A stretch of 64,000 bases of DNA. Source: Ylistrum balloti (lineage: Eukaryota). Made by a program: the position numbers and the translations under genes. Each line of letters begins with the position of its first letter. Positions within the stretch are counted from its first letter, which is position 1. Under the pieces are notes generated by a model, which did not search any database, had not been told where the DNA came from, and saw nothing but the letters and a program-made list of their open reading frames with translations. Shown in pieces: positions 1 through 64,000 of this stretch. Location of the stretch: contig NW_026781913.1 in the NCBI RefSeq assembly GCF_031769215.1, positions 248,001 to 312,000 on the forward strand, written 5' to 3'.

Positions 1-692
1 GATGTTTGGATAGTTGTGTTGCTCCAAGTAACCATTTGCTATCTCTCAGCATGGACGCGGACAGGAATCGTGTTCCTTGGTCTGATGGATTATTTTCAGA
101 CTCAACATAGAACCACTGCACCGGTTTCGTGAAACGCAGTATCCTACTAACTCTGTTAGCAACATAAACATAAAATCGTCTGGTGCGGTTCTTCAGGTAA
201 CCAAGAAGAACCTTGCTATCTGAGTAGAATATCATGTTCTCGGAAGGTGTATAGATCTGTTCTTGAAGGATCTCGACAATTTCAACAGCCAGCAAGGCGG
301 CACAAAGCTCAAGTCGTGGGATGGAATGTCCATGTTTAGGAGCCACTTTAGATTTTCCTAGCAAGAAGCTGACGTGAATATTCCCTTCGACGTCTATTGT
401 TTGGAGGTATGCCACTGCTGCTATAGCTCGCTCTGACGCATCGGCATATATGTGAACCTTATTGGTGATGTCGTCTTCAGAAATCGGAGTTCTACGAGGA
501 ATTTGTAAGCTCCCCAGCTCCTGTAGTGACTTTTCCCAAGCTTCCCATTCGCTATGTTGATCTGCTGATAAAGGTTCACCCCAATCGACTGTTTCTTCAA
601 CCATTTTGCGAAGAAGTGTTTTGCCTTGTATAGTTACAGGTGCCAAGAAATCTACAGGATCGTACAGACTATTTATGGTTGACAACACTCCT

Positions 693-1475
693 CTACGAGT
701 GTAGGGCTTGGATTCCATAGACGCCTTGATGGAAAAGGTATCGGGTTCCAGGTTCCAGCATAGTCCTAAGCTGCGTTGGGAGGGAAGAATCAGATCCTAG
801 ATCTAAATCCTTGAGATCCTGTGCTAAATCATCTGACGGGAAACTGTTGATGATATCCTGTGAGTTTGAACTGATTTTATGAAGACTAATACCTGCACTA
901 GACAATGCAGCCTGAGTACGGCTCAATAGATCAACAGCTTCATCTGGGGTGGATAGAGAGATCAGACCATCATCCACATAAAAGTTGTTCTCTACGAATT
1001 CCAAAACGTCGGCTCCACAGTCGCCTTCACCTTCCTTTGCTGTCCTGCGCAGTCCATAACTTGCCACCGCTGGGGACGGGCAGTTTCCAAACACATGCTT
1101 GGTCATCCTATACTCTATCATGGGACGCGATGGATCGTTTGCTTCATACCAGTAGAATCTGAGGAAGTCTCTGTGCTCAGGAGTGACTGAAAAACAATAA
1201 AACATCTGTTGGATGTCTGCTGTTACGGCTACCTTACCCTTCCGGAAGCGAAGTAAAACTCCGAGCAAGCTGTTTGTGAGATCAGGGCCCTTCATTAAGA
1301 CTTCCTTCAAGGATACGTCTTTAAACTTGGCAGAGGAATCAAAAACGCCGCGTATCTTCCCAGACTTTTTAGGGTGATATACCCCAAACAACGGGAGGTA
1401 CCACCTCTCTCTGTCGTCATCTATAGATATAGGTGATGCGATCTCAGCATGACCCCTGTCTATGATTTCCTTCAT
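693..1475 (-). pseudogene. Bel/Pao reverse transcriptase segment
   Basis: ORF carries the Pao-type RT motifs YLPLFGVYHPKK, GPDLTNSLLGVLLRFR, ADIQQMF, HVFG, FYVDDGL; frameshifted at both ends. Confidence 0.93.
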
Positions 1476-2378
1476 GAAGGCTACCGTGTGTCTCTTTTCA
1501 TGCGATTCTTCTTGAGACTAGCGTCTAGCATGCGAGCTCTCTTGAGAGCGAGAGGCTGGTTATTTGGTAAACGGGAACGAGGTACACGAAAGGGAAGGGG
1601 CGCCGACCAAGATCCGTCAGGTTGTCTTGTGAATTCCTCATCCATGATTTTCATAAATCTACCATCCTCTATAGACAGACCGGAATTTTCATCCTTGCTG
1701 GTTCGTAAGAATACGTCCTTGCACAGATCCGGTGGGTCCTTAACGTGTATCTTGCTGGTGCATTCATCGAAGATGGTTGTCCTTCCATCGACGAGAACCC
1801 TTGTCTTCATAACGTTGACATTGCTCGGCCGGTGTGTTTTACCACAGCAGACTTCACCCACAATCACCCATCCCAATTTAAGCCTCTATGCAAATGGTTC
1901 GTCGCTTCCACCGATTCGTTGTTCAGTCACATGGAATGCTTCTGGGAGGTCTCGTCCAATAAGTAATTGAACCCCAATATCTTCTCTAATTGTGGGAAGT
2001 TGAACACCATTCATATGCGGATATGAGGAGCTGACCTGTGGTGGAGGAATTTCTTCTCTATTGTTTGGGATCTGGTCACACTCTATGATAGTGGGTAAGT
2101 TCAAAGAGTGGCTTCCATCATAAGATGTCACTGCAAACCCAGACAGACGACGGCCTGTCACGAGCTGTTTTCCTGCACATGATACAATAGCGTATGGTTC
2201 GGAATTCTGTTCAGGAATTTTCCAATAGTCGAATACATCTGAGCGACCAAGACTCCTGTTGCTCTGCTCATCTAAAATGGCATATACGGGTATGGACTTT
2301 TCTGGTTCACCAACCGGATGAAGCTTTACAAATAGAGTTTTGGCACAGGAACGGCCACCAAACTCTTTTCCGCATATT

Positions 2379-4768
2379 TTAGTGCAATGGGCTGTGGCAG
2401 ATCTCTGAGAGTTTTCTTTTACCTGTTTTATTATTTAAGGATGTCGAATTCTCCTCGCCATGAGGTGGCTGGGGCCTCTGATTACCTCTTACTTCGGTTT
2501 GAGTACCTTTGTGCTTAGGGTGGAGTGCTGAGGGGTGATGTTTGCTCTGACAAATCTTACACTTGACATTCTCATGACAGTCCCTGGATATGTGTGCGTT
2601 TGAATTGCAGCATCTGTAACATATTTTATGCTCAACGAGAATCTCTCTACGCTGTGACATGGATTTTTCTTTAAATGTCCAACAGTCATTCAACGTATGC
2701 TTTGGGTTACCAGCGCAGAATATACACTTTTAAGTCTGTCAGTACTTTAGTTCCAGCTTCACACCTCAACTCAGTTTTGTTCACTATGACATCTTGACAA
2801 CGACTATTATTTGGACGGCGCGAAACTCTTGTGTTATTTTCTGGTACCGCTATGATTAAACCTGGATCATTCATGACTGTCGACATTTCTTTTAGAAAGG
2901 CGGCAAAGTACTCGAACGGCGGATAGGCTTGATCATGAGATCTCTTATAAGCGGCTGCTCGGTCCATCCACTTATTCTGTAGTCTAAGCGGTAACTTCGA
3001 GACCACCCGATTCGTACCGAGCGATAAGTCAAAGTAAGAAAGGACACCACTGAATTTGCTGTTCTTTTTCACCGTTAGGATTTCATAGATTATATCGACC
3101 AAATCATACAGTTTCTCATGATCCCTCTGCGCGAGTCGCGGAAAGTTATCGAGCCTTTTCTTTAAAGACGATTCAACAACTTCAGGGCTACCATATTTCT
3201 CGTCTAAACGGTTCCAAATTTCAGAACAACCGCGAATTGGATCGCCGGCTATGGAGGCCTTAATGCTCTTAGCATGACGCGACGATTTCGGACCGAGCCA
3301 TTTAACAAGAAGCTCGAGTTCTTCCGTCGGGTTTGCACCTACCACTCTCATGATACCAGAAAAAACTTGCTTTCCAAGAAATGTAATTTTCAGGGAGGTC
3401 ATCAAATTGCGTTAACCTTGACATTATCAAATCTTTTCTGAGCAGATACCTGCTGAAATATAAGCATTGTGATTGAAACCCTTGAGGCTTGAAGGGAGGT
3501 GCATCAGAATTCATGGCGGGAGGAACATGTTCACTGGTGAATAACCTGTACCGAGACATGTAGCGTTAACTATAGGGTTCGCATCAAGTGATATGTGACC
3601 TTGGCCTAATTGCATGGAACTCGTATGGTGTGACACACGACTTTGGGGAGGGATACACTTACCTACAACATTTTGTGTGGCATACACATGACCTTGACCT
3701 TGGGAAGGGCTAGATTTACAAACATTATGCTCAAAATGCTGAGACTCGTGACCTTGACCTGGGGAAAGAATACACTTATCTACAACAATTTTGTGTGCCA
3801 TACACATAACCTTGACCTTGGGAGGGGCTAGATTAACCGACATGCTCAACACGCTGAGACATATGACCTTGACCTTAAGAAGGGCTATATTGACTGACAG
3901 CATTGTGCCTGGCATACTGAAACTCATGACCTTGACCTTGGGAAGGATTACATTTGCTGACAGGACTATGCTCAACATATTGTGACACAGAACTTTGGTC
4001 TATTGGAGGGGCATTTTCACCTGCAGCATAATGCTCAACATGCTGTGACTCATAACTTGAACGTTTACAGATTGCTGACTACCAGGAGTCTCTGATAAAA
4101 TCTTATTTTGGTTTATAAGCAAGAATGTCTATGTCAATTTGAAGCTCTGACTTCTTTCTCTCTGATGCTGCTCGTAACTTAATTTCTTCCTCCTCAAGAA
4201 GAGCCTGTTGTTTTCTTAACTCAGCTTCTTTCTGTTCAAAATGTAGCTGTGCCCTTTTTGCTGCGACCTTCATACGTCGCTGTACAATTTTTGACGAAGA
4301 AGATGATCTCTTGCTATTTGAAGACTTTACACTCTCTGTTCTGTGAAAGCTAGGTTCTGGTTGAGATAATAGATTTTCTAAATGTTTTAGAGTGTACGAC
4401 ACCTTTGACTCTATGTTGCTTCGTATAAAGTTGTGGGAAGATATCTCCCTAATGCTTGCGTCAGTTCTCTCTCTTTCAAGATAAGCTATGAAGATGTTGG
4501 ATTCTTTCACATAATTTGCATACACTTCCTGGATGTGTTTCATGGTATCCTCTATATCAGATATTATGCAAAAGTCTCTGTTTAGAATACCATCCAGTTC
4601 TTTTGCCAGCTTTGCACATTTTTGCGAATAAAATGACACCCTTTCTTCAAACTGCTCGACAGCCCGATCGGTTAAGGCTCTTAAACGTTTTCCTTCATCA
4701 ACTTCAGCGGTTGGGCTACCTGGTTCCCCTTGCATGGCAGGACTACCTTGGTCCTTGGTCTCGGCCAT
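2379..4768 (-). pseudogene. Bel/Pao gag region (coiled-coil N-terminus, internal ~60-bp repeats, gag core, zinc knuckles), split over several frames
   Basis: ORFs 4103-4768, 3511-3978, 3302-3559, 2707-3405 and 2379-2693 are collinear fragments. ATG at 4768 lies 32 nt inside the LTR end. Confidence 0.8.
3590..4070 (-). repeat. Degenerate ~60-bp tandem repeat (120-bp dimer) inside gag
   Basis: Core TGACCTTGACCT (or TAACC variant) at 3689, 3749, 3807, 3864, 3927, with weaker copies either side. Translates as QGQGH or KVKVM units depending on frame. Confidence 0.85.
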
Positions 4769-4799
4769 TCTTAGTTGTGGTAGTAATACTGTCTTTTAC

Positions 4800-5429
4800 T
4801 GTGCTGACTCCGACATGATAACCAACAAATTTGTAGAGTTGTCAGGCTTTATTGTCGTACCGGATACTGCTGATATTTGTATATCTATATATAGTAAAAG
4901 ATGGAAGAGATACAAACAGTTAATTAAACTTATGTTTTAATTTGATTGACACTTAATTAAAGTTAATAAGATTATAGAAAATTGGAAATTACTATTTGAT
5001 TCTGAGTAAAATGTACACATTGAAAAATATCAGAAATATGAAAGAAATATGAGCACACGCAGATGCACTTAAAACCACACGTTTAGTTACTTAGAAAGAT
5101 TGAAAGCGGTATGAGTCAATTAGCACAGCTTTTAAAATACGAGCATATGAAACTTTGCATTATGCTACAGTGAATAACTGGTAAACTGCTTAACGAGTGT
5201 CACATAAACAAACTCAAAATTGAAAATAAGTGCATGCAGATGCGTAAACTACGTATGCATTAATTCAACAGAAGGTTGGGAAATATGAAAAATAATACGA
5301 TCGCATGATCTGGGCCACATTTAATTGTCTCGGACAAATATATCAACATTCGTCTCAACGTCGGGCGGAACGCGAGGTATTCAGGGGACAGAAGGTGGAA
5401 CACTACTAAAAAATGGCAAGGGCAGAACA
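4800..5429 (-). repeat. Putative 5' LTR (~630 bp) of the Bel/Pao element
   Basis: Minus strand begins TGTTCTGCCC (5429) and ends GTCAGCACA (4800), giving TGT...ACA termini. AATAAA at 4853-4848 lies ~50 nt before the end, and the satellite starts abruptly at 5430. The second LTR is outside the window, so boundaries are unconfirmed. Confidence 0.7.
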
Positions 5430-8400
5430 GTATTTGTTACTCTACAGAAGATCATGTATTTGTACTGTGAGTTTGTTACTCTACAGAAGATAATGTATTT
5501 GTACTGTGTGTTTGTTACTATACAGAAGATCATGTATTTGTACTGTGTGTTTGTTACTTCACAGAAGATCATGTATTTGTACTGTGTGTTTGTTACTCTA
5601 CAGAAGATCATGTATTTGTACTGTGTTACTTTACAGAAGATCATGTATTTGTACTGTGTTACGTTACAGAATATCATGTATTTGTACTGTGAGTTTGTTA
5701 CTCTACAGAAGATCGTGTATTTGTACTGTGAGTGTTACTCTACAGAAGATCATGTATTTGTACTGTGTTACTTTACAAAAGATAATGTATTTGTACTGTG
5801 TGTTTGTTACTTCACAGAAGATAATGTATTTGTACTGTGTGTTTATTACTTTACAGAAGATCGTGTATTTGTACTGTGTTACTTTACAGAAGATCATGTA
5901 TTTGTACTGTGAGTTTGTTACTCTACAGAATATCATGTATTTGTACTGTGTGTTTGTTACTTCACAGAAGATAATGTATTTGTACTGTGTGTTTGTTACT
6001 CTATAAAAGATCATGTTTTTTTACTGTGTATTTGTTACTCTTCAGAATATCATGTATTTGTACTGTGTGTTGTTACTCTACAGAAGATCATGTATTTGTA
6101 CTGTGTATTTGTTACTCTACAGAATATCATGTATTTGTACTGTATGTGTTGTTACTCTACAGAAGATCATGTATTTGTACTGTGAGTTTGTTACTTTACA
6201 GAAGTTCATGTATTTGTACTGTGTGTTTGTTACTTCACAGAAGATAATGTATTTGTACTGTGTGTTTGTTACTTCACAGAAGATAATGTATTTGTTCTGT
6301 GTGTTTGTTACTCTACAGAAGATAATGTATTTGTACTGTGTGTTTGTTACTATACAGAAGATCATGTATTTGTACTGTGTGTTTGTTACTTCACAGAAGA
6401 TCATGTATTTGTACTGTGTGTTTGTTACTCTACAGAAGATCATGTATTTGTACTGTGTTACTTTACAGAAGATCATGTATTTGTACTGTGAGTTTGTTAC
6501 TCTACAGAATATCATGTATTTGTACTGTGTGTTTGTTACTTCACAGAAGATCATGTATTTGTACTGTGTGTTTGTTACTCTTACAGAAGATCATGTATTT
6601 GTACTGTGTGTTTGTTACTTCACAGAAGATAATGTATTTGTACTGTGTGTTTGTTACTCTACAGAAGATCATGTATTTGTACTGTGTGTTTGTTACAGAA
6701 GATCATGTATTTGTACTGTGTTTGTTACTTTACAGAAGATCATGTATTTGTACTGTGTATTTGTGAATATCATGTATTTGTACTGTATGTGTTGTTACTC
6801 TACAGAAGATCATGTATTTGTACTGTGAGTTTGTTACTTTACAGAAGTTCATGTATTTGTACTGCGTGTTTGTTACTTCACAGAAGATAATGTATTTGTA
6901 GTGTGTGTTTGTTACTTCACAGAAGATAATGTATTTGTTCTGTGTGTTTGTTACTCTACAGAAGATAATGTATTTGTACTGTGTGTTTGTTACTATACAG
7001 AAGATCATGTATTTGTACTGTGTGTTTGTTACTTTACAGAAGATCATGTATTTGTACTGTGTTTGTTACTTTACAGAAGATCATGTATTTGTACTGTGTT
7101 TGTTACTTTACAGAAGATCATGTATTTGTACTGTGTTTGTTACTTTACAGAAGATCATGTATTTGTACTGTGTTTGTTACTTTACAGAAGATAATGTATT
7201 TGTACTGTGTGTTTGTTACTTTACAGAAGATCGTGTATTTGTACTGTGTTACTTTACAGAAGATCATGTATTTGTACTGTGAGTTTGTTACTCTACAGAA
7301 TATCATGTATTTGTACTGTGTGTTTGTTACTTCACAGAAGATAATGTATTTGTACTGTGTATTTGTTACTCTACAGAATATCATGTATTTGTACTGTGTG
7401 TTGTTACTCTACAGAAGATCATGTATTTGTACTGTGTATTTGTTACTCTACAGAATATCATGTATTTGTACTGTATGTGTTGTTACTCTACAGAAGATCA
7501 TGTATTTGTACTGTGAGTTTGTTACTTTACAGAAGTTCATGTATTTGTACTGTGTGTTTGTTACTTCACAGAAGATAATGTATTTGTACTGTGTGTTTGT
7601 TACTTCACAGAAGATAATGTATTTGTTCTGTGTGTTTGTTACTCTACAGAAGATAATGTATTTGTACTGTGTGTTTGTTACTATACAGAAGATCATGTAT
7701 TTGTACTGTGTGTTTGTTACTTCAAAGAAGATCATGTATTTGTACTGTGTGTTTGTTACTCTACAGAAGATCATGTATTTGTACTGTGTTATTTTACAGA
7801 AGATCATGTATTTGTACTGTGTTACTTTACAGAATATCATGTATTTTGTGAGTTTGTTACTCTACAGAAGATCGTGTATTTGTACTGTGAGTTTGTTACT
7901 CTACAGAAGATCATGAGTGTTACTCTACAGAAGATCATGTATTTGTACTGTGTTACTTTACAAAAGATAATGTATTTGTACTGTGTGTTTGTTACTTCAC
8001 AGAAGATAATGTATTTGTACTGTGTGTTTGTTACTTTACAGAAGATCGTGTATTTGTACTGTGTTACTTTACAGAAGATCATGTATTTGTACTGTGAGTT
8101 TGTTACTCTACAGAATATCATGTATTTGTACTGTGTGTTTGTTACTTCACAGAAGATAATGTATTTGTACTGTGTGTTTGTTACTCTATAAAAGATCATG
8201 TATTTGTACTGTGTATTTGTTACTCTACAGAATATCATGTATTTGTACTGTGTATTTGTTACTCTACAGAATATCATGTATTTGTACTGTTACTCTACAG
8301 AAGATGTGTTGTTACTCTACAGAAGATTGTATTTGTACTGTGAGTTTGTTACTTTACAGAAGTTCATGTATTTGTACTGTGTGTTTGTTACTTCACAGAA

Positions 8401-9048
8401 GATAATGTATTTGTACTGTGTATTTGTTACTCTACAGAATATCATGTATTTGTACTGTATGTGTTGTTACTCTACAGAAGATCATGTATTTGTACTGTGA
8501 GTTTGTTACTTTACAGAAGTTCATGTATTTGTACTGTGTGTTTGTTACTTCACAGAAGATAATGTATTTGTACTGTGTGTTTGTTACTTCACAGAAGATA
8601 ATGTATTTGTTCTGTGTGTTTGTTACTCTACAGAAGATAATGTATTTGTACTGTGTGTTTGTTACTTTACAGAAGATCATGTATTTGTACTGTGTTTGTT
8701 ACATTACAGAAGATCATGTATTTGTACTGTGTTTGTTACTTTACAGAAGATCATGTATTTGTACTGTGTTTGTTACTTTACAGAAGATCATGTATTTGTA
8801 CTGTGTTTGTTACTTTACAGAAGTTCATGTGTTTGTACTGTGTGTTTGTTACTCTACAGAAGATCATGTGTTTGTACTGTGTGTTTGTTACTTTACAGAA
8901 GATCATGTATTTATACTGTGTGTTTGTTACTCTACAGAAGATCATGTATTTGTACTGTGTCTTTGTTACTTTACAGAAGATCGTGTATTTGTACTGTGTG
9001 TTTGTTACTTCACAGAAGATCATGTATTTGTACTGTGTGTTTGTTACT
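5430..9048. repeat. 39-bp minisatellite array (~3.6 kb, roughly 95 units; shorter deletion variants)
   Basis: Consensus TTTGTTACTCTACAGAAGATCATGTATTTGTACTGTGTG; 13-aa periodicity in the ORF track. Confidence 0.98.
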
Positions 9049-9420
9049 TGTCATTCTTCTACTGGAGAAATTGATGTTACAGCAGATTTGTTTCAAATTT
9101 GTTTAAGATTGCATAACTTTACGACAATGTTGGACGGATGTTTACATAGGTGATTTTAATGCAAGATGTTTTGATTTGACTGGTTTTTTTGTTGGTGTTG
9201 ATGATGCTCGAGAAAGGGACATTATTGACAAAACCATCAATGTTTTACCAATCCTTGATTTTGGTAGAAGGAGGTTACCGGTGAACTATATCACTATTCC
9301 AAAAATGACAGCTCCTCAATATAAAATATTTTAAAGTTCACTTGATGTCAAATTAATGGGAAACATTTGATATGACAGAGGGAACAAAATTGTGTCTGAC
9401 CAGTCATCGTAAGAATTTTA
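9049..9420 (+). mobile_element. Decayed LINE apurinic-type endonuclease fragment
   Basis: Hand translation gives DVYIGDFNAR (GDFNAR at 9149-9166), DKTIN (~9227) and a later GRRRLPG/YSKNDSSSI stretch where the LNGR..SxIDY motifs are expected. Stops and frameshifts present. Confidence 0.6.
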
Positions 9421-9639
9421 AGTCCAGTTTTAGAAAGTAGTTATGCAGTAAGCCAGATAAAACCCATTTTATAACAACACGCGTGATCTGCTTGAGGATA
9501 TTTTTTAGATGATGACGATACCATCAGAGAAATGTTGTCATCTTTTGACTCTGAACTCCAAGACAAACATAAAGAAATACTACTTATAGATGTTTCCTGT
9601 CACTGATTAGTATGGAAGCTGATTTCTGTCATTTCTTTT

Positions 9640-9806
9640 TGTCGCACCGACAGAACGATAATCATCGTCTTTGCACCCCCGCGAACTACCGTCTTTTCGT
9701 CGCGACAAAACAATAATCATTTGTCCTGTCGCTCTGCTAATTATCGTCTTTTCGTCGCGACAAAACAATAATTATCGTCCTGTCGCCCTGCTAATTATCG
9801 TCTTTC
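9640..9806. repeat. Short ~55-bp tandem duplication (CGTCTTTTCGTCGCGACAAAACAATAAT...) with a partial third copy
   Basis: Two near-identical copies at ~9689 and ~9745; related CGACAGAACGATAAT upstream. Confidence 0.7.
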
Positions 9807-12315
9807 CACCTTCCAGTATGGATGATGTATATGTTTTGCGGTACATCGAGCACGTTACAGAGTATGAAAGCATTTATATCAGCTGCGATTTTAACCTGAT
9901 ATACGTGTACAGGAATGTAGCGATGCGTTTATTCATAATGAAGCTTGCATTATTGAGTATGTTCTACAGACGTATAAACGGTTTGATGGCGATAAGCAAT
10001 CTACAGGTGCATCCCTATCATCTCAAATTTCTACTCTTTTTTCAACAACGAAGTTAGAGGTTACATTTATGCTCAGTTGAATATGAAAATATATTCTTAT
10101 GTAATGTAAATAATTTCAGATTTCAATGTGTTTAAGAAGCACATGCATGGACTATAACTATTGGCAAAGGAGAAACAATTTCATTTTAAGAAAAAAAAAA
10201 CATTTCGTTTCATCTGCTTATTTGATGTCTTTACCTGTAAACAGAGATGACTACCTGTGTTAGGTAAGAATCAAACCTTATCAATAACACAAAGCTACTA
10301 AATTACACTTTCAGTCTTTACAACTTATACGTTTCTCTTGTTTTGCAAATGGATTTTAACGATGAACATATAGAAGTCACACCCACGTCTATGTCCTTCG
10401 TCCCCTTCTGGAACCTGTACATCATATACTGAAGTTTGCCCTTAGGGTATATTTATCGGGGTGTTGTTACATTAACACAGGTCGAGTTGAAGAAAGGACA
10501 TGTAGATTGTTTAGATAATTCATTAATTGAATATTAAGATATCAATACTATTTGTCATTTACGAAGTATTCAAATATACGTTGTAATCATTGTTTTTGTT
10601 TCTACGTGTATGTATCAATAGATATATGTCTTGACATTTGTCGACGGGTGTGTACACCCAACATGAAACCAGAAAGAGGACCCACAATAAGCACCATATA
10701 TGAATTAGGTTTCCCTTTAACATTTCAGTTATAAATAGGATGAGCGCTGTATTGTCGGACACTTAATTACCATTTCACATACGAAGAAGTGAAATCCTGC
10801 TCTCGATGTGGCACATGTAGTGACACTCAAGCGTATGTCTTTCGCGCGTCCATCTTTGGAATATGTTTCCACTGCACGTGATATTCACTACAAAGATGAC
10901 ATTCATAATAACATTAGACACAATACAGCAAAGAGCGACTTGTGACTCACTAACTGTTGTTTTTTCTGATATCTTCATTGAGCCAAGTTTAATTTAGAGA
11001 CAGTGAAATCCAGATCAATATTTGACATACATATTCGTGGGAATTCCAAGTGAATTTAGTTACACGGCTATAAGTGGGGTACGTAAGACAGATTTGCAGT
11101 AGAAATTCTCCCAAAAGAAGAAAATAGATATTGGCCTACTAGCGACAACTTCTTAGGGCGGGTTTGTCATTTCTTCAGTTACAATGATGACTACCATGTA
11201 GTCCGTACGTCCGATAGTCCGAACACGAGAATTCAATGACCTCCTAGTCCGAAATTACGTTGTACATGTATGACATCAACAAACAAATTTCTCGTCAGGC
11301 TGCATTAACAAACAAACTTATCGTTAATAAAGGGAGTGTGATATATTTTTATGTAGCCATGAACTTTTGAAGAACAGATCGTGTTAAGATATATGACAAA
11401 GCGACGCTAAATCATTATGATAATGCACTGTGATATCTAAAATGAAAATCCATCAAAACATCCGGGTATTTGAAGCAAATTTATGTTTAAAAGTTTCTTA
11501 AATTGTATTGTTGGAACTGTCCGTAGTCTTACAAACACGTACAATTACTAACAGTAGGTAATAGAAAATAGCTTTGTTTTCTTGCAAATATTTGGTTTAA
11601 ACAATATTTTGTTTTCAGATTTTCATTTACAACATACACATACACAAATTATAAAATTGAAAATGAATCTGGCAAATATTTACAATCGAGTTTATCGTTA
11701 CGTCCAACAAACCCTAATGTATGTTGTGTGATTATGCATCTTATGCCAATTAGCTCCTGTAAAATGATATTGTCCAGCACTATTAAAATAACAATTGTCC
11801 TATAACTTTTGTAGGCGTACTCAAGTGCTCGCCAGCCTTTCTCTTTCTTCTCGTCTTGTACCATGTAAGTTAATTTTCCCTAATATCTTAATATTAAGTA
11901 TGTGATATAATAGTATTATAATGTACATGCATATCTATTCTTAGGTATCTAACTCTTTTACCAATAAACTGTAAAACCTGAAGTGAATAAACAATGATCG
12001 GGGACGAGCAAGTCAAGTTGCCTGCATATCTCGCGCCAGAGTTGACTATAACATCGGAATCCTAGACAACTGGGTACAGTGTTGGTTTATAAAAGTAAAT
12101 ACAAGGCGTTAAATAATTGGGTCAATTCAAATTCATGTATTTTTCTGACTAAGTAAGTTTTCTACCAAGTATGTTTTTTCTGAAGGAATCTGTAACAAAC
12201 GTTCAGCAATATGTCTTGTGGATATAATTTCTTATAAAATCCTGGAATATTTGTTTCACAATATCGTTGCTATATAATATATTTAGAAAGACACATTACT
12301 CATTCCTATGATCTG

Positions 12316-12554
12316 GCCCCACTTGTATAAAACATCTCAACTTGAGATTTCCTCAAGTCGAGATTTTCCTCAGCTGATATCTCCTCAAAAACGGCTTGTA
12401 TAAAATTTTCTCAAGGAACCGGAGGAAGTCCTCGGCTAGGATGTCTTGAAATTCCTTGAGGAATTTTCATACAAGATATTTTCAAGGAGATATTAGCTGA
12501 GGGAAATCTGGGCTTGAGGAAATCTCAAGTTGAGATGTTTTATACAAGTGGGGC
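12316..12554. mobile_element. Palindromic MITE, PIF/Harbinger-like (239 bp)
   Basis: About 42-bp perfect TIRs GCCCCACTTGTATAAAACATCTCAACTTGAGATTTCCTCAAG; the interior is also partly self-complementary. 3-bp CTG duplication at 12313-12315 and 12555-12557. Confidence 0.85.
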
Positions 12555-12674
12555 CTGGTTCTCAGGGTCTCGAAGTGTTACCGGGTTATTTTTGTTACTT
12601 GTTGATTACGTTCGACCGCGCAGTCGATTATTCCAAGAATTATTATTGTGTCAGACCTGCTACATTGCTCCCAT

Positions 12675-12695
12675 ACACACACACACACACACACA
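12675..12695. repeat. (AC)n microsatellite
   Basis: Directly visible. Confidence 0.9.
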
Positions 12696-13854
12696 TATAT
12701 TTTTTTCGAATATCCCTTTTAAATGATAAGATATGGATGAATTTTGAAAATGTTTGGTTACTAAATTATGAAGCACTTTTAGTAGGTTTTCAGCAGTAAA
12801 GTTAGTTTTGTATAATATATTCGCATTTCTGACAGACTTACCATCACTATTGGTCTTTATAAAATCAATACCTGATGGTATCCGTCGTCATCTGATGATA
12901 AATAGTTAAAATGTGTCTTCAGATAAAATTCATTTACAATACATTACAACACAATAACATCCTATACGGAAGATATCGTTTTTAAATTGTGTAAACATTG
13001 TTTTAATATGAAATATTACGGATTGAAATAAATTGGAAAATCACATTCCCTTCAACAGTGTCTATCATATTTATCTGATCCACTCTGCTGGTGAATCCAA
13101 GTTTCGAGTTTCAATTTAAATTGATTTTCTCAGATACATTAAACTGCTTAACGAATGGTAACACTATATCAACACAGAAAAATGACACAATGGATGGTAA
13201 GTATACAGTAATACTACATAATGTTTACATAATTTTTATTATAATAGTTTGATTAAATTGCTTAATAAAAGACAAAGAGAATATAATAATTTTTTGTGAC
13301 AACTTGATAATATCGTGTACATTTTAACTAAATTAGAAACACTACGATAATAAAATGGTAGACATTTCTATATCAAGTCTATCATTCTCACATCTTGACA
13401 CTGGAATAAACAGTGAAATTTATCCCTATAGAGTTAAAACAAAGTGAACATTTTGTGTCTTGTCATTGGACATTGTGCCACCTTCCTGTTTCGATTGTAA
13501 ATTTCATATTACAACATGTAAATTTTAAAATTACCATAAAACTCACCACGAGAAGCACTTTCAATATCGGACTTCCACTTTTGCATAAATTGATCTATTA
13601 ATTTTGTTAAAAAGTATTGCAATGTAGTGTTTAGTAAAGCTACACCGGTTCTGGAAAATGACACTTTGTCCTACATCAATTAAAAAATTCTATCCATTTG
13701 AACTTACACAAATTACTAACATACAACTGGAACATCAATCTTTATACTAAACTACTTAGTAAAGACACATTACTAATTAGTGAACTGTAAAATTTCATCA
13801 TTCTTAGTTTTACGACTTCTTCCGTATGATAACGGCCAAGTTCACCATAAACCG

Positions 13855-14375
13855 TAAAGTTTGGTGACGTATTTCTCCACAATTCAATTCTTACATATAT
13901 ATATATACACAAAGTTTGGTGTGGTATTTCTCAACCTAAAATTCTTACATATATATGTATATATACAAAGTTTGGTGTGGTATTTCTCCACCCATGTATA
14001 TATACAAAATTTGGTGTGGTATTTCTCCACCCTAAAATTCTTACATATATATGTATATATACAAAGTTTGGTGTGGTATTTCTCAACCCTAAAATTCTTA
14101 CATATATATGTATATATACAAAATTTGGTGTGGTATTTCTCCACCCTAAAATTCTTACATATATATGTATATATACAAAGTTTGGTGTGGTATTTCTCAA
14201 CCCTAAAATTCTTACATATATATGTATATATACAAAGTTTGGTGAAGTATTTATCCTACCTAAAATTCTTACACATATATGTATATATACAATGTTTGAT
14301 GTAATATTGTATATATACAAAGTTTGGTGAAGTATTTATCCTACCTAAAATTCTTACATATATATGTATATATAT
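13855..14375. repeat. 57-bp minisatellite (~9 units)
   Basis: Unit AAAGTTTGGTGTGGTATTTCTCAACCCTAAAATTCTTACATATATATGTATATATAC; 19-aa periodicity in the ORFs. Confidence 0.95.
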
Positions 14376-14618
14376 AAAATTAAAACTCAACATTTTCCCT
14401 TTGACTTACAACACAGATTATTTAATACTGTAGTGATGCCTATTTTACTATAGGGGTCAGAATTGTCGAACAAGTTCACCTGAAATTTTGTAAAAGGATT
14501 TTAGGGTTGAGGAATACCACACCAAACTTTATATATATATATATATATGTATAGACTTCGCTACAGTATTAAATAATCTGTGTTGTAAGTCAAAGGGAAA
14601 ATGTTGAGTTTTAATTTT
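14376..14618. mobile_element. Fold-back/MITE-like element with 58-bp perfect inverted arms
   Basis: 14376-14433 is the exact reverse complement of 14561-14618. The spacer contains an inverted copy of the 57-bp unit. No TSD seen. Confidence 0.7.
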
Positions 14619-14639
14619 CCGATAACCTGAGGGAATCGC

Positions 14640-15841
14640 CTTTTGGGACTGTTTACACGGCTTTCACTTACAAATAAAGAAATAACCATTATGATTAAAT
14701 GTTACACAAGTCCACGTCTTCAATTTTTTACCGTTTATTTTAAAAATAGGGCTACTTTTTTACTTTTGCTTACAAATTTCACAACCTTTGTTTTTTTACA
14801 TTAACTTCAAGATTCCACGTTTTACAATATCTATAAAAAAATTCCAAAACTCTCTGTAAACAGCAGAATTATGGTATCGTCAGCATAAAGCAGGACAAAC
14901 AGTTCCACCAAAATGTTAAGTTCATTCTGGAATTGGTTTGTTACTGTTCCAGAGGAAGAAGTCTCCAATATCATTGGAGAAGATAGAGAATAAAAATGGG
15001 GATAAATTTCCGCCCTGCCTTACCCCTAATAAAGATGACAATGTACTCTTCCACTCCACACGTAATTTGATATTATCATACATAGTTATAATGATACAGA
15101 GACATTTTCCTTTGATTTTCTTTATTTATTTTTTTTTTTTTGTATTTTTTTTTCATAGTCCCACTCTCCATATCGTACCAAAGGCTTTTCTTAGCTCAAC
15201 AAATGTTGAAAACAGTTTTTATTTAATTTTTAGACAAAGATATTGATATAAACGTATAAAGTACAAATATTCTCAATAGTGGAATGACCTATACGGAATC
15301 GTGCTTGGCAACGAGAAATTATACAGTGTTTGAGTACAAGGTGAGCCTGTTGTTCAAAATACATGTAAATATCGTTACACTTTTCAAATCTATTTGTAAT
15401 ATTCATGAGTACATGTACATGTGAAAGTAAAGACTTTTTTACAACCCGATCTATTATCTTTTTGTACAACGCATGATACGAAATGATTAGAATTAGCATA
15501 TCTTTTTATACAATGGTACACTTTTATTTGGTACAAAATATGAAAATTCTTATCATTTTGTTAGGATTTTGTCGGCCATCGTAGTAAATAACTTACCGAG
15601 ACAGCTAATCAATGATATGTCACTGGATCCTCTGGGTCGCCTTCATACAGGGGGTTTATTTTACCTGTGATCCAGGACTTTGAGATTATTCCGGAATCAA
15701 ATATCAGTTAAGCAATTTACATATAATTATAAGTGCCTCCTCGGGAAAGTATTTTATATATTCATTTAATATATTATCAATACCAGATGTTTAGACGCTT
15801 TGAGTTCCTTAACACACTTTTTTCAATTCATCAAATGTTAT

Positions 15842-15876
<35 letters not shown>

Positions 15877-16900
15877 TTCTTTGAAAACGATAAACAGTGA
15901 ATCAATGGTAATATAGCTACGTTCGCTATTTTTAGTTTTAGTTGATTTTTTTTTATAATTTAGCAGATACGTGTAAGTCATGCGCACTTTGTGAAATGGT
16001 GCATGATTGCATATAATTTTCACATTCGTTAATTGATGTTCTGTTGTACTTTGATTTATTGTTGTTAAATGTCGCACGAGCATCTTCACACTTCTTATCA
16101 AACAAGGATTTATTTTTAAGCCTTTACTTTCAGTTTCGTTTTCTTATCTGATCTTCCGTTACTTTTAACACCCATTGTCTCCCGTGCTGTATTCAACACT
16201 ATATCACAAAAACTGACACAACTTGATTAACACTACATCTGTCACCAATGTTATGAGCATTCAAGATGTCTTCCTGTCACTTATTCTCTTTAATCTATCT
16301 TCATTAACTGTTCCAATATATTCGTCTGCTTTAGTTTAACGAATCCGACTGATTTAGATTCCACAGCAAACCATTCTTTCTCAACAAATTCAATCGAGAT
16401 TGGACATCAGAGAACATTTGATTAAAGTCATAAATTTCGAAACTGATGATAGAATTAACCATATATGTACTGAACAGTTAATACTATACCACGCCCACTC
16501 CTTTACAAGTGCATTCTAACACCTTTGCCGTTATGTAGCTTACTATTACCTATAAATAGTGATCATCTTTTACACATATCAATTAATTTCGTACCGGAAT
16601 TATTAGTTTTCATTTGAAATGTTCTCAGCATTTTTATCCCTCTGAAAACTATTTCTAAACGTGATACAATCACTCTAAATATAGATGCAGTCAGGAAAAC
16701 CCCACCTGTGGTGATCGACACCCTCCAACCGAATATATTACAAGTTTGATTCACTATGTATTTTACTGGTATTTATCACAGTTTAAAAGTATCAAACAGA
16801 GATTTTCGAATCTTGTAAAAGGCCAGTTTGTGTGAAATGTTGATAAATTTGATCCACTGTCTACATGGGTACTTTATATATTAAAGTGGAGATAACATGC
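14640..16900 (-). mobile_element. Decayed LINE ORF2 (endonuclease + RT), CR1/L2/RTE-X-like
   Basis: Minus-strand motifs LLYADDT (14874-14893), LLGVRQGGNLSPFLFSIF (~14975-15035), LRKAFGTIWRVGL (~15160-15200), ILNNRL..CQARFRIGHST (15270-15370). Endonuclease-like KTNNSGTKLIDMCK..FEIYDFNQMFSDV at 16400-16620. Confidence 0.85.
15844..15876. repeat. (CAT)11 microsatellite
   Basis: Directly visible; explains the poly-Met ORF 15838-16101. Confidence 0.95.
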
Positions 16901-17464
16901 AATGTACAGGGATCGTATGACACAAGTCTGATGAAACGAGAAATAGACTTGCATGTCACAGGCCAAATATAACAACAACGTAATTGCATGCCATTCTTTT
17001 ATTGGGCCTTCCTGTGAACAGCTATTGCATGAAACCCCTGAAAAAAATACACAAATAGCTGGCTAGTACTATGACATGGTGATATGTTACGTAACATGTA
17101 CGTTTTAATTTACTGTATACATGTCAAGTCCAATTCCGCGAATGAAAGTAATTGAAACGTAGATTATAATATTTACCTTCCAAAACCCCGTCGGTCTGGC
17201 AAAGTGCTTCATTCTGTACGCATTTTGTACTATCATGCGGGCATACGTAAACGGACCCAAGAGGATACGTCCGTATATTTTCATTTTATTCCTACTGACA
17301 CGCATTTGAATGAAATACCTCTTGTATCTAATAATTTCCTCGTGGATGTTGAAATTCGACTTCAGACGATGACATGAAGTGAAAACTATCCGTTACAGTT
17401 ATCTATAGCTTAGTGGTACACTAACATGTACAGTTTGAACTATTTCATTTGTTGTTGAATGTTG

Positions 17465-19012
17465 CCGACGAAGGCCTAGTGATCTGAGTATTCTATCCGA
17501 CGAAGGCCTAGTGATCTGAGTATCCTATCTGACGAAGGCCAAGTGATCTGAGTATCCTATCCGACGAAGGCCTAGTGATCTGAGTATCCTATCCGACGAA
17601 GGCCAAATGATCTGAGTATCCTATCCGACGAAGGCCTAGTGATCTGAGTATCCTATCCGACGAATGCCTAGTGATCTGAGTATCCGATATGACGGAGGCC
17701 TAGTGATCTGAGTATCCTATCCGACGGATGCCTAGTGATCTGAGTATCCTATCCGACGAAGGCCTAGTGATCTGAGTATCCTATCCGACGGATGCCTAGT
17801 GATCTGAGTATCCTATCTGATGAAGGCCAAGTGATCTGAGTATCCTATCCGACAAAGGCCTAGTGATCTGAGTATTCTATCCGACGGATGCCTAGTGATC
17901 TGAGTATCCTATCCGACGAAGGCCTAGTGATCTGAGTATCCTATCCGACGAAGGCCTAGTGATCTGAGTATCCTATCCGACGGAGGCCTAGTGACCTGAG
18001 TATCCTATCCGACAAAGGCCTAGTGATCTGGGTATCCTATCCGACGAAGGCCTAGTGATCTGAGTATCCTATCCGACGAAGGCCAAGTGATCTGAGTATC
18101 CTATCCGACGGATTCCTAGTGATCTGAGTATCCTATCCGACGAAGGCCTAGTGATCTGAGTATCCTATCCGACGAAGGCCTAGTGATCTGAGTATCCTAT
18201 CCGACGAAGGCCAAGTGATCTGAGTGATCTGAGTATCCTATCCGACGAAGGCCAAGTGATCTGAGTATCCTATCCGACGGAGGCCTAGTGACCTGAGTAT
18301 CCTATCCGACGAAGGCCAAGTGATCTGAGTATCCTATCCGACGGAGGCCTAGTGATCTGAGTATCCTATCCGACGAAGGCCAAGTGATCTGAGTATCCTA
18401 TCCGACGGATGCCTAGTGATCTGAGTATCCTATCCGACGAAGGCCTAGTGATCTGAGTATCCTATCCGACGAAGGCCTAGTGATCTGAGTATCCTATCCG
18501 ACGGAGGCCTAGTGACCTGAGTATCCTATCTGACGAAGGCCAAGTGATCTGAGTATCCTATCCGACGGAGTCCTAGTGATCTGAGTATTCTATCCGACGG
18601 AGGCCTAGTGACCTGAGTATCCTATCTGACGAAGGCCAAGTGATCTGAGTATCCTATCCGACGGAGTCCTAGTGATCTGAGTATTCTATCCGACGGAGTC
18701 CTAGTGATCTGAGTATATTATCCGACGGATGCCTAGTGATCTGAGTATTCTATCCGACGGAGTCCTAGTGATCTGAGTATTCTATCCGACGGATGCCTAG
18801 TGATCTGAGTATCCTATCCGACGAAGGCCTAGTGATCTGAGTATTCTATCCGACGGATGCCTAGTGATCTGAGTATCCTATCCGACGAAGGCCTAGTGAT
18901 CTGAGTATTCTATCCGACGGAGGCCTAGTGATCTGAGTATCCTATCCGACGAAGGCCTAGTGATCTGAGTATTCTATCCGACGGAGGCCTAGTGACCTGA
19001 GTATCCTATCCG
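17465..19012. repeat. 32-bp minisatellite (~48 units)
   Basis: Unit CCGACGAAGGCCTAGTGATCTGAGTATCCTAT with GGAT/GGAG/GGAGT variants. Confidence 0.98.
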
Positions 19013-19019
19013 TTTCTGA

Positions 19020-20000
19020 ATTACCTTGACATAGACTATATAAAGGGTTACATAAAGGGGACAAGGTCTATGACGTTGAGGTGTCTTTTATCATGTACAT
19101 GTATACAGTTGGTACAGCATTAACTGCACCAGATAAGATAGATAATACAACTTGATAAGTGATGTCACAAAGTAGTATTTTATATTAAGCAACAGAAAAC
19201 TCAAATTGTTCATTTTAGAAACCCGTCTGTCAAATTATAACTTTACGAGATGTATGATGTATTGAATTACATGTATTTAGATTTACGGTTAAGTGTTCAG
19301 GTGTTAATCTGTCAGTAGGGCACTGTCGGCTTTATATTCAGGTGGAAATGTGTTGTTGTTATAAGATCTACATTTCTCTGGTGGAACCAGTGTGGTTTTA
19401 TTGTGATGGAATTTGGAGACTTGATAGATCTAGAGAAGGGACCTGTAAACATTTCCTTGGAGCATCTAGACATACAAGATATATTGCGATATGGCGAGGA
19501 ATTCTTGTGGACTTAGTCAATTGACAATTTCTTTTTATTATTTCTACGTATTAAAAACTGTGATAATGGTATATGATTGCAGCCATTTAACATTAGAAAT
19601 TCCTGGGATTCCTGTGTCTGATTTCAGATAAAAACATTAAGTGATGTAGTGCATTGTATGGCCCTATCGATGTCCATGTATAAAAGAATTTTTAAACGTT
19701 GTAATTATAGAAGATAATGATATGTGACAAACTCTAGGCTCTCTATGGGAGGATGCTATCTATATTAATGTAAACAAACTACTTACCTACAGACCTGAGA
19801 ATGTTGATCCCATCACCAACGATTAGGTTTTTTGTGATCACATTAAATATAAATGAAAACCATCATTCAAATTTAGATGTGGTTCCTTGCCTCCTGAATT
19901 CAAAAAGGGTAGGCATGCCTGACCCGTGTTTCCTGTTAACAATATATTATGTAAATTATGTACAAATGTAGAAGAAGAGTATAATGTATCGCGTATTGTT
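19020..20000 (+). mobile_element. Decayed 3' half of a LINE ORF2
   Basis: DVEVSFIMY..TALTAPD (eroded LLYADD region, ~19070-19135), KTQIVHFRNPS (19196-19228), CKHFLGASRHT (~19445), FKFRCGSLP..GRH (19866) and ILCKLCTNVEEEY (~19945), matching the order of C-terminal motifs in CR1/L2-type LINEs. Confidence 0.65.
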
Positions 20001-20509
20001 CAAACGTTTGTTGGGTGGTACACTGGCTTACGCGAACATTGAAGTTGCACTATTCTCTGTGCAGTTGACAGTAATGAATGGGACTTGTGTTGCCCGTCTA
20101 CACAGAACTTTTATCTTTATTTGTAGTCTTTCGAGGTCTGTCATACCTAGGACGTGTTTGTCAATTTCTAAAGTGTTTTTTTTTAAGTAGAATTTGATGA
20201 TTTACCACCAGTACACGTGCTAACGCTGTTTTAAATGGCAAAGTAAACTTTTGTATTAGAGCACAGAGTACCACAGTTTAATCCAGGTTATCGATAAGTA
20301 GAGTGTTTCCCTTGGTCGCACACATCGTTAAACACAAAAGAAGACACTGCACGGAATACGGGTAAGTATATCTCTACAAAAGGACAAAAAGTTTGATCAA
20401 AATTTTCATTCTGAAGTTGACAGTCCCTAACATAAGGCCAAGTGTATAGATACATGAGGACTAGGCACAAGTTTTCCAACTTACAAAGATATCGCAAATC
20501 CCCTAGTTA

Positions 20510-23401
20510 AATCTGTATATAACGGTCACACCAAAGTATCATATCTCCTGGATAAGTCTGTATATAACGGTCACACCAAGGTACCGTATCTCCTGGAGAA
20601 GTCTGTATATAACGATCACACCAAGGTACCATATCTCCTGGATAAATCTGTATATAACGGTCACACCAAGGTATCTCCTGAAGAAGTCTGTATATAACGG
20701 TCACACCAAGGTACCGTATCTCCTGGAGAAGTCTCTATATAACGGTCACACCAAGGTACCGTATCTCCTGGAGAAGTCTCTATATAACGGTCACACCAAG
20801 GTACCGTATCTCCTGGAGAAGTCTCTATATAACGGTCACACCAAGATATCTCCTGGATAAGTCTGTATATAACGGTCACACCAAGGTATCTCCTGTAGAA
20901 GTCTGTATATAACATCAGACCAAGGTACCGTATCTCCTGGAGAAGTCTTTAAATAACGGTCACACCAAGGTACCGTATCTCCTGGATAAGTCTCTATATA
21001 ACGGTCACACCAAAGTATCTCCTGGATAAGTCTCTATATAACGGTCACACCAAGGTACCGTATCTCCTGGAGAAGTCTCTATATAACGGTCACACCAAGA
21101 TATCTCCTGGATAAGTCTGTATATAACATCAGACCAAGGTACCGTATCTCCTGGAGAAGTCTCTAAATAACGGTCACACCAAGGTACCGTATCTCCTGGA
21201 TAAGTCTCTATATAACGGTCACACCAAAGTATCTCCTGGATAAGTCTGTATATTACGGTCACACCAAGGTACCGTATCTCCTGGAGAAGTCTGTATATAA
21301 CGGTCACACCAAGGTACCGTATCTCCTGGAGAAGTCTCTATATAACGGTCACACCAAGGTATCTCCTGTAGAAGTCTGTATATAACGGTCACACCAAGGC
21401 ACCGTATCTCCTGGATAAGTCTGTATATAACGATCACACCAAAGTACCATATCTCCTGGATAAGTCTGTATATAACGGTCACACCAAGGTACCATATCTC
21501 CTGGAGAAGTCTGTATATAACGGTCACACCAAGGTACCATATCTCCTTGAGAAGTCTGTATATAACGGTCACACCAAGGTACCATATCTCCTGGAGAAGT
21601 CTGTATATAACGATCACACCAAGGTATCTCCTGGATAAGTCTGTATATAACGGTCACACCAAGGTATCATATCTCCTTGAGAAGTCTGTATATAACGGTC
21701 ACACCAAGGTACCGTATCTCCTGGATAAGTCTGTATATAACGATCACACCAAGGTATCTCCTGGATAAGTCTGTATATAACGATCACACCAAGGTACCAT
21801 ATCTCCTGGATAAGTCTGTATATAACGGTCACACCAAGGTACCGTATCTCCTGAATAAGTCTGTATATAACGATCACACCAAGGTACTATATCTCCTGGA
21901 TAAGTCTGTATATAACGGTCACACCAAGGTACCATATCTCCTGGATAAGTCTGTATATAACGGTCACACCAAGGTATCTCCTGGATAAGTCTGTATATAA
22001 CGATCACACCAAGGTACCATATCTCCTTGAGAAGTCTGTATATAACGGTCACACCAAAGTACCATACCTCCTGGAGAAGTCTGTATATAACGATCACACC
22101 AAGGTATCTCCTGGATAAGTCTGTATATAACGATCACACCAAGGTATCTCCTGGATAAGTCTGTATATAACGGTCACACCAAGGTACCATATCTCCTGGA
22201 GAAGTCTGTATATAACGATCACACCAAGGTATCTCCTGGATAAGTCTGTATATAACGATCACACCAAGGTATCTCCTGGATAAGTCTGTATATAACGGTC
22301 ACACCAAAGTACCATACCTCCTGGAGAAGTCTGTATATAACGATCACACCAAGGTATCTCCTGGATAAGTCTGTATATAACGATCACACCAAGGTATCTC
22401 CTGGATAAGTCTGTATATAACGATCACACCAAGGTACCATATCTCCTTGATAAGTCTGTATATAACGGTCACACCAAGGTACTATATCTCCTGGAGAAGT
22501 CTGTATATAACGGTCACACCAAGGTACCATATCTTTCTGTATATAACGGTCACACCAAGGTATCTCCTGGATAAGTCTGTATATAACGATCACACCAAGG
22601 TACCATATCTCTCCTGGAAGAAGTCTGTATATAACGATCACACACCAAGTACCATATCTCCTGGAGAAGTCTGTATATAACGGTCACACCAAGGTACCAT
22701 ATCTCCTGGAGAAGTCTGTATATAACGATCACACCAAGGTACAATATCTCCTGGAGAAGTCTGTATAATAACGATCACACCAAGGTATCTCCTGTATATG
22801 GACCTCCTAAGTCTGTATATAACGATATATAACGTATATAACGTCACACAAGGTACCTGTATATAACGGTCACACCAAGGTACCATATCTCCTGGAGAAG
22901 TCTGTATATAACGATCACACCAAGGTATCTCCTGGAGAAGTCTGTATATAACGATCACACCAAGGTATCTCCTGGATAAGTCTATATATAACGGTCACAC
23001 CAAAGTACCATACCTCCTGGATAAGTATCTCCTGATAAGTCTGTATATAACGGTCACACCAAGGTACCATATCTCCTGGATAAGTCTGTATATAACGGTC
23101 ACACCAAGGTACCGTATCTCCTGGAGAAGTCTGTATATAACGATCACACCAAGGTATCTCCTGGATAAGTCTGTATATAACGGTCACACCAAGGTACCAT
23201 ATCTCCTTGAGAAGTCTGTATATAACGGTCACACCAAGGTACCGTATCTCCTGGAGAAGTCTGTATATAACGATCACACCAAGGTATCTCCTGGATAAGT
23301 CTGTATATAACGGTCACACCAAGGTATCATATCTCCTTGAGAAGTCTGTATATAACGGTCACACCAAGGTACCGTGTCTCCTGGAGAAGTCTCTATATAA
23401 C
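20510..23401. repeat. 45/40-bp minisatellite (~2.9 kb)
   Basis: Unit GTCTGTATATAACGGTCACACCAAGGTACCATATCTCCTGGATAA; the 40-bp variant lacks CCATA. Confidence 0.98.
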
Positions 23402-24094
23402 GCTTGTTAACGATATTTTTGGGGTACCATTTTTTGCGACTTTTGCTTATCCGTGAAAATGAAAGAATTAATAAATAAACAAATAGATGCGATCCTCGCA
23501 ATTGATTTCTTTATATCCTCCATGTAAATCGGTTAAATAATGTAACTTGACGTCAATAAACTTCTCTGTAAAACTCCTTTAGCTATCTTCTTTGAAAGCG
23601 GTCATCGTTGACAGAGCTTTTATCATTTACAATAGTAACTTAAAATCTAACTTCTATGAACATATAAGTTGACGGATTGAAAAGGAAACCTGACCACCAT
23701 ACCTTACAACAAGGCTACACGAATTTTATATCGTTATCTGACGTTCATAAAGATTCACCCATGGAGAGAAGTAAAGGGAGCGTACATGGTGTTGTCCTTT
23801 CCTACAGTGTGTCTTTGTTACGGGACGTTGAGAATTCTACTTCAGAATAATAAACAACCCTTGTGTCCATTACAATATGGCACGCTGACCCTCTTAAAAA
23901 TGTAGGTAATGATGATATGGTAATGTGTTTTTAAACATTCAACTGATACCTGACACAAACAAGTCTTTTCTTTCAGAAATCTGACTTTATAGCGCGATGC
24001 AATTTTACTAAAGAAGGGCCAAAAAGAAACACCTATGTGAGGAAATATACCAAAACAAGATATTTCAACAACCATCAACCGAACTAATATAGTC

Positions 24095-24935
24095 TACAGA
24101 GTCAAAACAGTGGCCTACAGTGGTACTACAGTGGTCTACAGAGCAATTAAAGTTGTCTGCAGAGCCAAAACAATGGACAACAGAGCCAATAAGTTGTCTA
24201 CAGAGCAAACACAGTTGTCTACAGAACCAATACAGTTGTCTACGGAGCCAACACAGTTAACTACAGGGCGAATACAGTGGTCTACAGAGCCATTAAAGTG
24301 ATTTACAGAGATAATACAGTGGTCTACAGAGCCATTACAGTGGTCTACAAAGTTAATACAGTTGTCTTCAAAGTCAATACAGTTGTCTATACAGTTAATG
24401 CAGTTGTCTACTGAGCCAATACAGTTGTCTACAGAGCTAACACGGTGGTCTACAGAGATAATACAGTTGTCTACAGAGTCAATACAGTTGTCTACAGAAC
24501 CAATACATTTGTCTACAGAGTCAATACAGTTGTCTACAGAACCAATACAGTTGTATACAGAGCCAGTTTTGTCTACGTAGCCAACACAGTTAACTACAGC
24601 GCGAATACATTGGTCTATAGAGTTAATACAGTTGTCTATAGATATAATACAGTTGTCTACACAGCCAATACAGTTGTCTTCAGAGTCAATACAGTTGTCT
24701 ACAGAACCAATACAGTTGTCTTCAGAGTCAATACAGTTGTCTACAGAACCAATACAGTTGTCTGTAGAGTAAATACAGTTATCTTTAGAGTTAATACAGT
24801 TGTCTACAGAGCCAATACAGTTGTCTACAGAGTCAATACAGTGGTCTACAGAGATAAAACAGCTGTCTACAGAGCCATTACAGTTGTCTATAGAGATAAT
24901 ACAGTTGTCTACAGATCAAATACTGTTGTCCAGAA
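24095..24935. repeat. 21-bp degenerate minisatellite
   Basis: Unit AATACAGTTGTCTACAGAGCC; 7-aa periodicity. Confidence 0.95.
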
Positions 24936-24964
24936 CCATAACAAATTTACAGTAAAATCAAAAT

Positions 24965-25227
24965 GACTCAAAAAGTCAAAGCACAAGGACTCAAAAAGTC
25001 AAAGCACAAGGACTCAAAAAGTCAAAGCACAAGGACTCAAAAAGTCAAAGCACAAGGACTCAAAAAGTCAAAGCACAAGGACTCAAAAAGTCAAAGCACA
25101 AGGACTCAAAAAGTCAAAGCACAAGGACTCAAAAAGTCAAAGCACAAGGACTCAAAAAGTCAAAGCACAAGGACTCAAAAAGTCAAAGCACAAGGACTCA
25201 AAAAGTCAAAGCACAAGGACTCAAAAA
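24965..25227. repeat. 23-bp perfect tandem repeat (~11 units)
   Basis: Unit GACTCAAAAAGTCAAAGCACAAG with no visible substitutions. Confidence 0.97.
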
Positions 25228-25780
25228 GACAACAGACAACGAAAAATTGTCTGCAGCGTAAATGCACATTGGAAAGTAGTATACTCTCAGTGCATAAGCA
25301 ATACCTATTGAAATAGGTACAAAGAGGCCACAGCATTAGTGATGAAGACCGCGATCAGAAATGAATCTGACATTGTAACTTTTTCTGAAACACCATGTGA
25401 CCAGAAGAGATAATAATTTGTCTAGTGCTGCGCGTCAGACGTCTGCCTGTCTGATATCTTAGTGTATTTCATGGTAGTCGATTTTGTAATCTCTTGCTTG
25501 TATTAGGTATATGTTGATAACGATGTATCTGCCTGGCTATAATTAGGCACAAGAATATTTAGTCAAACGCTGTTAACTACAATATATCAGACAGGGCAAA
25601 TCAATGGCGAAACGCAAATTTATATGAGAAAGAAAAAATTCAAAACATTGAACATTAAAACCATTACAGATGATATTGTACTGTGAATTGTTTTACTTTT
25701 CTCGGAAATGATCATCAAAAAGAGAAAGGAGTTGGTAGTAACCTTTCAATGCGGTAATATCAATAAAAATATAGTCAGGT

Positions 25781-27230
25781 GACCAGAGTACAGTGGTGGA
25801 GGTGACCAGTGTTAGGTGGTGGAGGTGACCAGAGTAAGGTGGTGGAGGTGACCAGAGTAAGGTGGTGGAGGTGACAAGTGTAAGGTGGTGGAGGTGACCA
25901 GAGTAAGGTGGTGGAGGTGACCAGAGTAAGGTGGTGGAGGTGACCAGTGTAAGGTGGTGGAGGTGACCACTGTAAGGTGGTGGAGGTGACCAATGTAAGG
26001 TGGTGGAGGTGACCACTGTAAGGTGGTGGAGGTGACCCTGTAAGGTGGTGGAGGTGACCACTGTAAGGTGGTGGAGGTGACCACTGTAAGGTGGTGGAGG
26101 TGACCAGTGTAAGGTGGTGGAGGTGTAAGGTGGTGGAGGTGACCAGTGTAAGGTGGTGGAGGTGACCAATGTAAGGTGGTGGAGGTGACCACTGTAAGGT
26201 GGTGGAGGTGACCAGTGTAAGGTGGTGGAGGTGACCAGAGTAAGGTGGTGGAGGTGACCAGAGTAAGGTGGTGGAGGTGACCAGTGTAAGGTGGTGGAGG
26301 TGACCAGAGTAAGGTGGTGGAGGTGACCAGAGTAAGGTGGTGGAGGTGACAAGTGTAAGGTGGTGGAGGTGACCACTGTAAGGTGGTGGAGGTGACCAAT
26401 GTAAGGTGGTGGAGGTGACCACTGTAAGGTGGTGGAGGTGACCACTGTAAGGTGGTGGAGGTGACCAATGTAAGGTGGTGGAGGTGACCAGTGTAAGGTG
26501 GTGGAGGTGACCAATGTAAGGTGGTGGAGGTGACCAGAGTAAGGTGGTGGAGGTGACCAGTGTTAGGTGGTGGAGGTGACCAGAGTAAGGTGGTGGAGGT
26601 GACCAGAGTAAGGTGGTGGAGGTGACAAGTGTAAGGTGGTGGAGGTGACCACTGTAAGGTGGTGGAGGTGACCAATGTAAGGTGGTGGAGGTGACCAGTG
26701 TAAGGTGGTGGAGGTGACCAATGTAAGGTGGTGGAGGTGACCAGAGTAAGGTGGTGGAGGTGACCAGTGTTAGGTGGTGGAGGTGACCAGAGTAAGGTGG
26801 TGGAGGTGACCAATGTAAGGTGGTGGAGGTGACCACTGTAAGGTGGTGGAGGTGACCACTGTAAGGTGGTGGAGGTGACCACTGTAAGGTGGTGGAGGTG
26901 ACCAGAGTAAGGTGGTGGAGGTGACCAGAGTAAGGTGGTGGAGGTGACCAGAGTAAGGTTGTGGAGGTGACCAGAGTAAGGTGGTGGAAGTGACCAGAGT
27001 AAAGTGGTTGAGGTGACCAGTGTTAGGTGGTGGAGGTGACCAGAGTAAGGTGGTTGAGGTGACCAGTGTAAGGTGGTGGAGGTGACCAGAGTAAGGTGGT
27101 GGAGGTGACCAGTGTAAGGTGGTGGAGGTGACCAGAGTACGGTGATGAGGGTGACCAGTGAATTGTGGTGGAGGTGACCAGAGTAAGGTGGTGGAGGTGA
27201 CCAGAGTAAGGTGGTGGAGGAGACCAGAGT
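25781..27230. repeat. 23-bp G-rich minisatellite (~63 units)
   Basis: Unit GGTGGTGGAGGTGACCA(G/C/A)(A/T)GTAA. Confidence 0.98.
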
Positions 27231-27489
27231 TGATAACCTCTCAAATAACCTCCTTTCTTGTGGGTACATTTGTTACATAATTCTATGTTGAATATTACAA
27301 ACATTCACTCAATGACCAAGTTTTCTGTCCTAAATTGAGAAATTTACAGAAAAATGAGTTATCACTGCATTAGAACGAGGAAATGATATAAAACACCATC
27401 CGCTCTTTTTTTGGAGTGTCGTTTTGGCGTATATGGTCATTATTACACTATGTGTAAAGTAGATTTGATCATTACACTAACTGGTATCC

Positions 27490-27700
27490 AAAACCTCTAC
27501 CGGCAGTGTGTGGTTCTTCAAGGGAGCTGAGTCGTTCTGTGATATGGTTGTGTCTTGGGGGAAGACACTACTCCAATTACAATGAATATCCTGTGACGAA
27601 CCTCTCGTATACTGTTCAATGATAACGTCTCCATGCTGCTTCTTCTTGGAGATGACCCTGATTGTTCATAAGATGACAAACCCAGCCAACAAACCAGTGT
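27490..27700 (+). mobile_element. Possible decayed SINE
   Basis: TTGTGTCTTGGGGGAAGACAC resembles the TGTGTCCTTGGGCAAGACAC core of invertebrate SINEs; (AAAC)-like tail near 27685-27697. From recall only, not searched. Confidence 0.3.
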
Positions 27701-27740
27701 ACTATGAATCAAATATACCATATATTATATACATCTTTTA

Positions 27741-28551
27741 CATCCAGTATTACATATGGTACTGTGTTGTACGTCCAGTATTACATATGATACTGTGTTG
27801 TACGTCCAGTATTACATATGATACTGTGTTGTACGTCCAGTATTACATATGATAATGTGTTGTACGTCCATTATTACATATGATACTGTGTTGTACGTCC
27901 AGTATTACATATGATACTGTGTTGTACGTCCAGTATTACATATGATACTGTGTTGTACGTCCAGTATTACATATGATACTGTGTTGTACGTCCAGTATTA
28001 CATATGATACTGTGTTGTACGTCCAGTATTACATATGATACTGTGTTGTACGTCCAGTATTACATATGATACTGTGTTGTACGTCCAGTATTACATATGA
28101 TACTGTGTTGTACGTCCAGTATTACATATGATAATGTGTTGTACGTCCAGTATTACATATGATAATGTGTTGTACGTCCAGTATTACATATGATAACGTG
28201 TTGTACGTCCAGTATTACATATGATAATGTGTTGTACGTCCAGTATTACATATGATACTGTGTTGTACGTCCAGTATTACATATGATACTGTGTTGTACG
28301 TCCAACATTACATATGATACTGTGCTGTACGTCCAGCATTACATATGATACTGTGTTGTACGTCCAGTATTACATATGATACTGTGTTGTACGTCCAGTA
28401 TTACATATGATAACGTGTTGTCCGTCCAGTATTACATATGATACTGTGTTGTACGTCCAGTATTACATATGATACTGTGTTGTACGTCCAGTATTACATA
28501 TGATAACGTGTTTTACGTCCAGAATTACATATGATAACGTGTTTTAACGTC
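27741..28551. repeat. 31-bp minisatellite (~26 units)
   Basis: Unit ACGTCCAGTATTACATATGATACTGTGTTGT. Confidence 0.97.
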
Positions 28552-28620
28552 CATCACCTCAGGTCAAATATTTTGTATTATCGCATCAGAAGGTATGAAA
28601 TGATTTTTCAAAGTTATATA

Positions 28621-30100
28621 CAGTGAAACTTCGCTATTAAGATCGCTTTGGGGCCTGGACAAAAGTGGTCTTAATATCGAGGTGGTCTTAATAGTGAGGT
28701 GGATCAGATTGACCGCCAAGAACCGCAACTCTGTTTGAAATAAAGACTATATATATATCATTAAGTAATTTACATGTGTATTATTCAACAATAATAACTT
28801 AAAGTTTGATTAACTGTATATAAAATGTTGAAATTTATTAAATGAATGTTAAACAGGTAAAATTGGTGAATTGACAAAATATTATTTATGTATATATACC
28901 TGTGTTAATCTATATTGTAATATACATGTATATTTATTAATGTTAACAATGAATAAAAGAAAACAATCAACTTTAAGTTCAATAGGAATTTAATGGGTTT
29001 TTTTTCAAATCTTCACATAATTTACAAACATATTCCTTCAGTCAATATATTACACAATCCCCTTCAGTCAATATATTACACAATACAACACATTTGAGGG
29101 GTGTCGCAGTCTGTCTCAACAACAGCAACATCACTAACACTGATACCACCTTTCGCAAAACATTTCACTATAGTCTCCTTCTTTACATCATTGACAACAC
29201 CACTCACAAATCGTATAGCATCCAGAATAGTTATTCCTTTCGCGAAGGTCTCTTCCTGAGGATGATTTCCATCACCTAGACGTGCGATGGTAGAACGGAA
29301 CAGCCTTTTACAGTTTACAACTTTCACTGTCTGAATAATGCCTTGATCCAGAGGCTGAAGAACAGAAGTCGTGTTGACAGGAAAGAAAACAAGCTTGATG
29401 TTGGTCAGCTTCAAACTTGGATGAGAGAGGGCGTTGTCCAAGAATAACAGGATGTGGCGACGAGCGAGCCTCATACGTCTGTCCAAATCTGTTACCCGTT
29501 CCCTGAATAACTGACCGGTCATCCAAGCTTTCTTGTTTGTACGCCAGGTAACAGGAAGTTGAGCAGGCCTAATGTTCTTGAAGCAACGGGGATTTAAGGA
29601 CTTTCCAATGATAAGAGGCTTCTCAAAGTTGCCTTCTAGGTTACAACACAGAACGAATGTGATTCTGTCCTTCTGACTTCTTCCCTTCCTTGCATTCCTC
29701 TCCTCGAACACATAATGACTTGTCAGGTAAGGACCGGAAGAAAAGGCCAGTTTCGTCCATATTATAAATGTCACAAGCATCATATCTACAGATAATGTCT
29801 GGCAGCTTGTCTTTCCATTCTGACACCACATCCGGAGAAACAATAGCACTTCCACCACAGATGTTAGCAAATGAAATTATATGTCTCTCCCGAAATCACT
29901 GCAACCATCCATTAGATGCCTTAAAGTTAGTGTCAGTGATTCAAAGTTCTTGTGCGTAGGTAAGAATTCTCTCCTACAACATTGGTCCAGAGACAGGAAT
30001 GTGCTGTGCACGCATCCGTTGAAACCATTCCCACATGAGTTCATTAAGTTCCTCTGATGATGAATTTTCAATTTATGATTTTTTTTTATAAGACGAGACA
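28621..30100 (-). mobile_element. pogo/Tigger (CENP-B-related DDE) DNA transposon remnant, apparently 5'-truncated
   Basis: TA then CAGTGAAAC terminus at 28619-28629. Frameshifted transposase with HTH (WEWFQRMRAQHIPVSGP..KASNGWL), DIYNMDETGLFF, KDRITFVLCCN, KKAWMT, LLFLDNA.SH, TTSVLQPLDQGII. Other TIR not found. Confidence 0.92.
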
Positions 30101-31044
30101 TAAGACATTTTATTTTTGCGCTCCTTGTTTTATAATATACACGTGTAACTCAACAGATTTACACATGGTTGTCACCATACTGAAAACAAACTGGAAAATG
30201 TTAGATAAATTTTATAATATAAACATGTTACTCTAAAGACAGCGATATAAACACGGATTTCCCTGTTTTAAGCTTTGTTCTGTTATTTTTGGTGGTGTAG
30301 TTTCCGGATTGCTGTGAGATGGAATTCGTCATTACGTTATTGAAAATGTGTCTCAGTTGTTCCCCGGTTCTGATGTCCATGACCTTCTACAATAAAACAC
30401 ATAGCCAGCTGCCAGTAACTTGTGTCCACTATTTCTGTCTGCATTGAGAGATATGAAATACTTGTATAAAATTGCACAGTCACGGGCAAATGTACGGAAT
30501 AATATTTACATCTGCATAATTATTCAGAATGTGAAGTTTTGCTTGAAATGAAAAGCATTTAAAGAAAAAGTGAGATATTGTTATTCAAAATATAAAGTGT
30601 TTGAAATGGATATCCTTGTTTAAAAAGGGGTGTATAATATATTATTTAATATGGAAAGTACTGTTTTAAAAAAATAAAGGTTTGTTTAAAATTTGAAAAA
30701 GTACTTGTATTTGTTGTATCTCAAATGAGTACACATGTATGTTAAATGAAATAACTTATTTTGACCAATCTAACATCAGACCTAGGTCAAATTCAAGCTT
30801 GCGAAAGCACGGCGACATTAATTCTCCTACCTACGCATATAAACACTAAAAATATATTATTTCTTCTTAAACAGACAGTATATCGATAATGTACCAAACA
30901 GACCAAGGCGTACCCGGCGAACTTGACAATTCACACAACCATTTGTGATTTTATATCAGTTTATAACTTTCTTTATTGTTCACACCTTTAGATCAGTCTG
31001 GAGTCATGACACGACAGGTAATGTGGCAGGTTGCCAAGGAGCGG

Positions 31045-31094
31045 CCGCCATTTGTAAACAATGAGCGTAAATCGTCAATGATTTATACATGGCG
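31045..31094 (+). promoter_or_regulatory. YY1-like motifs upstream of gene A start
   Basis: CCGCCATTT (31045-31053) and ATGGCG (31089-31094), 65-115 nt before the ATG at 31159. Motif match only. Confidence 0.3.
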
Positions 31095-31158
31095 TCCGAG
31101 AAGACGAGACGACAGTAATGTTGCTCAAGGATTCTCAGTGAATATCTAACGTGTTCAC

Positions 31159-34100
31159 ATGGATGTGAAGAAAGAAATATGTCGGTCGCTGGTAGGGCTT
31201 ACTTGGCTCGCAGTCGGCCTGGCACTTGATATAGGTAATTATAAACACCCGTCACAGAATGCTTTGTCCTCTCTGTATTACTATCGCTGATAGAGATCAA
31301 TAGGAAAGTCCTACATTTTTCTCCTTTTTCGTTGCTATGTTAAACACCCTCACATGCACATACCATAATCTGTACAGGTGTGCGGTTGTACATCTGGCCT
31401 AGTTCTCAGGACAGATCGGTTACAAGACCAGTAACCGCTATGTGTTGTGGAATGGGACACGTTGTTAACTCTAAACATTTCTATATATAACGATATATGT
31501 GATGTATCATTCTGTGGTTTTCGAGTAGCAAGGGTTTCCGCTCGAGTGATGAGGGATCATACAATAACTAACTGCATACTTCTCACCGCGAACAAAAAGT
31601 AAGAGGAAGTGAAAAACCTCCATCTTGTCATGATCAGCCCCCTTATAATCTACCTGTATCTGACGGAGTTGTCTCGATACCAGGGAACCCTGACTCAGTA
31701 CGTATAGATTGTTGCTTGCTTTCTCGAGTAACAAGGGTTTTTTTTTTACCTGAGCTAGTCCCGAGTGACGAGACATTATGCAATAAGTTGACTTACTGCC
31801 TATTTCACACCTTCAACAAACCAAGTTATTCACCAAATCTGCCTCTATACCCTTCATTGTTTTCTGTCTAATTTCCCTGTACCGGAACACTTGACTCAGT
31901 ATTGCTATCAAACGGTCAGAATCCATTGTAAAAGGACGTGATTATTTTCCTACAAAATGACTTGTGGATTTTTAGCCTAGAAATCAGCAAAATGTAATAT
32001 TAATATTTAAACACAAAATACTAGGACAGGAACAAGATGATTTGGAAACATAAAGCCTAGGTAATGAGATAACTCAAGAACCAGTGTTACAAAGCAATAA
32101 AATATTGGGTAAAATCTGGTCTGGGGTCAGTACAGAAAAATTGGAAAACAACTGTAAGTTGTAGATTTTAAAGTGAATAGTTTCAGGTGCATTAGTTAAA
32201 TCAGTCATTTCGTTTAGATTATCATCACAAACATATTGATTATCTCCCCTTTCCTTAAAGAAAGGTTACCACAGCCAACTACACACAGCCCCTTTCGTGG
32301 TCAAGTAATTATGAATGCCCATGAAAGGGACTAGGTGTGTCGTTGACTATGTTACCAATTAATTTATTACCCACACTATGCTGTAACAAATGTCATAAGG
32401 ATTTTTTCCGTGAAGTTGACTTGTGGACAAAAATATTGCACACGGATATATGTGTGAAATATGTAGTAAATGTTCTTGTTCAGTGTACACTGTTTTTCTC
32501 TCTCCTAAGTAATCAGACATCCGAAGATGTCGATAAAAGGGAGATAACTATATAAAATTATGTGCACTCGTGAACGTTTCGTTAATTTTGTCGAGTGTTT
32601 GCATGATTTTACACTAAGAAACCAGAGAGTGTATTTTTTAACATTTATCCTAAAGACTTGCATATTCTCTCTTGATATAGAATTTGTTCAAGAATGTACT
32701 ATACAGTTTCTAAGAGAAAATCATCCAAAATTTGACTTTAAATTTCCTTATATCAGACCAATTTCAGTATGTTTTAATAAGTATTTTCATAGTGTGACCA
32801 AGACGTATTGAAAATGACAAAAACTGGATTTTCAAAGTTTGGCTAAAGGCCTTGTATTTGATGAATTTTATGTCAAGATGGTCCAAACCATACGTAGTCC
32901 ATTAAATTTATGTCCAAAAGTGCTACTAACCATTTCGATCTCTATTTATAATATTGCCAAAACCTATTTCCGAAAGTAGGTTTTGTCGATTGATGTAAAT
33001 ATAAACAAACACATGTTTATTGTTAGAAACTTTTGTTGTGTCTTTGCAACCAACCAACCAGTCAAATATTGTCTTTTATTACAACAAACTAGTCACATAA
33101 TAATATTCTTCAGGTCTTCTGCTGCCCCTTGGTTTCATTCTCGGCCCCATTGGCTGTCAAGCTATCTTGATATAATTTCTGAATTTGCAGATTACATGTC
33201 AGCTTCTTGTACCACTATGGGTGTGACTGTGACGAAATCCAGGATGGTGGAGTCGAGTTCTGCCCTGGTCTACAGTAATGATATGAACTGTGTTTTCACC
33301 GCCAGTGTATCCGACGGTCGCTATAACCTACTTGCTGTTTTTAGGTATGGATTTTCCCGAACAGAACGTTTAATTTGTTCTCTTTGATCTTCTATAATTC
33401 CGTATGTGATTTAGGATGAGTTTTATATAAAAAATAATTTCTGTATGTTTCCCGTATAAACTTGTATTTTGTTATTACTAGGTTTTATTTGTGTCTGCTT
33501 TCATTCGTTGATGTTACGTACCGAGTATTTAATTCTGCAATATTACAATTTCTTTCCAAAGATTGCATCAGCGACATAAATATAGAATATTTTTGAACCG
33601 AAACCATGTGGACAGTAGAGAAAGCCTACAGTAACATACCGTTGTTTATTTGTTCGTTGTAGTTAATTTCCGAGTAATACATGAACTAGTTCGTTGATTT
33701 TGAATTTCTCCAGATTTTTCTGGTCTATAGTTTGTAATCGTTTTCTCTCACAGTCGGTTCGACCTGGAGACGAAGTCTAGTGGTACGTGTCTAGACTATG
33801 TCAATGTTTACGATGGAAATTCAGTGTCGGCTACAGTTCTCAACTCAGAACCTTTGTGTGGTTCCACAATACCTAGCAACCTGGTCTCCACCGGAAGCCA
33901 AATGACCATTGAATTCGTGACGGACTCCAGTGCTGTCCTGATGGGTTTCGCGATCATACTTTCGGAAGTGTATAATGGTAAAATTCTACATTTTTCAGAC
34001 AGCCACCAAAATCATGATGAAAATGATACATTATTGGTACAGTAGGCATAACGTTCATAGAGATGCATGTATCCTGAGGTGTTCCGATTTTAGACAAAAA

Positions 34101-35113
34101 AATGGGAATTCATAACAAAACGGTTTCAATGTTTATCTTGAAAAAAATGGCTGGTGCTCTGAATGGTTTTGTATTGACACATTTCTTTTTCCATTATCCC
34201 CAGGATCCTGCTCCTCAACGGAGTACGCCTGTAGTAATGGCTTCTGTGTGAACTCTGACCTCAGGTGTAATCACTACAAGGAGTGTGGGGACGGGTCTGA
34301 CGAGAACGCGTGCACTAGTAAGTTATTATTGAAATGATAGAACTCCTGGATACATTGGTAACAAATAAGGAGATTAGAGGCCCCACTGAGGTCTTTTTTA
34401 TATTGTGGGTCACTATAACATTTGTGTAAATCAATCTTCACTGAAGATAACCAAAACATCACGTTTACCATACCGGAGATTCCCTGTACTTTTCAGTAAA
34501 CGTGACATATGACACACCGTTGACGATATTTTGCTGAAACCTGAAACATTTCACCTATATACATGCATACATTAAAACGTTTTTCTAAGATAAACAAATC
34601 AAGGTAGATAACTAGCTTAGTAAGTTTTGTCTCTATCAATCAGATATGCTAACCACACACCTTAACAGTTTCCCTCACGTGCTAACTATTGTTTCTCCCC
34701 CTCCAGCTGAAGAGCTTTACGGACCAGGAGCAGGAAACATTGCGCTGATTGTTGGTCTCACTCTTGGTATCCTGGCTCTGTTGGTGCTGGTGGCAGTCAT
34801 TGGCATTTTCATTTATAGACAATACAGATGGCGCCTTTTCCTCAAAGACCCGTTCCCGGAAATGAAGAAATGGAACGCGACTAGCAACTACCCGGTGACC
34901 CAAAAATACTACAAACAAGGTTTTACCAACACTGGCTATCAGAGCATCGAGGTGCGCTCTCCGACTTCTCCGACTTCCCAACCCTACAAAGATTTCGAGG
35001 TAGAGGAGGATGAATTATCTAGCACAAAAAAGACCGACTCACTTACCTCAAAACCCACAGAATCAAAGGAAAAAGTTTTGTTTAAAAATGAGCCAGGTAC
35101 ATCGAAGGTGTGA
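31159..35113 (+). CDS. Gene A: signal peptide-CUB-LDLa-TM-cytoplasmic tail protein (324 aa; MIG-13/LRP12/LDLRAD2-like architecture)
   Basis: Exons 31159-31234 (MDVKKEICRSLVGLTWLAVGLALDI), 33191-33344, 33754-33977 (CUB: CLDYVNVYDG..LCGSTIP..STGSQMTIEFVTD..GF), 34204-34317 (LDLa: CSSTEYACSNGFCVNSDLRCNHYKECGDGSDENAC), 34707-35113 (TM IALIVGLTLGILALLVLVAVIGIFIY + tail). All GT-AG, phases 1/2/1/1 consistent, 975 nt total. Confidence 0.92.
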
Positions 35114-38083
35114 GGGAAGTCCTGTGGAATTATTGAGTATGTAGAGGTTGTAACACTGTTGATCAACCTCATTTCATTAGTTTTGTTAACATCAGTAGGT
35201 CCTTTATAATATCATACTATATTTGTTACTGTGTCAATCTGTTAATGGTACATGTAATAAGAAATTATAATGTTATATCCATGTTAATATGGAACCTTAT
35301 TTTCGCATTCAAATCCGTCCAATAGTTCATGTATACTCGTGTAACCTACAGGTCCTGTTTTAATTCGTTATATTGGCACGGCTCAGTATCGACACCTGTC
35401 CTTGATGGCATTCTGATTAAACCAAATACAGGAAAAATACAAAATTTATTTAATGATGGAGCTAGTGCACCTCCGATCTAGATTTTGACAATTCTTTCGA
35501 TCGATTTCGATTTTCCTTAATCGCTTCCTAAATTTAAAATTTTAAGATGTACGATGCAGTCTAAGTTATCATTAGGCTCTTCATTATCTGTGTGATCATT
35601 TATCGTTTTTTAACATTCTTTCTTTGTGTTTTGTCAGTCCATTCATAGTCTAGAATAGATATTGTCACTTGTCTTCTGAAGTGTCCTTGATATTTAGGAT
35701 TGATGTACATTGTCAAGGCCAACTTAACTCAAACTATAACATCCGGGTACCAGATGAATTTATGCAGAACTTTCTTGTACAATATATTGTCGGAGACTCT
35801 AAGATTTCTTAGCTCTTCCCCGCCACACTAAGTGTGTAACAAGAGGTTAGCTAAGAATAAAAACAAGAATAATCAAAGACTACAATGTACCTAGGACATT
35901 CCTGGAATACCTTTCTCCAAATTTGTCTTCAGGTGTAATGGATGTGTCCTATATGAATAACAATGAATATGCAGTACATTAAGATTTAAATGATTCCCCC
36001 GACTAAAATACGAGAGTTTAATGCATCAGATATATCGTTTCTATATTTAATTTTTTATATATTGGCATGTTGTGTATTTCGCAGGCGAAATACTTTTTAT
36101 ATCATAAGTTTTTATTAACAAATAAATTAACTATTAAATGCTGTATTCATATTGTTGTGATAATTTATAGAGTCCATTACAGGATATCTAAAAACAGGAG
36201 AGAGAATCTCTTTTAAAGATTTTAAATTCCGTCTGAGCTATGCCAGAAGATGACAATTGTACACATAGTTTGGATAACGTACGTCAGGATTTTCACAGGT
36301 CATACACAAGAGGGACTTAAACATGTCCAACAGTACTGGATAATGACGGTCGGAATGTTAGCTTTATGGACCAGGAAAACAGATTTTATTGTAATAAGTA
36401 TAGAATAATAGCTGACGAATTTCAATTTGTTAAAAAAGAAGACGACACGCAGTGAAATGATTTTCAGCATTTGACTTTATGGCATTGCATTCACCAAGTC
36501 TTACACTTTCACAGAATAAGCAACTTATCCAGGGGTTCTTTCATTTTTTGATTTTTTTTTTTTTTTCTGAAATATTTAATTTCAAAGCTATTCATTTAGT
36601 AAAAGTATATTATCGATGATTGATTCCATTCTAGTTAAAGGGGGATAACTCTTACAGTTTTGCATATACGATATGAAATCGTGACGGGGTCGTCTTTATC
36701 AATGCTACATCGGAATGTCTCTAGGTTAATCTACACGTTACATTTTCTTCTGAGATTTTCCGTCATTGACAAAACTTTTCTCTCGATCATTAGTCAAGCA
36801 AGACCCAATAAGCGAAATCAAAATTCCACAGAATAGCCAATGATGGCGTGAAAGAAGTCTTTTTTGGGAAAAGTTATAGAAGCCACATTATTTATTGAAC
36901 TTTCATCCATTCACAACACAAATAACAAATAAAAAGTATTGTAGTACAAATTAATGATAAAAATTTCATACATGTATATGTAACATTTCAGCACACCTGA
37001 ACCGACGTCTGGAGGAGTTGATAAATACTTTTTATTACTTCCCTTCCCATATACTGTATAAAACCTCAATTTCAGCAACAGCCTAGTACATGGGACAGCA
37101 TATGACTTTAATCTTATTTACAATGACTAAGTTTCGAATTTCTGTCTCAGGTGAAGGTCTATGCCATGGCATACCTAGCTTACAAGGAGGCAGAGCAAAT
37201 GAGGTAGACCTGTTATAATCTAGAATATGGATATAGGAAAAAAGAAGACATTGTTGTTTCATATAATACTTCATTTTGTACAAAAATGGACAAAGATTTA
37301 TATTTTAAAATTTATGATTTACATGCAATGATATAGATACTAAATAACACTTATATCACAGAACGCATTATATGTTGAGACTACATAATAATCTAACTCA
37401 CTCTATGTACACTAACAAATATTATAATTGTAATGATGACTTGAGATCGATTCAGCAATACTAACAAACGAGGAGAGACAATGACGCGGGAACGACGTCA
37501 ACAATCAAAACGTACAAGAGAGTGATGACGTCAGAAACGTCAGATGACAGATAAGAAAGCGAGTTAATGACGTCAACAAGGACAGACATGTAGGAATGAC
37601 GTTAAATTAGAGTGCTGTAGGTAATAATGTACAATTTCACGTCAGCAATGATGAAGATCAGGGGAATCAAACATTTCACAACAGAGAACAATGGTAAGCA
37701 GCAGAAATTAAATGACCTCAAGAACATAATATTATATGGAACAAATTGAAAGGGTTTATATACAGTATCACCAAACATCCGTACGATGGTCCAATCAGGA
37801 CTCAGCTTCATACAGAAAATAATTAATGTAATAGATCTACAATTTGTATCAATATGATACACGTGTATTTCCTATTCCTAGTGACCCCAGAAATCCTACA
37901 ATAAATGTTTAGAATCATCACTGAGCTGCTAATCATAATATGTGACATGTTGAATCTTCTTACGTGTTGGCAAAACATTTGAATTAAATCTCTACGTCAA
38001 ATATATAACTATTAATCCATATTCAGGACAAACCGGTTTTCACAAATCCAAGACACAGGTAAAAATTCTGTTTCTATGGTTAC

Positions 38084-38211
38084 GTGGGTCATGTGATATA
38101 AATATCTAACGATGTTCTCTAAGATGGCCACCATCCCCTGACAGGAAGTGGGTCATGTGATATAAATATCTAACGATGTTCTCTAAGATGGCCACCATCC
38201 CCTGACAGGAA
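38084..38211. repeat. Perfect 64-bp tandem duplication spanning the stop codon of gene B
   Basis: 38084-38147 is identical to 38148-38211. Confidence 0.95.
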
Positions 38212-41200
38212 GTTAAGCCAACCATTGGAAAGGGCCGTACTGTCCGTATCCGGGTCTGACGTAATAGAGGGCGTGGTTTTCTTGGGAGTTTCATTTTCCA
38301 CTGGGCTGATGGCATTCTTCTTCTTCCATGGAGAACCCGTGACTGTAAAATAAAAACTAAAATATAATAACATTTTGACCAGCCTCTATGTGACTTCGGT
38401 TCTACTGTCGGCTGTGTTACACAATGTGATTATAAATCGGCACTTCATTTGATTAAGTTGTGGTAGAAATATTTCTTAGTTTCATGCTCCTATTAAAGAA
38501 AAACTCTTTTTGCAACTTATCATAAATGCGCGTAGCTTAGCGCATTCGTGACAAGTTAGCAAAGAGCTTATAATTAATTCATTAAATACGCTGCAGAAAC
38601 AAAAATATCACATTAATAAATGAAATTGATAATTCAGCGCAGAATTATTTCATACTTATCACTACGCATGACAGTTTACATGACATGACGTAACGTCATT
38701 CGCGCCATTTCAAGTCATTCAAAATTCCAAACGGAATCTATAGTGTATTTAAAATAACAGTCTCTCCTCGTAAATGCGTTATTTATTCATTGTTTGTGTA
38801 TATTGTAAGATATTGAATTCTTTTTATGTTGTAGTTTTTTTCCATCACCGAATGACAGTAATCAAAACATCAGATGAATGTGTAAACAGCTATTCCATTC
38901 ATACAAAAAAGTAGTTCCAACAGACCCGCAAGATGGCATATCAACATCGAATCCGACAATCATTATCAAGTTGGCGGAGCTAGATTTTTTTCGATCGATC
39001 TATCAAAAGAAAAAATCGTGCAAACAACGAAAAATTAATTATAGATAAACGAACCTCCTCCTCCGCCACCTCCACCTCCTCCGAACACTGTGAATGGGGG
39101 AGCGCCACCTCCGGGCGAGCTGTCCCCGGGGGAGCCATTTTCATTCTCCAACAGATGTCCTTTCCAAGCAGCCCCACCTGTGGGACCTCCGCCTATTTGA
39201 AATACAAAGATACAATGCAAACTATGGCAATACTACAAAAACACATCCCACAATCATTTACTTCAAAGTTCATGGAAATATGAACATTTTAATGAATAGA
39301 CAGAGACAAGACGAAAACGCCAGGACTGTATATCGAATTAAGTTGCTTGTCTAAATGTCAAGTAGGTTGATATCAAATAAGTTTATCGTCCAGTTTCATT
39401 CAATCCTAAATCTGAACTCAAAGTTATATCTGTTTACATGAAGTATACATAGACATTATTTGTGTTTTTAATCTGACTTACTTCCGCCCCCACAGTAACA
39501 AGCACCTGCCCCACCGCCGGGACCCCCAGTTGGCGAACACACCGGACAGCACGTAGCGAAGCACGTCCCACATGAAATACAGCACGGACAGTTCCTTAGT
39601 CTCGCGCATCTCCAAGGCAACCATCCAGGTCTACAGCAGCACCAGTAGAGGACACTGAGGCCGACTATGAGACCAACAACGATGTAGAGGGGAGTAAAAT
39701 CTGGGGGTGGAACAGGGGGCGCTGGGGTCGTCGTTGTTGGCTTTGGCTTTTTGGGTTCTGTAATCACATACAAGTGCGATGTATACATGTTCCCCCACAC
39801 GTGATATATAACAATTTTTATTACATAACACGCCGTATTTGATCTATATGAACTTTAATCAAATACTTTCTGATATTTCCATGAAAAAAACAGAGCTCAC
39901 TGTGACATCAAAAAGAACGTCACATGAAAATCCCCAGAAGACGTTGACTTCATCGTTATAATGTCATCTGGCTGCGGTAGGGGCAAGGAAGTTTGTTTTG
40001 TGTTACTAAGAGAGAATTAAAACAATTAAAACAAGATGTCTTAGTAACACATACCGGAATGTATTCAGTAAGGACTTCTAAACCATAGTTTGGCTAAACG
40101 TTATATGAAGTTCGTAAAAAAAGAAACCCTGCTGCGGCAAGTTTGTTTTAATATTTTTATGACATAAGTATGTAATAAAAGATATATATATTCACCATTA
40201 TCACTATACCACGAGAGAGAATGATATATCTGTTATCATGTTAACTGGTCATGTGATAAAGAAAATCACATACAAAGCGGTCACATGATGTCACAAAATT
40301 AGAAAAAAAAGTTAACGTCATTTAAATAACCAATCATAGTATCAATCTGTCCACAAAGTTTTCCTTAAGCGTTAACAGGATTTAATTTTTTTACGTTTCA
40401 TGTTGGTATAAAGAAAACCCATCGTGTAAACTGAATAAATACTATGATACTTTTATATCAAAGCTTATAATTAATTTCTTAGATAGGAGTCAAAAACAAA
40501 AATAAAACATGGCTGTATAAATTTGATAATTTACTGAGGGATTATTTTACTACAAATCACTACGCATAACAGCTGGCGTGACATGACGTGACGTCATTGA
40601 CAGCTAAATCGCGCCATTAACAGTCATTTAAAACTCTTTCATAAGTGGTCCCGTCACATTCCAAAATGAAATATGACAAAGTGTAAAATAACATTTTTCC
40701 CTGATAAATCTGTTATTTATTCATCATTTGTTGTTTATTAACATTGTAAACTATATGGATACTTTATTATGTTGTGGTCCGTTGGTGACGGCGATCCACA
40801 CACCCAGAGAATATAAACAGATAGTCTAATCATAAAAATGAAGATCAAATAGGCTCGCCGCAAGGTGGCGTGTTGCCATTGATTCCTCCAATCATTATCA
40901 TGTAGGTACATACAATAATGGTAGAGATGTCGTTATAATCACGTGTACATGTAAGTATATACAATAATGGTAGAGATGCTATAATTACGTGTACATGTAG
41001 ATATATACAATAATGGTAGAGATGTTATAATCACGTGTACATGTAGTTAATGAATACATTTACAACATTACCAACATGTTATCGTTTGATAATACCGGAG
41101 ACAAATAATTGTTATTAACACGCGTTTACAACAGCTGAGTTAAGACTTCAAAGATGACGTTTAAATTACATGACGTCATGCGCATCGTAACGTCAAGATA

Positions 41201-44200
41201 TTCGGATTATTATTTTTATTTTTTTATTTTTTTTTATTTATATTTATACTTGTCTGGTAATGATAATATGACTAACATATGTAACCGCGGTGGATTCACG
41301 TGCACATCGCATGTTATGAATACACACACGTATACCAATAAATGACAGCCATAACCATTATAATTACGATAATAAAAAAGGACGGGTTCAGATCTGTGTG
41401 AGGGCCAAGAGGAGGGACAGGGGAGGCTGTGGATGTAGTAACAGGCTTTTTGGTTTCTGTAATTATAAAATTGTGTCTTTTACCATGTGTACATATGTAT
41501 ATGTATTGTTACAGACTATATATACTTAAACGATAAAAATCAAAATCAGTCAGGCGCTGGTTGAACGAGATATAAGAGTGAACGGTTTGTTTTGTATTAG
41601 TTACATGTAAGGTTTACGGCAGACCACATATACTGATGCTTTCATTTTGGATTATATTCGGAAATATATATGTTATAGAGAGAACATCATTTCTGATGTA
41701 AATGGTTGGCTAAGTGATCAAATCGTGCTGCAGGAATAAATTTAGTAAATGTTTTCGGTAAAGAGTATTCTTCATAAAAAAACGTCATCTGCCATTAAAT
41801 CTAGTTTTAAGAGAGGATTACATGTATAATGACAACAGTTTAAGTTCCATGTCGTAAACAATAGTTTAAGTTCCATGTCGTAAACAATAATTTAAATTCC
41901 ATGTCGTAAACAATAGTTTAATTTCCATGTCGTAAAAAATAGCTGAACTTCTATGTCGTAAACAATAGTTTAACTTCCATGTCGTAAACACTAGTTTAAT
42001 TTCTATGTCGTAAACAATAGCTTAACTTCCATGTCGTAAACAATAGCTTAACTTCCATGTCGTAAAACTACTACTACAAGTCCATTTGAGAGTGGACCCA
42101 TTTGTCTTTTGCAGGCCATAAGAAGAGTAGATGACTTGTCGAGATTAAGACGTCCTCGCGTAACAAACCTTAAGTCTCGTCTTCTCGCGGCGAGAAGAAG
42201 AAATAACGATAATTTAGGTTTTCGGTTTTGATTCTCTTCTTTTCGCTGCACAAATCAGGCAGTTTAGTGCCAAGCGACAATGTATCGCAACTAGTCAACT
42301 CACCAACACTGTCACACCGACCAGATCGTTTGCGATAGCTGGAGTACATACATTTAATGAATAATAGTTTACCTACGAGACGTCAGTTACGTACTGACAA
42401 TGAGTGAAACAGCATCGAGGCGAACATTTTTCTGACATATGTGTTTTAGAAGAATGATGACTTTTACGTTTGATCGGTTCAGGATTTGGTGGATCTACTG
42501 TGTCAGTATAACGGACATCCACTATCAAAGACATCTAATGTTCTCCATTTCTGAGGGAGCATCGTCTCGCCTGATGTCATCGTCGGAAACCCTCGAGACT
42601 CTTCACGACTTCGTGGATTTTCGTCTTTTGTAGGAACTTAATTATCACAAATAAATATCGTTCAGACATGTGAGCCTCGATTTCACTCCGGTCCCAACTG
42701 CGAACACGTGTAAGATGAACTAGACAGAAGAATTCGCAATTTTCCTGGCATCCCTACCCAACCATCTTAATACACTCTCCTAGTTATCCAATGATCTCGT
42801 GACAGAATGGAATTACCTTATAAATTATATAGAACTTAGGTTTAGAACTGTTTCAACTGTTCAATGTGGACAAACTCAATAGAAGGCTGATTTCAAAATT
42901 AGTTTTATTTATCTTACTACACGCGAAGTATTATTTTGTTTCTAATCTGAATAAAAATAAGGCGTTTTCCAAAATATTATATATTGATCATTAAAAAGCA
43001 ACCTTTTTAATCAACCTGTCTATTCAACTTTGAGTTGCTTGATTATTTCAGTGTATATACAGTGGATGTGACCGAGAATATACATGTGCGCGCGTGTGAT
43101 CAGATTACGGTCTACAACTAAACAATGATTGGTATATCTCCTGAACAATGATTATACTTCACTGGCGAGTTAGGGAACACTTTCTGTTACTATCTATTAA
43201 CGCCAATGAGGATTTGTTGATGTAGATAAAATAAGTACTTACTTCCACAATTTCCGGGATACTTCTTGCTAACATCCGATGAATCTTTCGGGAAGAACTC
43301 GGTGAGACAGTTCTTGGAGTACCAGTAATCACATCGAAGAGAATCATCTAGACATCGCTTACTATCGTTACACATCATCACCACGCCTTCGACCGTTTCA
43401 TTACATGCTGAAAAAAGTAGAATCAACATAAACAGTTTGAAATGAATTAAAATATGATATGATCATACATTATTATCATCTCTTCGACGAGGAGTGATTT
43501 TGTCGATACAATGATTAAATATTTAGCTTCACACATCACTTTTTTTGTATCATTTTCTCCACAAATATATTTCGAAACATCTAAGTTGCTTTTACCGTAA
43601 CCAAAGGACGTAACGTCGAGCTTGAAGAAGACCTCAGGATAATCGAAATCGTCCACAGGCGTCGTTGCTTTTGGATCAAGCGTAGCGGAGGTGTCAGGTG
43701 GTAGTGTTGTCCCGTTGCCAAGGGCGGGGTTTCGGTAGTCAAGGTAGAAATAGAGAGTGATGTACTCCCCCTCCCACTCATAGGATGGCGCTACAGTGTC
43801 CACCCCACAGAGCGTGAAGAACTGGGTAGCGGCTGCCTTGTCTTTACCATTATACATCGTCACGTAGGCCTTCCCACAATCCTTCGCGGTCGTCGATCCG
43901 AGCCTCTTTTTCACCTTTGGGTCATGGATTAGAAATTCCCGCCAATAGATACCCATGTAGCGCTTTTCTGGTGGGAACACTCCTGGGGTCGCCGGCATAC
44001 CGCGCACGATCACGGTACATTCCAACAGCTGTCCTTTGAGCTGTTCCGCGATGTTGACCTTAGGTTTGGACTTCTCATTAAAAACTAGGTCCCTGTCAAA
44101 CTCAAGATATGCTCCAAAGTCAGGACCAAGCACGTGACCACAAGACTCCGTCACAAAATCTGAAGAAAATTCAAATACCCAATTTTCAACATTTTTTCAC

Positions 44201-44865
44201 ACATCTGTCCTCTTGGTTTCAGAAACAAAAAGTTAAAGATGTTTGCTGATTTTCCTACGAATATAAGAATTTTACAATCAAGCTATGCCATAGCCAAGAG
44301 TCTTAAGTCACATTGAAGTTAGATATACCACTCTCCTTGATGGTAATCATGTTATGCAAATCATTTAAACTTCAATTATTGAACTCGTTTGATAAAATCT
44401 ATAGTACTATTGGCGTGACACTCTTACAGAAATTTCTGTTTTTAAAGTTGGGCTTCACTGCCCATTACAACCCTGGTAGTTCCCGTAAGTAATAACACGT
44501 ATGTCATGACGCCGTACATAACACAAGTTGTTTCCTAAGTTTAACAGGGTAAATAAGCAGAAGACACTGACATTTTCGGCAAAATGATGTTATTGTGTAT
44601 GTAATGTTGCTTAAATTAGTATTTAAGAAGATTTGAAGTGCGGAGATTTTTTTTTCATTTCAAAACACGCGATGGATTTGATGAGTGAAAATATTCTTTG
44701 GAATTTTGGATCAGTCAAAACGCTATCGATTTGAGTTGACTTCAATCTCCAGTGTTGTCTGAACTTCTACAAAATGAAATGAAATGAATGTACTACATTA
44801 TATTTAGCATCCATAGATCCCTAGACTTTCCCAACATAGTTCAGTAAAATACTCACATCTTTCAT
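38170..44865 (-). CDS. Gene B: divergent CUB-LDLa-stalk-TM protein with Cys-rich and Gly-rich cytoplasmic tail (466 aa model)
   Basis: Exons 44865-44857 (MKD), 44534-44459 (signal-like; weak donor GTGAAG), 44159-43596 (CUB-like), 43407-43243 (6-Cys LDLa-like), 39757-39482 (Pro/Thr stalk, TM YIVVGLIVGLSVLYW, 14 Cys), 39192-39055 (Gly-rich), 38342-38170. Phases consistent, 1401 nt total. The first two exons are less certain. Confidence 0.85.
38560..38965. repeat. Dispersed repeat, copy 1 (diverged copy at ~40455-40900)
   Basis: Collinear shared blocks GCTTATAATTAATT, ACTACGCAT..TGACATGACGT.ACGTCATT, ATTTATTCAT, TTATGTTGT, TAAACAG, CCGCAAG.TGGC, CAATCATTATC. Confidence 0.7.
40455..40900. repeat. 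Dispersed repeat, copy 2
   Basis: Same blocks and orientation as 38560-38965. Confidence 0.7.
40900..41045. repeat. ~48-bp tandem repeat x3
   Basis: ACATGTA..TACAATAATGGTAGAGATG..TATAATCACGTGT repeated three times. Confidence 0.85.
41314..41456 (-). CDS. Duplicated stalk+TM exon of gene B ending in a stop (candidate alternative terminal exon)
   Basis: Acceptor ATTACAG|AAACCAAAAAGCC versus ATTACAG|AACCCAAAAAGCC for the main exon. Same phase; open to TAA: KTKKPVTTSTASPVPPLGPHTDLNPSFFIIVIIMVMAVIYWYTCVYS*. Confidence 0.65.
41833..42066. repeat. 26-bp minisatellite (~9 units) in a gene B intron
   Basis: Unit ATAGTTTAAGTTCCATGTCGTAAACA. Confidence 0.93.
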
Positions 44866-45590
44866 TTCTGCCGTCACTTAATGACACCTGGAGTAGAAAG
44901 AAAAGAAAATAAGAGAGAAGGAACTCCATGTTGCTTAATAGTCCTGATCCTGTATCTGTAGAACTCTATAGTGACGTCCAGCTCGTTGTTTTTGTGTATA
45001 AAACACCTGAGTTTGGTATATATGTAGGGGGTCAAATAGGAGGGGTTTGTCAGTTTTATATAGCTTCAGTTTAAACACGTGCAATTTACCAATACGTGCC
45101 AGTACAATTGTACAATTATCCAAAAATTATCATTAACGAGTTTATTTTTCGAAACTTCTTTTCTTGAGCTTCATTCATTTTCGAATTTATTTGATTTTTC
45201 TCCTTGTGATCCCCAAATGACAGACCCCATTTCTAGATTCACAACATCACGCCGCCGTAGCGAGGCGATTCGCCTGCCCCTATCAGGAATGTGCAATAAA
45301 AGGAAATGGCACGGTATAGGAGAGTTCGACACTAGTGCATATTCTTGGGAGCGTCCACTATGTGTATACAATACTAGAAACTACTAACAGTGGTGTTGTG
45401 AATATTGTTATACATCTTTCAATATGTATAGTCTTCTTAAAATACCACAAACGGCGATACAGCTTGTTTGAAGACAACAGTGACACATTTAAATGAAGGA
45501 TACCGTAAACAATCCTGCTGCTATGTCGCCGCGATCTGTTATAACCGCTGCCTTTACCCAATCCTACATTGTGTGTGGGCGGTTACTCAC

Positions 45591-46500
45591 CTTTCATAGA
45601 GTTATTCTGTTCGTGTGACTTGTAATAAAGTATATTTTGTAGAATTTCCACTTGGTTTTAGCTTTTTCTGCGATGAAATTGCCGAATTAGTGTCTTCTTG
45701 TCCATTAGTGTGAAGTTTTAATGAAATAACGATGACATATGAATTTTTCGTTGTTTGTAGTTATTTACAATAAACATTTTAGTCACACCTGACATCAAGC
45801 TTTTTTTTAATAGTCGGTATTTCCTGTTTTTGTTATCCTTAGCAACAAGTGACGAAGATTTAAAGAGCTGTGATACAGATGGAAACGTAAATATCGATCC
45901 GTTCGTACTGGGTATTGTAAACTAAACACATATTTCGCTGATGACTGACTTAAAAGGAAGATTTTCCTCGTGTACTTACTAAGAGAAAACATTTTCTATG
46001 TTATGCTCAAAATATGAGCTGTACGGAACCAGATTATTCATGCTCGTGTTAGATACAGAATATCAACAGGCATACATATAATAATTACTTTATACAATCT
46101 GTCGCTCAATGTAAAATTTTACATTTATCTAGAGTGTCCAACCATTTAATATGGCCGTATTTGTTATAAAATGGCATAACGTCAGTAGTTGTTTTGTTAA
46201 CAAGCACGTTACCATTGTTACTCATGTAAACGACAATCAGTAAGGACTGAGGGGACAGTAACTCACTCACGTCCACTACTCTGGGTGATATTTTCCAGTC
46301 TCATTTTGATTCCAGGAACAAATCGGAATGTAATGATAAAACACACAGATACATTTATATCTTCTTTAGATATATTTACATGTGTTTGCGAGAATGTTTG
46401 CTCTCCTCCAACCCCTTCGTCGCGGTTCAGGACCAGCCTGATGCGAGGTATTTGTCTGTCAACTTCTTTGGATCATGATACATACAAGTGCACAATCACT
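45591..46500 (-). other. Probable 5' UTR exons of gene B
   Basis: Strong minus-strand donors AG|GTGAGT at 45591 and AC|GTGAGT at 46271; acceptor CCAG at 44888 leads into the ATG exon. Confidence 0.45.
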
Positions 46501-46949
46501 TTAAAGATAATTTGTCTAACAAGTTAGTAGATTGTTAGTTACCAGTTTATCTGGTATATATTTCTTTTGCTTGTAGTGTTTGGAACATACATTTAGTAAA
46601 TAATAAATGGTTTATACAGCCAATAACCAACAAAGGACGTTCATTATTACCATCATGTCATTTATGCACACGAATGAAACGTGTACATGAATCAAAATTA
46701 AAGCCTGTACAGGGGTGTAGGGCACAATATATGATAGATCTTCGTCCTAGCCATAAAGGCGGTCACATAGTTAGTCCAAATCTCGCGTGACTTTGCATTA
46801 CCGCGCATCACACCTACTCTCAAAAGACGCAGTTTTTAATAACAAAGTATGTACAGTCACATCGTTCTTGGTTTATACTCAGTCTTATCTGTTGACAAAG
46901 ATAGTAGTATAGTTTATCAATCCAAAGGTACGCACATCGTAATCAAGAT

Positions 46950-49329
46950 ATGACGGTCACTTTTCTCGTCCGACTGGCCTGGATTGTCTGGTCATTCGGA
47001 TTGGTCGCCGGACACAAACACGCCAAACATTGGAAATCAGGTAGCTATGTTACGAAACAAAGCATGTTTGATATGAATTATATAAAAGGACAAATACGAG
47101 ATTCTATAGACGACTTGGAAATCACTTCATAAACAGGAAATCTTCATAACAAAGTAAAGTGTTCTGAAATATTTCGTCAATTGTGTTGAAAGGGAATTCA
47201 GTCTACAGACATTACCAGTGACAAACATCAAGCTTGTCAATAATAACATAATCATTTTTCGAATCACCGTATAGAGAAAAACCACTGCTAGAGCTTAACT
47301 CGTGGCAAATCCTCAGGAAGGTTTGTTTGGTCAGAGTCATATGAAACCGTCTTCACGAATAATGAGGCCACTGGTGGACGTTTTTATAGTGTCCTCACAC
47401 TGAAATGCCATAACATTTATATAGCAGAATCGTTGTGTGCTTCACAAAATAGAAGCTTCATTTGAAAATGGGATTTTCCACTATTTTTTTTACACTAGTC
47501 TGCCGAATATAGTGAAGGTGTGGCGACATACAATTAAACATCTTCATCGTTGTCCATGTTGCCAGTTTCAGTGTCTGTCTTGTGACCTCAAATTCATGCA
47601 AATCTTTTTGAAAAAAGGCAAATTAACTGTTAAGATTTGAAGCTGAACTATTGTTATTGGAGCACGACTTTGTCCGCTGGAGCTGGATTATTGATATTAT
47701 CTATGTCATGTCTCATTGAAAGTTCGGCCTAAATTGTTCCTGTGTCATCGAGAAAAGAAACTTTGTGATACTGACAAAATTAACGTTAATCTTACGTTGT
47801 TACAATTTAAATATGCTATTATGCATGGATCACGCAGTCAGAGTCTGTTGACAGTTTACATGCAATCTTTTACGACTAACAGACGAGCTCAAACCATAAT
47901 ACGTCCCGACTTTTGATTGGCATATTTGAAAGAAGCTTGAACGTCAGCCACCCCCTGGTATTTGAGACTTTGTATTATATGTAGCATGTATTATAAACCT
48001 CTCTAAATCTTACAGAGTTCCTGGAGGACCACTGCAGTCGTAAGATCAAACTACACTTGTTTCAGAGATTTGAATTGACACGTGATTTGTTCTACAAACA
48101 TGGATGGCACTGTGACGTCACACTGGAGGCACCAGCCCATCACGTGGTGGCGATTGCGTTTCAGAAGTTTGATATCGGTCGCTCGAAATCGGTAGTCTGT
48201 GAAGACGCCTTACGAATATATGACGGTAAGTAGAGTGTAGACAATAAGAAATTCAGTTCTGGTATGATTTTGGTGTGAAGGTTGAATGCTAGTCATGCTT
48301 TTAACTCTCCATATAGCGTCAATAATTGGTACCGGAAATTACATTTTTCGTGTCGGAGTACGTCTCCATCTTTATAGTTACACTTAATAACATTTTATGT
48401 GTTTCTAAATGTGTACTGTTTGTTTTCAGGTGATAGTATAAGATCGTCAACAAACAAAGGCCTTTGTGGTCAGATGATACCGCAACATGTCATGTCCAGT
48501 AGTAACACACTGACCCTCAAATTCAAAAGCCGGTACATCACGACTGGTGCAGGTTTCACTATAGACGTCACAACACTTGGAGGTACAGTTCTGGGATTGA
48601 ACAACAGGGTTCCGGGAACTGTGGTCAGGAAATCACTGTCCGTTCTTTTCTGATGTTAGAAAATGATACAAAACCGTCAGGGGTTTAATCAGAATGACGA
48701 ATGATATAATCGACAAATGAGTTGTAATTCTAGTTGTAGTTTTTCTTATAACATGACGTTGACTTTAATTTCTTCAAAATCATTCTTTTCGTTGAGGAAG
48801 CTGAATCCGTACCTCGGAAATTAGTGAAACACTGGGCGATGAAGGAATTTTTCAGGCCAAGTTACGATTTTAAGCTGTTATCTGTTCCAGTTGCTGAAAA
48901 CGATAGTGATTCCAATCCAGATTCCAGTTCATGTCCAGACAACAGTTTCCGGTGCATGGAAACGTTTTGTCTTGACCGAACTTTGGTATGTGACGGTGTA
49001 CCAAACTGCCGCGACAAATCAGACGAGTCTGCAAACAGCGCAGGCTGTGCAGGTAAGCTATCGCCTAGCAATGCTCTATATCAGTTTTTGTTAATTGTGT
49101 TCAACACAACAGATTAACATAAGGAGCTGTTTGATGTGCCGAGGTATTTACTTTTTATTTTTCAGGGTTGGGAGCTAGTTGGATCGACTTGAGCGTCGGA
49201 GCGAGAGTAGCCATATTTTTTGTCGTTTCCTTTCTCCTTATCGGAATGTGTGTAATGATTATATACTGTTTGTGTTGTCCAGCGTCAGCCAAACCTGTGG
49301 CCGCTTATCTATCCTACAAAAAGATTTAG
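46950..49329 (+). CDS. Gene C: signal peptide-CUB-LDLa-TM protein with short tail (259 aa)
   Basis: Exons 46950-47040 (MTVTFLVRLAWIVWSFGLVAG...), 48016-48225 (EFLEDHC..CDVTL..FQKFDI..CEDALRIYD), 48430-48582 (LCGQMIP..SSSNTLTLKFKS..GAGFTI), 48891-49052 (LDLa CPDNSFRCMETFCLDRTLVCDGVPNCRDKSDE), 49166-49329 (TM VAIFFVVSFLLIGMCVMIIY, CLCC, ends SYKKI*). All phase 1, 780 nt total. Confidence 0.92.
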
Positions 49330-51831
49330 ACGGAGACATATTTCATAAGTGTTTTTGGCTGTAGACAAAATTCTGACTCTGTCCTTGGACATATTATATC
49401 ATCACAGTATTACCACAAAATTGGTCTGTTCTTTATATCAGAGGACTCATAACTTAAAGCAAAGTAGCCTCGAAGTGTTAATAACCCAGTAGAAATCCCT
49501 CGTCAAAATCCAATTTAGACGGTACGAGTGTTTTTTCTTGTTGAGTATTTGTGAGTTTTGAGTCATTTTGTGAGTGTATGATGTAAGATCATAGATGTAC
49601 AGATTTCATTACCTACTACCTACTAACTGACTGTACATCATTCTTAATTGAACAAGTAAGGTGGGGTGGATGATAATATATTTGGAGTTCAGTTGATATA
49701 TTGCATCACCGGAGACAGATAAACCTGGTTCTGCTAGAAACAAGAAGTGCTGCGTTTTTCTGACAGATTTTAATGACAAACTATGACCAGCTTCCCTCTG
49801 TCGTTGCTGGTTGTGATACTGTCTTCTTGAGAAAGGCGATGGATACAAAAGGAACATTGAATGTACGAGGATTCTAACAAAGTACTTAAATATAACTTTC
49901 ATCAGCAATGACTATATGCACATTATATAAAGACGAGATAACCTCTGTCATTGTACGGATAAAGATATGACCAGATGTGTGGTAGTGGAGCAAGAAAGCG
50001 GCACCAAACAGTCCAGAACAAAGCACCAGACTCGTGTGACGATTTACCTGAATGGACACAACGGAACAGCATACCCTGTACCAAAGGCAAGACCTTTTAT
50101 CACCATTCGAATTAAATTTTAATGACAAGGCTCTAGCAGAATTTGGATTTTTTTGTAGTCCATGTTTAGAATTACCGCCTCATGTTCCTGCCAAAAGGAC
50201 CAGAGTCAAGTCATTATTAAGCGTCCTTACAGGTTGACTTATCCACATCCTTAATACTCTTTGTTTACATCTCGTCAAAATATAACTACGTCTTCCTGCT
50301 TGTCTTTGTCTTATTTCTTTCAATAAAAAAATGTTGGAATAATTCTGAAGCATTCTTTTGATTAATTCGCCAAAAAAAGCGAAATAGTAAGTTAAGATGC
50401 TTGTGATAGGAAATCATCGTCAAGACCTGTGTCCCTTCTTATCAGAGCGTATATCTCGGACGCCCGAGCCTAGCTCTTTTAATACTAGGTATAGGAGTAA
50501 AATCAGAGACTTGACATAATTACCTCCCTTTCAATATGTGTTGCCTTTATTTTTGATGGTCCGAAAACCGGAAGCAGTAATCCATGGAAAAATTATTTCA
50601 GAGCAAGTGGAGAAACCGCGGCGAAATAGAGTATTGGTTTGATTATCTAAATCTGAAGTTTTAGTTTTCAATTATATTTTGTAATGAGGAAAACAGTTTT
50701 TAAAAATAAAGTCAAAATGCATCCTTATCAGAGTGAGAAAAGTATAACTTGCCCGTCCGGACGCCTGTACCCAGATATTTGTATAACCAAACTGATATCA
50801 GCATACATCTTACAAAGTTTGCTCTGTTCAAACGTAAATTATTCTTTAAATTAACACTAAACACATTCTTGTATCACTGAAGACACGATATTTCGACGCA
50901 GTTAAACAAAATAGAGAAACCGGTCGCATCACCAGCATGATAAATACAATATAAAAAAGCATTCGTCTATACTACATGTATATTGTAATATATAAAATTA
51001 TCACCGTCTTGAACGCTGGAAGTTTTTATGTTTGCTACTTATCCTAAACACTTGTAGAGAGTAGATTACAAATATATGTTTTTTCTATTCAATTAAGGAA
51101 GTGTATCTCTCGGTTCCGTGTTAGGAACCGCTCTGCTATAAACATCCTGATCATCGTTGTCGAGCACTAAAGCTTCATTAAAATCCCCAGAAAAAGTCCA
51201 AGTTTATCAAGAACAACATAACAACTGAAGGTGTCACCACATGTTACATCCCATCTTATATTTAGAACGTCAATCAACAGATACACATTGTAGTCTACTA
51301 AAGGATTTAACGTAATGAGTATCCTGACCGTGAGTATAGGAACAAGACACGGTAAGACACGAACATCCTACATATGTCAATGAATGAAGCAAGGAAGTTC
51401 TAAAAATCACTCAGGAGAGATGTTGATAGAAAAAAGACAAAGTAGTGAAGATCGTTATCACCAGGAATCTTTACAGTGTTTTCTAACTACTTGGTAACAA
51501 TTTGACATGTTTATAGAGGTTTGGTAAAAACGTCTACACTGTAATTTGTTATGTCACTCAAATTTTCACAGAACGTCTGTGATGGGTTAAGACTGTGTCT
51601 TCCTGAAGTGGAACTCCATAGCTAAAGGTGATTGTTTACAAAGGCAGAAACGGCTATGTCATAAAAATGTGTAGGACATTTAAGTTCTTACTCCTGACTT
51701 CCATATGGACAATATTCACTACATACTGTATAGAACATATTCTCCATCATAACTGTACAATATGTTGGAGTATATAATGCTAACATCACAGAACAAAATA
51801 GACACAACAATCAAGTGGTACTTTTGAATTC

Positions 51832-51837
51832 TTTATT
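51832..51837 (-). terminator. Candidate polyadenylation signal of the RhoGEF gene
   Basis: AATAAA on the minus strand ~3.4 kb after the predicted stop. Position-based inference only. Confidence 0.3.
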
Positions 51838-54829
51838 ACAGAAAATTAATTTACATGTTTAATCTTATCAATTTAAGCATCAACAAATAGCTAGCACTAA
51901 GAGATTGTGTTTTATGTACAAAATGTTATCAAAATATCACATAATATACACCAGCATTCTGGACAGGACAGAATTAATGGATTCTCCAACATTCTGTCAT
52001 CGACTATTTTTCTCTGTTCCCTTATTAATGCTGACATTCCTTGGAGACCACAGAAGCACCAGACTAAAATTCTACCAGTTTGGTTTCCTTATAATCAACT
52101 CCCTAATGTGATGTTCCTACTGTACAATCCCTGGATCGTCATTGTATTGCTCGGTAGAGAGAAATACAAACACTATGGTCTGGTAAAGATAATTCAACAT
52201 AAATTGTAGATAAATCATAAATTATAATAGCGGCAAAATACATTGTTACCATGGTGATAGAAATTTCACCATCAAGAGAACAGTATTACTACTAAAGTGT
52301 GGAACACAGATATAACATGACAACAAAGACTGTTACCATGGTGATGAAATCATTGTAATTGAGGTGAATTTGATAGTAATACACTTGTGATTTATCATGG
52401 TCATGATAATGTTACTATGGTGACTGAAAGTGTTACCATGGTGATGGACACAGAGCTGATGGCCAGGTAGAATTACCAGTATTATTGCACTTTGTTGATA
52501 ATAATGATGAAGGGAGAAGTGATTCATTTTCTGTACAGTAAGGATATGTTGTCTGTACACCAAACATCATCAGTTATTACCAAATGTTCAGATGAAAACA
52601 CAAAAATGACAGAATATCTTATTCCTCAGTCCTACTCGCTTGAAACAATCTACCAAATATATTAAGCCTTTTGAACAGAAATAAATAATTGTTTTAAATT
52701 TCTAGCCTCTTATTCCTGAGTAAGGAAAACTTGTCTAGAAACTGAGAATTTAGCTTTTTCTGGAATATCAATATGAGTTAAAACTTAAGCCATATCAATC
52801 TGTATACCTCTGTAATACCAATATGTACACCGGTTTAACAACAGGTATGGCAAGTACTGTATAGTAGATAAAACTACACCGTAAGGAATTGTCCCCTAGG
52901 AAGGGTTCTCATGTCCGAGTTGGAAATTTCACTCCAGACACAAAATTTCATCCTTGTTAAAGCGTTTGTGCACAGAGTCTATACTATAAACTTAGATGAA
53001 ACAAATACAATATTATTTTAATATCAACAACTTAATCATGATGTTGGCACTTGGATGGAAGCGGGGAATCACTCCTGTTTATTATTGTGACATGGAAGAC
53101 TGAATATTAACTGTTTAACCTCTTCATTCATCTTACTTTAAAGAATTTGTGACGAAGGGGTTCCAAAACAAAATCTCAAAATACTGATTGAAAAACCTTG
53201 AAACAGTAAAACAATTTCACATTGATTAAAGGGCAGCCGAGTAAAATATCAACATCAGGGGAAGACAGTATATATACATACTTCTGTTATAAATAACATA
53301 TTAATATATAGGTAAATTAAACCAGGGATGCATGGTCACGGAAAAAAAATCTAGACTATTCCAAAACCAAATTCAATACACCCGTTACATGTATTGTAAA
53401 ATTTTAGTGTTGTATCAGCTATTTTTTTGTAGTACACTACTGACTAGATATTCTGACAGAATGACTACGCTGGACTGAGTCAGATAAAACCGTTATCTTA
53501 GTCAACTTCCTTTTATGGCTTTGTGGTATCTTGGTTTGATATGAACAATTTAGCGAAACAAGTCTTTGGTAAAACTGATACTGTGTTAAATGTGTGATGG
53601 GGAATGATATGAGTTACTATGTTTCTATACATGTAGTATCCATAACAACACAGAGAATAAATAGTATGTTATTATCATAAACATTGTACACGTTGTGATG
53701 TTGTCATACAAATAAATACAACAAAAAGGTAAACATACAAATAAATAAAGAAATAAAAACTGAATTATGACTTTTTGTATTTGTTGTTCAAGCCTCAATG
53801 ACTCACTGTTAAACTTGGATTATGAAGTGTGATTAGATCTACCCTAGAACTATTCCTTCTACAGAATCCAGAAGGAATATCAAAGTAGATAATACCAATC
53901 ATTTTACTCCAATGGTTGTGAGTAAATCCCAACCAAATCTACCCTCTTTGTGACTCTTTACTTATCGAAAGTCAAATACTGAACGGTACAAGCTATGTAC
54001 AACATACATCAACATGCAACTTGGTAAAACACTTGGATTATCTCCCCTCATTACACTTTTCTTTAGTAAACTGTTTAGAGTAATACTTTTAGAGAGATCT
54101 TACATCCATTGCATCTTAAACCAGGAAGCAAGTCCTTTTGATGAACTTCATTTCAGATTTTTTAATTATACTAAATTTAAATATAATGTAAATGTAACAC
54201 TATCAGTGTCAAGTTAAAACTGATCACCCATTTATCTCAACAAACTTACTTGCTGTGTTAAAGTTCACAAATGGAGATAATCTAAACGTTTCTACTGTGA
54301 CTACATATTGACATAATCGAAAAATAAGTAAACATTCACAGTTCAGATATCTATTACTGCAATAAAGGTAGAATCATTTTTCTATCTCTTTGGTAAAAAA
54401 AAAACAAGTGGTCTCACACATGGCTAATTTATCTGTGTGAATCACAAACTGAGAAAGCAAAAAGTATCTTTTGTTGATCAACAACTGAGAAAGCAAAACG
54501 TATCTTCATTGATCAACAACAATACAACCTGTCAATAAATTTTTAAAATCAGATCTATTTGTTGTGTTGAATCGTTTGGCATCAGAGTTGTCTCCACTTC
54601 CATAACTAAATCTGTTGTCCAATTGATCTGTGACCACCAGGGGTAATGTGTAGTTGTTGATCCTAATGTAAGTTAACGGAAGAATGACCCCTTGACCTCA
54701 GATCTTGCTCTGTGTTTCTTTTTCAACAAAATCCTCTGACCTCTGTTGATTCATAATCATATACATTTGATCCCAGATATTGATGAGCTTTGATCAGCTG
54801 ATCAGTATGACTTCAGTGTTGCAACGTTA

Positions 54830-55145
54830 AGCCTGTTGTTTCTGAAATGACAAACTGTAATCTCGCAAATCAAGAGTGACTGTTGATGAGCAGTAGCCAT
54901 TCTGTTTCTGAAAGGACCGACCATGATCTCGCAGATCAGAGTCGAAGCAGATGAGCAATGGCAGTCCTGATGTCTTCTGGAAGGGGTGACTTCGATCAGG
55001 AAGATTAGAGTCGAAGCAAACGAGCAATGAATGTCCTGATGTCTTCTGGAAGGGGTGACTTCGATCAGGAAGATTAGAGTACGAAGCGGACAAGCAGTGG
55101 CCATACTGATGTCTTCAAAAAGGGCTGACTTTGATCCAGCTCAAG
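54830..55145. repeat. Degenerate 69-bp tandem repeat (4-5 units) just 3' of the RhoGEF stop
   Basis: TCCTGATGTCTTCTGGAAGGGGTGACTTCGATCAGGAAGATTAGAGT at 54965 and 55034, with diverged flanking units. Confidence 0.85.
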
Positions 55146-55196
55146 ATGAAAGACAATCAGGTAGTATGTAAATATAGCAATGTCCTTACACTTGTG

Positions 55197-58100
55197 TCAT
55201 ACCTGTAACAAAGAAAGTAAACAACTTATTAAAGTGAAAATAGAGACATAATAACATCACCTTAACTAATTAAAAATTATCCTTATAAGGAAATCCCATT
55301 ATGATTTTATGTTTGAATTGATTAAAATGTTAAGCTGGCCTATGTTAGTGAAATTATTCTCATTTCAAATGGAAAATCATGTTTAGTGTTCTATCAAATG
55401 TGATACATACATCAGTGCTGACAGGTTCGTTGCTATTGGACAGAATAAGTTTAGATTGTGGATGGTGAATGTACTGTCTGCCATTTGACCCCTGTCTGGA
55501 GATGTCTAGAGTACCCTGACGATCATTCTCTGAACCAGACATGTCTGTACCTATTCCACTTTCTACAATATAAAACATTATAGAAATTATTAGTTTTTAA
55601 AATTCATTTTTACATGGTGACATTTAGGAATATCATCAGTATATAAAAACAGTGACAATAGGAGCTGCACATAGAGTTTGTTCCTGATTGGTTTCAAACA
55701 CACAAACTGGATATTTAAATTTCCAATAAAATAAAAAAGAGAGAGAAAAAAATCCTTGATTCTAACATTCATGAAATGTAAAGATGTGATGTCTTGTCAT
55801 TGAGCTTAACTGCCATAAATAAATATAAGATATATATATATTTGAGTAAAACTGAAAAATCTAAGGTTGCTTTACCAATAAATAAAATCTAATATATATA
55901 CATGACACTCACCATTTGACATACAGGCAATAGACTGACGGCTGCGTGGACTGTCAATCATGTCAAAGTTGGGTCCGAGGATGCTGACCATACCCGAGTG
56001 ACTACTACTGGATGATGAAGTACTACTGACAGAGATAATGGAATGAGGACGCTTATTTCCCTGGCGAAGGTGTTCAAAAGATGTCACAGCCACAGAGTTT
56101 CTAGTACGAGCTACAAAAAATAAAATCATATTTTCTTAGGCTTTTTCCAGGATGTTTTATTGTCAACAGAAAAACAAAGGAAAAACATCCATTGTATTGC
56201 ATTTGTTGTTCTTCGTTGTTTTTCAAAATTATGAAAAAAATCCTGAAACATCTGTGTATGATATATTGAGCAATTCTTCTTACTATTCTGATAGCAAATG
56301 ATAGAGTGTCTTACTGACGTAAGTCTAATTCAAGAATAAACATCCAGACAGAGCACAACCTAAATACTCTAAGGATGATACTGGTACAATGACTTACCTC
56401 CCCTGTTACCAATGGCGTAGTTCAGCAGCCTATCCTGAATGTTGTTAGCACTTGGTTTAATGTCCAGACAGGGTTTGTTTCCGACACCCATGGACAACAT
56501 CTCGGTCATGTGGTTCTCTGTAAGACACACAAATACAATGAGTTATAAATTCATAGCTATTTTTTTCAATTGATAAACTGCAGATAAAATATCCCACTAT
56601 ATCATAATTATATCACAAGACCATATACTGTAATATATATTTATCATTCAGGGTCTATAATTACTGTTTTGTGATCCCAGGCTATTTACCTCGGTTTTTA
56701 AGTGCCTGGTTCCACAGGACACGGGAGATTTCCTTCGTCCACTGGTGACGTACGTCAGAGCTAGGAGCCTGAAGGATGTAGTTCTCCCCTAGGGAACGTC
56801 TTCGGAACCAAATCTCAAACTTGTACCCACTACCCTCGTAAGCCTCTGTCAATCCAACATCTGCCATCTGTAATGCATGGGAATAATCAAAAGTCAATCA
56901 AATACATTTCATGTTTATTTTGAAAAAATGGTAATGTGTCTAATGAAAGTGTTTTCTCACTGAAATGATTTGTTATCAATATCAATGACATTTAAGCTGT
57001 AGAGAAGTAAAAGACACTTGGTTTCGAGCTCGGAGACACTGCATTCTCTGTATTTATAATAACCCTACTTGACTAAGACTTCCCCGTACCTTGAAGCTGA
57101 ACTTGTAGTGGTAAGTGTCCGGACTCCCATTACGTCCCCGCTGTGTTTTACTAAACAGTATTAAGTCCTCAAACAGAAAGACATGCCGCATGGATTTCCG
57201 TCGTCCCTGCCACACAAGGAATTCATCCTGCCGCAACAGACGACCTTGTTCTTGGAGGTTCACATCACAGTCCCGCAGTGAATCCATAGCTAACAGGTCA
57301 TTGCCATGACGGAGCTGAAACTTTACCATCTCCTCTGCAGCCTACAAACAGATGTCAGGTAGAAAAGAGATTAAGGATTACTACATGAAATCTATTTGCT
57401 CATGTGAAGTTTACCATAAAAAAATGTAGATATAACTGAATGGAATACATTGTCCATACCACACCACTTATAACAAAGCCAATGGTCAGTGCTGTAATGT
57501 ATTGTCTATATATTATCTATAAAATCCCTCTTTTCTGTTGACAGGTCTGTTGTAAATTCCTTTACCAAGTCTTCACATAGAAAACAGTATTTGACGTTGG
57601 TGACCTTGACACCTCACTGTGACCTTTTATACTGACCTTGAGATCCTGGTATTCCTGTTCCGTGTGGGGACAAGCCTTCATTATCTGTTTGATGAGGAGA
57701 GCATATTTGCCCATCCTCTGTACTGGCTTGAGAAGGTAGGATGACAGATCCATCTTGTCTCCCAACTGTAACTGTTTTTCCTGTGGGTACAAGGTAAGCC
57801 ACAAGGTTAAAGTGGTTGAATTATGACAGTTACTGTGAAATCATCAATTTTCACAGGATTTTTATTTTCGTTGATTCCATGGGTACTCTTAATCTACAAA
57901 TTCATATGTCCATAGAATATTAAAATTAGTATAGATTTATTGAGCCATAACTATCCACAAAATAAAGTGTCCACCAAGCATTAATTTTTGACAAACCATG
58001 TAAAAGAAATTATAGTTGGTAGGTTTTTATACAGGATCAAGCCACCAAAATGTTCATTACCAGCTTATAAACAGCTTGTATTGGTTCCTAGGATATTGCT

Positions 58101-60275
58101 AACACAGAAGTATTGTTACCTCACCGTTAATTTCTGTTTTAGTGGGCAAGATACAGGGTAACATTTAACATAATGATTAAGTTTGAAACTTACTCTGAAG
58201 AAATATTTCCCATATTCTGCCATAAGGCTGTCTGACTTTGGTTTGTTCTTGTTATAGATAGCGTACAGGTAGAACTGACTGGCCTGTTAAAACAAAAGAC
58301 AAATATCATCACAACCTGCATTACAAATTCTTTCAAAACTCGCCATGGTTATACTGTTATCTAATTACAGCTGATGTGTGGATGAAACTTAGAATCATAA
58401 GGCAAAGTCAAACTTAATACCCTGTGCTACCATGAGAAATATATATTGTTAATTACTTCGTTTTTAGTGAAAGCTTTAATTCACAAACTTCCCTCTTCAG
58501 ATGTATCCATTAATACACCATTTATTAATGGTGATCTAAAAATTAATCACACCTTAGGAACTCACACCCGTTGAAAATTTTCCCTGTTTTCGACTTGAAA
58601 CAATGTGTAAAAACTGAAGCCAACTACCTAAAATTATCTCTTTAATTATGATTAATCACTCTGTATTTCTCCGGCTAGATATCTTTAGAAGACTTACGTG
58701 CATGAGGAAGTACTGTGCTATCTGGAATGGGTTATTCTCACAAATTTCAACTTCTCGGAGAAACATCTGACGATGAAAATGGTAGATTTTTTCCAAATTC
58801 CCAAATATGACATTCCTCTTGCCTCTAAGGGCCTGTGGCACATCGTCTCGTTCTAGCTCAGGGACATATTGCTCAATGATGAATTGGAGCGAGCAGACAT
58901 AATCACGCTCGGTTTGTATCATTTCACGCATCACATGGGCCAGCGTCCTGATTGGTAGAAAGAAGTCACATGTTAATTTGATCAAATTAAAAATATAACC
59001 TAATCTACTATGTAATATGACTATCTTAGCAATTTAACAGGGTGATATCTGTCAACAAAACCTGGTTCCCTTATTGATCATCCTATGTATTTATTATGCA
59101 TTGTGAGATGAATAAAGTTGTTGTACTCTGGAATGAGTCTTCTGATTTACTTCTTTGTGCCTCAGTGTTTTTATCTTATTTTCCTTCTTTCTGTCTGAGG
59201 GTTTTAAATCTTACCGTTTGATTTTCTCTGTGCCTGAGAGTTTCAGATCTGCCAGTGAGCCTGTAGGAATGCTTCCATTTTGTGAGATAAGATGAGAGTT
59301 AACAGGGACTGGGGTGAAACTCTTTGCAGCAGGGACAGAGACTTCACAATTCTCTGTCTCCTCTTCCTCAGGCATACTGGACAGACTATCTGTACTACTG
59401 GTAATCATACTGACTGTCCGACCATCGTCCTGTCTGCCTGACCTTCTCTCCGACCTGTGAGTCTGTGGGTCCTCTTCCTCAATGATAGCCCCACCTGTAA
59501 ATGGTGGTGCCGTTGAGGTTCTCCGAAGCATTTTCTTCAGGGGTCTACTGTGAGAGGTTAGACTACCCGGTCCCTGGTCATGCGAGTCCTGAAGTGTAGG
59601 AGCACTGCGAATGCTTCCCTGGGAGGAGTGATCACTAGGACTTGTCAGGTCCTCCCTTGATGACCGCATTGTGGAGTTATTTAATATCTTTGGTATAGAG
59701 GCCACCACTCTGTCCGACATGTCTTCTGTGATAAAGGACGAATCACCCTCTCCAAGGAACACCATGTCCTGTGGTGTTAAGTTTGTGGGAGGTAGGATCG
59801 GACTTGTCCCACTGCTGCAGAAGGATGGAGTACGTTCCGAGCCTGAAGACGGAGTACTGGCTGAACAAGGTTGCCATACAGCATTATCACCATTTACACT
59901 AGGGTGTCTTAACTCTGGAGAACTTATAACACTAAACTGACCACTACAATGCTGGTCAATTTTCGTTGGAGAGGGCTTGGTCTCTAGCACCATTTTGTCT
60001 TTGGCCTCTTGCAGTGCTGACTGCCGGGCAGTTAGAAGGCTATGAGTCTCTTCACAACGAGCTCTAGCAACACGACACTGTTCCATCAACTTTTCATTGC
60101 GGAGTTTCTTTGCCAGATCCATCATGCTAATAAATGTTTCCTCTTTCATCATAGGATGGTCACGGAGGTAGACCTGGAGGCTTCGCAACAACTTGTCCAG
60201 GCCCTCCACGGTACTACAGTGTTCCATCTTCATACTTGCCACGTACTTCATGGCGTCCAGAGCCCATTCATAAGT
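55197..60275 (-). CDS. PLEKHG4: PLEKHG4/puratrophin-1-like Rho guanine nucleotide exchange factor (spectrin-like/linker-DH-PH-tail), 3' ten exons; 5' exons not found in the window
   Basis: Exons 60275-59215, 58947-58698, 58283-58194, 57780-57637, 57341-57090, 56867-56690, 56517-56398, 56110-55913, 55562-55411, 55202-55197; phases consistent (2451 nt, 816 aa partial). DH: EMIQTERDYV, LRGKRNVIFGNLEKIY, DKMDLSSYLLKPVQRMGKYALL. PH: FQLRHGNDLLAMD, EQGRLLRQDEF, RHVFLFEDLILFSK. These motifs are diagnostic of the PLEKHG4/4B/ARHGEF40 group. Confidence 0.93.
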
Positions 60276-60667
60276 CTGCAAACACAAAAATGTAACATCA
60301 GTATTCACTCAACAAGAACAGAACACATTCATGTGTCTTAAAAAACAAACTGCCATTTCTTTGATTTCAAAATGACCAGACATTCCTCAAAATGGAAAAT
60401 CCATGGACTTATAGAATGGATATTTCTGTAAGATCCTCTATGGAGAAAAGCAATGTCCAGATCTATCTTATCATCAAACATACATGAAAGGTCATAACTC
60501 GGCATTTAGCTGGACTCAAATAGACAATACCTGTATACAACACTTTGTCTTAAAGGTAAATGAGCATGTCAAGTTGACTGGATGTACCAGGTCTGTGAAA
60601 TATGCAGAAAGTTATGCGGGACAAACATTTCCAGCCAAGTTAAACATCCATAACATATAGCATGCTG

Positions 60668-60985
60668 TTATAACAAGGTTAGTGAAAGTAAAGATACAGG
60701 GTTATAACAAGGTTAGCGAAAGTAAAGATACAGGGTTATAACAAGGTTAGGGTAAGTAGTGAGACAAGGTTATAACAAGGTTAGGGTAAGTAGTGAGACA
60801 AGGTTATAACAAGGTTAGGGTAAGTAGTGAGACAAAGTTTTAACAAAGTTAGGGTAAGTAGTGAGACAAGGTTATAACAAGGTTAGGGAAAGTAGTGAGA
60901 CAAGGTTAGGGTAAATAGAGAGAGAATGTTATAACATGGTTAGGGTTTGTAAATAAAAAAAAAAGGTTATAACAAGGTTAGTATT
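60668..60985. repeat. 34-bp minisatellite (intronic), with decayed related units to ~61220
   Basis: Unit TATAACAAGGTTAGGGTAAGTAGTGAGACAAGGT. Confidence 0.9.
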
Positions 60986-62797
60986 TGTAGAGAAACAAGG
61001 TTAAAGTAAGGTTGACACTCAAGTTATGCTATTAGAGTTGAAAAGTCAATGTTGATAGAAATGAACATCAAGATGTAGACCAATATAGGTAGTTGCCTCA
61101 GAAACACTAACATGTAAACTAATATAGGTAGTCGACTCACAAACATCAAGATATAGACTTCTATTGGTAGTTGTCAGGCAAACAAGATGTAGACTAGCTT
61201 CTATAAGTAGTAGTGAGACATATGTTGTGATATCACACTATCAGTTTATACAGAGACTGTGTGAAGAATGACACCAATGTGAGGGATACGAGTAGATCTC
61301 TTCAGACATCTTACATCTGACCAATATATCCAGACAAATCAATGAAATAGGCAACCAACCTAAAAACCGACTCAAATACCAAACCGCCTTTAATATTTTC
61401 TCTGAAGCAAGGGATCGTGTACACCACCCCTAAATCTTTAATTTCAGTCTCCATACTGGTAAACAGTGTGTCATGTTATATCACCATTTTAAAAACCTAG
61501 AGGTAATACTGCATCACACTACATCTAACATCATAAACTCTCAGATATCTTGGTAGCTTCAAACATTTTAATATTGATTTCCTTCTCTAAAATGTTTATA
61601 CAAGATGTATATATTTTTAACAAATTTTTAAAAATGACAAAGAGACATTACAGATGTAATCTCAATATACCAAGCTTCTAATAAACATACTGTTCAACAT
61701 CTATGTATCATTTCAACATACTTCAAATACACAATGATTTTGCACTGAAGATAACTTTGTGTTCTCAAAACTGAAAAAGAAATCCTTGATAAAACAAAGT
61801 TGAATACTTAACAGAAAACTTACGAGCTAGCAGGAGGACAGTGTTTTCCAGTATGAAGGGCGATACCGCTTTAACTAGCATTACATTACATAGACTTTCT
61901 GAGTGAGGGACAAGTGCCCACCCTACCACAACAGGAAGTGACCACTACATGTGATTGACAAAAAATATGGTCTATACCAGCCGTTGGTGGTCTCTTACTT
62001 GGACAGAAAGAATTGTTTGGTGCAACAAAGGTTCAATGTGGACAATTTGCAAACTACGTAGTTACAGTCAACCTCTCTTCCATATATATATATATATACA
62101 TATAAGTAAAGATTTAGAGGGATGCTTGCTCCATCATCAACACACGCTACTGACTGTGTTCTTTGTTCTGTCTACTTATAGTGATTCTGCGGTGACACTT
62201 TAACCCAGACGTGACATTGTTACGTGTCTCCACCAACAATGTCCACACGAATATAGCCACAACACTTATCGGAAAAACAGTGGCATATTCTACACAAAGA
62301 AACCACATGGTTATCTTGAGATACCGTTGAAAAGTAATCCATTTTATTAGTATCCATATAAGGATTTATACTGATAATATAAGTAAATGTCGTACGTATG
62401 ACACACGTTTCGTTATTTATAACATTTTGACGCACGTAGAAGATGCATTTAATCTAATAATGACAGACGTACATCAAGCATTTTCCAATACTTTTTGTTT
62501 GATATGTGACTTCTTGAAACGAAAGATTTTTATCATTTTAGTCAGCCTTTGGTGAGATAAAATAAACAATTCGTCACAAGTTTCATCAAATATCCAATAG
62601 AAACAAATCTAACAACATTTTTATCACATGAGCGGTTTTTTTTAACAAAATATGGTAGAGAATGGGCATTACTTCGTTAAGCTTTGAAGACATTTTGGCT
62701 GTCAATTCTAAGGTCGCCATTGCTATGTCACAATTAATTCAATCATTGAATGTGTGTCATCATTTCATTTTCTGAAGTGACATCATAATAAACTATA

Positions 62798-63115
62798 TCA
62801 TACATGTTACATTTATCATCCTCTTTATCCACACACATACATGCTACATTTATCATCCTCTATATTAACACACATACATGTTACATTTATCATCCTCTTT
62901 ATTGACACACATACATGTTACATTTATCATCCTCTTTATCAACACACATACATGTTACATTTATCATCCTCTATATCAACACACATACATGTTACATTTA
63001 TCATCCTATTTATCCACACACATACATGTTACATTTATCATCCTCTTTATCCACACACATACATGTTACATTTATCATCCTCTTTATCCACACACATACA
63101 TGTTACATTTATCAT
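62798..63115. repeat. 37-bp minisatellite (~8.5 units)
   Basis: Unit ACACACATACATGTTACATTTATCATCCTCTTTATCC. Confidence 0.95.
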
Positions 63116-64000
63116 GATATGTAAACATAATATTGTAGCATGATGACACAGGTAACAGTAGTAAATATATCTGATACATGTTCATGTTTTAGCTGTTTAT
63201 GATACTAAGACAAAATCATATATACTTAAAATGATAAAATACAATCACCATGACAACATGTCATAATGATAAAGACTCTCACAGACATATCCTACTCATC
63301 ATGTAATGAAAAATACCAATCTGACAACACATAAAACTTATCTCATTTTTCTTTGATGGACGTGTGAAGAATGGGAGCGACATTTTAGTCATCATCAACT
63401 TGGTGAGACTTAGGACCACCATGACGGACAGCATCAGTATCAACAGAAAGATAAACAACACCACCACCATGTTTACTTCCTATGATACCAAAGCAGATAT
63501 TCCAGCATCTATCAGCAACAGCAACACCGATTCCATTTCTGGGTTAAGCAACTCTCCCTTTGGCAAATTAATCCTGCAGTTTTACACAGAATTCTTTCCG
63601 ATAATCTCAAAATCCTATCCATAGTAATTTGTTTCTATACTTTGTTTTAATGAAGAATCCAAGTTAATTCCAATACTGTCTCTATTTTACAGACTACAAC
63701 CATAACTGATACATCTTGCAGTTGAACAGTTTTCATCAATTCCATAACCACATCTGTTTTTTTCCTGCAGTTTTCACACAACTATCCACAAACAGAAATT
63801 TCACTACATATATAACAATGCAAATGGTTTTCTATAACAAGCTTCTGTTTCCTTATAGAATCAAGAAAAATAATCCATCACACATAACGATCCAGGTTTA
63901 ATCAGCACATTGTTTCCAACGCTAAGATTAGTTCTTTTAAATAGTCCATGAGCATTGCTCCTCAGCACTCTGACATGAGTGGTGACTGCGACAAGGCAGC

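What the first reader, a model, noticed from the sequence alone, without database searches (positions are those of the whole stretch)
31159..49329. Cluster of three anciently diverged CUB-LDLa-TM receptors with completely different cytoplasmic tails
Seen: three genes (+,-,+) within 18 kb share the layout signal exon, phase-1 intron, D/N/E-aromatic-x3-C start (DYMSASC, NFVTESC, EFLEDHC), one CUB, one LDLa exon, one TM. The tails are unrelated: ~85 aa Ser/Thr/acidic (A), Cys- then Gly-rich (B), ~20 aa (C). Established: CUB+LDLa+TM ectodomains occur in MIG-13/LRP12, NETO/SOL-2 and LEV-10, which act as guidance receptors or auxiliary subunits of ligand-gated ion channels. Inference: this may be a lineage-specific set of co-receptors or auxiliary subunits using a common ectodomain with modular signalling tails.
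Basis: partly seen in the sequence, partly recalled or inferred. Interest (0 to 1): 0.7.

Follow-up and report, generated by a model that had tools for sequence, protein, structure and literature searches.

The report
Conserved scallop cluster of CUB-LDLa receptors
Three neighbouring scallop genes each encode a small single-pass membrane protein with one CUB and one LDL-receptor-type module outside the cell and a different tail inside; the trio has stayed together in the same order in scallops, oysters and mussels, but what it does is untested.

Summary
Genes A (+, 31159-35113), B (-, 38170-44929) and C (+, 46950-49329) each encode signal peptide, one CUB, one LDLa(-like) module, one TM helix and a tail of their own. 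All introns between modules are phase 1.

- **Gene A:** its five exons reproduce, letter for letter, a 324-aa RefSeq protein of Ylistrum balloti named "neuropilin and tolloid-like protein 2". Its family, with a conserved tail, occurs in bivalves and gastropods.
- **Gene B:** Pfam misses both modules. The CUB is backed by a predicted fold that matches only CUB structures, and by a 95.8% profile match to the A family. The LDLa call stays weak.
- **Correction to B:** Its ~170-aa tail ends in a motif, W..LS.DG.HLRE(H/Q)R, conserved across pteriomorph bivalves.
- **Synteny:** the order and orientation C<-, ->B, <-A are conserved in Pecten, Argopecten, Crassostrea and Mytilus, and the A-B part in Pinctada. 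The trio was not seen within 10 kb of A in Mactra, Sinanodonta, Haliotis or Lottia.
- **Selection:** dN/dS is 0.02-0.09.

Not shown: that the three genes are each other's closest paralogs, that they are expressed (no RNA run was found), or that they work as NETO-like auxiliary subunits. This is a new variant of a known kind, of moderate interest.

The parts
31159..31234 (+). Gene A exon 1: start codon and signal peptide, phase-1 donor
   Evidence: exact substring of P0055 residues 1-25
33191..33344 (+). Gene A exon 2: N-terminal part of the CUB, ends in a phase-2 donor
   Evidence: Pfam CUB at residues 52-144 of P0055
33754..33977 (+). Gene A exon 3: C-terminal part of the CUB
34204..34317 (+). 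Gene A exon 4: LDLa module
   Evidence: Pfam PF00057 2.1e-10
34707..35113 (+). Gene A exon 5: stalk, TM helix, ~100-aa tail with a conserved juxtamembrane block and a Y-P-V-T-x-K-Y-Y motif; ends T-S-K-V, then stop
   Evidence: tail profile finds mollusc orthologues
44857..44929 (-). Gene B exon 1: start codon and signal peptide
   Evidence: matches the N-terminus of P0001 and P0007
43596..44159 (-). Gene B exon 2: divergent CUB with inserted loops, in a single exon
   Evidence: No Pfam hit. AF2 model pLDDT 67; all top Foldseek matches are CUB domains. hhalign to the A family 95.8%. dN/dS 0.024-0.049
43243..43407 (-). Gene B exon 3: six-Cys LDLa-like module with insertions
   Evidence: No Pfam hit. 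The Cys residues align with A's LDLa. Module-only hhalign 35% and 26%. AF2 model unusable
41314..41456 (-). Duplicate of B's stalk+TM exon inside intron 3, ending in a stop just after the TM helix; candidate alternative last exon or decaying copy
39482..39757 (-). Gene B exon 4: Thr/Pro stalk, TM helix, Cys-rich juxtamembrane region
   Evidence: dN/dS 0.026 against Argopecten in this frame; no indel in a second individual
39055..39192 (-). Gene B exon 5: tail segment (P-T-G-G-A-A-W motif, Gly-rich)
   Evidence: the motif is conserved in alignment A5
38170..38342 (-). Gene B exon 6: tail end with the conserved C-terminus W..FLSGDGGHLREHR, then stop
44930..46949 (.). 2.0-kb head-to-head spacer between B and C; candidate shared promoter region
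   Evidence: The same divergent arrangement has 0.8-4.2 kb spacers in four other bivalves. A shared promoter is an inference.
46950..47040 (+). Gene C exon 1: start codon and signal peptide
48016..48225 (+). Gene C exon 2: N-terminal half of the CUB
   Evidence: Pfam CUB 1.6e-4; 81% identical to Pecten, 48% to oyster, 41% to mussel
48430..48582 (+). Gene C exon 3: C-terminal half of the CUB
   Evidence: Pfam CUB 1e-4
48891..49052 (+). Gene C exon 4: acidic linker and LDLa module
   Evidence: Pfam PF00057 2.5e-8
49166..49329 (+). Gene C exon 5: TM helix and ~20-aa tail (Cys cluster, ends Y-K-K-I), then stop

Best explanation
What is shown: this is a conserved three-gene locus. Each gene encodes a small type-I membrane protein with signal peptide, one CUB, one LDLa (degenerate in B), a short stalk and one TM helix. 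Each family has its own conserved cytoplasmic tail.
- A (324 aa) belongs to a mollusc-wide family that RefSeq names NETO-like.
- B (about 460 aa) belongs to a family so far seen only in pteriomorph bivalves. It has a divergent CUB, a palmitoylation-type Cys cluster after the TM helix and an invariant C-terminal motif.
- C (259 aa) has an almost tail-less form.

What is inferred:
- The three arose by ancient duplication next to A, before scallops, oysters and mussels split.
- The ectodomains bind an extracellular partner, and the conserved TM and juxtamembrane segments and tails give each protein a different intracellular coupling.
- The most likely role, by analogy with NETO/SOL-2, LEV-10 and MIG-13, is accessory subunit or co-receptor of another membrane protein. 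I put about 35-40% on that role.
- B and C may share a promoter region.
For: Gene models:
- A is identical to P0055 exon by exon.
- B matches the Argopecten protein P0007 over six exons.
- C matches annotated neighbours of 258 and 259 aa.

Domains:
- Pfam finds CUB and LDLa in A and C.
- B's CUB is supported by Foldseek, where all top matches are CUB domains (neuropilin, PCPE-1, NETO2, TSG-6, C1r; target TM-score up to 0.76).
- It is also supported by marginal Pfam CUB hits in 5 of 9 orthologues and by hhalign of the B family against the A family (95.8%, E 7.8e-9, collinear from signal peptide to TM helix).
- The Atlas language-model search on B's Mytilus orthologue P0009 gives CUB+LDLa clusters as nearest, LDLRAD2 first.

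Synteny and selection:
- Synteny with the same orientation in Pecten, Argopecten, Crassostrea and Mytilus, plus the A-B pair in Pinctada.
- Purifying selection, dN/dS 0.02-0.09.
- SNPs in a second individual are synonymous in B exons 4 and 6.

Conservation of the tails:
- A's TM helix and tail are conserved from scallop to abalone and limpet.
- B's tail motifs are invariant in nine orthologues.

Link to NETO: the Pinctada A orthologue aligns in one stretch with NETO2's CUB2-LDLa-TM (residues 57-225 against 203-367, E 1.3e-10).
Against: - No expression data: the only run that holds the locus is DNA.
- Common descent of the three is not shown. In this genome A's CUB exon finds CUB exons on other contigs at 41-42% identity, and neither B nor C at E<=0.1. 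C's exons match the B profile poorly. Intron positions inside the CUB differ.
- B's LDLa is unsupported by Pfam, and its fold model is unusable.
- The PDZ-type end of A (S-x-V) is present only in scallops.
- The trio was not found within 10 kb of A in Mactra, Sinanodonta, Haliotis or Lottia.
- The proposed function is analogy only.
Confidence: 0.6

Rival explanations
1. The three genes are not a duplicated set. They are separate products of exon shuffling of phase-1 CUB and LDLa modules that happen to lie together. The block persists only because bivalve gene order changes slowly.
For: - A's CUB exon is closer to CUB exons on contigs C449, C189 and C414 than to B or C.
- C's N-terminal CUB exon has no paralogue hit in this genome at E<0.06.
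- CUB intron positions and phases differ between A, B and C.
- C exons score only 0.3-30% against the B profile.
- Phase-1 flanked modules are the classic substrate of exon shuffling (established knowledge).
Against: - Identical module order in all three.
- A shared start immediately after the signal exon (aromatic, hydrophobic, three residues, Cys).
- Full-length collinear B-A profile match at 95.8%, and C-A matches at 91-97%.
- Adjacency and orientation kept across scallop, oyster and mussel.
- BLAST closeness to slowly evolving CUBs elsewhere does not measure recency of duplication.
Confidence: 0.2
2. They are ligand-uptake or scavenger-type receptors, in the manner of LDL-receptor-family or cubilin-like cargo binding, rather than accessory subunits of channels or receptors.
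For: - CUB and LDLa are the ligand-binding modules of cubilin and LRP2, which are the best-scoring solved relatives of the A orthologue.
- The nearest Atlas cluster for B's Mytilus orthologue is LDLRAD2, an LDL-receptor class A protein.
- A's tail holds conserved tyrosine-containing motifs.
Against: - A single CUB plus a single LDLa is a very small binding surface.
- The LDLa calcium-cage acidic positions are partly replaced in A and C and largely replaced in B (read from the sequences; the cage positions are from established knowledge).
- No NPxY motif appears in any tail.
- The strongly conserved TM and juxtamembrane segments fit in-membrane partnership better than simple anchoring.
Confidence: 0.15
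3. Gene A is simply the scallop NETO orthologue, as its RefSeq name says, and the locus is an already described family.
For: - RefSeq names for A orthologues in Ylistrum, Haliotis and Mytilus are NETO1 or NETO2.
- There is a collinear match to NETO2's CUB2-LDLa-TM.
Against: - A and all its orthologues have one CUB, not two.
- Cubilin, PCPE-1, neuropilin-1 and C1r CUBs score as well as or better than NETO2.
- Other sources name the same family ST14, LRP or enteropeptidase-like, so the names are best-hit labels.
- The A tail profile found no NETO among its 30 hits.
Confidence: 0.05

Closest known systems
NETO1/NETO2, Drosophila Neto, C. elegans SOL-2 (auxiliary subunits of glutamate receptors)
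   Same: Type-I membrane proteins with CUB followed by LDLa just outside the membrane. The A orthologue aligns in one stretch with NETO2's CUB2-LDLa-TM. The tails differ between paralogues and isoforms and carry PDZ-type ends (PMC9083331); A ends S-K-V in scallops.
   Different: NETO proteins have two CUB domains (PMC9083331); A, B and C have one. There is no tail similarity. No functional data exist here.
MIG-13 (C. elegans) and its mammalian relative LRP12
   Same: MIG-13 is a single-pass protein with one CUB and one LDL-receptor repeat, both extracellular (PMC5560785). That is the same minimal architecture.
   Different: Sequence relationship not tested (no MIG-13 sequence by reference). 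LRP12 has several CUB and LDLa modules. A separate gene of that multi-module kind lies on contig C189 of this genome.
LDLRAD2 (vertebrates) and ~320-330-aa arthropod 'CUB domain-containing' proteins
   Same: Small proteins carrying LDLa and CUB. They are the nearest clusters to B's Mytilus orthologue P0009 in the language-model search (0.93, 190 of 256 features).
   Different: This is a lead only: no alignment, no E-value and no tail comparison. LDLRAD2's own function is unsettled (10.64898/2026.04.14.718607 reports expression only).
LEV-10 (C. elegans acetylcholine-receptor clustering protein)
   Same: Type-I protein with CUB and LDLa that acts through its ectodomain (PMC9083331).
   Different: Five CUB domains, against one here.

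Membership tests
NETO / SOL-2 | Two extracellular CUB domains | tested here: not met
   Pfam finds one CUB (residues 52-144) in the full A protein P0055. Orthologues of 286-324 aa leave no room for a second. B and C also have one.
NETO / SOL-2 | One LDLa between the last CUB and the TM helix, type-I topology | tested here: met
   collinear match to NETO2 residues 203-367.
NETO / SOL-2 | Binds and modulates kainate- or AMPA-type glutamate receptors | not testable with these tools
   Needs co-expression and electrophysiology.
NETO / SOL-2 | C-terminal PDZ-binding motif | tested here: inconclusive
   A ends S-K-V (window) and S-N-V (Pecten), but S-N-C in oyster and S-I-A in mussel.
MIG-13 | Single CUB + single LDLa + single TM helix | tested here: met
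   Architecture of A and C by Pfam. Definition from PMC5560785.
MIG-13 | Sequence orthology to nematode MIG-13 | not tested
LDLRAD2 | Sequence-level relationship beyond shared modules | not tested
   Only the feature-based Atlas hit.
CUB domain (PF00431), gene B | Pfam gathering score | tested here: not met
   No hit for the window's exon. Best orthologue scores 21.1 bits against a cut-off of 21.4. 5 of 9 orthologues hit at E<=1, best 5.9e-4.
CUB domain (PF00431), gene B | CUB beta-sandwich fold with the four conserved Cys | tested here: met
   AF2 pLDDT 67.3, pTM 0.68. All 40 best Foldseek matches are CUB domains or CUB-containing proteins, E down to 3e-5. The four Cys are invariant in the family.
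LDLa module (PF00057), gene B | Pfam match, six-Cys pattern and acidic calcium cage | tested here: inconclusive
   No Pfam hit. All six Cys align with A's LDLa in the full-length profile match. Module-only hhalign gives 35% and 26%. Inserts follow Cys4 and Cys5, and the S-D-E is replaced by S-D-V/T. AF2 pLDDT 49.6, so not searched.
LEV-10 | Five CUB domains | tested here: not met
   One CUB per gene.

The most novel reading that the evidence does not exclude
The three proteins are subunits or alternative partners of one membrane complex, for example a set of single-CUB accessory proteins for a bivalve ligand-gated channel. On this reading they are kept as a co-regulated head-to-head / tail-to-tail locus for more than 400 million years, and B defines a new family with its own signalling motif at the extreme C-terminus.
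Probability: 0.12. Interest if true: 0.65.

Novelty: new variant of a known kind. Interest (0 to 1): 0.42.

Why it matters
CUB-LDLa membrane proteins are the best-known class of accessory subunits for ligand-gated ion channels (NETO, SOL-2, LEV-10) and of guidance co-receptors (MIG-13). All well-studied examples come from vertebrates, flies and worms. This locus gives molluscs a defined, conserved set of three minimal single-CUB versions. One of them (B) is invisible to Pfam and carries an unexplained invariant C-terminal motif. The conserved gene order offers a testable hint of joint regulation or joint function. It also corrects best-hit names such as "NETO2" for a protein that lacks a defining NETO feature.

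Tried and rejected
The junctions could not be tested with reads.
- B-exon profile against PDB sequences: only a chance chaperonin hit, E 0.38.
- Atlas search with B's tail alone: no usable hit.
- AF2 on B's LDLa-like exon: pLDDT 49.6, so it was not used for a fold search.
- Searching the Lottia and Haliotis genomes through locus handles: not in the collection.
- Look-up of the Acanthaster hit P0058: not on record.
- A shared C-(I/L)-D-x-x-L-x-C-D core in the three LDLa modules looked like a joint signature. Other LDLa modules of this genome include one similar case, and A of this species deviates, so I dropped it as evidence.
- A tree of CUB halves was not built. C's CUB is split over two exons, and half-domains of about 50 aa would not resolve.
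- Joined step left out: spliced models were not joined. All searches with window sequence were done exon by exon, by reference. Full-length analyses used proteins that the searches returned (P0055 for A, P0007 and other orthologues for B). No full-length C protein was available, so C's range beyond Pteriomorphia is unknown.
Full report
**1. What is in the sequence**

ORF listing, frame translations and splice-site enumeration give three compact genes.

| Gene | Strand | Exon | Coordinates |
|---|---|---|---|
| A | + | 1 | 31159-31234 |
| A | + | 2 | 33191-33344 |
| A | + | 3 | 33754-33977 |
| A | + | 4 | 34204-34317 |
| A | + | 5 | 34707-35113 |
| C | + | 1 | 46950-47040 |
| C | + | 2 | 48016-48225 |
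| C | + | 3 | 48430-48582 |
| C | + | 4 | 48891-49052 |
| C | + | 5 | 49166-49329 |
| B | - | 1 | 44929-44857 |
| B | - | 2 | 44159-43596 |
| B | - | 3 | 43407-43243 |
| B | - | 4 | 39757-39482 |
| B | - | 5 | 39192-39055 |
| B | - | 6 | 38342-38170 |

- Every intron between modules is phase 1.
- The intron inside the CUB is phase 2 in A, phase 1 at a different place in C, and absent in B.
- The five exon translations of A and its four split codons reproduce P0055 exactly. P0055 is a 324-aa RefSeq protein named "neuropilin and tolloid-like protein 2 [Ylistrum balloti]". The window therefore comes from that scallop or something indistinguishable from it, and A's model agrees with an independent annotation.
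- C sums to 259 aa, as in the annotated neighbours in Pecten (258 aa) and Argopecten (259 aa).
They were found by laying the Argopecten irradians orthologue P0007 (457 aa) on the window.
- Spliced models were not joined. Window sequence was searched exon by exon, by reference.

**2. Domains**

Pfam finds CUB and LDLa in A and C, exon by exon and in P0055. It finds nothing in B, neither in the window nor in the Pecten orthologue.

B's 187-aa exon 2 is nevertheless a CUB:
- One orthologue misses the Pfam cut-off by 0.3 bits, and 5 of 9 orthologues give marginal CUB hits.
- The B-family profile matches the A-family profile at 95.8% (E 7.8e-9), collinearly from signal peptide through CUB and LDLa to the TM helix.
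- An AlphaFold2 model (pLDDT 67, pTM 0.68) matches only CUB domains among solved structures: neuropilin-1 and -2, PCPE-1, NETO2, TSG-6 and C1r, with target TM-score up to 0.76.
- The language-model Atlas puts B's Mytilus orthologue P0009 next to CUB+LDLa clusters, LDLRAD2 first.
- The extra length comes from loops, one of them a variable Thr/Pro-rich insert.

B's exon 3 is weaker evidence for an LDLa:
- It has six invariant Cys that align one to one with A's LDLa in the full-length profile match.
- It has inserts after Cys4 and Cys5 and has lost part of the acidic cage.
- Taken alone it reaches only 35% (against A) and 26% (against C) in hhalign.
- Its fold model is unusable.
- I call it LDLa-like, probably a degenerate LDLa.

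**3. Tails**

The three tails share nothing with each other, but each is conserved within its own family.

- **A:** the TM helix, a basic/aromatic juxtamembrane block and a Y-P-V-T-x-K-Y-Y motif are kept from scallop to oyster and mussel, and on to unionids, a mactrid clam, abalone and limpets. The S-x-V end is found in scallops only.
- **B:** a W-C-C-(W/C)-R-P-G-(Y/W)-L-x-W-R juxtamembrane block, an S-P-T-G-A-A-A-W motif, a variable middle and the C-terminus W..LS.DG.HLRE(H/Q)R are conserved; the D-G-x-H-L-R core and the terminal R are invariant in nine orthologues. No Pfam family and no Atlas look-alike covers this tail.
- **C:** about 20 residues, with a Cys cluster at the membrane edge.

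**4. Conservation and selection**

*B family.* B's exon 2 is single-copy in this 648-Mb genome. Its relatives in the word-indexed protein database are all pteriomorph bivalves: Pecten, Argopecten, Pinctada, Saccostrea, Crassostrea, Magallana, Mytilus and Tegillarca.

*The trio.* Fetching the DNA around B orthologues shows the same arrangement each time. A 218-259-aa CUB+LDLa gene lies head to head with B, and a 314-321-aa CUB+LDLa gene lies tail to tail with it. This holds in Pecten maximus, Argopecten irradians, Crassostrea virginica and Mytilus californianus.

*Orthology of the flanking genes.* tblastn of the window's exons confirms that these neighbours are the orthologues of C and A:
- C exon 2 is 41-81% identical across the four species.
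- A's tail exon is 37-72% identical where it lies inside the fetched stretch (Pecten, oyster, mussel).

*Other bivalves.*
- In Pinctada, A is followed by convergent B.
- In Tegillarca, B is triplicated in tandem, and A and C are not within 10 kb.

*Where the trio is absent.* Around A orthologues of Mactra, Sinanodonta, Haliotis and Lottia, no B or C lies within 10 kb. In Lottia the downstream neighbour of A is a P450 gene. A transporter gene of the SBF family lies upstream of A in both Lottia and Pinctada. That fits B and C having been added next to an older A, though loss in Lottia is equally possible.

*Selection.*
- Against Pecten and Argopecten, dN/dS is 0.02-0.09 with dS near 1.1.
- A second individual (run X1, DNA) carries only synonymous SNPs in B exons 4 and 6, and no indel in exon 4.

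**5. Are the three genes a duplicated set?**

*For:*
- The same module order.
- The same start right after the signal exon (aromatic, hydrophobic, three residues, Cys).
- Collinear profile matches: B-A at 95.8%, C exons against A at 91-97%.
- Long-kept adjacency.

*Against or neutral:*
- A's CUB exon finds CUB exons on other contigs (41-42% identity), and neither B nor C at E<=0.1.
- C's exon 2 has no paralogue hit in this genome at E<0.06.
- C against B is weak.
- CUB intron positions differ.
- Any CUB would match A's profile at similar levels.

I take ancient local duplication as the more likely history, at about 60-65%. It is inferred, not shown.

**6. Function**

Nothing here tests function.

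- *Known proteins of this architecture.* They act through their ectodomains as accessory or clustering subunits of ligand-gated channels (NETO, Neto, SOL-2, LEV-10; PMC9083331) or in cell migration (MIG-13; PMC5560785).
- *What favours an accessory role.* A's TM and juxtamembrane segment is conserved across molluscs, and so is B's within bivalves. That argues for a specific partner in or at the membrane rather than a mere anchor. I therefore favour an accessory-subunit or co-receptor role (about 35-40%) over cargo uptake (about 15%).
- *The RefSeq name.* "NETO2" for A is a best-hit label. A lacks the second CUB that defines NETO. Other sources call the same family ST14, LRP or enteropeptidase-like.
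- *LRP3/10/12.* A separate multi-module LDLa/CUB gene of that kind lies on contig C189.

**7. Verdict**

The novelty lies in three points:
- B is a Pfam-invisible CUB/LDLa-like family with a conserved tail.
- The trio's order and orientation are conserved across pteriomorph orders, which by general knowledge separated in the early Palaeozoic.
- A is a single-CUB, mollusc-wide family distinct from NETO proper.

Interest is moderate.

Noticed in passing
window 41314-41456 (-): A duplicate of B's stalk+TM exon sits in intron 3. It has a good acceptor and a stop right after the TM helix. Copies exist at the same place in Pecten (51% identical) and Argopecten (42%), but not in oyster. In a second individual all three SNPs in it change the protein, one to an earlier stop, whereas the SNPs in B exons 4 and 6 are silent. 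It looks relaxed: a minor isoform or a decaying exon copy.
   Followed up: partly
window 38084-38211: A perfect 64-bp tandem duplication covers B's last 13 codons, its stop codon and the start of the 3' UTR. The protein is unchanged, because the first copy in reading direction holds the stop. Depth in run X1 is raised there, so copy number may vary, or the repeat may be collapsed or expanded in assembly.
   Followed up: partly
L001:14470-14772 (Pecten maximus): The annotated Pecten B protein P0001 (358 aa) leaves the TM reading frame inside the Thr/Pro stalk of exon 4 and ends in another frame without a TM helix. The TM/Cys-rich frame is open and 84% identical to the window's. This is probably a one- or two-base indel in that assembly, or a real frameshift, so P0001 is not a reliable model of the family.
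   Followed up: partly
L015 (Tegillarca granosa), L020 and P0006 (Pinctada imbricata), P0008/P0015 (Saccostrea echinata): B is tandemly duplicated in several lineages: three copies within 28 kb in Tegillarca, and two adjacent loci in Saccostrea. In Pinctada the 612-aa protein is a partial copy fused to a full copy.
   Followed up: partly
L017 (Lottia gigantea) and L020 (Pinctada imbricata): A gene of the SBF transporter family lies just upstream of the A orthologue, on the opposite strand, in both a limpet and a pearl oyster. This is an older piece of synteny than the trio itself.
   Followed up: no
window 29076-29870 (-): A 264-aa open frame resembling a DDE transposase of the pogo/Tigger kind (judged from the sequence, not searched) lies 1.3 kb upstream of gene A.
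   Followed up: no
window 20500-23500 and 24000-27300: Long minisatellite arrays read as repetitive open frames on both strands. GC skew is strongly shifted at 26-28 kb.
   Followed up: no
Judged from motifs in the ORF list only.
   Followed up: no
L023 = G000:C189:818000-827999 (-): A separate gene with alternating canonical LDLa and CUB exons (LRP3/10/12-like layout). Another multi-CUB gene with LDLa lies on C414 (L022, L024).
   Followed up: partly

What the first reader, a model, noticed from the sequence alone, without database searches (positions are those of the whole stretch)
41314..41456. Duplicated stalk+transmembrane exon in gene B: candidate switch to a tail-less isoform
Seen: 1.5 kb upstream (in gene sense) of the main TM exon lies a homologous exon with an almost identical acceptor (ATTACAG|AAACCAAAAAGCC versus ATTACAG|AACCCAAAAAGCC), the same phase 1 and an intact frame. 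It reads KTKKPVTTSTASPVPPLGPHTDLNPSFFIIVIIMVMAVIYWYTCVYS* versus KPKKPKPTTTTPAPPVPPPDFTPLYIVVGLIVGLSVLYWCCCRPG. The hydrophobic stretch is kept despite heavy substitution, and the stop falls just where the Cys tail would start. It is absent from the ORF track because it has no start codon. Inference: an alternative last exon giving a 318-aa anchored decoy lacking the whole cytoplasmic domain, versus the 466-aa form.
Basis: partly seen in the sequence, partly recalled or inferred. Interest (0 to 1): 0.7.

Follow-up and report, generated by a model that had tools for sequence, protein, structure and literature searches.

The report
Conserved spare stalk-and-membrane exon in scallops
A scallop receptor-like gene carries an unannotated second copy of its membrane-anchor exon that ends in a stop codon; four scallop species have kept it and three keep it readable, so it probably encodes a tail-less form of the protein, though no RNA data could be checked.

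Summary
Window 41456..41314 (minus strand) is a diverged copy of the stalk+transmembrane exon at 39757..39482. It has the same acceptor and the same phase, and its stop falls where the Cys-rich tail would begin.

The window is Ylistrum balloti, gene LOC132559951, an uncharacterised CUB-like/LDLa-like single-pass membrane protein. The RefSeq model uses only the main exon.

- **Age:** the copy sits in intron 3 of Pecten maximus, Mizuhopecten yessoensis and Argopecten irradians too. It is absent from oyster, pearl oyster and mussel.
- **Origin:** copies and main exons form two clades (100/100), so there was one old duplication and no gene conversion.
- **Constraint:** synonymous sites are saturated (dS about 1) and the introns do not align. 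Even so, three species keep the acceptor, the frame, a hydrophobic helix and the stop.
- **Selection:** dN/dS is 0.14-0.41 and variation is concentrated at third codon positions (p=1e-4). A. irradians is frameshifted.
- **New feature:** the stop and the next ~30 nt form a conserved inverted repeat with the 3' splice site of the main exon. This may act as an RNA switch.

No RNA evidence was obtainable, so use of the exon, terminal versus cassette mode, and the "decoy" role are all inferred.

The parts
44857..44929 (-). Gene B exon 1: ATG plus signal peptide (MEFLLSYFLFFLLQVSLSDGRNER), ends in phase 1
   Evidence: Sequence. It matches the start of M. yessoensis XP_021379343.1 (P0016). The Y. balloti RefSeq model (P0014) does not use it.
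43596..44159 (-). Exon 2: divergent CUB-like domain
   Evidence: It is 82-85% nt identical to the other scallops, with dN/dS 0.02-0.05. CUB scores below Pfam's cut-off in oyster and ark-shell orthologues.
43243..43407 (-). Exon 3: LDLa-like Cys-rich module; its donor after 43243 (phase 1) serves both acceptors
   Evidence: Conserved in all scallops.
41457..41476 (-). Conserved 3' splice-site region of the duplicated exon (TTTTATAATTACAG)
   Evidence: TTCTATAATTACAG is kept in P. maximus and M. yessoensis. A. irradians has TTCTATAATTGTAG.
41314..41456 (-). Duplicated stalk+transmembrane exon: 47 codons, then stop TAA at 41316-41314
   Evidence: Orthologous copies are at L010:12560-12705, L013:5883-6025 and from L011:7943. 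dN/dS is 0.14-0.41 with a third-position bias.
41289..41325 (-). D1: conserved block covering the last codons, the stop and ~25 nt beyond; contains an invariant CACGTG; one arm of the inverted repeat
   Evidence: It is the best-conserved part of the copy (87.8% to A. irradians; alignment). It is complementary to U2 in all four species. It occurs once in the genome.
41215..41238 (-). Three AATAAA hexamers 76-100 nt downstream of the stop (candidate poly(A) signals)
   Evidence: Their position is not conserved in the other species, and the intron is AT-rich.
39758..39799 (-). U2: 42 nt just upstream of the main exon-4 acceptor, reaching into the CAG; the other arm of the inverted repeat
   Evidence: Duplex with D1 is -34 kcal/mol here, reached by at most 1 of 500 shuffles. 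It is the longest conserved acceptor-upstream stretch in the gene, 31-45 nt against 2-25 nt for the other exons.
39482..39757 (-). Main exon 4: stalk, transmembrane helix and Cys-rich juxtamembrane segment (phase 1 to phase 1)
   Evidence: It is used by the RefSeq models P0014, P0016 and P0006.
39055..39192 (-). Exon 5: Gly-rich cytoplasmic segment
   Evidence: Conserved at 84-87% and matches P0014.
38170..38342 (-). Exon 6: cytoplasmic end with the family-wide C-terminal motif ...LSGDGGHLREHR, stop at 38172-38170
   Evidence: The motif is conserved from scallops to mussels and oysters.

Best explanation
The segment 41456..41314 is an old tandem duplicate of exon 4 (stalk + transmembrane helix) of Ylistrum balloti LOC132559951. 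That gene encodes a signal-peptide, CUB-like, LDLa-like, single-pass membrane protein found across pteriomorph bivalves.

The duplicate arose once, before the four scallop lineages sampled here diverged and after their split from oysters, pearl oysters and mussels. It has since been kept as a protein-coding alternative exon.

**How it would work.** When exon 3 (donor after 43243) is joined to the acceptor at 41456 instead of 39757, the reading frame continues through a Pro/Thr stalk and a roughly 20-residue hydrophobic helix. It then stops 5-7 residues later. The product keeps the whole ectodomain and a membrane anchor, but lacks the 148-residue cytoplasmic part (Cys-rich juxtamembrane segment, Gly-rich region and the conserved C-terminal GDGGHLREHR motif).

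**What is shown:** the duplication, its age, the intact acceptor, frame and stop in three of four species, and purifying selection at the codon level.

**What is inferred:**
- that the exon is spliced in;
- that the transcript ends at a poly(A) site in the following intron, which is likely in Y. balloti where three AATAAA lie 76-100 nt downstream;
- that the tail-less form modulates the full-length form, for example by taking up ligand or partner without signalling.

**A further inference, with about 0.4 confidence.** The choice between the two acceptors may be set by a conserved 37/42-nt inverted repeat. One arm (D1, 41325-41289) begins at the duplicate's stop codon. The other (U2, 39799-39758) covers the branch-point, pyrimidine and AG region of the main exon. 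Pairing would hide the main 3' splice site and favour the duplicate.
For: - **Identity.** Window exons 2-6 are identical to XP_060080572.1 of Y. balloti.
- **Presence.** The copy lies in intron 3 of P. maximus (L010:12539-12733), M. yessoensis (L013:5862-6048) and A. irradians (L011, around 7943-8112). It is the only alignable part of that intron.
- **Single origin.** Copies and main exons form two clades at 100/100.
- **Scallop-specific.** In C. virginica intron 3 is only 110 nt. Pinctada and Mytilus show no second hit.
- **Frame kept.** Three species keep an open frame from the conserved acceptor to a stop right after YWYTC(V/A). Their indels are 9 and 3 nt.
- **Selection.** NG86 dN/dS is 0.14-0.41, with pS of 0.50-0.71, the same as in exon 2 (0.48-0.67).
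- **Codon positions.** Variable sites by position are 15/17/32 of 45 (Fisher p=1.2e-4). On a nucleotide-only alignment they are 16/19/30 (p=0.004). Changes specific to Y. balloti are 6/6/14.
- **Neutral expectation.** A neutral simulation gives P of about 0.008 that three lineages stay free of stops, before indels are counted.
- **Inverted repeat.** It is in register in all four species, at -34.0, -23.9, -42.2 and -26.3 kcal/mol. At most 1 of 500 dinucleotide shuffles reaches these values. Three column pairs are compensatory.
- **Whole-region fold.** In the 1.85-kb fold of Y. balloti, 29-31 of 38 D1 bases pair with U2.
Against: - No transcript evidence of any kind.
- No RefSeq isoform and no transcript-derived protein with this C-terminus appeared in two protein searches whose length ranges covered it.
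- In A. irradians the exon is frameshifted (+2 nt) and its acceptor context has changed, so it would stop before the helix.
- The copies evolve 2-6 times faster than the main exons. Only 45 codons and three species carry the selection tests.
- Poly(A) hexamers are not positionally conserved and are expected by chance in AT-rich introns.
- The helix has no basic residues after it.
- For the RNA switch, whole-region folds pair D1 with U2 only in Y. balloti. In M. yessoensis D1 pairs with the region upstream of the duplicate, and in P. maximus and A. irradians with neither.
- A gapless Watson-Crick scan sees only a 15-nt core among many chance pairs.
- Cross-species arm combinations pair as well as same-species ones.
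Confidence: 0.55

Rival explanations
1. The copy is a non-coding pseudo-exon kept for an RNA-level role. The duplicate is never translated. Its conserved parts (the acceptor-like sequence and D1) would act as a decoy 3' splice site and/or an intronic structural element that tunes splicing of the main exon. D1 could alternatively act as a DNA element, since it holds an invariant CACGTG E-box.
For: The most conserved piece is D1, which lies at and after the stop and pairs with the main 3' splice site. No annotation uses the exon. A. irradians tolerates a frameshift yet keeps D1 and the complementarity.
Against: An RNA-only role does not predict third-position-biased variation (p=1e-4 and 0.004), dN/dS of 0.14-0.41, in-frame indels, conservative I/V/L/M exchanges in the helix, or stop-free frames (P about 0.008).
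Confidence: 0.15
2. The copy is a stop-carrying cassette ('poison') exon. It would be spliced in between exons 3 and 4 using a weak donor, either CAC|GTGAAT at 41300/41299 or GT|GTATTC at 41324/41323. The resulting mRNA would carry a premature stop and be degraded, lowering gene output rather than making a protein.
For: Donor-like GTGAAT/GTGCGT and GTAATC/GTATTC are conserved in all four species. No poly(A) signal is positionally conserved. Real donors of this gene include weak ones such as GTAAAA and GTTCGT.
Against: Both candidate donors lack G at -1, and in three of four species lack G at +5. They lie inside the D1 arm, so their conservation is explained by the repeat. Codon-level constraint on the stalk and helix is not expected if the product is destroyed.
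Confidence: 0.12
3. The exon encodes a GPI-attachment signal rather than a tail-less helix. The hydrophobic C-terminus with no cytoplasmic residues would be cleaved and replaced by a lipid anchor, as in NCAM-120 versus NCAM-140/180.
For: The protein has an N-terminal signal peptide. A C-terminal hydrophobic stretch of about 20 residues runs almost to the end, preceded by a 6-7 residue polar spacer (HTDLNPS, DRDPSP, HTDPNP). There are no basic stop-transfer residues.
Against: No run of small residues suitable for the attachment site is visible upstream. Every candidate S/N/D/G is followed by Pro in all three species (my own reading of the sequences against the published omega-site rules). No GPI predictor was available.
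Confidence: 0.08
4. The copy is a dead duplicate decaying neutrally, and its similarity across species is only residual.
For: It has long branches (0.23-0.45 against 0.06-0.17 for the main exons), a frameshift in A. irradians, and loss of the ancestral TAA in Y. balloti, where it is read through to the next stop.
Against: The rest of intron 3 cannot be aligned between any pair of species, and synonymous sites are saturated. A neutral segment should not be recognisable at all, let alone keep its acceptor, frame and stop.
Confidence: 0.05

Closest known systems
Alternative exons born by tandem exon duplication (reviewed in PMC9013439 and PMC9741552)
   Same: A homologous exon sits in tandem in the preceding intron. 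It has the same acceptor phase, is ancient and is under purifying selection.
   Different: Classic cases are mutually exclusive substitutions that keep the frame into the next exon. Here the copy carries a conserved stop and has no in-frame donor, so it truncates the protein rather than swapping a segment.
Long-range RNA pairing that governs choice between duplicated exons: Dscam docking/selector sites, competing structures (PMC6071210, PMC1431710), and FGFR2 IIIb/IIIc IAS2-ISAR (the last from my own knowledge)
   Same: Conserved complementary segments flank tandem-duplicated exons. In M. yessoensis one arm can pair equally well with either of two homologous partners (U1 or U2).
   Different: One arm overlaps the stop codon of the upstream copy, and the other is the 3' splice site of the downstream copy itself. 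Function is untested and whole-region folds agree in only two of four species.
Anchor or tail switching by an alternative terminal exon placed before the transmembrane exon: NCAM-120 versus NCAM-140/180, and tail-less TrkB.T1 (from my own knowledge)
   Same: The ectodomain is unchanged. An alternative exon supplies a different C-terminal anchor and removes the cytoplasmic domain.
   Different: In those genes the alternative exon is not a duplicate of the transmembrane exon. Expression is documented there and not here.
LDLRAD2-like CUB + LDLa single-pass membrane proteins
   Same: The order is signal peptide, one CUB-like domain, one LDLa-like module, stalk, transmembrane helix. The nearest ESM Atlas clusters are LDLRAD2 (feature score 0.91; structure TM 0.37-0.59). 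Neighbouring paralogues hit Pfam CUB and Ldl_recept_a.
   Different: The scallop proteins hit no Pfam family. Oyster and ark-shell orthologues reach only 18.7-20.6 bits for CUB, against a cut-off of 21.4. The cytoplasmic Cys cluster and the C-terminal GDGxHLRE(H/Q)R motif are specific to this bivalve family.

Membership tests
Exon-duplication-derived alternative exon | Homology to an adjacent exon of the same gene | tested here: met
   19/20 nt at the start. A cross-species hit between copy and main exon reaches E=8.5e-6. The tree gives two clades at 100/100.
Exon-duplication-derived alternative exon | Intact splice acceptor in the same phase as the parent exon | tested here: met
   TAATTACAG| in phase 1 in Y. 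balloti, P. maximus and M. yessoensis. The context is altered and the frame shifted in A. irradians.
Exon-duplication-derived alternative exon | Purifying selection on the encoded peptide across species | tested here: met
   dN/dS is 0.14-0.41. The codon-position bias gives p=1e-4 and p=0.004. Only 45 codons and three species are involved.
Exon-duplication-derived alternative exon | Inclusion in mature mRNA | not testable with these tools
Mutually exclusive exon pair | Copy has a donor that keeps the frame into the next exon | tested here: not met
   A conserved stop lies inside the exon. The only conserved GT sites end in phase 2 or lie after the stop, while exons 4, 5 and 6 all accept phase 1 (with exon arithmetic).
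Alternative last exon / intronic polyadenylation | Poly(A) signal shortly downstream of the stop | tested here: inconclusive
   Three AATAAA lie at 41238-41215 in Y. balloti. In the other species the nearest hexamers are 42-554 nt away and not aligned, in an AT-rich background.
Splicing control by long-range RNA pairing | Complementary arms conserved in register across species, beyond chance | tested here: met
   All four species pair D1 with U2. At most 1 of 500 shuffles reaches the observed energy, and U2 is the top-ranked partner in the gene for three species.
Splicing control by long-range RNA pairing | Compensatory substitutions and a stable structure in context | tested here: inconclusive
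   Three compensatory and five one-sided column pairs among four species. Whole-region folds give D1:U2 in Y. balloti, D1:U1 in M. yessoensis, and neither in the other two.
CUB-LDLa membrane protein (LDLRAD2-like) | Pfam CUB and Ldl_recept_a domains above threshold | tested here: not met
   No Pfam hit for the window exons or for P0016. CUB is below threshold in P0013 and P0010. The Atlas similarity is a lead only.
GPI-anchored isoform | Small-residue attachment site upstream of a C-terminal hydrophobic signal | tested here: inconclusive
   The hydrophobic end and the polar spacer are present, but candidate sites are followed by Pro (sequences). No predictor was available.

The most novel reading that the evidence does not exclude
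The duplicate and its flanks may form a two-state RNA switch kept throughout scallop evolution. The block that begins with the duplicate's stop codon (D1) can pair with the region upstream of the duplicate's own acceptor, which loops the duplicate out and yields the full-length receptor. Alternatively it can pair with the 3' splice site of the main exon, which hides that site and yields the tail-less, membrane-anchored form. The stop codon itself would then be part of the regulatory stem, created by an inverted copy of the acceptor sequence (ATTAC read as GTAAT).
Probability: 0.25. Interest if true: 0.65.

Novelty: new member of a known kind. Interest (0 to 1): 0.45.

Why it matters
If the exon is used, RefSeq annotation of at least three scallop genomes misses a conserved protein isoform of a bivalve-wide, uncharacterised receptor-like family. 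That isoform keeps the ligand-facing part and the anchor but drops the conserved cytoplasmic domain, which is a simple built-in way to damp or redirect signalling.

The locus would also be a compact natural example of how tandem exon duplication plus a small inverted repeat can create both a truncating alternative exon and the RNA structure that might regulate it. It can be tested with a 2-3 kb minigene. It has no wider consequence beyond bivalve gene annotation and the catalogue of structure-guided splicing.

Tried and rejected
- **A larger segmental duplication: rejected.** The collinear similarity 38565-38974 / 40462-40906 is an interspersed repeat with at least 47 matches genome-wide, at the same 65-80% identity. 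It is absent from the orthologous loci.
- **Transposon ends as the origin of D1/U2: not supported.** The 271-nt stretch holding D1 occurs once in the genome.
- **An antisense acceptor in D1: rejected.** No AG is present in any species (read).
- **A mutually exclusive exon joined in frame to exon 4, 5 or 6: rejected** on phase.
- **Gapless inverted-repeat scan.** It sees only a 15-nt core (arms 39775-39789 / 41297-41311) among many chance pairs, so the repeat does not stand out in one genome without wobble pairs, bulges and cross-species register.
It was folded in a script instead.
- **Two Logan contigs of a more distant scallop-like species** (L012, L017) end before the position of the copy.
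- **The look-up of encoding contigs for the window's own protein P0014** found nothing, because own-genome records are withheld.
- **PDB sequence search** gave no meaningful hit. **Earlier-findings word search** was blank.
- **Third protein word search and the big representative search: not spent.** The first two searches already covered the length of a truncated isoform and found no scallop transcript-derived protein for this gene.
- **No joined spliced model was built or searched.** Exons were handled by reference, and protein lengths come from exon arithmetic only.
Full report
**1. What is in the window**

- An acceptor TAATTACAG| at 41457/41456 is followed by AAACCAAAAAGCC.
- In phase 1 there are 47 codons: KTKKPVTTSTASPVPPLGPHTDLNPSFFIIVIIMVMAVIYWYTCVYS.
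- A TAA stop follows at 41316-41314.
- The main exon starts 1,699 nt further on, at 39757, with TGATTACAG|AACCCAAAAAGCC. It reads KPKKPKPTTTTPAPPVPPPDFTPLYIVVGLIVGLSVLYWCCCRPGW... and runs to a donor after 39482.

From the sequence and cross-species conservation the gene has six exons:

| Exon | Window coordinates (minus strand) | Content |
|---|---|---|
| 1 | 44929-44857 | signal peptide |
| 2 | 44159-43596 | CUB-like domain |
| 3 | 43407-43243 | LDLa-like module |
| 4 | 39757-39482 | stalk, helix, Cys-rich segment |
| 5 | 39192-39055 | Gly-rich segment |
| 6 | 38342-38170 | conserved C-terminus |

The junctions from exon 3 onward are all phase 1. By exon arithmetic the full-length protein is 462 residues and the form ending in the copy is 314.

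**2. Which gene and genome**

A word search with the exon-2 frame found Pecten maximus LOC117338546 at 86% identity. A second search, with that protein as query, found Argopecten irradians XP_069114556.1 and more distant orthologues in Pinctada, Mytilus, Tegillarca, Saccostrea and Crassostrea.

The 90% cluster of the Argopecten protein also holds Mizuhopecten yessoensis XP_021379343.1 and Ylistrum balloti XP_060080572.1. The Y. balloti protein is letter-for-letter the window's exons 2-6, so the window is Y. balloti.

All full-length orthologues share three features:
- the ectodomain;
- a Cys-rich segment right after the helix;
- the C-terminal motif (L/M)(L/V)(S/T)xDGxHLR(E/G)(H/Q)R.

None of the four scallop records is labelled as an isoform, and none uses the copy. 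No protein ending in the copy turned up, although both searches covered its length (129-411 and 197-626 residues).

The family is uncharacterised. Pfam gives nothing for the scallop proteins and only sub-threshold CUB hits for two orthologues. The ESM Atlas places it next to LDLRAD2-type CUB/LDLa proteins, which is a lead only.

**3. The copy is old and orthologous in four scallops**

Comparing the window gene with the three other scallop loci gives hits to every exon. Inside intron 3 there is one further hit, the copy:
- P. maximus L010:12539-12733, 68.5% identity;
- M. yessoensis L013:5862-6048, 69.7%;
- A. irradians L011:8064-8112, 87.8% over the 3' end, with the rest visible in alignment.

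Nothing else in the intron aligns. A maximum-likelihood tree of the four copies and four main exons separates them at 100/100 support. There was therefore one duplication before these lineages split and no later gene conversion. The copies' branches are 2-6 times longer than those of the main exons.

The copy is absent outside scallops. Intron 3 of C. virginica is 110 nt, those of the two Pinctada paralogues are about 190 and 400 nt, and the 2.6-kb Mytilus intron shows no second match.

The two repeat copies at 38565-38974 and 40462-40906 are an interspersed element. They have nothing to do with the duplication.

**4. Is the copy under coding constraint?**

Neutral divergence among these species is saturated. 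Exon 2 has pS of 0.48-0.67 (dS 0.8-1.7) and dN/dS of 0.02-0.05.

Against that background, Y. balloti, P. maximus and M. yessoensis all keep the following:
- the acceptor TT(C/T)TATAATTACAG;
- an open frame in phase 1;
- a hydrophobic helix (FFIIVIIMVMAVIYWY, FYVIIVLIIIASILYWY, FYIIVGLIIVISILYWY);
- the motif YWYTC, written with synonymous differences;
- a stop immediately after (TAA in two species). In Y. balloti that codon is TAT and the next TAA, two codons on, is used.

Other measures point the same way:
- **Indels.** Those among the three species are 9 and 3 nt.
- **Substitution rates.** Pairwise pS in the copy is 0.50-0.71, the same as neutral. pN is 0.22-0.27, giving dN/dS of 0.14-0.41.
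- **Codon positions.** Variable sites by position are 15, 17 and 32 of 45 (Fisher p=1.2e-4).
- **Alignment check.** A nucleotide-only alignment gives 16, 19 and 30 (p=0.004), so the bias is not an artefact of protein-guided alignment.
- **Window species.** Changes private to the Y. balloti lineage are 6, 6 and 14, so the constraint holds in the window's own species.
- **Simulation.** Neutral evolution at the observed synonymous divergence leaves all three lineages stop-free in about 0.8% of runs, before indels are counted.

A. irradians is the exception. A +2 shift near the start of the exon and a changed acceptor context (TTGTAG) would give a stop after 29 codons, before the helix. No alternative in-frame AG exists. 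The helix frame downstream is still open and hydrophobic there. This suggests either a recent loss or an assembly error.

**5.

The best-conserved part of the copy is not coding. It runs from the stop onward, TCATAACATGCGATGTGCACGTGAATCC, and is identical in Y. balloti and A. irradians.

Scanning each species' gene for the best RNA partner of this block (D1) gave the same answer in Y. balloti, M. yessoensis and A. irradians. The partner is the 40-odd nt immediately upstream of the main exon-4 acceptor (U2). In P. maximus U2 ranks among the top four of about 1,100 windows.

The duplexes are collinear in all four species and reach into the CAG of the acceptor.

| Species | D1:U2 energy (kcal/mol) |
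|---|---|
| Y. balloti | -34.0 |
| P. maximus | -23.9 |
| M. yessoensis | -42.2 |
| A. irradians | -26.3 |

At most 1 of 500 dinucleotide shuffles of either arm reaches these values. D1 is about 75% identical to the reverse complement of U2. On this reading the stop, TAA within GTAAT, is the complement of ATTAC in the acceptor.

Of about 30 consensus pairs, most hold in three or four species. Three show changes on both sides (C:G to U:A, A:U to G:C, G:C to A:U) and five are one-sided G:U changes.

U2 is also the longest conserved acceptor-upstream stretch in the gene, 31-45 nt against 2-25 nt for the other acceptors.

Several caveats apply:
- In M. yessoensis D1 pairs equally well (-44.2) with the homologous region upstream of the copy's own acceptor.
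- Whole-region folds give D1:U2 in Y. balloti (29 of 38 bases by pair probability) and D1:U1 in M. yessoensis. In the other two species D1 pairs with neither.
- Cross-species arm combinations pair as well as same-species ones.
- A gapless scan sees only a 15-nt core among many chance pairs.

I therefore treat the pairing as real and conserved, and its regulatory role as a hypothesis.

**6. Mechanism**

The most likely reading is as follows.
- Exon 3 can be joined either to the main exon, giving the full-length protein, or to the copy.
- The copy supplies a stalk, a membrane helix and a stop.
- The resulting ectodomain-plus-anchor protein lacks the 148 cytoplasmic residues.

Terminal-exon use is plausible in Y. 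balloti, where three AATAAA lie 76-100 nt after the stop. The hexamers are not positionally conserved and the intron is AT-rich. A cassette mode through a weak donor inside D1 cannot be excluded. Either mode encodes the same protein, because the stop lies in the exon.

Pairing of D1 with U2 would occlude the main 3' splice site and favour the copy. Pairing of D1 with the copy's own upstream region, which is strong in M. yessoensis, would do the opposite.

A GPI-signal reading of the hydrophobic end is possible. It is weakened by prolines after every candidate attachment residue.

**7. Comparison with what is known, and verdict**

This matches three known patterns:
- alternative exons created by tandem exon duplication (PMC9013439, PMC9741552);
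- RNA structures that flank such exons (PMC6071210, PMC1431710);
- anchor or tail switching by an alternative exon placed ahead of the transmembrane exon (NCAM-120 and TrkB.T1, from my own knowledge).

It fails the test for a mutually exclusive pair, because it has a stop and no in-frame donor. It is unannotated in all four RefSeq-annotated scallops.

I rate it a new member of a known kind, of moderate interest. The conserved stop-codon/3'-splice-site inverted repeat is the most original element.

- No RNA run was offered.
- Only four species were available.

Noticed in passing
window 38084-38213: A perfect (100%) 64-bp x2 tandem duplication covers the last codons and the stop of gene B, so the ...FLSGDGGHLREHR* ending is written twice. 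The first copy ends the protein and the second lies in the 3' UTR. It is either very recent or an assembly artefact.
   Followed up: partly
L010:14462-14773 (P. maximus exon 4): The RefSeq model XP_033755795.1 (358 aa) reads exon 4 out of frame after ...TTTTPAPP and has no transmembrane helix. The locus has one extra C in a C-run compared with the other scallops. Exons 5 and 6 are conserved downstream but not annotated. This is probably a homopolymer error or a real frameshift.
   Followed up: partly
window 44857-44929: The Y. balloti RefSeq model XP_060080572.1 starts MRLENITQSSGH and lacks a signal peptide. A conserved signal-peptide exon, matching M. yessoensis XP_021379343.1, lies here unannotated.
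   Followed up: partly
window 38565-38974 and 40462-40906: These are two same-orientation copies of an interspersed repeat with at least 47 matches in the genome at 65-80% identity. One lies in intron 5 and one between the copy and the main exon. The orthologous scallop loci lack them.
   Followed up: yes
window 41832-42066 and 40899-41046: Intron 3 holds a 26-bp x9 tandem array and a 46-bp x3.2 array. These explain much of the extra intron length compared with the other scallops.
   Followed up: no
window 48057-49329 (+): The neighbouring paralogue on the other strand has clear Pfam CUB (two exon pieces) and Ldl_recept_a hits and a helix followed by CLCCPAS. Similar CUB+LDLa genes flank the orthologues in P. 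maximus, A. irradians, M. yessoensis and C. virginica, so the cluster is conserved.
   Followed up: partly
L015 (Pinctada imbricata, P0007): The 612-aa model is a fusion of two tandem paralogues of this gene, at 1001-2599 and 8180-9734.
   Followed up: no
window 41297-41302: A CACGTG (E-box palindrome) inside D1 is invariant in all four scallops, and overlaps a GTGCAC palindrome in Y. balloti and A. irradians. A DNA-level role was not examined.
   Followed up: no
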